Shown in pieces: positions 1-50,000 of a stretch of 50,000 nucleotides of DNA (the first letter of the stretch is position 1; every line of letters starts with the position of its first letter). Location of the stretch: positions 1 to 50,000 of the forward strand of contig JAYPAP010000010.1 of the NCBI GenBank assembly GCA_038123735.1, in the 5' to 3' direction. The translations under genes were made by a program, and so were the position numbers. Source of the stretch: Deltaproteobacteria bacterium (lineage in GTDB: Bacteria > Myxococcota_A > UBA796 > GCA-2862545). The notes beneath the pieces are model-generated. The model was not told the origin of the DNA. It did no database searches and was given only the letters and a program-made list of their open reading frames with translations.

Positions 1-40
1 GGCGGTTGAGTCATCTGACTCCCGCCAGGGCGATTTTTTT
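1..40. terminator. GC-rich hairpin plus T7 run at the window edge (possible intrinsic or bidirectional terminator)
   Basis: GGCGG-TT-GAGTC-ATCT-GACTC-CCGCC at pos 1-26 forms a 10 bp stem with a TT bulge. TTTTTTT follows at 34-40, 7 nt after the stem rather than adjacent to it. It lies just downstream of the minus-strand CDS ending at 56. The upstream context is outside the window. Confidence 0.3.
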
Positions 41-55
41 ATGCCGATGAGGCGA

Positions 56-421
56 TCACACACGCCGTAGAAGGACATTTGAGGTGGCTTCTCGGGTACC
101 GATCGTACCTCTGTGATCCAATAGTTCGATTTGGTCGTCTGTGGCGAGTCTGCGAATCGCGTCCATCCATGTATTGAATGGGAAGGAAGATGCTTGTGCC
201 GCAACCAACTCTCGCAACGAGACCTTCGTCCCCCTTGGCGCCTGACGGAGGCATTCAAGCACCACTTTTTCGCAATGTACGACGTCTCGATTGCTCCGGT
301 CGGTTCGGCAGCGCTTAGAGCAGTACTTCACTTCATTCCACGAAGACTCCCATTTCTTCCGCCATTCAATGGGGCGACCGCAGCGAGCACATGGCTTTTC
401 CGGTTTTGGAATCTTCGGCAT
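56..421 (-). CDS. DUF2256-type zinc-ribbon protein with a C-terminal extension
   Basis: MPKIPKPEKPCARCGRPIEWRKKWESSWNEVKYCSKRCR matches the DUF2256 signature (CxxCGRP..WRKKW...VKYCSxRCR). The ATG at 421 is preferred over the TTG at 457 used by the track. The C-terminal ~80 aa may be DUF3253-like (unverified). Confidence 0.8.
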   Translation of the reverse strand: MPKIPKPEKPCARCGRPIEWRKKWESSWNEVKYCSKRCRTDRSNRDVVHCEKVVLECLRQAPRGTKVSLRELVAAQASSFPFNTWMDAIRRLATDDQIELLDHRGTIGTREATSNVLLRRV

Positions 422-490
422 GTCGCACTGTAGTCGATGGTTTGGAGTACACTGCAAAGCTGATCCACGGCTTTGTATGCCTTGCGACAG

Positions 491-1120
491 TCACTCCGCG
501 GAAGCCGCAATTTCAAGTGCAAGGTGCTCCCACAGCGCTTCGGCCGTTTCAGCGCCAAGCGTCTTCGATATGTCATTCCGGCTTGCCTCGCGGGTGTTCA
601 AGAATTCTCGTCGAGCCTCCCAACGAGTGAGTTCACCAGCTTGAACCTGAGCTCGTAGCGCTGCCATTTCATCATCTTGCTTCGCCAAAATCTCCTGCAC
701 GGTCTGGAGCGTAGACTCGCTGCTTCCCTCACCTTCCAGAAATGCGAGGATTTCCTCCTTCACGAACTCGGAGCGCTCCGCTCTGCGCTTCCGCCACTGT
801 TCCCCAATTTGTTCCCGCGCACGTTCAATAATGTCCGGCGGCAAGGGCAAGTTGGGGTCGTCCACCCACGCCAATGGTCGTTCATCAGCGGTAGATGGTA
901 TCGAGCCGATCGCTCGACCATCCGGCGAAGGGGCACGATTTGGCTGAGCAGCCGTATGATGTGCAGGACGTTTCTGACTTGTCTGCGCCTGCGTGGGTGA
1001 GTGTTTGCTCTGTTGGGCTGCGGGAGAAGAGGTCTCGGAGGGGGAGTCAACCATGATGATCAGCGCCAATACGCCGGTTGATAATGCAAAAATGAACGTA
1101 CAGGCCCGCCATATCATCAT
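491..1120 (-). CDS. hypothetical membrane-anchored protein (N-terminal TM, Pro/Ser-rich linker, helical charged C-terminus)
   Basis: The N-terminus MMIWRACTFIFALSTGVLALIIMV is hydrophobic. Its ATG overlaps the upstream stop (ATGA at 1117-1120). No recognisable family. Confidence 0.6.
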   Translation of the reverse strand: MMIWRACTFIFALSTGVLALIIMVDSPSETSSPAAQQSKHSPTQAQTSQKRPAHHTAAQPNRAPSPDGRAIGSIPSTADERPLAWVDDPNLPLPPDIIERAREQIGEQWRKRRAERSEFVKEEILAFLEGEGSSESTLQTVQEILAKQDDEMAALRAQVQAGELTRWEARREFLNTREASRNDISKTLGAETAEALWEHLALEIAASAE

Positions 1121-1836
1121 GCACTCCCACCATGGTGACGCTCACATCTTACCGCTGGCTGGGCGCTCGTGGCTGGAATCCATGACTGTGGTGACCACCT
1201 GATGAGTTCGGAGTAGTTGTGGCCTCCGACCTCTAGACCGAGCCACTCTGTGTTCGAGCGAGTTCTGGGGCTCGTGATCGGGCGGTGGCTGATGCAAATC
1301 TCGAACAGGACGGCGTGCATTTTGAGCAATTTTATGGTGCACTCTGGGCGGTCGCTGAGCTCATGCCGTTCGATACGAAGGTCATCCCATGCTGGGACCT
1401 GTCTTTCCTCGAAGTGTTCACAATGGGACGAAAACAGGTTCAAGGAGCGAGTGTACGGCGACGTGTTGGACGAACAATAGACCCGGAACCGTAGCAAGTG
1501 CCGCTCGGAGGGGATGAGCAACGCGAGTGACGCGTGCAGGTGACATGCCACGTTCCAAACCATGGCAGCCACGGGGGCGATCGCAGTGCACTTGGGTGAG
1601 CTCTTTACGTGTCGAAAGTGGTCCACCCGCCCAGCTACGCCGATGCTTTGACTGGAAAGAACTGGCATCAGGGGGACAGTGCATCCCAGACAGCCCAATG
1701 TTGGACGGTCATAGCAACCCCGGAGATGGGAAAATCGACCGATGTGCACTGGCTGGCCAGCCTCGACCGCCCATTCGAGCCGAATGCGGCCCTCGGGCCC
1801 ATGGCGAGGAGTTGGTGTTGTCCTGCGAACCGACAT
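1117..1836 (-). CDS. CoiA-like (competence protein CoiA family) putative nuclease
   Basis: The N-terminal pattern ...LGCLGCTVPLMPV....GRVDHFRHVKSSPKC resembles the CoiA CxxC...HFxH...C region. A later RPECTIKLL..AVLFEICISH resembles the RPD...EIQxS PD-(D/E)xK-like core. ATG start at 1836. Assigned by motif resemblance only. Confidence 0.5.
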   Translation of the reverse strand: MSVRRTTPTPRHGPEGRIRLEWAVEAGQPVHIGRFSHLRGCYDRPTLGCLGCTVPLMPVLSSQSIGVAGRVDHFRHVKSSPKCTAIAPVAAMVWNVACHLHASLALLIPSERHLLRFRVYCSSNTSPYTRSLNLFSSHCEHFEERQVPAWDDLRIERHELSDRPECTIKLLKMHAVLFEICISHRPITSPRTRSNTEWLGLEVGGHNYSELIRWSPQSWIPATSAQPAVRCERHHGGSA

Positions 1837-1883
1837 GCGGCGAGTGTACCCGCTACATCAGTCAGATTTAGACCGGGTATCCC

Positions 1884-2699
1884 CTAGATGAAGAAGTCCT
1901 GCATGAGGGGGTTGCCCGGCGCAAATGCGTAGTGTTCGAAGTCCTCAACGCCCTTCTCGCGAAGAAGATCCTCGTCAATAAAGAAGTTTCCAGTGCAGGT
2001 TTGGTGGTCTTGGGTGAGGATGTGCCAAGCGGCGTCGGCCACGATTTGCGGCGTCCGGGACGCTTTCATCAGGGCCTCTCCTCCCAAGAGGTTGTTCACG
2101 GCCGCAGTCGCGATCGATGTCCGTGGCCACAAGGCATTCACGCCGATCTTGCCCTTGAACTCACCGGCCATGCCCAGGACACACATCGACATTCCAAACT
2201 TGGCCATGGTGTAGCCGACATGTCCTTCAAACCAGCGTGTCTCCATATTGAGTGGAGGTGAAAGGTTGAGAATATGTGGGTTGTCCGCCTTTAATAGATG
2301 CGGCGCCGCCAGCTTAGAGCATAGGAAGGTCCCGCGCGCATTCACCTGATGCATCAGGTCGAATCGCTTCATAGGCAGGGTGACGGTGTTTGAGAGATTG
2401 ATGGCGGATGCATTGTTGATGAGAATGTCGATGCCGCCGAACTCGCTGACGGCACTATCGATGGCAGCCTGTACGACCTCCTCGTGCCGAATGTCGCACA
2501 CGACGGGGAGCGCATTGCCTCCAGCCTCCTTGATCTCTTCCGCGGCGGAGAAGATCGTGCCTGGCAACTTTGGATGAGGTGCGGCAGTCTTTGCGGCAAT
2601 CACGATGTTGGCGCCATCTTGAGCGGCTCGAAGTGCGATGGCCTTTCCAATGCCGCGGCTAGCACCGGTAATGAAGAGTGTTTTTCCCTTAAGACTCAT
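1884..2699 (-). CDS. SDR family oxidoreductase (HSDL2-like short-chain dehydrogenase)
   Basis: MSLKGKTLFITGASRGIGKAIA carries the TGxxxGIG Rossmann motif, and NNAS and YTMAKFG (YxxxK) are present. Internal ATG at 2699 is preceded by GGAGGA 9 nt upstream, so the track start at 2774 is likely over-extended. Confidence 0.9.
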   Translation of the reverse strand: MSLKGKTLFITGASRGIGKAIALRAAQDGANIVIAAKTAAPHPKLPGTIFSAAEEIKEAGGNALPVVCDIRHEEVVQAAIDSAVSEFGGIDILINNASAINLSNTVTLPMKRFDLMHQVNARGTFLCSKLAAPHLLKADNPHILNLSPPLNMETRWFEGHVGYTMAKFGMSMCVLGMAGEFKGKIGVNALWPRTSIATAAVNNLLGGEALMKASRTPQIVADAAWHILTQDHQTCTGNFFIDEDLLREKGVEDFEHYAFAPGNPLMQDFFI

Positions 2700-2783
2700 G
2701 GCGCGCATCCTCCGGTGATTGAGTTTCCCGTCCAGGGAATCAAACCCGGCGACGGGTAGAGCGCCACTCCGCAATGACTTCGA

Positions 2784-2803
2784 AACTCACAATTACGTGA
2801 GTT
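2784..2803. promoter_or_regulatory. inverted repeat AACTCAC-N6-GTGAGTT in a divergent promoter region (candidate operator)
   Basis: Perfect 7-bp arms are read directly from the sequence. It lies in the 165-bp gap between the divergently transcribed SDR gene and the ABC efflux operon. No cognate regulator is identified. Confidence 0.3.
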
Positions 2804-2863
2804 CGACATCTCGTGATGAAGTTGGCGAGGCGCGAAACCAGGGTGAGCGCTAGACCAGGGGCG

Positions 2864-3562
2864 ATGTCTACGGCTGTTATCAACGTCAATGAACTCTGGA
2901 AGTCTTATCCGATGGGTAAGACCCGGCGTCCCGTGCTCAAAGGGATCGCCTTGCGCATCGATGCTGGCGAATATGTCAGTATCGTCGGCAGCTCTGGGTC
3001 TGGTAAGTCGACACTCCTCAATGTACTGGGGTTGCTCGACCAGTTCGACAGTGGCTCTTTTTCCCTCAGTGGACACGACGTGCATGGACTGAGTGACCGC
3101 CAAGCAGCTCATCTACGCAATCAGTACATCGGATTTGTATTCCAGTCCTTCCACTTGATCGGGCACAAGTCTGCTTTGGAGAACGTGCAGCTTCCTCTCC
3201 AGTATAGGCGAATGAAGAATCGAGAGCGCAGAGATCGGGCGGTACAGGTACTTGAGAGGGTTGGGCTGGCTGACCGCATGCACCACCTGCCGAGCGAGCT
3301 GTCCGGTGGTCAGAAACAACGGGTAGCGATTGCTCGGGCGCTCGTAACGGAACCCTCATTACTCTTGGCCGATGAGCCTACGGGTGCACTGGATTCGGTG
3401 ACGTCGTCCGCCATCATGGACCTCATGGAGGCCCTGGTGGATGAGGGGCGCACGCTGGTCGTAGTGACTCATGAGTTGGAGATCGCCGCGCGGACCCATC
3501 GCGTCATTACGCTGAAGGATGGCGTGGTGGAGCGTGATGATAGGTCGCGGAGCTTGCCTTGA
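2864..3562 (+). CDS. ABC transporter ATP-binding protein (MacB/LolD-like)
   Basis: Walker A GSSGSGKST, signature LSGGQKQR and Walker B LLLADEPT are present. The start at ATG 2864 (MSTAVINVNELWKSY) fits the family N-terminus. The stop overlaps the next gene's start (TTGA). Confidence 0.95.
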   Translation: MSTAVINVNELWKSYPMGKTRRPVLKGIALRIDAGEYVSIVGSSGSGKSTLLNVLGLLDQFDSGSFSLSGHDVHGLSDRQAAHLRNQYIGFVFQSFHLIGHKSALENVQLPLQYRRMKNRERRDRAVQVLERVGLADRMHHLPSELSGGQKQRVAIARALVTEPSLLLADEPTGALDSVTSSAIMDLMEALVDEGRTLVVVTHELEIAARTHRVITLKDGVVERDDRSRSLP

Positions 3563-4785
3563 ATCGGCTGACGGAAATCCTCCAGGTCTTCGCGCGAAAT
3601 CGCCTGCGAACGGCGCTCACAGCGCTTGCCGTTTCATGGGGCATCCTGATGTTGGTCGTGCTGATGGGTGCGGGGAAAGGCCTGGAAAACGCCGTGCACT
3701 GGCAGTTCCGGGACGATGCTACGAACTCGATCTGGGTTCGCCGAGGCCGAACGAGTCTTCCGTATCGAGGGCTCCGACCCGGTCGCGCGTTACGGTTTAC
3801 GAACGCCGATCATGAGCGAATCGCCGGTATAGATGGCGTCGAGCATATTACAAGCCGGTACTACCTTTGGGGCGGTTTCACCATTCGCTACGGGGACCGG
3901 CATGGCAGCTTTGATGTGCGCGCATGTCACCCTGGGCATCGTTACCTTGAAAAGACTAGTATTTTGTCCGGTCGGTTCTTGAACGATGCTGATGTTTCTG
4001 AGCGACGGAAGGTGACGGTCATCGGAAAAGACGTCGCTAAGCACCTATTTCGGGGGGCAGACCCGATTGGCGAGTGGGTATTTATCAAGGGTATCGCGTA
4101 CCGAGTGATCGGCGTATTCGACGATGTGGGCGGGCTGAACGAACTCCGAAAGGTGTATATCCCGATATCCACCGCGCAAGCTGCGTATGGAGGCGGGGAT
4201 CAGGTTCACGCCATCATGTTCACGGTAGGAGACCTGACCCTGGAGCAGACTCGGGTCATCGAAGCGGAAATTCGTGAAGAGTTTTCCCGAGTACATCAGT
4301 TTGATCCAAATGATCAGCGTGCCATTCGGATCCAGAATCGTCTGGAGCAAGTGGAGCGAGTCACGCAGACGTTCGGCGTGATTCGACTATTTTTATGGCT
4401 TGTTGGCTTGGGTACGATCGCGGCCGGAATCGTCGGAGTCGGAAATATTATGCTCGTTTCGGTTGCGGAGCGAACGAGTGAAATTGGACTCCGTAAGGCT
4501 ATCGGGGCGTCATCCCTCCGAATCATCGTCGAGATTGTCCAGGAAGCCATGCTGTTGACCCTATTGTCCGGGTATGCCGGGCTGGTGGCCGGGGTTGCGC
4601 TCGTAGAGTTGGTCGCGGCGTATGCCCCATCGAATGAAGTCATTCGCGACCCGGATGCCGACCTCTCGATCGCGGTGGTGGCAGTCGTTGTCTTGGTCTT
4701 GGCTGGCCTCATATCCGGCTTAATACCTGCAATGCGCGCTGCTGCCATCGCCCCATCCCACGCTCTTCGTGGAGGGGCGGAATGA
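3559..4785 (+). CDS. ABC transporter permease, MacB/FtsX family (1 of 2)
   Basis: It has an N-terminal TM (LRTALTALAVSWGILMLVVLMG), a large periplasmic domain, and a C-terminal FtsX-type 3-TM bundle with ERTSEIGLRKAIGAS. TTG start is coupled to the upstream stop. Confidence 0.9.
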   Translation: MNRLTEILQVFARNRLRTALTALAVSWGILMLVVLMGAGKGLENAVHWQFRDDATNSIWVRRGRTSLPYRGLRPGRALRFTNADHERIAGIDGVEHITSRYYLWGGFTIRYGDRHGSFDVRACHPGHRYLEKTSILSGRFLNDADVSERRKVTVIGKDVAKHLFRGADPIGEWVFIKGIAYRVIGVFDDVGGLNELRKVYIPISTAQAAYGGGDQVHAIMFTVGDLTLEQTRVIEAEIREEFSRVHQFDPNDQRAIRIQNRLEQVERVTQTFGVIRLFLWLVGLGTIAAGIVGVGNIMLVSVAERTSEIGLRKAIGASSLRIIVEIVQEAMLLTLLSGYAGLVAGVALVELVAAYAPSNEVIRDPDADLSIAVVAVVVLVLAGLISGLIPAMRAAAIAPSHALRGGAE

Positions 4786-6020
4786 CGGCCCTCGCGGAAG
4801 TACTCGCTTTGGCCGCTCGGAGACCCCTGCGGACGTCTCTGACGGCTTTTGGGGTGTCCTGGGGCCTATTTATGCTCGTGTTCATGATGGGCTTTGGCGC
4901 CGGTCTGGAAGGCGTCGCGACGACGAATTTTGCCCGTCGGGCGGCGAATAGTGTGTTCATCTGGGGTGGGCGCACGTCGATGCCATTTCAAGGTGCCAGA
5001 CCGGGGCGTCGCATTGGTCTGAGAGATGGAGATGTGCCGGATCTTGCCACGTTAACGGGGGTGGATGCAGTGGCTCCCCGGTCACAATTGGGGGGCTGGC
5101 GTTCCGGAAATCTGGTGGTTTCGGGCAACAAATCAGGCGCCTACAACGTGATGGGCGATGTACCCGTGATGTTTGATGTCTCGTCGGTCGCGCTCACCAG
5201 CGGCCGATTGTTGAATCATCTCGATGTGGTCGAACAGCGAAAAGTGGCGGTAATTGGTCAGCAAGTAGCTGCTGAGTTGTTTACGGATCGTGAGCCCATC
5301 GGAGCCGCGGTTCGGATCAAAGGTGTGTATTTCACCGTCGTAGGTGTGGTTCGGTCGACGCGCGCCGATGACCGTGGTGACCGAGACAATAGCAGTATTC
5401 ACGTCCCATTGAGCACCTTTCAACGTGCATATAATCAGGGCGACCGCCTCGGATGGATCGCCTTGAAGGTGGCGCCTGGGGCATCCTCGGTCGATGTCGA
5501 ACAAGATGCGTTGGCACTATTGAGGGAGCGAAATGGGGTTCATCCCGAGGACCTCACCGCGTTTGGTTCATATAATGCCCAAGAAGAAGCGGACGTGATC
5601 AGCAATATGTTCGCTGGTATCCGCTTTTTTATCTGGCTGGTTGGTGCAGCGACGCTTGCATCGGGTGTGGTCGGCGTCAGCAACATCATGATGGTCGTGG
5701 TTCGCGAACGGACAGCTGAGCTCGGGCTTCGACGGGCTATCGGCGCGACTCGCTCATCGCTGGTGTTGATGATTTTGCTGGAGTCAACCGCGGTTACGGT
5801 TGTCGCTGGCATGCTCGGTGTGACGCTGGGCGTAGCGGTGGTGCTCGGGGCTGCCTTCGTGTTTGGCCCCAATCATGAGTGGGTGGGTACGCCAGAGGTG
5901 GATCTGGCGGTGGTCCTGTGGGCATCGGTGGTGCTCTTCATAGCGGGAGCGTTGTCGGGAGTTCTTCCTGCCGTTCGGGCGGTTCGTATCCAGCCTGTTG
6001 AAGCGCTGAGGACCGAATGA
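4782..6020 (+). CDS. ABC transporter permease, MacB/FtsX family (2 of 2)
   Basis: Same architecture as the preceding permease (ERTAELGLRRAIGAT). ATGA overlap with the preceding gene. Confidence 0.9.
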   Translation: MTALAEVLALAARRPLRTSLTAFGVSWGLFMLVFMMGFGAGLEGVATTNFARRAANSVFIWGGRTSMPFQGARPGRRIGLRDGDVPDLATLTGVDAVAPRSQLGGWRSGNLVVSGNKSGAYNVMGDVPVMFDVSSVALTSGRLLNHLDVVEQRKVAVIGQQVAAELFTDREPIGAAVRIKGVYFTVVGVVRSTRADDRGDRDNSSIHVPLSTFQRAYNQGDRLGWIALKVAPGASSVDVEQDALALLRERNGVHPEDLTAFGSYNAQEEADVISNMFAGIRFFIWLVGAATLASGVVGVSNIMMVVVRERTAELGLRRAIGATRSSLVLMILLESTAVTVVAGMLGVTLGVAVVLGAAFVFGPNHEWVGTPEVDLAVVLWASVVLFIAGALSGVLPAVRAVRIQPVEALRTE

Positions 6021-6045
6021 TGTATGCATATCGAGAGGTGAAACC

Positions 6046-7164
6046 ATGAGGCGGATTGGCGTCTTCGCGGTAGTTCTGATGGTCCTGGTTGGATTCATAG
6101 GCACCGTACTATTTCTGTATTTTGAAGCCGTGGAACCTGAAGTGGTCTATACGACGGCGACGGCGAAGAGAATGGAGATTGTGAAAAAGACGGTCGCTAC
6201 TGGGTCGCTGGTGCCTCGCAATGAGGTTGAACTCAAATCAAGGGTCTCGGGGATTCTGGATTCTCTAAGCGTAGAGCCTGGTGACCGCGTGGAAGCGGGC
6301 GATTTGATCGCTCGGGTCCGTGTGGTTCCGCAGCCACAGGCCTTGGAACGAGCAACATCTGCCCTCAAAACTGCGAAATTGAACCTGCGCGAGGCCATCG
6401 CGCTCTTGGAGGAAGACGAGTCCCTGTACGAGTCGCAGGCGCTTCCCCTATCGGACCTTGAACGCCGCCGAGTGGAGGTTGCTCGCAGGGAAGAGCAAGT
6501 GGAGGCTGCGCGCAGAGAGTTGACGCTCATCCGCGAAGGAGCGCTACGCAATGCGGAAGCAGTCGCCACAGATGTGCGGTCGACGGTGAGTGGAATGGTC
6601 TTGGATGTTCCAGTTCGCGTGGGCGTCTCGATCACGGAGACCAATACCTTCAATGCTGGAACGACGATCGCGATGGTCGCAGACATGTCGGACATGGTCT
6701 TCGAGGGATTTGTCGATGAGTCTGAGGTGGGCAAAGTGGCAGAAGGGATGCCACTACGGATCATGGTCGGCGCGATGAACAACGCGGTTTTAGACGGGGA
6801 ACTTGAGCATATTGCCCCTAAGGGTCAAGTCGTCGATGGTGCGGTGCAGTTTGCGATTCGGGCCAAGTTATCCGGCGCGCTTGGAGACCGCTTCGTCCGA
6901 GCCGGCTCCTCCGCCAATGCGGACATCGTGCTCGACAAGCGCGCCGATGTACTGTCGATTCCAGAGGCGCTCTTGCACTTTGAGGGGGGCAAACCCCACG
7001 TCTACGTAGAGGTGGGTGAGCAGCAATTCGAGCTCCGGCCCGTCACCCTCGGACTCTCAGACGGACTGAATGTGGAGGTCGTAGAGGGAGTGACGGCGGC
7101 TGAGCAGCTTCGGGGTCGCGTTGCATCCGCAGACGCGTCGAAAAAGCCCAAGCGCGGGCGATGA
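6046..7164 (+). CDS. efflux transporter periplasmic adaptor subunit (HlyD/MacA-type membrane fusion protein)
   Basis: It has an N-terminal TM, a lipoyl-like motif (GDRVEAGDLIARV), a long coiled-coil segment, and a beta-barrel C-terminus. RBS GAGAGGTG lies upstream of ATG 6046. Confidence 0.9.
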   Translation: MRRIGVFAVVLMVLVGFIGTVLFLYFEAVEPEVVYTTATAKRMEIVKKTVATGSLVPRNEVELKSRVSGILDSLSVEPGDRVEAGDLIARVRVVPQPQALERATSALKTAKLNLREAIALLEEDESLYESQALPLSDLERRRVEVARREEQVEAARRELTLIREGALRNAEAVATDVRSTVSGMVLDVPVRVGVSITETNTFNAGTTIAMVADMSDMVFEGFVDESEVGKVAEGMPLRIMVGAMNNAVLDGELEHIAPKGQVVDGAVQFAIRAKLSGALGDRFVRAGSSANADIVLDKRADVLSIPEALLHFEGGKPHVYVEVGEQQFELRPVTLGLSDGLNVEVVEGVTAAEQLRGRVASADASKKPKRGR

Positions 7165-7247
7165 TACGGAACCGTGACGTATTGAGATCGCCATAGTCAG
7201 CCATCGTCCCGTCGTGTAGTTTTGAGATGGGGGAAGGAGACGATGGT

Positions 7248-7817
7248 ATGCATGACTCGCTATTGTTGAACGCCGATTTCTCTCCATTGGGTGTTGTCAG
7301 TTGGCAACGCGCAGTGTGCCTCGTGTTGGATGAAAAAGTGAGGGTAGTCGAGCCCTACGAGGGAAAATCCATCCGGGCGCCTTCCTTTGATATGGCTTGG
7401 CCTGCAGTCATTCACCTTGTTCGGTACGTATCCGTGACCCTCACTCCGCCATTAAGCAGGGTTAACGTATTGGCTCGCGACCGGTTTACCTGTCAGTACT
7501 GTGGGGAGCGACCGCAGGCGCATGGCCGTCCTGACCTCGCGCGGCTCACCCTGGACCATGTGGTGCCTAAGGCGGCGTCCGACCGTGGAATGGTGACCGT
7601 TCCCTGGTCCTCTCGGCCGGTACCGGTGACATCTTGGGAGAATTTGGTCTCGGCATGTGCGCCTTGTAATCACAAAAAGGGCCATCGCTCACTGGAACAA
7701 GTCGGGTTCCGTCTGCAGTCGCCGCCCCGGAGGCCTCGTCCCCACGAGGCGATTCGCGTCGCCCTGGCCCGGATCCGCGTCCCAGCCGAGTGGACGGACT
7801 ACCTTCCGCAGATGTAG
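7248..7817 (+). CDS. HNH endonuclease (McrA-like)
   Basis: CQYCG...LTLDHVVPKA...NLVSACAPCNHKKG is an HNH/ββα-Me motif with two CxxC pairs. ATG 7248 has GGAGA 8 nt upstream and gives the family-typical N-terminus MHDSLLLNADFSPLG. Confidence 0.85.
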   Translation: MHDSLLLNADFSPLGVVSWQRAVCLVLDEKVRVVEPYEGKSIRAPSFDMAWPAVIHLVRYVSVTLTPPLSRVNVLARDRFTCQYCGERPQAHGRPDLARLTLDHVVPKAASDRGMVTVPWSSRPVPVTSWENLVSACAPCNHKKGHRSLEQVGFRLQSPPRRPRPHEAIRVALARIRVPAEWTDYLPQM

Positions 7818-7865
7818 TGGGGTGGGCCGAGCCCTACCTCGGCCTACGTCTGGAGATTGGAAGCG

Positions 7866-8660
7866 ATGGTTACCGTGGTTGTCGATGTCGAAGCGACCTG
7901 TTGGTCGGACGAGCATGCGGAACTGCGCAAGCAGCAGCGAGAGATCTCGGAGATCATTGAGATTGGCGCGGTCCGGCTGGTCGGTCCAGAACTGGAGCTT
8001 GCTGGAGAGTATCAAGCCTTCGTTCGACCGATTAGATACCCGGAACTCTCTGAGTTTTGCCGCACGCTGACCACGATCCAGCAAAGCGATGTTGTAGATG
8101 CCGAGGCATTTCCGAGCGCCTATCGGGAGTTCGTGACCTGGATCAATGCCCCGATGTCCGACGTAACGATGATTTCGTGGAGCACCTATGACCAAGCGCT
8201 CTTCGCACGTCAATGTGCTGAGGAGGGGCTCTTGAATGAGCCACGCTGGACGCATGTCGATCTCAAAGCAGAGTTTGGTCGATGGATGTTTGCCAAAGAC
8301 AACATACGCCGACGGTTTAAGCTCAGCGAAGCGTTGACCCGTACCGGTATCTCGAGTGGAGGTACACCACACCGTGCCTTGGATGATGCGAGAAATACCG
8401 CCGAGCTGTTGCGTTATATCCGAGGGCCGGAACAGCTTTCAGAGCGGTCAAGAGTGGTGTTGCGACGCATCGTGGAGCGCGCTCCGGAGCCCACGCACCT
8501 GGGGCATTGCCGGGATGTCGTGGACGATGTGAAGCAATGGTTTCCGCGCGTCAAACATGAGCTGCTGCGGACGGGCCTTATTTCGGACTGCGGTGGCGGT
8601 AGAGGCTTTCTCCCCACCAACTACGCAACGCGCGTGTTCCCGCGTGTATTTCCGGAGTGA
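7866..8660 (+). CDS. DEDDh 3'-5' exonuclease (ERI-1/KapD-like) with ~70 aa C-terminal extension
   Basis: Exo I is VVVDVEATCW, the EIIEIGAV motif is present, and Exo III is HRALDDARNTAEL. ATG 7866 has GGAG upstream. Confidence 0.85.
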   Translation: MVTVVVDVEATCWSDEHAELRKQQREISEIIEIGAVRLVGPELELAGEYQAFVRPIRYPELSEFCRTLTTIQQSDVVDAEAFPSAYREFVTWINAPMSDVTMISWSTYDQALFARQCAEEGLLNEPRWTHVDLKAEFGRWMFAKDNIRRRFKLSEALTRTGISSGGTPHRALDDARNTAELLRYIRGPEQLSERSRVVLRRIVERAPEPTHLGHCRDVVDDVKQWFPRVKHELLRTGLISDCGGGRGFLPTNYATRVFPRVFPE

Positions 8661-8666
8661 GCGGAG

Positions 8667-10349
8667 TTAGCTGATAACTTCGGCCTTCATCAGCTCATTG
8701 TAGGCGGCTTCTGCAGCGTGCTCTGGTGCATTGAGCGACGACAGGTCGACGGCATAGCCGACATTTCCGCCGGTGAAGACAGCCACGAGGCCTGCGCTCG
8801 ACATCGCGTCTGCAACTTGATGACTATCCGTTACCGCGGCCAGTACCCCATTATCGAAGAGATGGCGCTCGATAGCCCACGCAGCGCTGGTGCGTTCGGT
8901 CTCAGAACCGCCCACAACGGACACCACTGCGCCGCCGTGACCGAGTCGGAGTCGCCGTTCGGTGGGGCTGACTTGAGTGCCGGTGGTGTCAGCGACCTGC
9001 GCACCCCGGGAGAGGTCGGTGGGGCCCACCAGCATGCCAGCAGCGACAGTGTTGTTCGAGATGGAGTCCACCAGAATGAAGGCGCCGCTGTTCCTGTTTT
9101 CTGCATAGGCGTCAAAACAGACGGTTCCATGCGCTGCAAGGCGGACGAGACCAATCTCGTTCAAGGCCAGCGCCTGCTTGTCATTTTGGGTTTCGAGGGT
9201 GCTCAATTCAATGGACCACGCGACCTCCGACACATTGGTGCGCAGGGTGCGAGTGGTGTGTTTCATCAGATAGGTCTTTTCGGTGTCCAGGTCCGTCTCG
9301 CTCATCCACACCAGCATGGCGTCGACATTGCGTGCCTGCTTCGGGAGCTGATGGCTTGGGACGATGAGGTCGCCTCGTGAGATATCGATCTCGTCTGCCA
9401 AGCGGAGAACGACAGACATCGGAGCGAACGCTTCGTCGATCTCTCCTTCGTAGGTATCGATATGGGTGACCCGCGTTGTTTTTCCGCTGGGAAGGACCGA
9501 AATTTCATCTCCGACCCGGACAATACCGGAGGTGATCTGTCCGGCAAAACCCCGATAATGGAGGTCTGGGCGAATCACATACTGGACCGGGAAGCGGAAT
9601 GCATCAAGGTTGGTATCGTGCTTAATTTCGACAGTCTCAAGGAACTGAAGCACGGTTGGGCCGTCATACCAAGGCATCTTGTCTGCGCTTGGCTCGACAA
9701 TGTTGACGCCGAACAGCGCACTGATGGGGAGGAAGTCCACGGTGCGGAATGAGAGGTCACTGGTGAATTGCTTGAATTCAGCCATGATTTCTTTGAATCG
9801 CGCCTCATCATAATCAACGAGGTCCATCTTATTGACGCACACGAGTAGGTGAGGGATCCCGAGGAGGTGCGCGATGTATCCATGGCGTCTCGACTGCTCC
9901 AGGACGCCAAGCCTTGCGTCGATGAGGATGAGAGCGACGTTGGCAGTCGAAGCCCCGGTGGCCATATTGCGGGTATACTGCACGTGGCCGGGCGTGTCTG
10001 CGATAATAAACTTTCGACGGGGAGTACTAAAGTATCGGTATGCTACGTCGATCGTGATGCCTTGCTCGCGCTCGGCACGCAGTCCGTCGGTGAGGCGGGC
10101 GAAGTCAATCGCGGTCTCGCCACTGGCGGCGGTGGTGGTTGCGTCCTTCAGTTGGTCATCGTAGACGCCCTTGCTGTCATGCAAGAGTCGGCCGATGAGG
10201 GTACTTTTCCCATCGTCGACGCTACCGACCGTCGTAAAGCGCAGCAGTTCTTTCCGGAGGTTCTGCTCCAGGAACGCATCGATGTCGTTTTCGATCAGCT
10301 CGCGCTCACGTTGGCTCGAGCCGTCGCCGGTATCAATCAGGCGGGTCAT
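8667..10349 (-). CDS. cysN: sulfate adenylyltransferase subunit 1 (CysN GTPase) with a short degenerate APS-kinase-like tail
   Basis: G1 is GSVDDGKST, G3 is DTPGH, G4 is NKMD, and EF-Tu-like domains II/III follow. ATG 10349 (MTRLID) has GGGAG upstream and lies 13 nt after the cysD stop. The last ~100 aa align to the APS-kinase position but lack the P-loop. Confidence 0.95.
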   Translation of the reverse strand: MTRLIDTGDGSSQRERELIENDIDAFLEQNLRKELLRFTTVGSVDDGKSTLIGRLLHDSKGVYDDQLKDATTTAASGETAIDFARLTDGLRAEREQGITIDVAYRYFSTPRRKFIIADTPGHVQYTRNMATGASTANVALILIDARLGVLEQSRRHGYIAHLLGIPHLLVCVNKMDLVDYDEARFKEIMAEFKQFTSDLSFRTVDFLPISALFGVNIVEPSADKMPWYDGPTVLQFLETVEIKHDTNLDAFRFPVQYVIRPDLHYRGFAGQITSGIVRVGDEISVLPSGKTTRVTHIDTYEGEIDEAFAPMSVVLRLADEIDISRGDLIVPSHQLPKQARNVDAMLVWMSETDLDTEKTYLMKHTTRTLRTNVSEVAWSIELSTLETQNDKQALALNEIGLVRLAAHGTVCFDAYAENRNSGAFILVDSISNNTVAAGMLVGPTDLSRGAQVADTTGTQVSPTERRLRLGHGGAVVSVVGGSETERTSAAWAIERHLFDNGVLAAVTDSHQVADAMSSAGLVAVFTGGNVGYAVDLSSLNAPEHAAEAAYNELMKAEVIS

Positions 10350-10362
10350 TGGGCGGGCTCCC

Positions 10363-11283
10363 TTAGAAGTAACCTTCTCGCTTCTTTCGTTCCATGGAAC
10401 CATCTTCATCGAAGTCGATGAGGCGATTCTGGCGCTCCGATAGGCGGGTCACCATCATTTCGCGGATGATATCGGGGATTGTTCGGGCAGAAGAGCGGAT
10501 TGCACCAGTCAGAGGGTAGCAGCCCAGGGTTCGGAATCGAACAGTTTCATAGCGGACTTCCTCTCCTTCAGGGATAGGCATCCGCTCATCGTCGACCATG
10601 ATCATGGCGCCTTGGTAGTTGACGACTGGGCGCTCTTCTGCGAAATATAGGGGTACAACCGGAATTTGTTCGATATGGATGTACTGCCAGATGTCCAATT
10701 CGGTCCAGTTTGACATCGGGAATACACGGACGCTCTGTCCTTTTCGGATCTTGCCGTTGTAGATATTCCAGAGTTCCGGACGTTGGTTTTTGGGATCCCA
10801 TTGATGAAATTCATCGCGGAAGGAGAAGATGCGCTCTTTGGCGCGCGATTTTTCCTCTTCCCTCCGGGCACCACCGAAAGCGGCGTCGAACCCATACTTA
10901 GACAATGCTTGCTTCAGGCCTTGGGTCTTCATGACATCCGTATGGACCTGGGACCCTGAAGAGAATGGATCGACGCCGGCATCGACGCCTTCCTGATTTT
11001 TATGCACGATGAGCCGGATGTTGTTTTCTCGAGCAAAGCGTTCGCGAAAAGCGTACATTTGCTGAAACTTCCACCCAGTGTCCACGTGTAGGAACGGGAT
11101 CGGGACCGGACCCGGCGCAAAGGCCTTGATGATGAGCCGGGCCAAGACGGATGAGTCTTTGCCAATCGAGTACAGCACAACGGGGTTATCAAATTCGGCA
11201 GCCGCTTCTCGAATGATGTGAATCGCTTCGGATTCGAGGAGGCGAAGGTGCGAGAGAGTATGCTTGTCAAGCGCTGAAGCCAC
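10363..11283 (-). CDS. cysD: sulfate adenylyltransferase subunit 2 (CysD)
   Basis: [22 protein letters not shown] and [11 protein letters not shown] (PAPS-reductase/ATP-PPase fold) resemble the E. coli CysD N-terminus. GTG start at 11283. Confidence 0.95.
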
Positions 11284-11438
11284 GGCGGTCTCCGGGGTCG
11301 TGGTCGGCGCCCGTAACGTCCCTCACGGCAGAGGTCACCCCATGGCGTTCGGACGGGGTGTTTAGGACGTTTCTCCGTCGCAACGGCGTGACGACTCATG
11401 AGTTCCGAACCGAATCATCGCGAGGTCAGGGTTTCCTG

Positions 11439-12239
11439 TCAAGATGTCAAAATTCGAATGAGGCCTTCCGGATCGTCCACGTGAAGCCAGTGTCCAGCGT
11501 CCTCGAGGACGTGTAATGAGCATTGCTCGGAAGCCTCGGTCTCAAAGCGGCGGATCACTTCGGGTGGCCATCGGTCGCTGCGGCCGGCGCGAACGATGTG
11601 GATGGGACAAGGAGGGGTGGCCAGCAAAGGCCAATAATCGCGGGTCCAATAGTCGGAGATCATCTCTCGAATAGCCGGTAGGGGGAATACCCACCGAAAA
11701 CCATCTTCGGACCTGGCCAAGTTGGTCGTTAGCCATTGGGCTAATCCCTGGGAAAACCCCCACTGTCCGAGGATGGGGATCAGGTCTTGACGGGCCTGAA
11801 GTGGCTGCGGTACATCCGCGAGGGCATCGAGCACCGCCATGACTTCATTCTCAGCACTCGGCGGCTCGGCTCCCGGTCGACTGTCGAGAACCCATGCTGC
11901 GCGGAGTCCGGATGGCTTGAGAGCCGCGTAGGCCAGGGCCACCTTTCCTCCGAACGAATGGCCGATGACAATCGAGGGCTCGCCGGTCTGGCTAGCCAAA
12001 TTCACCAAGTCATTCGCAGCATTCGCCAATGAATGGGGTCCAGAAAAGCCCTGGCTTTTCCCGTGATTCCGGAGGTCAACGAGCACGATCTTCCAACCGG
12101 GCTGATGATCGGTGAGCGCCCGAGCGACCGTCCGCCAATTTCGTCCACTTCCCAGAATTCCATGGAGGATGAACACAACATCAGTGGTCTGAGTATCCGT
12201 GCGCTCAACGATGGAATGCGAGAGGAGCTGCTGCATCAT
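11439..12239 (-). CDS. alpha/beta hydrolase
   Basis: HG oxyanion motif FILHGILGSG, nucleophile elbow GHSFGG, and a C-terminal DAGHW. ATGA overlap with the upstream gene. Confidence 0.85.
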   Translation of the reverse strand: MMQQLLSHSIVERTDTQTTDVVFILHGILGSGRNWRTVARALTDHQPGWKIVLVDLRNHGKSQGFSGPHSLANAANDLVNLASQTGEPSIVIGHSFGGKVALAYAALKPSGLRAAWVLDSRPGAEPPSAENEVMAVLDALADVPQPLQARQDLIPILGQWGFSQGLAQWLTTNLARSEDGFRWVFPLPAIREMISDYWTRDYWPLLATPPCPIHIVRAGRSDRWPPEVIRRFETEASEQCSLHVLEDAGHWLHVDDPEGLIRILTS

Positions 12240-12523
12240 TCGGTGTTCTCCTCATAGTTGAGCGAGAGCGAGGACTCGAATGCGGCCCACGCAGGATCAA
12301 CCAGCGCATCGGGCACATCCTGGAGCTGGCGCTCACCGCGGTCGTCGACTGCGACCACGCGAAGCCAAGCGTCCATATCTGGCTTCGGCTCGTCGAATGC
12401 GAGTTCATCGACGAGCATGACCACTTCCGTACCGTCGAAGTCCTGATGGGCAATGGCGACGACGGTAATGCTCTCACCCTCGTCTATCAGGGTGAATCGT
12501 TCGAAATGCGGAGACGCAGGCAT
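12236..12523 (-). CDS. small acidic protein, DUF1292-like
   Basis: The pattern FTLIDEGES...VVMLVDEL...LRVVAVDD...LQDVPD resembles DUF1292/UPF0473. ATG 12523 has a strong GAGGAG RBS, so the track start at 12595 would run into the upstream gene. Confidence 0.6.
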   Translation of the reverse strand: MPASPHFERFTLIDEGESITVVAIAHQDFDGTEVVMLVDELAFDEPKPDMDAWLRVVAVDDRGERQLQDVPDALVDPAWAAFESSLSLNYEENTE

Positions 12524-12567
12524 GATTACTCCTCGGCGTGCAGAAGACGTGGTGCTGGTGCCTAGCG

Positions 12568-13461
12568 TCAGGTACTCGTTCCCACCAGTCCCCACCGCTT
12601 GATCTTTCGGTAGAGGGTGCTTCGCGGGATACCAAGTCGCTTTCCTGCTTCTGTGACGTTGCCTCCAACCTCGGCAAGAACTTGGGCCACCTTTTGCCGC
12701 TCCAGTTCGGCGATGGTCAACCCACTCGCATTCGGCGTGGGGGAGGTGCTGGGGGAATTCATTGTACTGGCCTGCGAAATCACCGGGCCTGTCATCTGTA
12801 AGGATTCAACGGTGATCGGCGTTCGCCCCGCACGAAAGCAAGCGCGCTCGAGCGCATGGACCAGCTCGCGGATGTTGCCCGGCCAATCGTGTTGCCGGAG
12901 AGTGAGCGCGGCATCGGTCGTCATCTGCCACGGCCTATCGTCAGCATCTGGAGGCATGCGACCGAGATGGAACTCGGCGATGAGTTCGATGTCGGCGCCT
13001 CGCAGCCGAAGAGGAGGTATTTCGATGGTTGAAAGCGAGAGCCTCAGCGCAAGCTCTTGATGGATAGCTCCGCTCTGCTCCGGTTCCCGAGTGAGCAGGA
13101 TCAGCCTAGCTCCTCGATCTTCGGAAACAAGGGTCAGTAGGCGCTGTTGAGCATTCATTGACCAGACTTCCAAGTCGGGAATTACGACGGTTCGAGCTTC
13201 GGCAGCTTGCTCCCACAGGCTGGAGAGCGAATGGGCATAGGCGATGGCGCCTGGATTGAGGCTCAATTGATGAATCGCCCGCGCAACAGCATTTTTTCCG
13301 CTACCCTCCGGCCCGCGAACGAGGATGTCTTGTTCTCCGCGAGCGAGTCGAGCGACGTCACGCAGGAGCGCCCTCCCCATCGGAGATGACCCCACGAGTC
13401 CCGCGAGGTGTCCATCGTTGAGCAACTGGTACTCAGGAAATCGCCAGTCTCCGTAAGCCAA
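12568..13461 (-). CDS. degenerate sigma-54-interaction (AAA+) domain regulator with C-terminal Fis-type HTH; no sensor domain
   Basis: LVGSSPMGRAL..ILVRGPEGSGKNAVARAIH is Walker A-like. PPLRLRGADIELIAEFHL, WPGNIRELVHALERA and the C-terminal GNVTEAGKRLGIPRSTLYRKIKRWGL are also present. The segment that normally holds ESELFGH..GAFTGA is missing. The start is uncertain: TTG at 13461, or a downstream TTG/GTG. Confidence 0.8.
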   Translation of the reverse strand: MAYGDWRFPEYQLLNDGHLAGLVGSSPMGRALLRDVARLARGEQDILVRGPEGSGKNAVARAIHQLSLNPGAIAYAHSLSSLWEQAAEARTVVIPDLEVWSMNAQQRLLTLVSEDRGARLILLTREPEQSGAIHQELALRLSLSTIEIPPLRLRGADIELIAEFHLGRMPPDADDRPWQMTTDAALTLRQHDWPGNIRELVHALERACFRAGRTPITVESLQMTGPVISQASTMNSPSTSPTPNASGLTIAELERQKVAQVLAEVGGNVTEAGKRLGIPRSTLYRKIKRWGLVGTST

Positions 13462-13514
13462 TGTATCTCCGGGCTATCGAGCGGTGAAGTCTTGGTGGGT
13501 AGCCCGCAGGCGGG

Positions 13515-15137
13515 GTGGGTTGTCGACCCGCGAACTCGGTTGGTACATCATGCGACACAGGGGGAACGTTGTCCATCCATCGGTACGAACAACTGCCTTA
13601 TCCTGGGCGCCCGTATGCGGCGGCGACTCCAGAGCGGCTCGAAGTTATTGGTAAGCTCTTCGGACTGGATGTAGCTCCGGCGAGTCAAGCACGGGTGCTT
13701 GAGCTTGGGTGTGGCTCGGGGGGGCACCTCATTCCGTGTGCAGCCCGCAATCCATCGTCGCGATTTGTCGGTATTGACGGTGCCAAGTCGCATATTGAGG
13801 CCGCGCGTCAGATGGTCGAGGAGCTGGGGCTCCAGAATGTCGAGTTCATCCATCGCGATCTGTTAAAGATCAACCGCGATATTGGCTGTTTTGACTATGT
13901 TATCGCGCATGGGCTCTGGAGTTGGACGTCCGAATCGGTACGTTCGCACATCTTGAGTTTGTCCAAGAGTATATTGAATAAAACTGGTTTATTCTATGTT
14001 TCATATAATGCGTTTCCCGGCTGGCATGCGCGCCAGGCAGTGGCTGCCGCGCTGCGATTTCACGTCGACGAGACCGATGGTGTGGCTGAGCAGATCGAAC
14101 AGGCTCGTCGCATGCTCGCCTTCCTGGAGCAAACGAGTGCGGAGCAGTCCGACCTGTGGGCGGAAACGGTACGGTCTGAGTGCCGGGTAGCTGAGGCGTA
14201 TGGATGGGAGTTTTTATTCCACGACCTGCTCAACCCGGATACGCAGCCATTCTATTTCGAGGCGATTGCCCAGTCATTTGGCGCGGCTGGTCTCGTGTAC
14301 CTAGCGGAAGCAAACCTCTCTTCCATGCTCCCGGAAAACGTTGCGCCTCGTGCGGTCATGGGGCTGGAACGGCTGGATGCCGATTGGGTATCGCATCAGC
14401 AATATCTAGACTTTGTGGTGAACCGTTCTTATCGGGCGTCGCTCTTCCATCCTCCGGAGGGGCATTCCTCTGACCACATCGAGTCGACGGCCGTCCGCAG
14501 AATGGGCATGGCGACTACGTTGAGGCGGGTCGGTCCTCCGGAGACAGGCGAGTTGGTTGGCGAGGTCGTTCACTATCGCGCTGATGGTGGCCCTTCGATA
14601 TCATCGGACTCCCAATTGTTTTGCTTGTTGCTCGATATTCTTGGTGACTTCTCACCATCCTTTGTTTCTTGGACGACCGTGGCGCGAGAGGCGGGAGAGC
14701 GGGGGGCGACCTGGACTGCGGATGAGCTGGCAGCGGCTCTGTCAGAGGATGTGTGTATGGCCTATACGCGAGGTCTGATTGACTTATGGCCAGCTGCGAG
14801 TGGTGAGGTCGATCTGCGAGCGCATCATCCTTGTGCTGAGCCATTACCGGCTCTCCAGGCTCGCCATCGTGGTGCCTTCGTATCGACTCGCCTCCATCAG
14901 GCCTACGAGGTCGATGAGTTGGACCGTCAGATTCTGCTCGCGTGTGATGGGCGCACGGAGACGGAGGCGGTGATCGCGCGGGTGGTGCGCGGCGTGTTGG
15001 ATGGAGACGTTCAGGTAGAGGCAGTCGACTTATCAAACTCAGAGGGTCATTCTCCCGAGGCATTGATCCAAGAGGTTGCCGGTCGACTCACTGCGCTGGG
15101 TAGAGTGGGAGCGCTACTCCCCACGGAAGCCAGATGA
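13515..15137 (+). CDS. class I SAM-dependent methyltransferase with a C-terminal methyltransferase-regulatory-like domain (PKMT-like architecture)
   Basis: YEQLPYPGRPYAAATPERL...VLELGCGSGGHLIP (motif I) is followed by a ~350 aa extension, as in ~540 aa MTase plus regulatory-domain proteins. The start is ambiguous (GTG 13515, or TTG 13569 preceded by GGGGGA). Confidence 0.85.
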   Translation: MGCRPANSVGTSCDTGGTLSIHRYEQLPYPGRPYAAATPERLEVIGKLFGLDVAPASQARVLELGCGSGGHLIPCAARNPSSRFVGIDGAKSHIEAARQMVEELGLQNVEFIHRDLLKINRDIGCFDYVIAHGLWSWTSESVRSHILSLSKSILNKTGLFYVSYNAFPGWHARQAVAAALRFHVDETDGVAEQIEQARRMLAFLEQTSAEQSDLWAETVRSECRVAEAYGWEFLFHDLLNPDTQPFYFEAIAQSFGAAGLVYLAEANLSSMLPENVAPRAVMGLERLDADWVSHQQYLDFVVNRSYRASLFHPPEGHSSDHIESTAVRRMGMATTLRRVGPPETGELVGEVVHYRADGGPSISSDSQLFCLLLDILGDFSPSFVSWTTVAREAGERGATWTADELAAALSEDVCMAYTRGLIDLWPAASGEVDLRAHHPCAEPLPALQARHRGAFVSTRLHQAYEVDELDRQILLACDGRTETEAVIARVVRGVLDGDVQVEAVDLSNSEGHSPEALIQEVAGRLTALGRVGALLPTEAR

Positions 15138-16714
15138 CGAACCGATGGCCCGAAAAATCCAACCTCGACACGATTGGTGTCGGGCCGTTTCAGTTTGCGA
15201 ACCAGGTTCCGCAAGAGGTCATGGAGCAATTCGGAATTTACGCCCCATCCACTCCGTTTGGTCAGCATCTACGCGTGGAGCGGGTTGTTCGCTTCCTACC
15301 TGGAAGACGCCTGTATCTCGCGTCGAACGTTGATCCGCTGTGGAGGCATCGAAAGTGCTGGAACTGCGGCAATAAGTACAACCCCAACCTCGCTCAGTCC
15401 TGCAGCTATTGCAACGTCCCACTGCGAGAACAACGGTTTTTAGCCAGTGTTCGCGAGCCCGTTTCGGACCCTCGGGCCTGGACACGATGGATGAATCTTC
15501 GGCTTCAGCATGGGTCTTGGATTTCTCCTTCGGCAGCCTTTTTACGAGATGGGCGACCGGTCACGATCTACCCTTATAATGGGGAGTGTCTCCTGGTTGA
15601 CTCGCCCGCCCCGCTCCAGCCAGGTTCGCTCTTGCTCATGATGCAACGCTTGGCGCAGGGGCTGCAGATGCTCCACGATTCGGGGGTCTGGCTCGGGGAT
15701 TTCGACGCCTCTAACGTGTTGGTGATGCCGGATGGCTCTGCCCGCTTCTCGGACCTACCCGTGAGAGGGGTTCTTCAACCTGATGCATTGAGCAAGTTGC
15801 CGGAGCGCCCGCTACTCCGAGATGTTCGCCGATTATGTGAGGTGATCAGTCGGTTTGCAGATCCAGATGATGAGCCGCTGATGAGTTTTCTCAAGCAGGG
15901 GATTGATGGTAAGCACGGTCCCCCGAGGAATATTGTCCGGGTGCTGCAGCAACGCGCTAACGATCTCGCCGTGGACTACGAAGTCATGTCTCATGCCGGG
16001 TTCACCGACTTGGGGCTGATTCGCTCGAGAAATGAGGATAGTTGGGGCTGGAGACGCATCAACGACGACGTGATGGCGTACGTCGTATCCGATGGCATGG
16101 GTGGCTTAGACCGTGGAGACGTGGCCAGTCGTGTCACCGTCCAAACGATGCTCGATACGATGGAACGGGGGGTTCTGTCCGGACGCAACCGGTCGGAATC
16201 CCTTCGGAATCTGATGAAAACGGCTGTTGAGGCAGCAAATACAGAAGTTTTGCGCCATTCTTCAGATGAGGAACAGGCGGGCGCCACTGTGGTGGGGCTC
16301 CTGATCAATGAGGCCAACCAGGCATACCTGGTGCATGTGGGCGACTCTCGCGCATATCTGTTCCGCGACGGAGCGCTTCATGCGCTGACGAAGGACCACA
16401 GCATGGTGCAGGCGATGGTCGAGCGCGGAAAAATGACCCGTGAAGAGGCGCGAGTACACCCACAGTCCAACGTGATTCTGAGCTTTGTTGGTCAAGGGCA
16501 AGACATCGACATTGAGGTGCAGGAGGTCGGCCTGAAGAAGGGCGACCGGTTGCTCTTGTGCTCAGACGGGCTGTGGGGAGAAATGCCCGATGCGGAGATC
16601 GCCTATCACCTCAGTCAGCCCGATTCCCCCGGCGTCATCATACAGCGTTTGGTGAAGGGGGCGTACATGGCAGGTGGAAAAGATAATATAGCGGTGATCG
16701 TCGTCGACCTATAG
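15134..16714 (+). CDS. fusion protein: zinc ribbon plus degenerate protein-kinase-like domain plus PP2C Ser/Thr phosphatase
   Basis: The zinc ribbon is CWNCGN..CSYCNVPL. The kinase-like core is LHDSGVWLGDFDASNVLVMPDGSARFSDL, where HRD becomes LGD and DFG becomes SDL. PP2C motifs are RSRNEDS, SDGMGG, VGDSRAY, CSDGLW and GGKDNIAVIVVDL. ATGA overlap with the methyltransferase gene. Confidence 0.9.
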   Translation: MTNRWPEKSNLDTIGVGPFQFANQVPQEVMEQFGIYAPSTPFGQHLRVERVVRFLPGRRLYLASNVDPLWRHRKCWNCGNKYNPNLAQSCSYCNVPLREQRFLASVREPVSDPRAWTRWMNLRLQHGSWISPSAAFLRDGRPVTIYPYNGECLLVDSPAPLQPGSLLLMMQRLAQGLQMLHDSGVWLGDFDASNVLVMPDGSARFSDLPVRGVLQPDALSKLPERPLLRDVRRLCEVISRFADPDDEPLMSFLKQGIDGKHGPPRNIVRVLQQRANDLAVDYEVMSHAGFTDLGLIRSRNEDSWGWRRINDDVMAYVVSDGMGGLDRGDVASRVTVQTMLDTMERGVLSGRNRSESLRNLMKTAVEAANTEVLRHSSDEEQAGATVVGLLINEANQAYLVHVGDSRAYLFRDGALHALTKDHSMVQAMVERGKMTREEARVHPQSNVILSFVGQGQDIDIEVQEVGLKKGDRLLLCSDGLWGEMPDAEIAYHLSQPDSPGVIIQRLVKGAYMAGGKDNIAVIVVDL

Positions 16715-16759
16715 AACGTGCACTGCACCCTAGTTGCTTGCAGATCCATCTCTGAGGTC

Positions 16760-17074
16760 ATGATGTCTTGGTTCTCTGGTTCGAAGGAAGCGCAGTTCGG
16801 ACTTAGCGCTGCGCCGTCCCCCGAAGAAGCGCGTCGCCTCGAGCTATATCACTCAGAGTACTGCGGGTATTGTCACCGGGTGGAGCGTGCGATTTCGAAG
16901 CTCCCGGATCTCAAAATTGAGCGTCTGGATGTCAATCAAGGGCATCGTAAGGCGCTCTTCGAGCTCACCGGGCGCACCCAAGTTCCGTGTCTTGTGATCG
17001 ATGGTCAGCCGCTCTTAGAGAGTCGCGACATTATTCAGTGGCTGACTCGGTACGCTGAGCGATTTCAGGCGTGA
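16760..17074 (+). CDS. glutaredoxin-family protein
   Basis: YHSEYCGYCHRVERAI carries the CxxC, with ...TQVPCLVIDGQPLLESRDIIQWL (cis-Pro VP and a G-rich turn). ATG 16760 is preferred, but GTG 16718, 4 nt after the PP2C stop, is also possible. Confidence 0.8.
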   Translation: MMSWFSGSKEAQFGLSAAPSPEEARRLELYHSEYCGYCHRVERAISKLPDLKIERLDVNQGHRKALFELTGRTQVPCLVIDGQPLLESRDIIQWLTRYAERFQA

Positions 17075-17892
17075 TGCGTCGGCGCGGTGGACCAATCCGG
17101 CCAGCGATGAAACGCCTCTAGCATCCTCACGCCGTGCCAGGTTCCAAGTGATCCATCGACAAATCGGAAGGTCGACGTGGGCAGGCCGGTCGCTTCGCTG
17201 AGCTCGGATAGGTGTTTTGCCGCAAAGGGAAAAGGCTCGGACGAGAGGAAAATGAGGTCGGGTGACGCCTCACTGAGATCGGCGGCGGAGATCGTTGGAA
17301 AGCGGTCGGTGTGCGCGTCAAATACGTTTCGACCGCCGAACTCTGCCAGCATTTGCGTGGTGAATGTGTCCCCACCGCATGCCATCCATGGGCGACGCCA
17401 GATGAGCCATGCGTATGTGAACGTCGTCGACGGATTCACTGGGTTTCGGAGGGCATCTCGGGCAGCCTTGATCCGATGGACCCACTGGGCCGCAAGGTCC
17501 TCCGAATGGATGAGGGCGCCCACGGCGTGCAGGTCATGGATGGCATCATCGACGGTCTTGGGCAATGGACACCACAGGGGCGCGATCGGGGAGAGCGCAT
17601 CGAAGATTTCCTTGGTGTTTTCTTCGCAGTTCCCAAAAATCAGATCAGGTTGGAGCTCGCGAATGAGGTCGATATTCACCTGCTTTGTACCGCCCACTCT
17701 CTGGACGTTGGACAGCTGCTCTGCGGGATGCACACAATACCGGGTGATACCGACAAGTCGGTCGGCCAGCCCGAGGGCGCAGAGGGTCTCCGTGGTGCTC
17801 GGAACTAATGAAACGATGCGTTGTGGCCTACGATTCGGCTCCAGGGTCACCCCCCGAGCATCTGTCCAGCGCTGGCGGTTACCGCTAGTCAC
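17065..17892 (-). CDS. periplasmic-binding-protein fold (BtuF/TroA-like cobalamin- or metal-chelate-binding protein)
   Basis: PQRIVSLVPSTTETLCALGLADRLVGITRYC...PDLIFGN...PDLIFLSSEPFPF matches the family. The proposed GTG start at 17892 overlaps the upstream stop (GTGACTAG). The track start at 18057 would overlap the upstream gene by 170 nt. Confidence 0.8.
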   Translation of the reverse strand: MTSGNRQRWTDARGVTLEPNRRPQRIVSLVPSTTETLCALGLADRLVGITRYCVHPAEQLSNVQRVGGTKQVNIDLIRELQPDLIFGNCEENTKEIFDALSPIAPLWCPLPKTVDDAIHDLHAVGALIHSEDLAAQWVHRIKAARDALRNPVNPSTTFTYAWLIWRRPWMACGGDTFTTQMLAEFGGRNVFDAHTDRFPTISAADLSEASPDLIFLSSEPFPFAAKHLSELSEATGLPTSTFRFVDGSLGTWHGVRMLEAFHRWPDWSTAPTHHA

Positions 17893-19201
17893 ACGTGATG
17901 TTGTTCTCAGTGGCAACCGCTTGGATCTCAGCTTGGAGCGCTGGTTTCTGTGCATTGCGCTTCGCCTTGCACATGAAACGTTTGCCGTCTTCGGCGTTGC
18001 CTCGTTGGATTTCCGCAAATCCCAGACCGTACAGGGCGTCCACGCCGAGGGGGTCAACCTCTAGGGCCGCATTGAAGTATTTGGCGGCTTCGGCGGGCGA
18101 CGCGTAGACAATATCCCACCCTTTGTCGACGTTTCGTTGGTAGTTTCCGGCGGTGGGCTTGGCTTTAATTTTAGTTTTAGCGGGAGCCTTTGGGGGGACG
18201 GCTGTGGCTTCGGGGACGGCGTCCTCTTCAGTTTCTGGGTCCGGTGGGGTTTGGGACTCCAGGGGCGCCGCTGCTGGAGTGGTCTCAACAGGGGGAGCGG
18301 GCTGCGGATCCACTTCGGCAGGCGTGGATGGTGTCGTAGCTTCTGGAGGAGCTGGCGATGGGGCCTCGGCGGGCTCAGGCTCGGGTAAGGGCGGCTGTGT
18401 CGTGGAGGGACCATCGGGTTTTTGAAGCGTGCTGATGGTCACGATGGCGATGAGGATCGCGAAGGTAATCATGCCGATAAAGATGGCGGTAGCCGGCACG
18501 CTACGCTTGGGTTTGATGTCATGATTCGGGTCTAGTCCACCCTCGTACGTCGGCGGCACCGAATCTGGGGAGATGAGCTCGGTCTCAGCGGGCAGGTCGG
18601 TGTTCTCTGCTTCAGAACGAGGTGCGGGCTCTGACGGAGCCCCAAAGCGGATGGGCTCCGGCTTGGGTGCTTCTTCCGTGGGGATGTAGGAGTCGTTGAT
18701 GGATGGCAGGCCCGCCGTTTGAGTGGTGAGCGCGGTCGGCATATTTTCCGGCCCTAGCAACTCCTGCGTGGCGAGTTCCGGCCGGACCCCTTGGGCCGGT
18801 GCTGGTGCCACCCGAAATGCGCCGGAATCATCGACGATGGTCTCTGGGGAGTCATCCGGCAGATCGTCGGGGTCGGATGGTTCGCTCGCTGGTGCGGATG
18901 GTGCAGGCTCTTGGGCGGCTAATGGCGGAGCGAGGATGTCATGAGTGGGTTCGACCTGCGTGATGGGTGCATGGCCGATAATCGAATTAACATCTGTGAG
19001 ACTTGGCATGCCCCGATGCTGAGGACCTGAGGAAGAGGGCTCGGCACCTGCATCAGAGACCGGGGAGATACCTGCGAGACGACTCAAGGTGCCCTTGTCC
19101 ATTCGCGCTTGACCGCAGCGGATACAGATATCCACAGTGATGCCGTTCATTTTCCGGCGGGTCCAGGCACATCCGGGTGGGGTTGGACAAGGTGTGGTCA
19201 C
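17885..19201 (-). CDS. membrane protein: N-terminal zf-TFIIB-like zinc ribbon, Pro-rich regions, one TM, C-terminal TPR-like module
   Basis: The ribbon is CPTPPGC...ICIRCGQARMDKGTLSRL. The TM is TAIFIGMITFAILIAIVTI. Long P/A/E/T low-complexity stretches are present. The C-terminus is AAKYFNAALEVDPLGVDALYGLGFAEIQRGN. GTG start has a GAGGAG RBS. Confidence 0.7.
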   Translation of the reverse strand: MTTPCPTPPGCAWTRRKMNGITVDICIRCGQARMDKGTLSRLAGISPVSDAGAEPSSSGPQHRGMPSLTDVNSIIGHAPITQVEPTHDILAPPLAAQEPAPSAPASEPSDPDDLPDDSPETIVDDSGAFRVAPAPAQGVRPELATQELLGPENMPTALTTQTAGLPSINDSYIPTEEAPKPEPIRFGAPSEPAPRSEAENTDLPAETELISPDSVPPTYEGGLDPNHDIKPKRSVPATAIFIGMITFAILIAIVTISTLQKPDGPSTTQPPLPEPEPAEAPSPAPPEATTPSTPAEVDPQPAPPVETTPAAAPLESQTPPDPETEEDAVPEATAVPPKAPAKTKIKAKPTAGNYQRNVDKGWDIVYASPAEAAKYFNAALEVDPLGVDALYGLGFAEIQRGNAEDGKRFMCKAKRNAQKPALQAEIQAVATENNITCD

Positions 19202-19345
19202 TGCAGCTCCTCAAGTCTGCTACCCCCCTAGCACCGTGAACAATGACCGACGAGTATGCACTGACGTACCGAGTACGCGGAACCAAACGATTATTGACGT
19301 TCGGGAAGAAAGTGATGCGCTAAGGGGCTGTCCAGAGGGGACCGG

Positions 19346-20368
19346 ATGATGAGAAAGGGCATGATGTTCGTAGTCTTGATGGCTTTGCTGGCCTCCCCTG
19401 CAGTTGGAGATGATCGAGCAAAGACCGGCGTTCATACGGTACGTGGCGACGATGAAATCGTGGTGTATGGTGATTTGTTCGCCCGTTGGCAGAATACGAG
19501 GTGGTTCATTGCCACCGAAGTGATGCTCCCATTGCCAGCGTTCTGGAACGCGGACCGGAATTATGAGATGCGCAGCCAAGCCTTTCAGGTCCGTTCGGTG
19601 CTGGCGTGTGATAAAGAATGGAAGCTGTCCGGGCGAAAGTACCAGGTAAGCTGTAAAATTGAAGACATAGGTCTTCAGGCCGTGAGCACCGAGGGCCCTG
19701 AATACCCGCATGTCGGAACGATCCTCGCGGAGATGGATGCGAAGCTGACCGATGCACGAGTACAACTCCAAGTCCGCGATAATGGTCGGGTAACCAATAT
19801 TGATCTCGAAGATGTGCCGCCGCCGAGGAACCAGCGGGAGCGTCTGGTGCAGGAGAATTTGCGGCAGGTATTAAGTCGGTTGGTCGTGGGCTTTGACATG
19901 AAGCTGCGGAAGTCTAACTTCCTTTCCACCGGTCAATGGGTGGAGACCAAGTCCTCGTTGCTCTCACTCCCATCTTCTACGCTCACTCCAGCGAGTGGGC
20001 TCGTGGTTCACCAGTTAAATGGCTACAAAGGGCACATTGTCGTGCAGACCAAAGGAGAGGGACAGATCATGGAGATCGATTCCTCTTCGGGGGATGAGTA
20101 CTCCTACAGTGTCGACTTGAGCGGTGTGGCAATTTACGACGAAGAACAGGGCTTTATGACGGAGAGGGTCTGGTCGATGCGCGCCCAACGAACGGCCTCA
20201 TCGTTCCAAGAACAAGGCCTGACCCAAGGCCTCTACTCGCACTCCGGAATACTCCGTATGCTTGGAGATAAGGAGCGAGTGAACGTTGGTCCTACCAGGG
20301 AAGTCCGCACGAGCGATATCGTTCGCCAAGAAGGATTACCGGCTTGGGAACCGGTATTGCCGCTGTAG
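19346..20368 (+). CDS. hypothetical secreted protein
   Basis: Signal peptide MMRKGMMFVVLMALLASPAVG. No recognisable family. The coding frame is clean and the antisense ORFs are Arg-rich artefacts. Confidence 0.6.
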   Translation: MMRKGMMFVVLMALLASPAVGDDRAKTGVHTVRGDDEIVVYGDLFARWQNTRWFIATEVMLPLPAFWNADRNYEMRSQAFQVRSVLACDKEWKLSGRKYQVSCKIEDIGLQAVSTEGPEYPHVGTILAEMDAKLTDARVQLQVRDNGRVTNIDLEDVPPPRNQRERLVQENLRQVLSRLVVGFDMKLRKSNFLSTGQWVETKSSLLSLPSSTLTPASGLVVHQLNGYKGHIVVQTKGEGQIMEIDSSSGDEYSYSVDLSGVAIYDEEQGFMTERVWSMRAQRTASSFQEQGLTQGLYSHSGILRMLGDKERVNVGPTREVRTSDIVRQEGLPAWEPVLPL

Positions 20369-20372
20369 GAAG

Positions 20373-21470
20373 TTACGGACGGAGCGAACCGCAGTTTAAG
20401 GAGCCAGTGAGCCCGCCGAAAGTGGCGGCAACGGTGCTTCCGGGGGTCAATGCCCGCCAGGTTTTCTCGGCCACGGCACAGGAGTGCGACCCACCTTCCG
20501 GATCGGTAAGCTTAACGGTATACGACTCAGAACGCTGACCTTCGCGCGCACACCCGATACAGTTGCCCGTGCGTTTGAGGTTCGCCTCCGGCCACTTGGG
20601 CTGTAGGTCAACGCCGCTAGACTTCGCCGTCCGAGTGGTACTCCACCGGTCGATCTCGAATCGACACGACTGGTCCATGGTGGGTACTTCTTTAAAGAGT
20701 GTCTTACATTCTCTCTTTTCGGAGAACGTCCCGTCTCCGTTATCCTTTTTGCGGGTATTGCACTCTTCTCCGTCAGCAATTTTTTGGGTTCCTCGTTGCT
20801 TTTCAGAGCAGGAGATGATCCGTGCACCCCTCGGGGTCTCATCTTTCCAGGCGGTCTCGCGAACGGTGTCATAGCGCTCGATTTCGATGGATCGGCTCCA
20901 TTCATGGCTCGCGACTGTAACTTCGCCGTTGGTAGACCATAGGGTGTTCAAGCAGATGAAACCGATGATGCCAACGACTACCAAACCGATGAGAGCGATG
21001 AGTCCCAGGAAGATCGGCCCCGAGCCGCCTCCTTTCGCTGGCGTAGTCGATGGAGGCGATTGGCCTGAATTCTCGGCTATTCGAGCGGCTTCTCTCGCGC
21101 GACGCGCTGCTTCCACCTCGGCTCGAGCATCCTTGGACGTCTCGCCACCATCGGATTCGCCTTCTCCGACTACACGGTCTGCTCGCCGTTGCACGGCCTT
21201 TGCGTCGTCCAGGGGAGATCCGCAAGCTTGGCAAAAACCGCTCGAGGAACCGTTGGCCGTTCCGCACGCACCGCACACCTGGTCTGCACCGGTGAAGCGA
21301 TGGTCTTCCACCAAGACTTTTTGGTCATCAGAAGGGAAGTAACGGTTTTTGGCATCTTGAGGAGAGCCGCAACCCGGGCAGAACCGATGGTCCAGTCCCA
21401 GGAGTCCCGAGGTTCCGCAAGCGGGGCAGTCCCAGAGCATTTGATACGTATTACTTTCCTCTTCACTCAT
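20373..21470 (-). CDS. zinc-ribbon membrane protein (two double-CxxC ribbons, one TM, Cys-containing extracytoplasmic domain)
   Basis: The ribbons are CPACG...CPGCGSP and CGACG...CQACGSP. The TM is IFLGLIALIGLVVVGIIGFICL. ATG start at 21470. Confidence 0.7.
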   Translation of the reverse strand: MSEEESNTYQMLWDCPACGTSGLLGLDHRFCPGCGSPQDAKNRYFPSDDQKVLVEDHRFTGADQVCGACGTANGSSSGFCQACGSPLDDAKAVQRRADRVVGEGESDGGETSKDARAEVEAARRAREAARIAENSGQSPPSTTPAKGGGSGPIFLGLIALIGLVVVGIIGFICLNTLWSTNGEVTVASHEWSRSIEIERYDTVRETAWKDETPRGARIISCSEKQRGTQKIADGEECNTRKKDNGDGTFSEKRECKTLFKEVPTMDQSCRFEIDRWSTTRTAKSSGVDLQPKWPEANLKRTGNCIGCAREGQRSESYTVKLTDPEGGSHSCAVAEKTWRALTPGSTVAATFGGLTGSLNCGSLRP

Positions 21471-21479
21471 GATGGTACC

Positions 21480-21962
21480 TTATGTCTCCGACTCTGGGCT
21501 TCCCCAGATCGCCGTGTTGAACGTGACCCACTTGTGGCCCGCAAAATTGACTACGAGGATAATGGCACTGGAGAAAACAACGGACAACGCACTATTAATA
21601 GTGGGGCTAAAAGGCAGGCTATTATCTAGTAGCCCGACTATTCCCATGTTGAGAAGGAGCGATGCGCCTTGGACGACCCAGTACACCGCAAACTGGCCTC
21701 CAACCGCATGACGGGTTCGTTCCTCGAAGGTCAGCCATCGTTGGAGTCCGAAATTGACGAGGCTCCCCACTCCGTAGCCGACCCCCGCTGCGAGGATCAG
21801 CGACATCCAACCGCTGAGGGTAAGTGCTGCGGCAATTGCGTAATACAGTCCAGTGGTAAAGCATCCAATGGCGATAAAGACCAGGATTTGGCGACGCAGA
21901 GCTGGGGATGGTGAAGCCATGTGGCGGCGTAGCCCTCGGCGAACGAAGCGCCACTCGGTCAT
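21480..21962 (-). CDS. GtrA family membrane protein
   Basis: Four-TM small protein with FIAIGCFTTGLYYAI...NFGLQRWLTFE...NFAGHKWVTF, typical of GtrA-like proteins. Confidence 0.8.
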   Translation of the reverse strand: MTEWRFVRRGLRRHMASPSPALRRQILVFIAIGCFTTGLYYAIAAALTLSGWMSLILAAGVGYGVGSLVNFGLQRWLTFEERTRHAVGGQFAVYWVVQGASLLLNMGIVGLLDNSLPFSPTINSALSVVFSSAIILVVNFAGHKWVTFNTAIWGSPESET

Positions 21963-21990
21963 CCACGAAATACCCGAAACATGAAAGAAG

Positions 21991-22470
21991 ATGCCGGAGG
22001 GATTCGACTGGAGTAGGAGGCTCGGGGGAGGTTCAGTGTCAGCCCATATTTTGCCTTTACACGTATATTATGAAGATACCGACTTCACGGGGATGGTCTA
22101 TCACGCCAACTACCTGAAGTTTATGGAGCGTGCGCGCGAGCATGCGCTGGGCATCGATGAGTTGGTTCGGCGATGGAGAGAAAGCCAGGTGGGTTTTGTG
22201 GTTTACCAGGCTCAATTGACCTTCAAAGAGGCAGCGAAACACGGCGATGCGCTGGAGGTGCATACGCGATGGGCCAGGCAGAGCCGATATCGAATCGTGG
22301 CTGACCAGCGGGTGCGGCGGGCCGGGGAAGAGCGCGACATGGTCATCGGGCGAATCGAGTTGGTGCCGGTAGACGGAAATACGGGCAAACTCACCAACAT
22401 TCCCGAAGACATGCTGCCGATTCTGGAGCGATATCCCCTCGACCTCTCTGGACCTGGTGCGCGGAAATAA
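21991..22470 (+). CDS. acyl-CoA thioesterase, YbgC/FadM (4HBT hot-dog) family
   Basis: LHVYYEDTDFTGMVYHANYLKFMERAREHAL carries the catalytic Asp in the YEDTD context. Confidence 0.85.
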   Translation: MPEGFDWSRRLGGGSVSAHILPLHVYYEDTDFTGMVYHANYLKFMERAREHALGIDELVRRWRESQVGFVVYQAQLTFKEAAKHGDALEVHTRWARQSRYRIVADQRVRRAGEERDMVIGRIELVPVDGNTGKLTNIPEDMLPILERYPLDLSGPGARK

Positions 22471-22547
22471 TGGGGCATCCTGAGGCCGCTTGCCCTGCGA
22501 GCGCGTAAACTGGGTACAATGCACAGAGGCTGAGAAGGAGGCCAGGT

Positions 22548-25109
22548 TTGCTTGGGCAAAGGCATTCATTGGGAGCGATTTTGGGGCTGACGAGCGTGCT
22601 CGTCGGAGTCGCCGGGTGTTCGGACTACTTGAGTACGACAGGCCCAGAACACTGTGGGGCCGTGGATTCTGAGGTCTGGGCACGGGACATCAGCCCGCAC
22701 GATGTGACCTGTGATGTCACGGTGCTGGGTGACCTTACGATCGGAATGAATACGCGCGTCCGGTTTGCGCCCGGGACTGCACTGATCGTGCAGGGAACCC
22801 TGAACATTGAGGGCACGCCTGAGCGACCGGTTCGGCTGGAGGCTGCGGAGCCTGGGCAGGATTGGGTTGGGATTTGGGTGCGCCCGTCCACGGATGAGGG
22901 TGATTCATCGCGGCCAAATCCCGAAAGCCTCCCTTCCACACCGTCGAATGGAAACGTGGTTATCGAGCATGCCATCATCTCGGGGGCGGGGGCTCGTCCA
23001 GAGGGGGATGTCCCGTTTGAGCCTGGCGCGGTGATCGTCGACCGAGGGCCCGTTGAGTTTCGGTATTCGGAAGTGGAGAGCTCGGCGGGGTGTGGCGTGA
23101 CCGTTGGCCCGATGGGGCGCATGGCCTCGGGTTCGGTGGGACTGACGATCACGCAATCGAATGAAGGTGCAATTTGCACACATCCGATGGGTGTTTCTAG
23201 CCTGCCAGGAAGCGAGATCAGTCTTCCGGAGGGTGGATTTATCGATGTCGCTCCTGGGGTATTCTTCGGTATTCATCGATGGGATGTGGCTGCATTGCCG
23301 CTCCGGTTGAATGGCGAAGTCGTCATGTCGGACGGGCAATGGGATGTGGCCCCCGGCACGGTCATGGAGATGGGCCCGTCGGCTAGGCTCACCCTTGGGG
23401 GGCGGCCCCGCTCGGTGAGCTACGGGCAAAAATTAGCGACGGCTACAACAGGGCCCATTTTGCTGGAAGGTGGCCTTAACGTTGGATTGCGTGGCAGTGC
23501 GGATGCACCGATAGTCCTCCGGAGCAGCGCAGAAGACCAGGCGTGGGATCGCATTCATGTGCAGCGCGAAGCCGGAACCGCTGGAGATGTGCGGGTCGTG
23601 ATGGAGCACGTAGAGCTCGATGGCGGTGGTGCCGGGGTGGACTCTGAACCCGCGATGGTGCAGGTAGAGGGTGATGTTTCGGTAGAGATGCGCAACGTCA
23701 CACTTCGCGGGGCGAGCGGTGCTGGTTTATTGCTCGATGCCGCAGGACTCGAAGAAGGCAGTACTAATCTCGCCTTTGAGGGGAACGCTTATCCGGTGGT
23801 TGCCCACCCAGATGCACTCCTCACCTTGCCCACGGAGGGTTCCTCATACACGGCAAGTGGCGGCGCTGTCTCCGCGGGTGACCGTGCGGTGGGTGATCGG
23901 ATCTATGTCCTGGATTCCGGGATGAGTGCCACCGGAGTTTTACCCAATTTAGAGGTGCCCTATCGTCTCGACAGAGCGTTGGATGTGGCCGGTGGAAGTT
24001 CGGCGGAGCTTCGTATTGCTGATGGGGTTGTCATTGAGGTGCCGCCAGCAGGCGAAATTCGATTTGCGGTCAATGGAGCGCTCGGACTTACGATTGGAGA
24101 TTCTGATGGCAACGGGGTGATATTCCGCGGCATCGATGGCCAAGGTCGATGGGACTCCGTGGTCTTTGGGCCGGGGATCTCCGAGGGAGGCGTATACGGG
24201 TTGACCGTGCAGGACGCGGGCAGGAAGTCTGCAGGGGCCGCCGTGGAGTTCAATGCGGCTGACCTCCTCGTTCAAGGGCTGCTGATCGACGGTACTGGCG
24301 GTACAGAGTCAAATCCCACGGCGGGACTGAGCTTATCCGGCACCATGGCGGAGAGCAGTAGTGGGCTCGTCGTCCGGGGGGCGATAGGCCCTGCAGTGCG
24401 CGCATCAACAGATGCTGTAAGTGGCCTTATGACTACGGGTATCGACCTTTCAGATAATGGCGACTACAGCTATGTCCAGCTGGACGGAATTCGGGCGCGC
24501 TCGGGCGGCCTATGGAGGAATCCAGGTGTGCCCTATAGAATATCGAAGACTCTGGTGATCTCTGGTGATGAGGAGGGCGATGGTACCGGAGTGCCTGCCA
24601 GGGTGCGCCTGGAGGCGGGTACCTCGGTTCTGTTTGCAGCGAGTGCCGCTTTAGAGACGGATCGCTTCCACTCGGCCACGGGGGACGTGGTGTATGGGAG
24701 CCTTATCAGCGAAGGAACGGAGTCTGCGCCGGTGAAGCTTCTCCCGCTCTCTCCCGAGGTCGGGTGGCTGGGTCTACGCATACACGATGATATTGGTGCA
24801 GCGGAGTCCGAACGCAGCGCATTGAGCCATCTTGAAATTCACGGTGGGGGTGCTGGCGGAGCGGAAGGAAGCCTTGAGATCCTGGATGCGATGCCTACGC
24901 TCTCTGATGTCCAGTTGATCGATGGGAGAAAGTACGGCCTGGTGCTGCGCGGAGACGCATTCGTGCCAGCGCGTAAGCCTCTGCCTGAGCTCTCATGCGA
25001 TCGTTTTGATGGGTCGGGGCTGAGCTATGAAAATAACGGTATTGACCTTATCGATATTGATGATGCGAGCATCGATGACCAGCGGACTGGTCTAGAACTG
25101 TGCCCATAG
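22548..25109 (+). CDS. large lipoprotein with repeated beta-helix-like modules (hypothetical)
   Basis: TTG start has a strong AAGGAGG RBS, and the lipobox is LVGVAGC. A recurring module end ..G(T)xxxP(V/I)xL....W.G(I/L).. occurs at least 4 times: EGTPERPVRLEAAEPGQDWVGIWV, GSADAPIVLRSSAEDQAWDRIHV, SDGNGVIFRGIDGQGRWDSVVF, EGTESAPVKLLPLSPEVGWLGLRI. Confidence 0.7.
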   Translation: MLGQRHSLGAILGLTSVLVGVAGCSDYLSTTGPEHCGAVDSEVWARDISPHDVTCDVTVLGDLTIGMNTRVRFAPGTALIVQGTLNIEGTPERPVRLEAAEPGQDWVGIWVRPSTDEGDSSRPNPESLPSTPSNGNVVIEHAIISGAGARPEGDVPFEPGAVIVDRGPVEFRYSEVESSAGCGVTVGPMGRMASGSVGLTITQSNEGAICTHPMGVSSLPGSEISLPEGGFIDVAPGVFFGIHRWDVAALPLRLNGEVVMSDGQWDVAPGTVMEMGPSARLTLGGRPRSVSYGQKLATATTGPILLEGGLNVGLRGSADAPIVLRSSAEDQAWDRIHVQREAGTAGDVRVVMEHVELDGGGAGVDSEPAMVQVEGDVSVEMRNVTLRGASGAGLLLDAAGLEEGSTNLAFEGNAYPVVAHPDALLTLPTEGSSYTASGGAVSAGDRAVGDRIYVLDSGMSATGVLPNLEVPYRLDRALDVAGGSSAELRIADGVVIEVPPAGEIRFAVNGALGLTIGDSDGNGVIFRGIDGQGRWDSVVFGPGISEGGVYGLTVQDAGRKSAGAAVEFNAADLLVQGLLIDGTGGTESNPTAGLSLSGTMAESSSGLVVRGAIGPAVRASTDAVSGLMTTGIDLSDNGDYSYVQLDGIRARSGGLWRNPGVPYRISKTLVISGDEEGDGTGVPARVRLEAGTSVLFAASAALETDRFHSATGDVVYGSLISEGTESAPVKLLPLSPEVGWLGLRIHDDIGAAESERSALSHLEIHGGGAGGAEGSLEILDAMPTLSDVQLIDGRKYGLVLRGDAFVPARKPLPELSCDRFDGSGLSYENNGIDLIDIDDASIDDQRTGLELCP

Positions 25110-25124
25110 GGTGATTTGGCCTCT

Positions 25125-25142
25125 GGGCATGCTTGAATGCCC
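25125..25142 (+). terminator. weak hairpin after the large lipoprotein gene
   Basis: GGGCAT-GCTTGA-ATGCCC lies 16 nt after the stop at 25109. No T-run follows, so terminator function is doubtful. Confidence 0.2.
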
Positions 25143-25177
25143 GCGGCAGGTCGTGTAGCGTCATCCGGGGGCAGTAA

Positions 25178-25492
25178 ATGGCTGATGAAGATTATGCATA
25201 TGGATCGGGGAACGGAGGCCGCAGTTGTGCAGGGGTCTCCTGTGTTTCGATAATCCTCGGGGTTGCCGTTCTACTGGTCACGTTCGGGCTGCCGCTGCTG
25301 ACCAACGGGCAGGCCAGCCTCGGCGCGTTTACGAACTACGTCGGTGGTTGTGGCGGCATGTGCATGTGTTTGGGCAGCATTGGCGTCTTGGTCGCAGTAT
25401 TTCTGATATTCACTGATGATCCAGAGAAGAATGCCCAGAAAGAAAAAGAGCGCAAGCTGAAGGCCGCCCGGGCCCGGCGAGCGCAAAAGTAG
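25178..25492 (+). CDS. small 2-TM membrane protein with Lys/Arg-rich tail (hypothetical)
   Basis: Two hydrophobic spans are present (VSCVSIILGVAVLLVTFGL and MCMCLGSIGVLVAVFLIF), followed by EKNAQKEKERKLKAARARRAQK. Confidence 0.5.
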   Translation: MADEDYAYGSGNGGRSCAGVSCVSIILGVAVLLVTFGLPLLTNGQASLGAFTNYVGGCGGMCMCLGSIGVLVAVFLIFTDDPEKNAQKEKERKLKAARARRAQK

Positions 25493-25553
25493 CGGAATCA
25501 CATCGCGTTGACCGCGGCGGGTCCGCACACCCACTAGGCTGAGAGCGGAGGGA

Positions 25554-26585
25554 ATGGAAATGCGGTGGTTCGTAATGGCGATGATGGCCGGAACGCTTGG
25601 CTGTAAGGGTGGTGAGGTGGATACGGATGGAGGATCGCCACCGCCGGATACCGACGATATTCCGGATACATTTTTAGGCCGCACGGAAAAGCCGAGCGAT
25701 GTGGAGCGCGAAGGCGAGTCACTGACGGCTGGACTGATACGGGTCACCGTCGGTCCGGATGATGCTTGGGAGTTAGGCGGGTACCTGGGCGGAGCACCCA
25801 TCACCGGGACGGGTAACTTCGGAATCGAGCTCCCGGAGAAGGGCGAAGAGCTCGATCTTGGGAATGGCCGGACTGGGGCGCTCTATCTGCCGGTCGTGTA
25901 CGATGATATTGACCGGGACAAGACCTTTATCGACAATGAAGATGACCTCGTGTTGGGCTTTTCGAGCACTCGATGGTTGGTCTATCTCTCTGCCGGCGGT
26001 GCGGGAGATCCGCTCGGATGGTCCGTCGTAGACGCGTCGCAATCCACGTGGGTATTCTACAAATTGACTGAACAATCTGTAGTCCGGCTCTACGGGTTGA
26101 GTGCCGTCGCGAGGTTGCAGGGGATCTACGAAGGCGATGCTACGGGCTATGGGGTGGTTGCGCTCGATGAACGATACCCCGGTGCGGATGGCTCCGATTG
26201 GGCCGCGGTCGATGTGGCGGTCGATGCGATGAATGGGCAGTTTGACCAGACGATCGACAGTCGGCCTCCGGTGGATGCATTCCAGTTTCCGCCGAATGGT
26301 GTTCGGTACGTGCGGGCACAGGTGCAGTTCTTTAATGATGTAGATGGAAATGGGCGATTTAGCTCGGATACTGATACGCTCGCCGATGCTGGTTTGTGCT
26401 TTGACGGCAAGCCCCTCATCCTGCGGTTCAGTGACACGCCCCGGAGTATCGGCATCGCACGGTCCATCGCCGAACTCGGATGGACGACGGGATGGCGATT
26501 CGTCACCGGCCCCTATGGTGCATCTACGGAAGTGAGTCGCGCCGACCTAAAATGGACCCGCTTTAAAGACGATTGTCCGATTTAG
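25554..26585 (+). CDS. hypothetical (lipo)protein
   Basis: The N-terminus MEMRWFVMAMMAGTLGCKGG is a possible lipobox. ATG 25560 has better spacing to GGAGGG than ATG 25554. No recognisable family. Confidence 0.6.
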   Translation: MEMRWFVMAMMAGTLGCKGGEVDTDGGSPPPDTDDIPDTFLGRTEKPSDVEREGESLTAGLIRVTVGPDDAWELGGYLGGAPITGTGNFGIELPEKGEELDLGNGRTGALYLPVVYDDIDRDKTFIDNEDDLVLGFSSTRWLVYLSAGGAGDPLGWSVVDASQSTWVFYKLTEQSVVRLYGLSAVARLQGIYEGDATGYGVVALDERYPGADGSDWAAVDVAVDAMNGQFDQTIDSRPPVDAFQFPPNGVRYVRAQVQFFNDVDGNGRFSSDTDTLADAGLCFDGKPLILRFSDTPRSIGIARSIAELGWTTGWRFVTGPYGASTEVSRADLKWTRFKDDCPI

Positions 26586-28963
26586 CTCTGCGTTCGCCTT
26601 CGTCTCAGGAGGCCTACGAGCAGGAGCGTGAGCAAGCCTCCGCCCACCGCCGGCGATGGGATACTTGAGCAGCTGAGTCCAAGAAAGCCCTTGCGCTCCG
26701 AACAATCCGTGTTGTGAGATGCGCTGCCGGGGAAGATGGATGCATCGCTGTCATCGCAGTCGCCGAGCTGTGGCGCCGGCGCGCCGTTGAGACACACCCG
26801 GACTTGAACATTGGTCCCCCAGCCGTCACCGTCCGCATCGGCCCAGGTGCGATCGCCGTCGGAAGGGTCATCGTCGATTTCACCGTTGCAGTCATTATCA
26901 AGTTCGTCGCAACGTTCTTCGTTTCCAGGAAAGACATCTGCGTTGGAGTCATCGCAGTCATCGGTTCCTTCGCCGAAGCCTGCCGGTGGGTCACAGTCCT
27001 TGGCGGTAGTGCCTTCCACGCCAAAGCCATCGCCATCGGCATCTGGATACCAATCGACCGCTCCGCTCGCGTTGGGGCCGTCTATGACTTGGTCGCAGTC
27101 ATCGTCCTTGCCGTTGCACACCTCGGGGGCGCCGGGCTTGATGGATGCATCGTTATCGTCGCAATCGTCAGGATAAAAGACCCCATCGTTGTCATCGTCG
27201 ACGGAGCATCGGACATCATTTCGTTGCTCAGAAACCCAGGTTTCGCCCGTGGTTTTGTCTTGAAGTGTGATGCGGAAGAAGGTGCGACCATTTCCGATGC
27301 ACTCCATGGGAATGGAGCCAGTAAAGGCGACGCCCGAGTCGGCGTTGCTGGAGTTGGCCTCGGCGGGTGGAGAGTCCACCGACGTCACGCCGAGCTCAAT
27401 ATTGGTATTTGTTGCGACTAAGGTGGCTTTGAGCGAATTCGTGTCGACGAGGCCGCCGTTGGACAGGAGCAGCTTTAGTCGGAAACTCTCTCCTCGCTCG
27501 ATGACGCCATCGCCATCGCCACCCACACCGTCGTCGACGCGAACTGTGGCGCTTGGAAGTGGAGTTGAGGCGTAGTACTCGGCCTCATCGAGCGCGCCCG
27601 GGAGGTAGAGGCGAGAGCCGTGCAGCACGCACTTGGCCGTACTGCCGCAGTCCAGGCTGGAAATCGGCTCGGAGCCGTCGATGATCGCCTGACGGACTTG
27701 GGCCCTGGTCAGTTCGGGGTATTCATCCCAAAGAAGCGCGGCGCCGGCAGCAACGAGCGGTGCGGCGAACGAGGTACCTTGGGCAGTCCGTAAATCGGTC
27801 GAGCTATCGATCCCCAGACTGCGGATACTCGAGCCCGGGGCCCCGATGTCGACGCCTTTGGCGCCGTAGTTGGAGAATGAGGAGCGGCGGTCGCGGTGGT
27901 CGGTGGCTGCTACCACGATGTCGTCGGTGACGTTAAAGTCAATAGGAAAGTCGACTTCGCTGTCCACGTCTCGATTGGCGTTGCCGGCGGCAATGACGAG
28001 AAGGGTGTCCGACCGAGAGATGGAGGTCATCGCTGTTGAGACGGCGGGAGTCGTCATGTTGCCGAGGGTCCACGAGGCATTGATGACCTGAGCTCCGTTA
28101 TCTTCGGCATAGTACAGGGCTTCCGCCAGCTGCACGTCGGTCAGGCGGCAGTCTGTGTCGGATACCATCTTGAGCGGCATCACTTTTCCCGCCCAATGAA
28201 CACCCGCTATGCCCGAGTTATTATTGGTACGAGCAGCAATCTGGCCCGCAATGAATGTCCCGTGGCCCGGAGCGCAAGAGACCCCACTGCTGCTGGTGCT
28301 CGGCAGGTCACGAGGGTCTGGGTCGTTATCGTCGTCGCCGACATCCCAGCCTTCGCAGTCATCGATATACCCATTCCCGTCGTCATCCTTGCCGTTTCCG
28401 CAGATCTCACCGGGCGGTTGGTAGATTCGACCAGAGAGCTCCGAGTGCCCAGTGTAGACCCCGGAGTCGATCACAGCGACGACAACGCCGGCCTCTCCCC
28501 GGGTGATATCCCACGCGTCGACGGCGCCTATATCTGCACCGACAATGCCTGGGCTTCCGCTGATCGTCGTACCGGTGTTGCGTAGGTACCATTGGGCGCC
28601 GAGGAGGTCGTTTGGCGTGGCCGTGAAGTGGATCTGGAACGCAGCCTGCACCACCTGGATCTCATCGCGCCCCTGCCAGTGTTGAAGCACATCCTCGGGT
28701 GAAAGTTGGGCATTACAGTTCACAGTCACCCAGTCCCGCTTCCCCCAGGCATGGCTTGGAGCGCAGTCAGGATGGACTCCGTGCAGGTCTTCTACCGAAA
28801 AGCCGGGAGTCAACCGAACCGCATATTGGCCGGGAACCACGACATGAGCATTGTTCACGTTTTGATGGTACCGCGCCAAGGCGTCATCATCTGCGGCAAA
28901 CGCCGTGACTCCTATCGAAAGGCTGATACCAACGGTCAACAATCCAATCCGCGGTCGATGCAT
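26582..28963 (-). CDS. S8 family (subtilisin-like) serine peptidase with C-terminal MopE-like Cys-rich repeats and a MYXO-CTERM-like sorting tail
   Basis: The catalytic triad is VAVIDSGV (D), HGTFIAGQI (H) and GTSFAAPLVAG (S), after a signal peptide. Three repeats follow the pattern DCDDxDAxIxPGxxExCNGxDDDCD. The tail is GLSCSS...GGGLLTLLLVGLLRRRR. Confidence 0.95.
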   Translation of the reverse strand: MHRPRIGLLTVGISLSIGVTAFAADDDALARYHQNVNNAHVVVPGQYAVRLTPGFSVEDLHGVHPDCAPSHAWGKRDWVTVNCNAQLSPEDVLQHWQGRDEIQVVQAAFQIHFTATPNDLLGAQWYLRNTGTTISGSPGIVGADIGAVDAWDITRGEAGVVVAVIDSGVYTGHSELSGRIYQPPGEICGNGKDDDGNGYIDDCEGWDVGDDDNDPDPRDLPSTSSSGVSCAPGHGTFIAGQIAARTNNNSGIAGVHWAGKVMPLKMVSDTDCRLTDVQLAEALYYAEDNGAQVINASWTLGNMTTPAVSTAMTSISRSDTLLVIAAGNANRDVDSEVDFPIDFNVTDDIVVAATDHRDRRSSFSNYGAKGVDIGAPGSSIRSLGIDSSTDLRTAQGTSFAAPLVAAGAALLWDEYPELTRAQVRQAIIDGSEPISSLDCGSTAKCVLHGSRLYLPGALDEAEYYASTPLPSATVRVDDGVGGDGDGVIERGESFRLKLLLSNGGLVDTNSLKATLVATNTNIELGVTSVDSPPAEANSSNADSGVAFTGSIPMECIGNGRTFFRITLQDKTTGETWVSEQRNDVRCSVDDDNDGVFYPDDCDDNDASIKPGAPEVCNGKDDDCDQVIDGPNASGAVDWYPDADGDGFGVEGTTAKDCDPPAGFGEGTDDCDDSNADVFPGNEERCDELDNDCNGEIDDDPSDGDRTWADADGDGWGTNVQVRVCLNGAPAPQLGDCDDSDASIFPGSASHNTDCSERKGFLGLSCSSIPSPAVGGGLLTLLLVGLLRRRRTQS

Positions 28964-29000
28964 CGTTTTGCCCCCTCAGCCAGAGACTATACCTCGAATA

Positions 29001-31442
29001 TCAACCGTTGGGCTCTTCTTTTCCCTCATGCATCCAGTACTGGAGAAGTGGCGATACAAGGGCGAGAAGAATCGACGAGATGACAGCGGCGAGCGCGATC
29101 GTGCCGAATACGTATCCATAGACGTGGACGGTCTCAATGGGTGGTGGAATCGGCTCTTTTGCCTCGACTACCTCGGAGAGTTCCTCCCCTTGCTCTGCTT
29201 CCGAAGCCTCATTCGCCTCTGGTGCTGCGTCTTGAGCCTGAGAGCCATCATCGGCTGGTGAGGCATCCGAGGCTGGGGAGGCGGCGCTGACGGCGCTGTC
29301 CGTATCCCCTGGGGCTTCGGCAGTTCCAGGAGCGTCGGTGTCCGGTTGGTCTGTATCGCCCGCTGGAGCGTCCGTGTCGCCAGGAGACGCGGGGATGTCA
29401 GTGTCCGACGATTCGTCGTTCTCGACGGGGGGATCGGTGTCTGCCGGGGTGTCGCTGTCTGATGGCGCAGGTGAAGGCCCTGGTTCAGCTTCAGACGTCG
29501 CCGACTCGGTGGTGTCGGCCGGCTTTGATTCGTCCGCGTGGGGCTTGGCCTTTGCGGGAGCTGTGAAGGTCGCGATGATGGCTGCCAAGTATGCCGAGAA
29601 GGCGGTGGCGAGGAACCATCCGCCCATAACGGTGCTGACTAGCCGCTTTGGAGACAGCTTCGTAACCATGGATAAGCCGACTGGAGATAAGCAAAGCTCA
29701 CCGGTGGTGTGGAGAAGGTAGCCGAGGAGAAGCCAGCCCATCCAGACCATGCCGCGATCCGTCGATGCGAAGGTTGCACCGTACCAAAGTGCTCCGAAGC
29801 CCAATCCGAGCTGGAGAAGGCCAAGAGCAAACTTCAATGACGTATTGGGCTCCAGTCGAATGCGACCGAGAAAGGTCCACAACATGGCGAAGGGGATGCC
29901 AAACAGGAGGATGAAAATGGGGTTTGCAGCCTGGAAGGTAGAAGCAGGAACCTCGCTGCCTTCGAGTCCCATGCCCACGTGGCTCTCGTCGATTTTCCAG
30001 GTGACCTGCATCGGATCGGGCGCTGAGGCTTCGCTTTCGCTGCCGGTGAGCAGGGCGATCGCCGGTGGCGTCTGGAGAAGTTGCTCGAAGATACCTGGTT
30101 TCGCTGTGGCACCCTCAGCAGAGTCGGACTCGTCTTGGTCTTCGCCGGCGCGGAGGGCATCGAGGTCGTCGATAGTAAAGACCTCTCCTTCTTGCGAGTA
30201 CCCAAGTTGCTCCTGGCTTACTTTAAAGGTGATCTCGGAGCCAACCTCATCCGCTTGAACCGTGCGGGCCTCGAATACCCGGTCCACGTTGCGGTCGGTG
30301 AAGTTGTTGACGGATGAGCCAGCCTGCTCAAAGAAGGCCCAGAACAACATGCTGAAGAACATCAGAATCAGCACGACAAAGAGGCGCTCACGCTCAATCT
30401 TCGGGCTGCGAATAGCTTCAAACGCCAGGTACCCGATCGCCAAGAAGCCAACGATCAGAAGCACCAATCCGGCAGGTCGCGAGACTTCGTGCAGCAGCGT
30501 GCCGACGAGGATGCTGAGGGTCGAGCCATTATTGGTGAGGCTTTGGATGAGTTCGCCAGGCACAATCTCTACATTAATGTTGGCCCAGACCAGGCCGGCA
30601 AGCAGAGGAACGACCAAGATGGCGCCGATGTAGACGGGGATCTCGAATCGCTTGAGAAGGACGGGGTCAGGCGCTCCTCCATCTTCTGGCTGCAGACCTT
30701 CTTTGCCCATCGCAATGAAGGCCACAACGCCAGCAATGAACAGGCACACGGCCACAAATGTGTTGACGAGCAAGAGCAGCATAGAGGATTGCACCAGGAT
30801 CATCGCCGAGCCGGTGATCAGCGCCCCCGCGAGGACCATGAAGCTCGCAACCCGGGAAGGAAGCACGAAGATGGCTAGCCCGACCAACATTCCTAAGGTG
30901 GCGAGACCAAAGCCGTAGTGCCAACCCAAGGTCTCTCCCACGAGGCCACACAGGAGGGGGGCCGCAGCAGCCCCAAGGTTGATGCCCATGTAGAAGATGG
31001 TGAACCCGCCATCCCGACGCGGGTCGCCGTCTGGGTAGAGATTGCCGACGATCGTAGAGATGTTGGGTTTGAAGAACCCATTGCCAACGATCAGAAGCGC
31101 CAAGGCGGTAAAGAACGCATAGGACTGTTCAATACCCATGACGAGGTGGCCAGCTGCCATCAGCAAACCACCGAGCACGACGGCCCGACGGGCGCCCAAG
31201 AGCCGGTCCGCGATCATGCCGCCAATAAATGGGGTCATGTACACCAACGCCGTGTACGCGCCGTACACCACGTACGCATTTTTGTCCTCATAATTGAGGA
31301 AGCCCTTGATCATATAGAGGACGAGCAGGGCCCGCATACCGTAGTAGCTGAAGCGCTCCCACATCTCTGCGAAGAACAGCATGAACAGGGCTGTGGGGTG
31401 GCCGAACAGGGTCGGGCGTTCAGTCGGAGCGGCAGTCGACAT
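29001..31442 (-). CDS. POT/PTR2 family proton-dependent oligopeptide transporter, enlarged (813 aa)
   Basis: FAEMWERFSYYGMRALLVLYM (ExxERFxYY), GFFKPNIS and FFEQAGSS are present. There are two large non-canonical loop insertions (see findings). Confidence 0.95.
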   Translation of the reverse strand: MSTAAPTERPTLFGHPTALFMLFFAEMWERFSYYGMRALLVLYMIKGFLNYEDKNAYVVYGAYTALVYMTPFIGGMIADRLLGARRAVVLGGLLMAAGHLVMGIEQSYAFFTALALLIVGNGFFKPNISTIVGNLYPDGDPRRDGGFTIFYMGINLGAAAAPLLCGLVGETLGWHYGFGLATLGMLVGLAIFVLPSRVASFMVLAGALITGSAMILVQSSMLLLLVNTFVAVCLFIAGVVAFIAMGKEGLQPEDGGAPDPVLLKRFEIPVYIGAILVVPLLAGLVWANINVEIVPGELIQSLTNNGSTLSILVGTLLHEVSRPAGLVLLIVGFLAIGYLAFEAIRSPKIERERLFVVLILMFFSMLFWAFFEQAGSSVNNFTDRNVDRVFEARTVQADEVGSEITFKVSQEQLGYSQEGEVFTIDDLDALRAGEDQDESDSAEGATAKPGIFEQLLQTPPAIALLTGSESEASAPDPMQVTWKIDESHVGMGLEGSEVPASTFQAANPIFILLFGIPFAMLWTFLGRIRLEPNTSLKFALGLLQLGLGFGALWYGATFASTDRGMVWMGWLLLGYLLHTTGELCLSPVGLSMVTKLSPKRLVSTVMGGWFLATAFSAYLAAIIATFTAPAKAKPHADESKPADTTESATSEAEPGPSPAPSDSDTPADTDPPVENDESSDTDIPASPGDTDAPAGDTDQPDTDAPGTAEAPGDTDSAVSAASPASDASPADDGSQAQDAAPEANEASEAEQGEELSEVVEAKEPIPPPIETVHVYGYVFGTIALAAVISSILLALVSPLLQYWMHEGKEEPNG

Positions 31443-31662
31443 GGATACCTCGTGTAAATGCGGGGCAGGGTCGCACGCTGGACGGATTGGCGCAACAAAG
31501 ATGTAGCGGATTTAACCGGGTTCTTGTTGGGCGGCGGTTCGGCTGAGTGAAGCTCGGGAACTGCCTGCGGTGTGGCGAGATGGCGTCGGCCTCACTTCGA
31601 CCCAGAACGCTCATCGGGCACGGGCGCGAGGCAGGTGAGGCTCGACTGAATCTAGATGGAGA

Positions 31663-32637
31663 CTAGGAACGTCGAAGCTCCCACACTTCGAGCTTTTCCT
31701 TGGTTCTACGTCGAGATCCATCCGGATTTTTTCCAGGAGGCGCCTTGCGTTGGAGGCGTTGCACGAGCTGGAATCTACCGCGCTCGTGCTCTTGTTCGAT
31801 CGGGTGAGGCACGTCGGGCTGCACCAACCGAATCAACGTGGAGAACACGATAACCACGCGCCCGTGCGTAGCGACATGCTCGTGCGCCTGGTCAAAAAAG
31901 CGGGGGAAGAGGTCCGGTTCGAACACCATGGCCCCGTCGAGTAACGAGCGGGGGGCACCCTGCGTCCAGGGAGGATTGAATACGATCACGTCCATGGGTT
32001 CGGATGGCTCGGCCAATAGGTCACCGACGAGGGGCGTGATCGGCGGTGGCGGGCTTCGTCGTGCCAGCTCGCGCTTCACGCTCTCGATAGCGTTCGGGTT
32101 GCGGTCGGTGGCTCGGACCTGCTTGAACCCTGCACGAATCAGCTGAAAGGAAAGAATGCCGCATCCGGTGCCAACATCCGTCGCGACATTTCTGGGGCCT
32201 TCGTATTGGCTGAGCCAGGTGCCAAATAGCTCGAGGTGGGTCATTCGGATCGGTGCATAGGTTCCGTAGAATGGATGGAGTCGGTGGCCCAAGACCGGGA
32301 AATGAACCCCTTTGTGGAACCACCGCCAGGCTTCGTTGAGTTCTACTGCGGCCCGAAATGGAAGCGCGAAGCTGCCTTCCTCGTAGAGGTCGGATAGAAA
32401 TCCATTTGCGGGAGCATCTCGAAGCTGGATGCGGTGCTGCTTTACGCCAACCAAGACACCCTCGGCCAGGTTGGGATCGAGCGCTTCCAAGAGGCGCAAT
32501 CCGGTCTCATAGCGATCGGAGATAAGGACAGGCCGACCCTGGGATAGTAGTCGGTGCACTTCTCGGATAGGGGTGGACTGATCGATGGACTGCGCGCGTA
32601 CATCGTGAAGAGGCTCAGGTCGGAGGAGTCTGGACAT
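31663..32637 (-). CDS. class I SAM-dependent methyltransferase with NPPW motif (PrmC/RsmC-like N-methyltransferase)
   Basis: Motif I is VATDVGTGCGILS and motif IV is VIVFNPPW. ATG 32637 is chosen because the track start at 32763 overlaps the upstream gene. Confidence 0.8.
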   Translation of the reverse strand: MSRLLRPEPLHDVRAQSIDQSTPIREVHRLLSQGRPVLISDRYETGLRLLEALDPNLAEGVLVGVKQHRIQLRDAPANGFLSDLYEEGSFALPFRAAVELNEAWRWFHKGVHFPVLGHRLHPFYGTYAPIRMTHLELFGTWLSQYEGPRNVATDVGTGCGILSFQLIRAGFKQVRATDRNPNAIESVKRELARRSPPPPITPLVGDLLAEPSEPMDVIVFNPPWTQGAPRSLLDGAMVFEPDLFPRFFDQAHEHVATHGRVVIVFSTLIRLVQPDVPHPIEQEHERGRFQLVQRLQRKAPPGKNPDGSRRRTKEKLEVWELRRS

Positions 32638-32720
32638 GGGGGCGTCTACCCCAGCCAATGGGCGAGGGCTCGTGAAGCTGGTCGATGTTCGATGAAGTCC
32701 AGCCTCTTTCCCGGTGATTG

Positions 32721-34127
32721 TTAGGGGAGTCTGTCGAACATCTCCTGCACGCGAAGGAAGCACTCCGTCTGCTGTTCAGTCGCCGAATACTCGATCGCCC
32801 CGAGGTCTGCAGTCTCGCCGCGAGGATGACCACAGAAGTCCCAAGGTGCATCTGCGGATGTTGTGACACGTTCGGAGAGCGGACGGCTATCCGCGATCGC
32901 TAGGTTCCCCATCCGTGGGTCGGTGAACAAGCTGGCTGCCGTCGTCGCATCGACGATCGCGTTATCACTCTCGACGAGACTTCGTTCGGCATAGTCGGTA
33001 TTAAAGCCATTTTCGAGGAGGTTGGAGTTCCAGTACGTGTCGTGATCGGGGTGGCCGACGTAAAACGCCCCGCTCCGCTTCCCAGTGGAGAGGACCGTGT
33101 TGTGGAGGATCTTGGACTCCCGATCGCTGGAGACCATGATCCCTGCCGAGCTACCCCCATTATCGCAGTTGAGAATCACGTTGTTGCGAATCAGAGCTTC
33201 CTGGTTTTGTCCATTCTCGATGCAATCCCCAATGCCATCTTGGTCGTCGTCGCCGTCGCAGATAGACGCGGGAGCACCGTCACCGAGTTGGATTCCGCGA
33301 ACGGTTTCGCCGTCTCCAAGGTTCTTTTCGCACACGATGAGGTTTTGTTCCACCAGCATGCCGAGGGTGGAGGCTTTGGGGTACACCGCGGAGGCTGATT
33401 TCGGAAGAGACGCTGGGGCACCGTAGTCGCCGAAGATGTTCCCGCGTACGACATGGGACTTGCCGCCATCGAGATTCAGCACGTTGTGAGGGGCATTATT
33501 GGCGACGTATTTGGTGTTGTACCAGAGATTCTCAATGAACATGATGCGGTCGGGAAAGGCCTTCGCAGGGCCCGAATCGACCACTTCGCCATTCAACTTC
33601 ACGTGTGAGGCAAAGTCGACGACTTCGTTCGTTCTAAAAATGAGGTCGTCGGCATCCCCTACGATGTGGAATGCATGTTCACAACTGGTGTTAGACGTAC
33701 ATGCTCCGCGGACCACGAGGTTTTCGAAGATCCAGTATTTACCATAGATCTTGAAATTCTCGATGTGGCGCAGGTTGAGCGTCACGTCGCCGAGGGTCTC
33801 AGCTCGTAGGAAGATCCGCTCTGCCGCTGTGCCATCCGCAGTCACTCGAATCAGTTGATTAAAATCGTACTCTCCAGGTTCGATCGTGATGACATCACCT
33901 GGGGATGCTGCGGCGATCGCTGCGAGGATATCGGTCTCGGAATCCACTGGGACGCGCGTCCCGCCCTCGTGCGTTGGGCCATTGTCCGGAGCGTAGATAT
34001 CCGATGTCTGTCCAGGCTTATCGGTGTCGGAAGGGGAGACTGTGTCCGTATCGTCGCTCGCTGATGGTGTGTTGCCGGTGCAGGCGAGCGTCAGCAGAAC
34101 TGGCAGAACTGAAAGGTGCAAACGCAT
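32721..34127 (-). CDS. secreted right-handed parallel beta-helix protein (PL6/chondroitinase-B-like lyase fold, tentative)
   Basis: MRLHLSVLPVLLTLAC is a signal peptide with a possible lipobox. PGDVITIEPGEYDF...ERIFLRAETLGDVTL...WIFENLVVRG resembles the PL6 N-terminus, with repeated NN..xxN beta-helix turns. The functional call is tentative. Confidence 0.6.
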   Translation of the reverse strand: MRLHLSVLPVLLTLACTGNTPSASDDTDTVSPSDTDKPGQTSDIYAPDNGPTHEGGTRVPVDSETDILAAIAAASPGDVITIEPGEYDFNQLIRVTADGTAAERIFLRAETLGDVTLNLRHIENFKIYGKYWIFENLVVRGACTSNTSCEHAFHIVGDADDLIFRTNEVVDFASHVKLNGEVVDSGPAKAFPDRIMFIENLWYNTKYVANNAPHNVLNLDGGKSHVVRGNIFGDYGAPASLPKSASAVYPKASTLGMLVEQNLIVCEKNLGDGETVRGIQLGDGAPASICDGDDDQDGIGDCIENGQNQEALIRNNVILNCDNGGSSAGIMVSSDRESKILHNTVLSTGKRSGAFYVGHPDHDTYWNSNLLENGFNTDYAERSLVESDNAIVDATTAASLFTDPRMGNLAIADSRPLSERVTTSADAPWDFCGHPRGETADLGAIEYSATEQQTECFLRVQEMFDRLP

Positions 34128-34417
34128 GAAGATCTCACGAAGTGTGGATGGTTGGACGCGAGAAGGCCCTCGGTCACAGATGAGGAGAGACGATGCCATC
34201 TGGTGGGTCCGGTCGCTAGGGGCAGGAGCCGTCCTCCGGTTGGACATCTCGACGCATCTCTCGCAGGTGGGGCAAAAAACAGGATATTTATCCATGTAAT
34301 TGGGTAGGGCTATTGCTTTTTCGGGACTGTGACATGCCCCTTACGGGACCTCGATGCGCGGTAGATGAAGACGCGTACCACAGCACGACAAGGTATGGAT
34401 CGGGAGGGAGAGCGAAC

Positions 34418-35074
34418 ATGCGCCTGTTGACATTGATTGCCGCATTCTTGATGGGGTGTCCGGAAGATATGCCGGAGGATGCTGATATTTTGGTTGTCGG
34501 CGATAGCCTCATGGACTTCAATCGGCCGGATGAAGATGTCGCGTCCGTGATGAGCGGAGAGCTCAGTCTGACGCACGCGTTCTCGGCGGCGGGGGGAACA
34601 ACCTTGCTCGGAGATGAGCGCTCCTCCATCGGCGGTCAGTATGTAGCAGGTCCATACAGAGTTTTACTCGTTTCCGGGGGCGGCAACGACCTCGGCGAGG
34701 GATGTCAATGTGGGGTGGACTGCGATTCGGTCATTGACCAGTTGGTATCTTCTGATGGCTCATCTGGGGTCGCTCGGGATCTCGTGGACCGGGCCATCGC
34801 TGATGGGCTCTCTGTGGTGTGGGTGGGATACATGCGGCCCATGCCGGACGCTGAAGAGTTTTCCGCTTGCGGAGGGGAACTCGATATCATCCGTGACCGC
34901 ATGGCAGCGATGGACCAAGCGCTCGGCGAGATGGTGTTCGTCGATGGGGTCACCGTGGGAGATGGGACAGACCCGTCGATGTACGCGGAGGATGGATACC
35001 ATCCGTCCCCGCAAGGTAGCGAAGGACTGGGGCTGGCCGCCGCGGAGGCGGCACGACAACAGTTGGACCTCTAG
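34418..35074 (+). CDS. SGNH/GDSL hydrolase lipoprotein
   Basis: MRLLTLIAAFLMGC is a lipobox. Block I is ILVVGDSL, GGGND is present, and block V is DGYHPS. RBS GGGAGGGAG lies upstream of ATG 34418. Confidence 0.8.
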   Translation: MRLLTLIAAFLMGCPEDMPEDADILVVGDSLMDFNRPDEDVASVMSGELSLTHAFSAAGGTTLLGDERSSIGGQYVAGPYRVLLVSGGGNDLGEGCQCGVDCDSVIDQLVSSDGSSGVARDLVDRAIADGLSVVWVGYMRPMPDAEEFSACGGELDIIRDRMAAMDQALGEMVFVDGVTVGDGTDPSMYAEDGYHPSPQGSEGLGLAAAEAARQQLDL

Positions 35075-35231
35075 TTTTGGCGCGGGCGCCTTCACGGTAG
35101 AGTGCGTACGAGGGGTAACTTTTGAGGTGTCCGTGCATTCGGAGACCCGTCCGGACGTATCGGAAGCATGGTGGCGGGAGTCACATTCTTGGTGAGCCGG
35201 TTATGCGCCGCGGGCGATAGCGGAGGATGTG

Positions 35232-36965
35232 ATGGCGCGCCAGTCTTTAGCCATGAGTGCGAGTGCAGTGAGCGAGCGTGGTGAGGGCTTGGGCCATCTC
35301 GATGCTGCGGTTGAGGCGGTGGCAGCGGAGAAGACCAACTTTGCACGCCTATCTGTGAGTTCTAAGGTTTCCCTACTGCAGTCCTGTCTTTCCCGAGTTC
35401 CGGTGCATGCTGAGTCGTGGGTGCGTGGGCTCTGTGAGCTCAAAGGGCTGGATCCGACGTCCCGCGAGAGCTCGGAGGAGTGGTGGAGTCCCTATCATGT
35501 GGCCCGCCACATTCAGCTATTGATCCAGAGCCTTGAGCAAATCGCGAAGGAAGGTCGACCGCAATTTGGTGCGGGTCCTTCGAGGGTGACGTTCGATAGG
35601 CTGCATGTGCCTGTAGTACCGGTAGACCTTGCGGATCGTCTGCTTCTCAACCTCGTCTATGGCGTCCGTGCAGATATCGTGTTTCAGCCAGGGATCTCCA
35701 AGGAAGAGGCTCGGGATCGGCAGGCAGCGTTCTACCAAGAATCAGACCCAGAAGGAGCGGTCTCGCTGGTTCTGGGTGCAGGAAACGTGTCGTCCATTCC
35801 GGCGATGGATGTGCTTACCTGCATGTTCAATGAGGGCCGCGTATGTGTTCTCAAGATGAATCCCGTCAACGAGTGTTGTGGGCCGGCATTGGAAGGGGTT
35901 TTTCAGCCACTCATTGAGCGGGGCTTCCTCAAAATTGTGTACGGTGGAGCCAAGGCGGGGGCCCATCTGGTGAACCATGCCTTGGTGGATGAGATTCACA
36001 TCACGGGCTCGGAGCATACCCACGACCGCATCGTGTGGGGAGATGATCCAGCAGCCGCGAAAGAAGCGAATACCCCACGGATTACCAAGCGTATTCAATC
36101 AGAGCTCGGGAACGTGACCCCGATGGTCGTCGTGCCGGCCAACTACTCGCGAGCAGAGCTTGCCGCCCAAGCTCAGAACGTGGCGATGATGATGGTAAAC
36201 AACGCCTCGTTCAACTGTATCGCTGGAAAAATGCTGGTCCTCGCGAAGGACTGGCCGCAGCGCGAGGCATTCCTCGATGCCGTCCGCGAGGCTCTGAACG
36301 GTCAACAAAACCGCAAAGCCTACTACCCAGGCGCGGAGTCGCGGTATGTGACGCTTACCGACGGTCGATCGATTCAGACCCTCGGCAAGCCGGTGGATGG
36401 TGCACTACCGTGGACATTGATCACGGACCTTGATCCTGCGGAACCGTCTGACCCGCTGTTCCAGACGGAGCCCTTCTGCAGCATTCTTTCGGTGGTCTCT
36501 CTCTCCGGAACTGGGCCAGTAGAGTTCATGAAGGTCGCCACGGACTTTTGTAACGAGACCCTGTGGGGGCAGCTCGGCGCGACGGTGATTGCACCCCCTT
36601 CGATCATGCGCGATTCCACGGCGGGTCCGGTATTTGAGCAGATGCTCATCGACCTGCGCTATGGCGCGGTGGCGGTAAATGGGTGGTCTGCCCTGAACTA
36701 CTCGATGGGCACCACGCCATGGGGGGCGTTCCCCGGAAATACCCTGAAGGATGTGGGTAGCGGCATTGGATTCGTCCACAATTCCTTCATGTTTGACGGG
36801 ATCGAGAAGAGCATCTCCAGATGTTCGATCGTTCCGATGCGGACTCCACCCTGGCTCAATCAGCACAAGCATCCGCAAGAGACCGCGCGGCGCATGATGC
36901 ATTTTGCGGTGGATCGGTCACTGGGGAGCTTCCTTGGAGCATCTCTCTCGGGGCTGACCGGTTGA
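35232..36965 (+). CDS. aldehyde dehydrogenase family protein
   Basis: LGAGNVSS, ELGNVTPMVVVP (ELGG-like) and NNASFNCIAGK (catalytic Cys context) are present. GGAGG lies 5 nt upstream of ATG 35232. Confidence 0.85.
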   Translation: MARQSLAMSASAVSERGEGLGHLDAAVEAVAAEKTNFARLSVSSKVSLLQSCLSRVPVHAESWVRGLCELKGLDPTSRESSEEWWSPYHVARHIQLLIQSLEQIAKEGRPQFGAGPSRVTFDRLHVPVVPVDLADRLLLNLVYGVRADIVFQPGISKEEARDRQAAFYQESDPEGAVSLVLGAGNVSSIPAMDVLTCMFNEGRVCVLKMNPVNECCGPALEGVFQPLIERGFLKIVYGGAKAGAHLVNHALVDEIHITGSEHTHDRIVWGDDPAAAKEANTPRITKRIQSELGNVTPMVVVPANYSRAELAAQAQNVAMMMVNNASFNCIAGKMLVLAKDWPQREAFLDAVREALNGQQNRKAYYPGAESRYVTLTDGRSIQTLGKPVDGALPWTLITDLDPAEPSDPLFQTEPFCSILSVVSLSGTGPVEFMKVATDFCNETLWGQLGATVIAPPSIMRDSTAGPVFEQMLIDLRYGAVAVNGWSALNYSMGTTPWGAFPGNTLKDVGSGIGFVHNSFMFDGIEKSISRCSIVPMRTPPWLNQHKHPQETARRMMHFAVDRSLGSFLGASLSGLTG

Positions 36966-36969
36966 GAAC

Positions 36970-37338
36970 CTACTCCTCGCCAACTTCGTTGGTATAGAGG
37001 AACTTGCCGAATAGCCTTCGATTTCGCGCCAGTACGAAGTAACCAGCATCGGCCATCCACTTCATCGGAGGATGCCAGAACAGCGCGGGCAGAACACGCC
37101 AGCCACAGCGATGCTGTACGAAGAGAGCAGCCTGAGCGCCGCGATAGATCTCGCCAGACGGTCCAAGAACGTAGAGGGCGCGCTCCGCGTCCGTCCGAAG
37201 GGAGGCTGTAATACGAGGATCCGTGGAGGTCTGGGATGCCTCAAATATCAGTTCTTTCGATTGGTCGTGCAGCTTGGCCCAAGCTGCCCATCGGCGTCAC
37301 AAGCCTCACAATCCGTCGAAGAGGACGAGATACGTCAT
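36970..37338 (-). CDS. DCC-family (DUF393) thiol-disulfide oxidoreductase with two in-frame TGA at the DxxCxxC cysteines; putative UxxU selenoprotein (alternatively a pseudogene)
   Basis: This was hand-translated and is not in the ORF track. The translation is ATG(37338)-MTYLVLFDGL-TGA-GL-TGA-RRWAAWAKLHDQSKELIFEASQTSTDPRITASLRTDAERALYVLGPSGEIYRGAQAALFVQHRCGWRVLPALFWHPPMKWMADAGYFVLARNRRLFGKFLYTNEVGEE-TAG(36972-36970). The start overlaps the asparaginase stop (ATGA). The TGA codons are at 37308-37306 and 37299-37297. Family hallmarks (vLFDG.C..C, YRG..A, Y.l.ARNR..FG) run across the full length. Confidence 0.6.
37258..37293 (-). promoter_or_regulatory. SECIS-like mRNA hairpin immediately downstream of the two in-frame UGA codons
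   Basis: The RNA is CGAUGG-GCAGCUU-GGGCC-AAGCUGC-ACGA-CCAAUCG. It has a perfect 7-bp upper stem, a G-rich apical loop, and a lower helix with one bulge. The upper stem begins 9 nt after the second UGA. Confidence 0.4.
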
Positions 37339-38402
37339 CGAGGACTCCGTGCTTCGGTAAGTTCGCCGCGAATCGACTTTGGAATCAGCTCCTTGACCTC
37401 ATCTCGGCTGAGCTCCTGGGATAAGAGCCAGGACAGCTTGATCAGCGCGGCCTCGGGTGTCATGTCTCTCCCGCCGATCACTCCTGCCTCGGATAACGAG
37501 TTGCCAGCTGCATAATCGCTGGTGACGGTGCCACGATGGCACTGGGTGCAGTTCACGAGAACCACCCCCCGGTCGCTTGCTTCGCGAAGCACCCGTAGAA
37601 AATCAGGGTTGTTGTCTGGTGCGTTGCCCGACCCATAGGTCTCGAGAACGACCCCCTCCAGGGGGGGCTGGAGGATCCGGTCAAGCACTTGAGCGGACAG
37701 CCCAGGGTAAAGCCTGATAGATACCACATTAGATTCGGTGATGGGGCGGACGCCGAACGGACCATGGGGGGCGTCGCGCACGATGCTCCAGTCCACCTCG
37801 ATCGAGACGCCAACGCGAGCCAGGGGGCGCAAGTTACCGGCGTGGAACGCATCCAGACTACTCGCATCTACCTTTTGAACCCGATTTCCTCGCCAGAGCG
37901 ACTCATGAAAGTACAGTCCAACTTCTGGGATATCGAACTGACCGGCAATCAGGATCGCACCGAGGAGGTTCTCGACGGCATCATTGCGCAGCTGGGTAAG
38001 CGGGATCTGACTACCGGTGAGAACAACGGGTTTTCCAAGGTTCTCAAGCATGAAGGATAATGCCGCTGCGGTATACGCCATGGTGTCTGTGCCATGGATG
38101 ACGACAAAGCCGTCGTAGGTGTCGTAGTTTTCCTCAACCGCTCGGGCGATCCGAATCCAGTCAGTACGCGCCATATTCGATGAGTCCAGCAGCGGAGGAG
38201 ACTCGAGGACGTCGTAGCGGATCTGCTCTACGGAAGCTGCAGACGGAAGAGTGTGGAGGGGTTGTGCGGGGTCGTGAAAGGATGGAAGTCGGGCGAGATG
38301 CTCGGCCAAAAAGCCGCCGACAGGGGCATAGCCGCGCTCGGTTCGCTGCATTCCGATCGTTCCGCCGGTATATACGAGCAGGATATGACGCACGCGGGAC
38401 AA
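37335..38402 (-). CDS. ansA: type I L-asparaginase
   Basis: ILLVYTGGTIGM and VVIHGTDTMAYTAAALSF are present, with a C-terminal domain resembling cytoplasmic asparaginase I. The start is TTG 38402 or GTG 38393; GGAGG is spaced better for the GTG. Confidence 0.93.
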   Translation of the reverse strand: MSRVRHILLVYTGGTIGMQRTERGYAPVGGFLAEHLARLPSFHDPAQPLHTLPSAASVEQIRYDVLESPPLLDSSNMARTDWIRIARAVEENYDTYDGFVVIHGTDTMAYTAAALSFMLENLGKPVVLTGSQIPLTQLRNDAVENLLGAILIAGQFDIPEVGLYFHESLWRGNRVQKVDASSLDAFHAGNLRPLARVGVSIEVDWSIVRDAPHGPFGVRPITESNVVSIRLYPGLSAQVLDRILQPPLEGVVLETYGSGNAPDNNPDFLRVLREASDRGVVLVNCTQCHRGTVTSDYAAGNSLSEAGVIGGRDMTPEAALIKLSWLLSQELSRDEVKELIPKSIRGELTEARSPR

Positions 38403-38514
38403 GCCTCCGAAACTAGCCTATTGCAAGGTCGCCGATCGGCAAGGGCGCCGGACGTATCCTTGTCGTACCGGCGTGTCGTTTAGAGTACACTGCAATGACT
38501 TGGGAGGAGCACCA

Positions 38515-39000
38515 ATGATGTGGAAGTATGCATTGTTCATTCTGGCGTTAGGAGCATGTGGCGGCGGCGGGGGCGAGGAATCGGATGGCCCGACCATCAT
38601 CGGAGATGGGATCCGGCCGGTCCTCGAGAGCGCCGAATATGCATGCTTTGAAGATGCTAATGGCGGGAAGTTTTTCTACTTCCGCCTGAAAGGGCTGGAT
38701 GAGCAAGGTGCCAATACGATCGACATCAACGGTGGCCGAGTATTGTTCAACGATAGCTCAGGTACTCCCTTAGACTTCAATGGCGATGGTAGTCCGGATC
38801 CCGAGGCGATCCTGGAGCTCATCTGTGAGGCGGATACCGACCCGCGACGCTGCGAGGGGTCTCTGTTAGAAGGTCCTGTTTCTGGTCCATGTGCAGGCAC
38901 GACCTTGCAGTTCGAAGGCTGGATTGTCGACGAGGACGGTAACGAGTCCGATCACTCAATAGAGTTCGAGCGCAATCCTGGTATCGCGCCCGCCGGCTAG
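38515..39000 (+). CDS. small hypothetical lipoprotein
   Basis: MMWKYALFILALGACGGGGG is a lipobox followed by a Gly linker. RBS GGAGGAG lies 7 nt upstream. The stop overlaps the convergent halogenase stop (CTAG). Confidence 0.55.
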   Translation: MMWKYALFILALGACGGGGGEESDGPTIIGDGIRPVLESAEYACFEDANGGKFFYFRLKGLDEQGANTIDINGGRVLFNDSSGTPLDFNGDGSPDPEAILELICEADTDPRRCEGSLLEGPVSGPCAGTTLQFEGWIVDEDGNESDHSIEFERNPGIAPAG

Positions 39001-40487
39001 GGTATCGCCTGACCCCGAAGGAAGGCCTGCAGCATGGCCTCGTGGTGAAAACACTGTTCACTCGCCTGAGACAAGTGGTTCTGGTGCGCATGAAGGCGTT
39101 CTTGGTATCCCTCGTCCAGGCCGAAGTAGTTCCAGTAGTTCCGACATGACCGTTGGTCGAAGAGGTTGAGTCCAAGCGCGATGTACAACCAGGAGGTCGC
39201 CGGAAATGGAGCGGGGTCACCGGCAATTCTAGGGTCCTCTCCGAATGGCCATCGGTATCCATGTTCGAGAATCTCAGCGCTGACCGGTGGGGCGGTCGTG
39301 CGTTGCCGAAATGACTTCCAAAATGGCGAGTCGGTTCGGCCACCGCAGTAATGGATGTAGAGAAAGTCGATCGTGCGCTCCATGAGCGTCCGGTGGTACT
39401 CATTGAACTTTCGGCGAGCAAACCTATCATTTTGAGGGAGGTGAGACTTGAAGAACTCTTTGAGGAGCAAGATGCTCATCCAGATAGACGTCGCTTCCAA
39501 GGGCTCCAGAAATCCTGTCGAAACACCGATGCTAACTACTTTTTGTTTCCAGATTTCATCCAGGTAACCAGACTTAAATCTTAAAACGCGGTCGGTGAGA
39601 TCCGCTTCGGGGAAGTGTTGCTTGATGGTGTTTCGGGCGTCCTCATCGCTGGCAAACTGAGAGTCGAACACGTAGCCGCAGCCAAACCTGTCTTCGACCG
39701 GTATTTTCCAGGCCCAGCCGGACTCGAGAGCGATCGCATCCGTCTGCGGAAGCCGCGGGCCATCGAGGGGTAAAGAAAATGGGATCGCGGAATCGACCGG
39801 CAGTGTATTTCCGCGGTCTATCCATTTCGATCCCAGAAACTCTCCGATCAGGAGGCGCCGGAATCCCGTACAATCGAAGAACAGCTCTCCTCCGAGGCTG
39901 GAGCCATTGTCAAGGATAATCCTGTCTACTTGACCGCTTGGATTGGGGAGCACGCCTTGTACGATCGCATCGATCCTTTGTACGCCGCGCTCCATTGCCT
40001 TTCGGCGCAAGAAGTCGGCGAGTCGGTGGGCATCAAAGTGTGCAGCATACGCACCATGTCGACGAGGTAGGTGTTCGTCATTGCCCTGGGGCGGGGACAG
40101 AACCGTCCGACCGTTGCGCGTCGCGAGTCCGGAGAAGGTGAGCTCTGAGATAGGGCGCGGCTGTTCCGGATGAACTATTGGAAGCTCGATTACCGGGTAT
40201 ACGTAGTCAAAGAATGGGTGGAAGTACTCCGAGCCATCGCCCGTCCAGTTGCGGAAGTTGATGCCGTTCTTGAAGGTAGCCCCGGCTTCGCGAACCAGCT
40301 CGGCCATCGGTATTCCGCAAAGGTCGAGGAAGTCAGAGACAAAGTGTGGCGTCGTTCCTTCTCCGGACCCGAGTATCCCAATGCTTGAACTCTCGACCAG
40401 AGTGATGGCTGCATTGGGCAGAAATGCGCGGGCGCTCAATGCAGTGAGCCACCCTGCTGTTCCCCCTCCGACAATGACGATCGACAC
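38997..40487 (-). CDS. flavin-dependent halogenase family protein (tryptophan halogenase-like, PF04820-type)
   Basis: VSIVIVGGGTAGWLTAL is the GxGxxG motif, and GWAWKIPVEDRFGCGYVF is the WxWxIP signature. GTG 40487 has AGGAG 8 nt upstream. The track start at 40640 overlaps the upstream gene. Confidence 0.85.
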   Translation of the reverse strand: MSIVIVGGGTAGWLTALSARAFLPNAAITLVESSSIGILGSGEGTTPHFVSDFLDLCGIPMAELVREAGATFKNGINFRNWTGDGSEYFHPFFDYVYPVIELPIVHPEQPRPISELTFSGLATRNGRTVLSPPQGNDEHLPRRHGAYAAHFDAHRLADFLRRKAMERGVQRIDAIVQGVLPNPSGQVDRIILDNGSSLGGELFFDCTGFRRLLIGEFLGSKWIDRGNTLPVDSAIPFSLPLDGPRLPQTDAIALESGWAWKIPVEDRFGCGYVFDSQFASDEDARNTIKQHFPEADLTDRVLRFKSGYLDEIWKQKVVSIGVSTGFLEPLEATSIWMSILLLKEFFKSHLPQNDRFARRKFNEYHRTLMERTIDFLYIHYCGGRTDSPFWKSFRQRTTAPPVSAEILEHGYRWPFGEDPRIAGDPAPFPATSWLYIALGLNLFDQRSCRNYWNYFGLDEGYQERLHAHQNHLSQASEQCFHHEAMLQAFLRGQAIP

Positions 40488-40551
40488 CGCTTCGCTCCTC
40501 GCTTGACCCGCTCTACTATACAGGCCAAACGCCCACTGCGCACTGCACGTG

Positions 40552-41175
40552 CTAGGCGAGTTGGTCCGCGGGCTGCGCGGCCGCCTCCGGCACAGCGTAT
40601 GCGCTCGAATAGTTGGTGACTTCCGCGGCGAGGGCCTCAATCTCTTGAAGGTGGGCCTTCATAGCGCCCAGGATCTGCACTTGTAACCGATCGAGTTTCG
40701 TATATTCGAAGCTCCTGAGGTCCATATCGATCGCTGCTGTAGCCGTGAGGACGGAATCACCGAAACTTTGGATGATCAAGGTCTGGGCCAAAAGAAGCTC
40801 ATCACTTTGGTATTCAGGTTGTCCCCCAGTTTCAGCGGAGAATGGACGCGTGCTTAGGGCCTCGGAGAGCTCCCAAACCTCGTCTGCGAGGTCGGATGCT
40901 CGGGCAGCGACCAGGTGGCGGTCGTTCTCAAGCTGATGCACCCTGCGCCCGATCAATGCACCGGCGACAGCGCCGATGATGGGCGTACACGCGGTGGCGA
41001 CCAATGCGACGGTGGGAGTGGTAAAGAGGCTCCAGGAGGTGGCGCCGTTGAGCCATTCGCCCCCAAACGCGAGGAAGGGAATGCTCAGCCCAGTGGTGAG
41101 CCCGGCCAGCACACCCTGACCGAGCCGCCGGATTTCGGCGTGAAATGGCTGGTTTTCAAGTTCGGGTCTGCTCAT
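40552..41175 (-). CDS. hypothetical membrane protein
   Basis: The ATG 41175 start (MSRPELENQPF) avoids overlap with the FKBP gene. Two or three hydrophobic segments are present (GVLAGLTTGLSIPFLAF, TVALVATACTPIIGAVAGALIG), followed by a helical C-terminus. Confidence 0.5.
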   Translation of the reverse strand: MSRPELENQPFHAEIRRLGQGVLAGLTTGLSIPFLAFGGEWLNGATSWSLFTTPTVALVATACTPIIGAVAGALIGRRVHQLENDRHLVAARASDLADEVWELSEALSTRPFSAETGGQPEYQSDELLLAQTLIIQSFGDSVLTATAAIDMDLRSFEYTKLDRLQVQILGAMKAHLQEIEALAAEVTNYSSAYAVPEAAAQPADQLA

Positions 41176-41252
41176 GATCCACCATGCCCTCAGTGAAGGT
41201 GCTCTTGGTGGCTCTTCGATCCGTCGGAAAATTTCGTTGAGCGATTTTTTCT

Positions 41253-42068
41253 TTACGTTCCGGTATCCAGCAGCTCCACCTGAAAGATGAGGTCTGCATG
41301 TGGCGGAATAGAGCCGGCTCCAGAGGCCCCATATGCGAGATATGCGGGTATGCGCAGGACGCGGGTTCCGCCTACTCTCATCCCGCGGAGTCCTTTGTCC
41401 CAACCCAGGATGACCTGGCCAGCGCCGAGGGTGAACACGAAGGGCTCGGACCGATCAAATGAAGAGTCAAACTTGGTTGCTGTCTCTACGACCCATCCGG
41501 TGTACTCCACGGTGATGGCCTGGCCCTTCCGGGCTTCGGCCCCTTGTCCGACAACCAGGTCAGCAACTTCAAGGCCATTTTTTCGCATCGTGAAGTCAGT
41601 GACATCGGGTGGGGTCGTGGGCGCGACTCGCGCGGTTTGAGCAGGCTTACTCGGTTGTGGTTGGGAGCGACCAAAGACGACGATTTTCGCCTTGAGTTCA
41701 GTGGTGCCGCCGCCCGATAATTCAGCTGGGATGTGTACAAGTCTCACGAGACCGGCTTTTGCATCCACCAATGCGCGCTCAAGGCCGGGAATCAGTGCGT
41801 TGGCACCGAGGATGACTCCGAGAGGCTCACTAGGGCTACCGATGAGCACGGGCGCATCCCGGTCCGGGCTCCACAGCTCGATCGCGACCAGTATGGCGTC
41901 TCCAGGGGCGAACGCCACCCCTTCGCCGGGACTGATATCCGACCATTTGAGGCCATCTTCGAGGTCTTGCCATTCGGCGCTGGCGAACTCCTCGGGAGCG
42001 GCTGTCGCGGGGACGGTAAGACCCACCGCAGCGAGTACCGATGCACAATGTATCCAACGCAGTACCAT
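41253..42068 (-). CDS. secreted FKBP-type peptidyl-prolyl cis-trans isomerase (degenerate N-terminal plus canonical C-terminal FKBP domain)
   Basis: Signal peptide MVLRWIHCASVLAAVGLTVPATAAP. The C-terminus is ITVEYTGW...KFDSS.DR..PF.F.LG.GQVI.GWD.GL.GM.VGG.R.L.IP..LAYG, typical of FKBP. RBS GAGAGGGG. Confidence 0.9.
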   Translation of the reverse strand: MVLRWIHCASVLAAVGLTVPATAAPEEFASAEWQDLEDGLKWSDISPGEGVAFAPGDAILVAIELWSPDRDAPVLIGSPSEPLGVILGANALIPGLERALVDAKAGLVRLVHIPAELSGGGTTELKAKIVVFGRSQPQPSKPAQTARVAPTTPPDVTDFTMRKNGLEVADLVVGQGAEARKGQAITVEYTGWVVETATKFDSSFDRSEPFVFTLGAGQVILGWDKGLRGMRVGGTRVLRIPAYLAYGASGAGSIPPHADLIFQVELLDTGT

Positions 42069-42257
42069 GTCCCCTCTCTCTTCCGCGCATAAGCGAGTTG
42101 TGGCTGTAGCACCCCAGCGTTTTGTTTCCTCCGTCAAAAATCATAAAACCCGTCGTTCGATTCGTGGCCCCTGAGCAGTTGCCAAAATTTGTCCGGGGAA
42201 GCCGAATACAACGCGCCGGAATGCTGTGACAGCGCTACTCCATGATGCGGAGCCCAT

Positions 42258-43961
42258 ATGTTGACCTGCCTGCGTGTGAGACACCTTGCGATCATCGATG
42301 AACTTGAGCTTGAACTCGGCCCAGGCCTCAATGTTGTCACTGGGGAAACCGGGGCGGGTAAGTCTATTCTCGTCACAGCACTACAGTTGGTGCTCGGTGC
42401 TCGGGCGAGACCGGAGGTGGTTCGAACCGGATGCGAGCGTGCTGAGGTAGAGGCCTTATTTTCCATATCGGGCGACTCCAACACGAAGCGGATCCTCGAA
42501 GAGGAAGGCCTGGATCATGATGCGCATGAATTGGTGCTACGCCGGGTCATCCGATCGGGCGGCGGTAGTCGGGCTTTGGTAAATGGTCGGCTTGCAACCT
42601 TGGCTCAACTGCGTCGCATCGCCGGAGGCCTGGTCGATATCAGCTCCCAGCATGAGCATACGACCCTCGTAGATGCCAAGACCCATCTGGGATACTTGGA
42701 TTCATTTGGCCAATTGGTGCCGTTGCTCGAAGATCTTCGCGGCGGATTCGAATCGTTGGTCGAGCAGGATCGGCGATTGCAGCACGCTCGGCGAGCACTC
42801 GAGGGACGCGGCGAGCGGGAGTCATTTCTGCGCTATCAATTGCATCAGGCCACCGAGGTCAGTCCGGCTCCGGGGGAGCTCGAGTCGGTCAAACATGAGC
42901 TTGATCGTATTCAGTACGCTGAGCGATTATCCAACCACCTCGGGAGGGCATTGGTTAACTTAGACGGGGAGCATGGCGTGCTCGCGTTGGCGGCCGCAGC
43001 CCATGCTGAGATCGAGCGCGCGGAGCGCTTCGATACGCAATTATCTGGTTTACTGCCACGTCTTTCAGGTGTCTTAGAAGAGGCCCAGGATGTGGCGCTC
43101 GACCTGAGGCGTCACCTGGAGGATTGGGACACGGTCGGCGGGCGAGGGGAAGCCCTCGAGGAGCGATACAATGCGCTAAAGCGCGTTCTTCGGCCATTTG
43201 GGGGAGATCACGAAGCATTTCAGCGTTTCATATCCGAAGCGGAAGAAGAGCTGGAAGAGATGGCGTCTCTCGAAGATCAGGTGGGGGAGTACCGTGCAAA
43301 GACAGAGGAGATCCTAGGAAGGGTGGCGGCACTGGCCCGCGAGCTGAGCGAACGGCGCCGGAATGTTGCGGGGGAGCTCTCCGCCGCGATCACGGGTGAA
43401 TTAGCTGATCTCGGCATGGGCGATGCGCGGGTTCATGTGGAGGTTGGCGCCTTACAAGGCGCAACGGGGCGGTTTGATCTGGATGGCGCCCGATTATCTG
43501 CGGAAGGCGTTGACCGGGCGGAGTTTCTGATCGCGCCTAATCCCGGTGAGTCGCCGCGCCCGTTGGCTAAAGTGGCGTCGGGAGGAGAGCTTTCCCGTGC
43601 GCTTCTCGCACTGAAGAGCGTGCTGCTCGGCCTCGGTCCAGTGGCCATGTATGTCTTCGACGAAGTGGATACCGGCGTAGGCGGTGCCATCGCTGAAGCC
43701 ATTGGGAGAAAGATCAGGGGGCTCGCAGAACACCACCAGGTCTTCTGTATTACGCATCAACCCCAGATCGCGGCGTTTGGTCATACCCATCTGCACGTCC
43801 ACAAATCGGTCGATGCGGATGGGCGCACCCGTAGCCAAGTCACCTCCTTGCACGGTGATGCGCGAGAGCTTGAGATGGCGAGGATGTTAGCGGGAGCCAG
43901 AGTCACGGCCGAGGCTCGAGCGGCGGCCGCATCACTGCTCGATGAAGCGGGAGCCCTGTAG
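42258..43961 (+). CDS. recN: DNA repair protein RecN
   Basis: MLTCLRVRHLAIIDELELELGPGLNVVTGETGAGKSIL carries Walker A. A long coiled coil follows, with C-terminal SGGELSR and Walker B MYVFDEVDTGVGG. Confidence 0.95.
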   Translation: MLTCLRVRHLAIIDELELELGPGLNVVTGETGAGKSILVTALQLVLGARARPEVVRTGCERAEVEALFSISGDSNTKRILEEEGLDHDAHELVLRRVIRSGGGSRALVNGRLATLAQLRRIAGGLVDISSQHEHTTLVDAKTHLGYLDSFGQLVPLLEDLRGGFESLVEQDRRLQHARRALEGRGERESFLRYQLHQATEVSPAPGELESVKHELDRIQYAERLSNHLGRALVNLDGEHGVLALAAAAHAEIERAERFDTQLSGLLPRLSGVLEEAQDVALDLRRHLEDWDTVGGRGEALEERYNALKRVLRPFGGDHEAFQRFISEAEEELEEMASLEDQVGEYRAKTEEILGRVAALARELSERRRNVAGELSAAITGELADLGMGDARVHVEVGALQGATGRFDLDGARLSAEGVDRAEFLIAPNPGESPRPLAKVASGGELSRALLALKSVLLGLGPVAMYVFDEVDTGVGGAIAEAIGRKIRGLAEHHQVFCITHQPQIAAFGHTHLHVHKSVDADGRTRSQVTSLHGDARELEMARMLAGARVTAEARAAAASLLDEAGAL

Positions 43962-44953
43962 TGTCGGTAAAAACAAAGATTTGCTGTATCTCAAGCGCGG
44001 AGGAGGTCGACCTCGCCATCCGCTTGGGGGCCGATGTGCTCGGATTTGTGGGAGAGCAGCCATCGGGCCCGGGGAGGCTGGATGATTCCGTGATTGCAGA
44101 GCTGATTCGCCATGTTCGGGGGCGGCGGCCGTGCTGGTTGCTCACCAGCGCGGTGGATGAGTCATCGCTTTCATCCCAGATTGCGCGCACCCGGCCGCAG
44201 GTGGTCCAACTATGTGATCACGTCGAGTCCGCCGTCTATGTGGCTCTGCGAAAGCAGTTTCCCGAACTTAGCATCGTCCAAGTGGTACATGTAAGTGAAG
44301 ACGGTGCGTTGGAGCGTGTGCAGGCCCTCGGCTCGCTGCCGGATGCCATCTTGCTCGATTCTGGGATCACCTCAGGGCCGGATCGCAAGCTAGGAGGGAC
44401 GGGCCAAACCCATGATTGGCGCGTGTCACGGCGCATCGTGCGCGCGGCCGCGGTACCCGTTTGGCTGGCAGGGGGGTTGTCACCGGCCAATGTGGAGACG
44501 GCTATCCGTCAGGTCCAGCCGGCTGGGGTAGACCTATGCTCTGGGGTGCGCGATCAGCAATACCTGCTCAAAGAGAGCTTGCTATCATCATTTATGGAGG
44601 CTGTTCGCCGAGGCTCAGCACCGATTCAGCTCGAGAAAGGCGCCCCTTTAGCAGCTTACCAGCGCTATATTCATAGTCTTGAGGCGATGCATGATTGGTT
44701 GCATCTCTCCATGTCCGACAATGGATTTCTGATGATGGAAGAGCTCGGAGAGCTGCATGCTGAGATTCGCCGCTTCGAGAAGGCAAAACAAAATGGGGAT
44801 GCGGAGGCGATGGCCGCACATCGAGGCCGAGCTGGTGAGGAACTGGTCGATGTCTTGAACTACTTATTGGCCCAAGCCAACCGCCTAGAGATCGATCTCG
44901 AGCACGAATTTCGCGCTAAGAACATCAAGAACCAAGAGCGCTCCTGGGACTGA
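43961..44953 (+). CDS. trpF: phosphoribosylanthranilate isomerase (TrpF) fused to a MazG-like nucleotide pyrophosphohydrolase domain
   Basis: The N-terminal half carries KICCISS..., GGTGQTHDW, LAGGLSPANV and GVDLCSGVR. The C-terminal ~100 aa carry MMEELGELHAEI...EELVDVLNYLL, which are MazG-type EExxE/ExxD helices. The GTG start overlaps the recN stop by 1 nt. Confidence 0.85.
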   Translation: MSVKTKICCISSAEEVDLAIRLGADVLGFVGEQPSGPGRLDDSVIAELIRHVRGRRPCWLLTSAVDESSLSSQIARTRPQVVQLCDHVESAVYVALRKQFPELSIVQVVHVSEDGALERVQALGSLPDAILLDSGITSGPDRKLGGTGQTHDWRVSRRIVRAAAVPVWLAGGLSPANVETAIRQVQPAGVDLCSGVRDQQYLLKESLLSSFMEAVRRGSAPIQLEKGAPLAAYQRYIHSLEAMHDWLHLSMSDNGFLMMEELGELHAEIRRFEKAKQNGDAEAMAAHRGRAGEELVDVLNYLLAQANRLEIDLEHEFRAKNIKNQERSWD

Positions 44954-44954
44954 T

Positions 44955-46001
44955 TCAATCGCCGGGCAGGAGCCTCGGCCCATCGCCATGAGCGGATACG
45001 CCGGGCCGTACCTTGAGCGTCCGCCCCACGGAGCGTCCGGCCTCTGTCGCGTCATTGACGCGTACGCGCTGCCTTCGCCCTCGTCTGACGCGAGGATATC
45101 TTGATGTGAAATACTGGGTAAAGCCAGGAGTTTCGAGTGATACGAGGGCATACTCCGCGTCGGTCGGCTCCGCTGCTAGGCTCTGGCGGAACCCATCCAT
45201 GACGCCGAACAAAAAGGTCCTGCGGTCGGCATTGCTCTTCGACCCACTCTGTTTTCGGTGGGCGCGCCAAGCGGACTCTCCGGCAACTCGCAGGAAGTCG
45301 TGGACGTAGCTGGCCACTTCCACGTGATGAACCGGTCCTAGGATCTCGAGCACTCGGCCCCAGCGCCCCCGGTCGGGGCGGTAGGCCCGAGCGAGGATGC
45401 CGTCGACGCCGAAGTGCTCCGTGAGGACCGCAAATAGACACTTCTCCCATGGGTCGAATCGGCCTTTCGTGGGGCCTACCTGGCGAAACGTATAGTTCGA
45501 GCCATGCGTGTTCAGACTCACGTCATGCTGCGCGAGTAGCCGTCGGGCAGCGTTGGCTGCGGCTGCGGCTTCATTGGGCTCCGGGCTCTCGGCGAGGCGT
45601 AGCAAGGCCTGGATACGTCGAATGATCTTCGATTCTTCGGGTGAATGCTCCGGTGCCGGCAAGCCAGCGGCGCGGGCATCAATGCCTCGTTCCTTGCAAA
45701 TCTTGCGAAAGGCCGGTCCGTGAGGTGACTCGTCGGGGGCCAGCCTAGTCTGGCGCACGTACTGATGTGCCATCTCATGGCGGAGCACTTCGATGACTTG
45801 GCCCCAAGGACGGCTGATGACGAGTTCACGTTGCAGACTGATTGTCCGGGTGTGGTCCCGATACACCCCGAGCGGGCCATCATCATGTAATCGGAGCACA
45901 ATCGGTCGTAGTTCCCCGCGAAAGTCGCGGGTATTACGGTCGATCCAGGCGGCCTGTAGTTCGCGGAGAACAGCGCGCTCGAGGTCGGCGGTGAGGTGCA
46001 T
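44955..46001 (-). CDS. SprT-like zinc metallopeptidase domain protein with a DUF2786-like region
   Basis: VLRHEMAHQYV is the HExxH motif in an SprT-like N-terminal context. IIRRIQALLRLAESPEPNEAAAAANAARRLL resembles DUF2786. No signal peptide. Confidence 0.7.
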   Translation of the reverse strand: MHLTADLERAVLRELQAAWIDRNTRDFRGELRPIVLRLHDDGPLGVYRDHTRTISLQRELVISRPWGQVIEVLRHEMAHQYVRQTRLAPDESPHGPAFRKICKERGIDARAAGLPAPEHSPEESKIIRRIQALLRLAESPEPNEAAAAANAARRLLAQHDVSLNTHGSNYTFRQVGPTKGRFDPWEKCLFAVLTEHFGVDGILARAYRPDRGRWGRVLEILGPVHHVEVASYVHDFLRVAGESAWRAHRKQSGSKSNADRRTFLFGVMDGFRQSLAAEPTDAEYALVSLETPGFTQYFTSRYPRVRRGRRQRVRVNDATEAGRSVGRTLKVRPGVSAHGDGPRLLPGD

Positions 46002-46004
46002 AGG

Positions 46005-47369
46005 CTACTGCGCAGGCGGCGTAGGCTCGGGGGCGGGGGCCACATCGTTAAGGGAGGTAATCGTCTTCGGGCGGACCTTCTTGGCCTTTTTCAGCACCCG
46101 TTTAGTAGCCCTGGTGGGTACGTCCAAGAGGGTGATCACGCGGTCCCCAAAGCGGTATACGCCGTGCGCGACGGTATCTGACTCGTAGGCAAACCCGTTC
46201 GCCGTCTGTGATAACGCTTCGTCGGGCCGGATTGTCGCGAGCAGGGCTTGAGTGGCCGCCGCATATTCCACGGCCTCAGGCTCGGTGTCCCAGACTGACA
46301 TCGCGACAATCGCTGTTTGGTCATCACGAATAAACGTCCAGATCCGGTCACCTGACCATCCGTTGGCAGCCGAGGCTGCGTCGATGTCGGGAGCGAGCTC
46401 AGAGAGGTACAGCGCGAGCCCAAATTCCCCGAGCGAATCCTGAAAAGCCAACTGAAATGACGGTATCCATCCCTTGGCCTCATTCGACAGATCCAGCGGG
46501 AGGTGGGCTGGATCGCCGTACCGTTCGGGATGGAGGATGTGCTCACTCGATAGGGGTGGATTGGCGAAGCTCTGATTGATAGTCTCCCACCCTCCTTGTT
46601 TGAGGAGACGGTGGGACCACACCATACCTTCCATGTAGGGCGCGGTCAGGGGTGCGGTGAGGACGAGGGGGTGGTTGCCAATGGCACCCTCGGCGCCTCC
46701 GGCTGCGACCATCATCTTCTTCATGAGCTGGAGATCAATCTCCGCAAGGGGAACAGCGAGGGGCATCTGCCCCAGCATCGCCAGGGTTGCGTCTCCCTCG
46801 ATCATGCTGCGGATCGCGAACTCAACATCAGAATTATTGAGGTCTCGGTCGGTGAGCGCATGGAGATCAAAGTGTTGGTCCTGCAAGCTGTGGACGAGCT
46901 CGTGAGCGATCACCACATCGGCCATCATCTGCGCTGCAATACCAGCTGCTACATCCGATTGTTGGACCAATACCAACCTTCTCGTCTCCGGATCGTAGTA
47001 TCCACCGATATTTTCTTGAAGAAGCCGTAGCTGTGACTCGCGAACATCGTAGTCCGATGGGACCAATCCGAAGGCGGCCCAAGTACGCCCTACCGCCTCG
47101 AAGATTTCATCGGAGACATGCTCGGCAACGTCCTGTTCCAGCTTGGCGCGCACCTCAGCGGGGGTCTCTACGCTGATCGACGTATCTCGCAGGTAGGCGA
47201 GCTCTCTGAGCTTAGCGACGTTGGCCTGGATCTCCTGGACCCGAGCCTTGGTGGCTTCTTCGTCTGCAAACAGGTCCGTGGCGCTCGCGGTGGAGGTAAC
47301 GCTGACCCCGAACAGGAACGCCAGTCCCGGAACCGTGAGCCTAGTCCAGCCTCGGCTACTGCTCAGCAA
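46005..47369 (-). CDS. secreted putative zinc metalloprotease (HExxH), family unassigned
   Basis: VIAHELVHSLQDQHF is present. Starting at TTG 47369 gives the signal peptide (M)LSSSRGWTRLTVPGLAFLFGVSVTSTASA. The start is uncertain, and the track start at 47519 would overlap the upstream gene by 160 nt. Confidence 0.6.
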   Translation of the reverse strand: MLSSSRGWTRLTVPGLAFLFGVSVTSTASATDLFADEEATKARVQEIQANVAKLRELAYLRDTSISVETPAEVRAKLEQDVAEHVSDEIFEAVGRTWAAFGLVPSDYDVRESQLRLLQENIGGYYDPETRRLVLVQQSDVAAGIAAQMMADVVIAHELVHSLQDQHFDLHALTDRDLNNSDVEFAIRSMIEGDATLAMLGQMPLAVPLAEIDLQLMKKMMVAAGGAEGAIGNHPLVLTAPLTAPYMEGMVWSHRLLKQGGWETINQSFANPPLSSEHILHPERYGDPAHLPLDLSNEAKGWIPSFQLAFQDSLGEFGLALYLSELAPDIDAASAANGWSGDRIWTFIRDDQTAIVAMSVWDTEPEAVEYAAATQALLATIRPDEALSQTANGFAYESDTVAHGVYRFGDRVITLLDVPTRATKRVLKKAKKVRPKTITSLNDVAPAPEPTPPAQ

Positions 47370-48222
47370 GCGCCGAATCCACGCCAGCTTCAGTTGCACC
47401 CACAACGAATGCGACTGTACAACCCGATGAGTCAGTGTTGATGAATACGCCGGTGCCGTCTGCATTGGTCTCAAGGACAACGTTGGACTTGAACACGCCC
47501 TCTGGAAGGAGGATGACATCAGCAGTGCTGAGGAAGTCCATGATCACATCCTTAGAGCCGCACTCGGGATCGAGCACAAAGGTATCATCGCCGCTGCCGC
47601 CGTAGACGCTGTCCTCTCCCGGACCACCGTCGAGGGTATCGGCCCCGTCTCCGCCGAATAGGGTATCGATCCCGTCATTTCCGTTGAGGACGTCATCCTC
47701 CGGACCGCCGTCGAGGTAGTCATTGCCTTCGCCGCCGTTCATTTCGTCGTTCCCTACATCTCCGTAGAGTTGGTCGTTATCTGCAGCGCCGCGCATGATG
47801 TCGTTGCCCTTCCCCCCGTACAGCACATCATCGCCGACGCCACCACCGAGGGTGTCCACGCCCTGCTCGCCGTAGAGGATGTCATTGCCCTCGTCGCCGA
47901 GAAGGTTGTCAGGGCCAATGCCGCCGTAAAGAATATCGTCACCAGCGCCGCCATCGATCTCATCCGGCCCCACCTGACCATAGAGCTCATCAGGTCCGGC
48001 CAAGCCAAGGACAACATCCGCTCCGGCTCCGGCGAAGATGATGTCTCCAGACGGAGTACCTTCGATGGTGTTGTCATCATCGAGGTTGATCACACCGTCG
48101 GTGTCTTCTGCCGTGTCGCAGTCAGGCGCTGGCGCAACATCGTCCGTACACGAGGCCGCGGTGACCATGAGTGCGACGGTAATCGGGGTCAGAATTGTGG
48201 TGACGAGGGTCGACGGCTTCAT
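47356..48222 (-). CDS. RTX (hemolysin-type Ca-binding repeat) lipoprotein
   Basis: The lipobox is LMVTAASC. It is followed by about 20 tandem nonapeptide repeats of GGxGxDxL/I type (GGAGDDILYGGIGPDNLLGDEGNDILYG...). RBS GGAGA. Confidence 0.85.
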   Translation of the reverse strand: MKPSTLVTTILTPITVALMVTAASCTDDVAPAPDCDTAEDTDGVINLDDDNTIEGTPSGDIIFAGAGADVVLGLAGPDELYGQVGPDEIDGGAGDDILYGGIGPDNLLGDEGNDILYGEQGVDTLGGGVGDDVLYGGKGNDIMRGAADNDQLYGDVGNDEMNGGEGNDYLDGGPEDDVLNGNDGIDTLFGGDGADTLDGGPGEDSVYGGSGDDTFVLDPECGSKDVIMDFLSTADVILLPEGVFKSNVVLETNADGTGVFINTDSSGCTVAFVVGATEAGVDSALAEQ

Positions 48223-48298
48223 GAGGCTTCTCCATCAATGGTCGCTGTTGCGGCATGTTAGCCGCTGCGTACACGCGTTGTGTGTCGATTTGTAAGGA

Positions 48299-49234
48299 AT
48301 GAGCATGGGGCTTCGGGTCGCGCTAGCATCGAACGGTCGGATGGGTCTGATGCTTCTTGATGCTATCCAAGGTTCTTCCCACCAAGTAGTTGGCATCATA
48401 CGCGATGGGCGGGCCCAGGCTGGGGTGCCGGCGTGGATAGACTATTCAGTGGGTTTGGTCGTCGGTATGGAGGGGCAGAGCATTCGCCGGAGGGTGCCCG
48501 TCGCGCGCCTTACCGACCAACGAAGCTCACAGGTTGAACGGGTGGCATCTTGGCGACCCGATATTCTGCTGTCCGCCAACTTCGGGGTCATCTTTCGACG
48601 ACCTCTTCTGGGGGTGCCGGCGGTGGGGGCACTCAACGTACACTGGTCATTACTTCCGCAGTTCCGGGGACCTCAGCCAGCCGCCCAGGCGATCCTCGCG
48701 GGGGAACCCTACACAGGCGTCAGTATCCATGGCTTAGTTCCTAAGATCGACGCTGGCCCGATCTTCGACCAAGTCCAGATGCCGCTGTACCAGACCGATA
48801 CTGCCGCCGGGGTGTATTTTCGCGCCTGTGGGGTAGCGGCCGAGCGTATCGTGCCGGTTCTCGATCGTATTGAGACGGCGGGTTTTCATGGCAACCCTCA
48901 GCATAGCGATATTGGAAGTTACTTTCCTCGCGCCACGATCTCAGATGTAGAGCTGGACTTCAGACAAGGAGTGATGGACGTCTACCGAGTCATCCGCGCA
49001 TTCTCCGACCCGATGCCGCGGTTTTACTGGCGTGGTCGAACCGTCTTCGTCCACCGAGCCGTGCCGGCACCAGGAATGGACGGCCCGCCGGGGGTACTTC
49101 TAGAGAGCGGGAAAACGCCAGTAATCGGCTGTGGTAGCGGGGCGATCCGAATCGTATCTGCATTTACGACCTGGCCTCCCTCGCCGTGGCCGGGCATACT
49201 CCAGCGGCCCCGGAAGGGAGAAGTTGTGGGCTAA
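48299..49234 (+). CDS. formyltransferase family protein (Fmt-like N- and C-terminal domains)
   Basis: DILLSANFGVIF...ALNVHWSLLPQFRG carries the HxSLLPxxRG motif, and the GVSIHGLVPKIDAGPI motif is present. It is not adjacent to def, so it is not called fmt. Confidence 0.8.
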   Translation: MSMGLRVALASNGRMGLMLLDAIQGSSHQVVGIIRDGRAQAGVPAWIDYSVGLVVGMEGQSIRRRVPVARLTDQRSSQVERVASWRPDILLSANFGVIFRRPLLGVPAVGALNVHWSLLPQFRGPQPAAQAILAGEPYTGVSIHGLVPKIDAGPIFDQVQMPLYQTDTAAGVYFRACGVAAERIVPVLDRIETAGFHGNPQHSDIGSYFPRATISDVELDFRQGVMDVYRVIRAFSDPMPRFYWRGRTVFVHRAVPAPGMDGPPGVLLESGKTPVIGCGSGAIRIVSAFTTWPPSPWPGILQRPRKGEVVG

Positions 49235-49238
49235 AAGC

Positions 49239-50000
49239 CTACTTTCCAGCCAACGCTGCTCGGGCATCACCGTGCAGAACCGGAAGGAGCATCTCCGCGA
49301 GCTCTCTATATTGCTTCGCGCCGCGACTCTCGCGGGCAAAGGCGAAGATGTCGTAGCCATCATGTTGCGCTTGCGCGAGGGCGCTGTTGACCCCGATGGA
49401 GAGGGGAAGAACGGCTTCACCCCATCGGTTGGAGATGTCTTGGCGTACGGCTTGATTGAGCTTGCTGTTCCGGCCATCCACCCGGGTGAGCAAGACGCCA
49501 AGAACGTCGACCGTGGGGTTGAGGCGGCCAGCGACTTGGTCGATGGTGTGGGCAAGACCCTCAACTCCTGAGAGGGCAAGCGGGCTTGGATCGCACGGGA
49601 TCAAGACTTGATCCGCCGCGACCAATCCGTTCAGAGATAGCGTTCCCAGGTTGGGTGGGCAGTCGATGATGATGACATCGAACCAAGTCTTGGTGACCTC
49701 GAGTGCATCACGAAGGACCATCTCCTTGCCGATCTTGCTGGCGAGCCGGTCTTCGGCTTCCTTGAGTGCTGGGTCTGGCTGGGTGAGAGATACGTTCGGT
49801 ACATCCGTTTTGGTGATCACCTCCATGACATCCCGCGTGCCACGCTCGGCGAGGAGGACCTCCGCGAGGGAGCCGCTACCCGGCCGCAGCTGGGACTGGA
49901 GGGCGCGCGCGACGTGCATCTGTGGATCAAGGTCGATGAGGAGCACCTTGAGATCATGGAAACGGCCGAGTGCTGCCGCCAGATTGACGCTCGTAGTCGT
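49239..50000 (-). CDS. ParA/Soj-family ATPase (5' end beyond the window)
   Basis: The reading frame continues to position 50000 (..TTTSVNLAAALGRFHDLKVLLIDLDPQ), so the P-loop KGGVGKT is outside the window. IIIDCPPNLG and VLLTRVDGR are present. Confidence 0.9.
   Translation of the reverse strand, partial: TTTSVNLAAALGRFHDLKVLLIDLDPQMHVARALQSQLRPGSGSLAEVLLAERGTRDVMEVITKTDVPNVSLTQPDPALKEAEDRLASKIGKEMVLRDALEVTKTWFDVIIIDCPPNLGTLSLNGLVAADQVLIPCDPSPLALSGVEGLAHTIDQVAGRLNPTVDVLGVLLTRVDGRNSKLNQAVRQDISNRWGEAVLPLSIGVNSALAQAQHDGYDIFAFARESRGAKQYRELAEMLLPVLHGDARAALAGK

What the first reader, a model, noticed from the sequence alone, without database searches (positions are those of the whole stretch)
36970..37338. 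Hidden DCC/DUF393 thiol-disulfide oxidoreductase with both redox cysteines encoded by in-frame TGA (candidate UxxU selenoprotein)
The ORF track shows only spurious ORFs between the aldehyde dehydrogenase and the asparaginase.

Reading the minus strand from the ATG at 37338-37336, which overlaps the asparaginase stop as ATGA, gives one 122-codon frame. It reads MTYLVLFDGL-TGA-GL-TGA-RRWAAWAKLHDQSKELIFEASQ...GEIYRGAQAALFV...ADAGYFVLARNRRLFGKFLYTNEVGEE-TAG, with no other stop.

The translation matches the DCC (DUF393) family along its whole length. The two TGA codons (37308-37306 and 37299-37297) fall exactly on the two cysteines of the family-defining DxxCxxC motif.

TGA is a normal stop elsewhere in the window (for example 3560-3562, 4783-4785, 1117-1119, 12236-12238), so a reassigned genetic code is unlikely. 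Two independent nonsense mutations hitting precisely both redox Cys codons, in an otherwise intact and translationally coupled ORF, would be a striking coincidence. A stable G-loop hairpin follows the second TGA.

The only UxxU (diselenide-capable) redox motif I know of is in the eukaryotic SelL family. A bacterial DCC-family UxxU protein would be unusual, and automated gene callers miss it.
Basis: partly seen in the sequence, partly recalled or inferred. Interest (0 to 1): 0.85.

Follow-up and report, generated by a model that had tools for sequence, protein, structure and literature searches.

The report
Two-selenocysteine DCC-family redox protein gene
A small gene that gene finders miss encodes a DCC-family thiol oxidoreductase whose two active-site cysteines are both written as UGA; the same arrangement plus a conserved RNA hairpin recurs in about 20 unrelated metagenome sequences, so it is very probably a real, uncatalogued bacterial selenoprotein family with a rare Sec-x-x-Sec site.

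Summary
On the minus strand, 37338-36970 is one 122-codon frame that matches Pfam PF04134 (DCC1-like) at 63.6 bits against a cutoff of 27.8. TGA sits at both Cys positions of DxxCxxC.

It is not a pseudogene, a sequencing error or a reassigned code.
- 18 further distinct loci from marine, sediment and soil metagenomes carry TGA-x-x-TGA at the same place. They share 32-54% protein identity with the window and have different gene neighbours.
- Two loci are CxxU, and Cys-form relatives are CxxC.
- dN/dS between close relatives is 0.15-0.32.
- An 8-bp hairpin with a GGU/GGC loop starts 17 nt after TGA2 and 26 nt after TGA1. It meets the published bacterial SECIS rules for both codons and is 94% paired across 20 sequences.
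- The window copy of the hairpin carries two double-sided compensatory changes.
- Cys forms that encode the same peptide lack the hairpin.
- 14 of 19 homologues end at an ordinary TGA stop that lacks such a hairpin.

The family is absent from the 119-family 2026 catalogue and from NCBIfam.

Two things were not shown. No selA, selB, selC or selD was found in the DNA available. SECIS-dependent Cys insertion by tRNA-ReC cannot be excluded.

UxxU is already known in several bacterial families, so this is a new member of a known kind.

The parts
36970..37338 (-). Complete ORF of the DCC1-like protein: 122 codons plus a TAG stop. It contains two in-frame UGA codons.
   Evidence: PF04134, 63.6 bits. 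Homologues with the same architecture. dN/dS 0.15-0.32 between close relatives.
37345..37348 (-). Shine-Dalgarno-like GGAG, 6 nt upstream of the ATG.
   Evidence: Read directly from the sequence (...CACGGAGTCCTCGATG). Its function is inferred.
37336..37338 (-). ATG start codon. It overlaps the stop of the upstream asparaginase gene (TGA 37337-37335) as ATGA, which suggests translational coupling.
   Evidence: Asparaginase identity: (NF006998, 398.7 bits).
37306..37308 (-). First in-frame UGA (codon 11). It aligns with the first Cys of DxxCxxC and is the proposed Sec.
   Evidence: TGA at this column in 19 distinct loci including the window, and TGC in the two CxxU loci and in the Cys forms.
37297..37299 (-). 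Second in-frame UGA (codon 14). It aligns with the second Cys of DxxCxxC and is the proposed Sec.
   Evidence: TGA at this column in all 21 recoded loci.
37269..37287 (-). bSECIS-like hairpin GCAGCUUG-GGC-CAAGCUGC: 8-bp stem, 3-nt loop starting with GG, -10.7 kcal/mol. The apical loop begins 17 nt after UGA2 and 26 nt after UGA1.
   Evidence: Conserved in register in 20 sequences, 94.4% of cells paired, 0 of 500 shuffles reach the covariation score. Absent from Cys forms with the same peptide. The criteria come from PMC13188914, section 5.
37335..38402 (-). Upstream neighbour: type I L-asparaginase. It gives context only and is not conserved next to homologues.
   Evidence: Different neighbours in L001, L009, L026, L033 and L034.

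Best explanation
The window encodes a genuine 122-residue DCC1-like (PF04134) thiol-disulfide oxidoreductase in which both residues of the DxxCxxC redox motif are encoded by UGA.

Proposed mechanism:
- The gene is translated from an ATG coupled to the asparaginase stop.
- When the ribosome reaches each UGA, one mRNA hairpin inside the coding sequence acts as a bacterial SECIS. It is an 8-bp stem with a GGC loop, and its loop lies 26 nt after the first UGA and 17 nt after the second.
- The hairpin recruits SelB carrying Sec-tRNA(Sec), so selenocysteine is inserted twice, three codons apart.
- The product has a U-x-x-U site at the N-terminal cap of helix alpha-1 of a thioredoxin-like beta-alpha-beta unit. 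There it would cycle between a diselenol and a diselenide (or form Se-S links with a substrate) as a redox catalyst.

Shown here: the frame, the family membership, conservation of both TGAs and of the hairpin across many distant homologues, purifying selection, and TGA used as a true stop in the same genes.

Inferred: that the inserted residue is Sec, that one hairpin serves both codons, that a diselenide forms, and the physiological substrate.
For: (1) Family membership. PF04134 scores 63.6 bits against a cutoff of 27.8 over nearly the whole profile.

(2) Cys/UGA pairing. The two TGAs fall on the only two invariant Cys columns of 66 Cys-form relatives (invariant D9, C12, C15).

(3) Recurrence.
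- 7 of 8 N-truncated database representatives whose DNA was fetched carry TGA-x-x-TGA.
- 13 of 16 loci from a metagenome scan do too, and 2 more are CxxU.
- Identities to the window range from 54% down to about 32%, with different neighbours and environments.

(4) No decay. None of these ORFs has another stop or a frameshift. The strand motif h-h-L-h-[FYW]-D-G upstream of the first TGA is conserved. dN/dS is 0.15-0.32.

(5) SECIS-like hairpin.
- It has the same register in 20 sequences, with 94.4% of cells paired against 12-46% for slid registers, and 0 of 500 shuffles reach the covariation score.
- The window copy differs from the consensus GCCGCCUG/CAGGCGGC by two double-sided changes (C-G to A-U and C-G to U-A).
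- The peptide encoded by the 3' arm changes (AKL, ARQ, VRR) while pairing is kept.
- The distant homologue L034 has a different stem and peptide, but its loop GGUC starts at the same distance.
- It meets all four published bSECIS criteria for both UGAs.

(6) Cys-form controls that encode the same AAWVRR peptide use other codons and have only 2, 4 or 5 of 8 pairs.

(7) TGA is a real stop here. It ends 19 of 51 long ORFs in the window and 14 of 19 homologues, and only 1 of those 14 terminal TGAs has a qualifying hairpin.

(8) Fold. An AlphaFold2 model of a Cys-form relative (pLDDT 90) puts CxxC at the N-cap of helix 1 after strand 1. The top Foldseek hits are all thioredoxin-fold proteins, though each is weak.
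Against: - No selA, selB, selD or tRNA-Sec was found in the window or in about 220 kb of related loci. The one SelB-like hit is CysN. So nothing shows that this organism can decode Sec.
- True compensatory events in the hairpin are few: 2 pairs and 3 cells. Most of the signal is conservation, part of which could be coding constraint on the A-A-W-V-R-R peptide.
- Within the window the hairpin is not statistically unusual.
- Rfam has no matching model.
- The thioredoxin-fold assignment is weak (Foldseek E >= 0.3, TM about 0.3).
- There are no experimental data of any kind.
- The metagenome scan used a peptide pattern (RxAAW[VA][RK]..D) that overlaps the hairpin-encoding codons. The 15:1 ratio of recoded to Cys forms in that scan is therefore biased.
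Confidence: 0.78

Rival explanations
1. The gene is real and is recoded through the same SelB/SECIS route, but one or both UGAs are read as cysteine by a SelC*-type tRNA (tRNA-ReC). The mature protein would then be CxxC, CxxU or UxxC and not UxxU.
For: PMC13582414 reports that tRNA-ReC decodes SECIS-linked UGA as Cys. It also reports that tRNA-ReC is significantly enriched in genomes with UXXU-type hydrogenases (about 56% against about 2%), and states that either or both UGAs may then be Cys. CxxU intermediates exist in this family (L013, L021). Everything shown here (conserved TGA, conserved hairpin) fits this reading equally well.
Against: No such tRNA was found in the window or the loci, but that DNA is far too little to judge. 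Writing Cys as UGA only to insert Cys needs a special explanation, whereas Sec substitution at redox Cys is the general pattern in more than 110 families.
Confidence: 0.13
2. It is a pseudogene or an assembly or sequencing error: a former CxxC gene inactivated by two nonsense mutations.
For: TGC to TGA is a single-base change. Gene callers do not call the ORF. No Sec machinery was seen.
Against: The same double TGA occurs in 18 other distinct loci at 32-54% identity, from independent samples and assemblers, with no additional stops or frameshifts. dN/dS is 0.15-0.32. A hairpin linked to the TGAs is conserved.
Confidence: 0.01
3. UGA is reassigned genome-wide in these organisms (for example to Trp or Gly), so the codons are ordinary sense codons.
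For: None beyond the in-frame TGAs themselves.
Against: TGA ends 19 of 51 long ORFs in the window, including the overlapping asparaginase gene, and ends 14 of 19 homologues of this very gene. In-frame TGA is confined to the two Cys columns.
Confidence: 0.01
4. The functional product is only the part downstream of the TGAs, a DCC protein without the redox motif. The upstream 10-13 codons would be a short leader ORF, and the hairpin would be a regulatory or mRNA-stability element.
For: Databases hold many such truncated calls, about 70 of 140 representatives. JGI names some of them DCC family oxidoreductases.
Against: The window has no start codon between TGA2 and Met92. The segment upstream of TGA1 is conserved as protein in frame and matches the start of the Pfam profile. 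The called starts in homologues differ from one to another (the Met of PPMT, or a codon just after TGA2), as expected of caller artefacts. The CxxC motif defines the family, and D, C and C are its only invariant columns.
Confidence: 0.03

Closest known systems
DCC1-like / DUF393 thiol-disulfide oxidoreductases (Pfam PF04134; Arabidopsis DCC1, Bacillus YuxK)
   Same: The protein matches the HMM over its full length and has the same length. The D-x-x-[C/U]-x-x-[C/U] motif sits at the same place, after strand 1 and at the N-cap of helix 1. It has the same C-terminal helices.
   Different: Both redox Cys are written as UGA and a SECIS-like hairpin lies just downstream. All described members are Cys proteins. 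No DCC selenoprotein appears in the 2026 catalogue, NCBIfam or the searchable literature.
Prx-like thiol:disulfide oxidoreductase selenoproteins (PF00578; UxxC/UxxU; the bacterial relatives of selenoprotein L)
   Same: It is a redox protein with a UxxU site in place of CxxC, presumably in a thioredoxin-like fold. Its two UGAs are three codons apart.
   Different: It belongs to a different protein family: there is no PF00578 hit and the only Pfam hit is PF04134. That SelL forms a diselenide is from my own knowledge of Shchedrina et al. 2007, which I did not re-read here.
Group 4 [NiFeSe] hydrogenase large subunits with an N-terminal UXXU motif (PMC13582414)
   Same: The family shows a mosaic of CXXC, CXXU and UXXU forms. 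A SECIS core downstream is conserved between CXXU and UXXU forms, and one hairpin is proposed to serve both UGAs. A G occupies the first or second loop position.
   Different: There the residues are metal ligands in a large enzyme. Here they form a small free-standing redox motif. In that study selABCD and tRNA-ReC were checked in the genomes, which could not be done here.
Other catalogued bacterial UxxU selenoproteins: the metal-binding (mercuric reductase-like) protein NF041115 and the FmdB family TIGR02605
   Same: They have two Sec in a UxxU motif and were predicted computationally.
   Different: Their folds and families are unrelated. The NCBIfam scan of this protein returned no family at all.

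Membership tests
DCC1-like thiol-disulfide oxidoreductase (PF04134) | Score above the Pfam gathering threshold over most of the profile | tested here: met
   63.6 bits against 27.8, profile positions 1-109 of 113, with Cys at the TGA positions. With X at both positions it scores 43 bits.
DCC1-like thiol-disulfide oxidoreductase (PF04134) | N-terminal DxxCxxC motif | tested here: met
   The Asp and the spacing are present (F-D-G-L-U-G-L-U). The two Cys columns, invariant in 66 Cys-form relatives, hold UGA codons. The motif is therefore met in position, with Sec (or recoded Cys) in place of Cys.
DCC1-like thiol-disulfide oxidoreductase (PF04134) | Thioredoxin-like fold with the CxxC at the N-terminus of helix 1 | tested here: inconclusive
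   The AF2 model of the Cys-form relative P0005 (pLDDT 90) has strand1-CxxC-helix1-strand2-helix2-strand3-strand4-helix3. The top Foldseek PDB hits are all thioredoxin-fold proteins, but with E >= 0.3 and TM about 0.3. No family member has a solved structure by sequence search.
Bacterial selenoprotein (SelB/SECIS-dependent UGA recoding) | In-frame UGA aligned with a conserved Cys of homologues (Cys/Sec pair) | tested here: met
   Both UGAs align with the invariant Cys columns.
Bacterial selenoprotein (SelB/SECIS-dependent UGA recoding) | UGA-containing homologues in other organisms, with protein conservation on both sides of the UGA | tested here: met
   18 further UxxU loci and 2 CxxU loci. 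dN/dS is 0.15-0.32.
Bacterial selenoprotein (SelB/SECIS-dependent UGA recoding) | [quoted passage not shown] | tested here: met
   8-bp stem, loop GGC, 17 and 26 nt from the two UGAs, -10.7 kcal/mol. Conserved in 20 sequences and absent from Cys forms. The bSECISearch program itself was not available.
Bacterial selenoprotein (SelB/SECIS-dependent UGA recoding) | selA, selB, selC (tRNA-Sec) and selD present in the same genome | not testable with these tools
   The window is essentially the whole 50,340-bp contig. None of these genes is in it or in about 220 kb of related loci.
Bacterial selenoprotein (SelB/SECIS-dependent UGA recoding) | Selenium shown in the protein (75Se labelling or mass spectrometry) | not testable with these tools
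   This needs an experiment.
Selenoprotein L / Prx-like UxxU family (PF00578) | AhpC/TSA (PF00578) domain | tested here: not met
   The only Pfam hit at E <= 1 is PF04134. The protein resembles this family in motif but is not a member.

The most novel reading that the evidence does not exclude
DCC1-like UxxU proteins are a large, environmentally widespread bacterial selenoprotein family that has escaped every catalogue. Up to about half of the sequence clusters in this DCC subclade may belong to it. In this family a single very short SECIS hairpin drives two Sec insertions three codons apart and produces a catalytic diselenide. That would make it the most accessible natural system for studying tandem Sec insertion and diselenide redox chemistry in bacteria.
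Probability: 0.5. Interest if true: 0.68.

Novelty: new member of a known kind. Interest (0 to 1): 0.58.

Why it matters
- **Catalogue.** If confirmed, this adds a selenoprotein family to a list of about 119, and one of only a handful with two adjacent Sec residues.
- **Annotation.** It shows a systematic error. Public protein sets hold many N-truncated 'DCC family' proteins that lack the family's defining motif, because callers stop at the UGAs.
- **Mechanism of Sec insertion.** The element is compact: an 8-bp hairpin 17 nt after the second UGA and 26 nt after the first. It could be used to test how one SECIS and SelB serve two nearby UGAs, and whether tRNA-ReC takes part.
- **Redox chemistry.** A UxxU site in a small thioredoxin-like protein would have a much lower redox potential than CxxC. 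That bears on the still unknown function of DCC proteins.

Tried and rejected
- **Word-indexed protein search** with the Cys-substituted protein found nothing. The exhaustive HMMER search was needed.
- **The genome-collection scan** gave one locus, cut at the contig end before the motif (L005).
- **A 7-sequence alignment** was too diverse for the locus finder.
- **SelB-like tblastn hit** at window 9360-10238 turned out to be CysN, next to CysD.
- **ARAGORN's 98-nt 'tRNA-Ala'** in L012 was checked as a possible tRNA-Sec and has no Rfam support.
- **Rfam searches**, on the whole window at gathering thresholds and on 37150-37400 at permissive thresholds, gave only noise.
- **Looking up a window gene** to extend the contig returned scaffolds that lie inside the window.
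- **One truncated representative** (P0090/L033) proved to be a Cys form with a mis-called start, so not every truncated call is a UGA form.
- **Conserved gene neighbourhood** that might hint at function: none was found.
- **A weak hit of the methyltransferase** at 13515-15137 to the NCBIfam 'UXPK-star double selenoprotein' model is generic methyltransferase-domain similarity (29 bits against a cutoff of 460).
- **BSepDB supplementary tables** are not held, so they could not be searched.

Full report
**1. The observation**

The minus strand from ATG 37338-37336 to TAG 36972-36970 is a single frame of 122 codons: MTYLVLFDGL*GL*RRWAAWAKLHDQ...NEVGEE*.
- Both internal stops are TGA, at 37308-37306 and 37299-37297.
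- The ATG overlaps the TGA stop of the upstream type I asparaginase gene as ATGA. The asparaginase scores 398.7 bits on NF006998.
- A GGAG lies 6 nt upstream of the ATG.
- No in-frame ORF of 40 aa or more was listed at this locus, because the first start codon after the second TGA is Met92.
- With Cys at the two positions, the protein matches Pfam PF04134 (DCC1-like thiol-disulfide oxidoreductase) at 63.6 bits against a cutoff of 27.8, over profile positions 1-109 of 113. With X at both positions it still scores 43 bits.
- TGA is an ordinary stop in this DNA.

**2. Is it more than chance?**

Within the window alone, only partly.
- The hairpin after the second TGA (GCAGCUUG-GGC-CAAGCUGC, 37287-37269, -10.7 kcal/mol) meets the published bacterial SECIS rules. 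[quoted passage not shown]
- It meets them for both UGAs, at spacings of 26 and 17 nt.
- However, 5.1% of all 1,575 TGA trinucleotides in the window are followed by something that passes those rules, and 1.5% by a hairpin at <= -10 kcal/mol.
- The 83-nt region folds no better than shuffles (z = +0.95).

The decisive evidence is comparative.

**3. Comparative evidence**

The search. The word-indexed protein search found nothing. An exhaustive HMMER search of 1.84 billion representatives, using the 108 residues after the second TGA, gave 140 hits.
- 66 are intact Cys forms with DGxCxxC.
- About 70 are N-terminally truncated calls. They start either at the conserved Met of 'SPPMTPEL' or immediately after the CxxC position.

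The DNA of truncated representatives. I fetched it for eight of them.
- Seven have TGA-x-x-TGA in frame just upstream: P0001, P0003, P0008, P0013, P0022, P0038 and P0138. The motifs read LVLFDGL*GL*RRWAAW, LVLYDGA*GL*RRIAAW, LILYDGD*GM*RR, LVLWDGD*GF*RR, WLIWDGL*SF*MR, WVLYDGD*GL*RR and AIFDGD*GF*LD.
- The eighth (P0090) is a Cys form with a mis-called start.

The metagenome scan. A scan with an alignment that excluded the motif returned 16 loci: 13 UxxU, 2 CxxU and 1 CxxC. That ratio is biased, because one of the search patterns overlaps the hairpin-encoding codons.

Overall tally.
- There are 19 distinct UxxU loci including the window, and 2 CxxU loci.
- Their identity to the window protein runs from 54% down to about 32%.
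- They come from marine, hypersaline-sediment, subsurface and soil samples, with unrelated gene neighbours.
- None has an extra stop or a frameshift.
- The strand motif upstream of the first TGA is conserved as protein.
- dN/dS between close relatives is 0.15-0.32.
- The two residues between the UGAs vary (GL, GM, GF, SF, DF, DL, TF), as in CxxC motifs.

This excludes a pseudogene or a sequencing error.

**4. The RNA element**

All 20 aligned TGA-containing sequences have a hairpin in the same codon register. The consensus is GCCGCCUG-GGU-CAGGCGGC, and the loop starts 17 nt after the second TGA.
- On the alignment, 94.4% of cells pair, against 12-46% when the 3' arm is slid by 1-3 columns. None of 500 shuffles reaches the observed covariation score.
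- True double-sided changes are few: 2 pairs and 3 cells.
- Two of these changes are in the window copy (C-G to A-U and C-G to U-A). They pair synonymous changes in the Ala codons of the 5' arm with amino-acid changes in the 3' arm (R-R to K-L).
- The rare Arg codon AGG, which is needed for pairing, is used in 18 of 20 sequences. The other two have AAG together with the compensating U.
- The distant homologue L034 encodes a different peptide (SRRVRRQ) and has a different stem (GCGCCG/CGGCGC). Its GGUC loop begins at the same distance.
- Cys-form controls that encode the same AAWVRR/AAWVKR peptide use GTG-CGC-CGC or GTA-AAA-CGG and have only 2, 5 and 4 of 8 pairs in that register.

So the hairpin goes with the UGA codons and not with the peptide.

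In the same mRNAs, 14 of 19 homologues end at a TGA. Only one of those terminal TGAs is followed by a qualifying hairpin. This also excludes a reassigned genetic code.

**5. What it is and how it most likely works**

Position of the residues.
- The two UGAs fall on the only invariant Cys columns of the family.
- An AlphaFold2 model of a Cys-form relative (P0005, 66-sequence alignment, pLDDT 90, pTM 0.82) has the order strand1, CxxC at the N-cap of helix 1, strand2, helix2, strand3, strand4, helix3, followed by extra helices. This is the thioredoxin/glutaredoxin arrangement.
- The best Foldseek matches in the PDB are almost all thioredoxin-fold proteins: GST-Omega N-domains, DsbE/TlpA-type isomerases, SelW, PDI and QSOX. 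Each is weak (E >= 0.3, TM about 0.3), so I rate the fold assignment as suggestive only.
- No family member has a solved structure by sequence search.

Most likely mechanism. SelB carrying Sec-tRNA(Sec) binds the single hairpin and inserts Sec at both UGAs. The result is a U-x-x-U redox site that cycles between diselenol and diselenide. The identity of the inserted residue, the use of one hairpin for both codons, and the diselenide are all inferences.

The only functional data on the family that I could cite concern Arabidopsis DCC1, described as a functional thioredoxin affecting mitochondrial complex I and ROS (PMC6603150).

**6. What could not be shown**

- The window has no tRNA and no Rfam hit.
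- tblastn with E. coli SelA, SelB and SelD against the window plus about 220 kb of related loci gave one hit, and that is CysN.
- The window is essentially the whole 50,340-bp NCBI contig, and public scaffolds carrying its genes lie inside it.

So the Sec-decoding trait of this organism is untested.

A second caveat comes from PMC13582414. SelC*-type tRNA-ReC decodes SECIS-linked UGA as Cys and is enriched in genomes with UXXU-type hydrogenases. One or both codons here could therefore be Cys in the mature protein. I give that rival about 0.13.

**7. Comparison with what is known, and novelty**

- Bacterial UxxU selenoproteins are already catalogued: Prx-like PF00578 (the SelL relatives), a metal-binding protein NF041115, the FmdB family, and Group 4 [NiFeSe] hydrogenases.
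- I read the full 119-family table of the May 2026 review, and it contains no DCC, DUF393 or PF04134 entry.
- BSepDB and deep-Sep do not mention the family in their main texts.
- Four literature searches combining the family's names with selenoprotein terms returned nothing.
- NCBIfam release 20 has no model that hits the protein.
- JGI annotates the truncated calls simply as 'predicted DCC family thiol-disulfide oxidoreductase YuxK'.

Within the limits of the searchable literature, this is an undescribed Sec form of a known Cys family, which I class as a new member of a known kind. Truncated and Cys-form representatives are interleaved in sequence space: the nearest neighbour is of the same class for 46 of 70 and 29 of 66. 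This suggests repeated Sec/Cys exchanges, as in other selenoprotein families. That analysis is coarse, and one in eight truncated calls may be a Cys form.

**8. Verdict**

- Confidence that this is a conserved, UGA-recoded DCC gene: about 0.95.
- Confidence that both residues are Sec: about 0.78.
- Interest: moderate to high (0.58). New selenoprotein families are reported regularly, but a widespread UxxU family with a compact shared SECIS that the catalogues have missed is worth reporting and is directly testable.

Noticed in passing
public protein collections (P0001-P0140): About 70 of 140 cluster representatives of this DCC subclade are N-truncated gene calls that lack the family's defining motif. 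7 of the 8 checked are UGA-UGA genes. JGI names such fragments 'predicted DCC family thiol-disulfide oxidoreductase YuxK'. This is a systematic annotation artefact.
   Followed up: partly
L013:141-560 and L021:1227-1590: Two soil-metagenome homologues are CxxU (TGC...TGA) with the same hairpin. They may be intermediates between the CxxC and UxxU forms.
   Followed up: partly
L012:5893-6300: A thioredoxin-like ORF with a WCGPC motif lies immediately downstream of the UxxU DCC gene in this deep-subsurface contig. It was read from the translation only and seen in no other locus.
   Followed up: no
L026:781-3411: A Cys-form DCC gene overlaps by 4 nt the last gene of a CT_C_D / LamB_YcsF / CT_A_B cluster, which looks like a 5-oxoprolinase cluster. 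In L033 a Cys form overlaps an FMN_red gene. These may be functional hints, but they are not conserved.
   Followed up: no
L012:845-942: ARAGORN calls a 98-nt 'tRNA-Ala (cgc)' here. Rfam finds no tRNA, so it is probably a false positive.
   Followed up: yes
window 8667-11283 (-): A cysD-cysN sulfate adenylyltransferase pair. CysN is what produced a spurious SelB-like tblastn hit.
   Followed up: yes
window 13515-15137 (+): A 540-aa methyltransferase with MethyTransf_Reg and PKMT winged-helix domains. It has a weak hit (29 bits against a cutoff of 460) to the NCBIfam 'methyltransferase/UXPK-star double selenoprotein' model, in the methyltransferase domain only. Its TGA stop overlaps the next gene's ATG, and nothing suggests recoding.
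   Followed up: partly
window 26582-28963 (-): A 793-aa subtilase that carries Cu-binding MopE repeats (PF11617). From my own knowledge this domain is common in Myxococcota, so it may hint at the organism. The taxonomy of the window was not established.
   Followed up: no
window 38997-40640 (-): A flavin-dependent tryptophan-halogenase family protein (PF04820, 346 bits), two genes upstream of the DCC gene on the same strand.
   Followed up: no
window 35229-36965 (+): A 578-aa protein with only a weak, partial aldehyde dehydrogenase match (38 bits, residues 200-356). It converges on the DCC gene, and only 4 bp separate the two stop codons.
   Followed up: no
P0037: A 1,437-aa database protein matches a 34-residue segment of the query in 13 separate stretches. 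It is an odd repetitive hit and was not examined.
   Followed up: no
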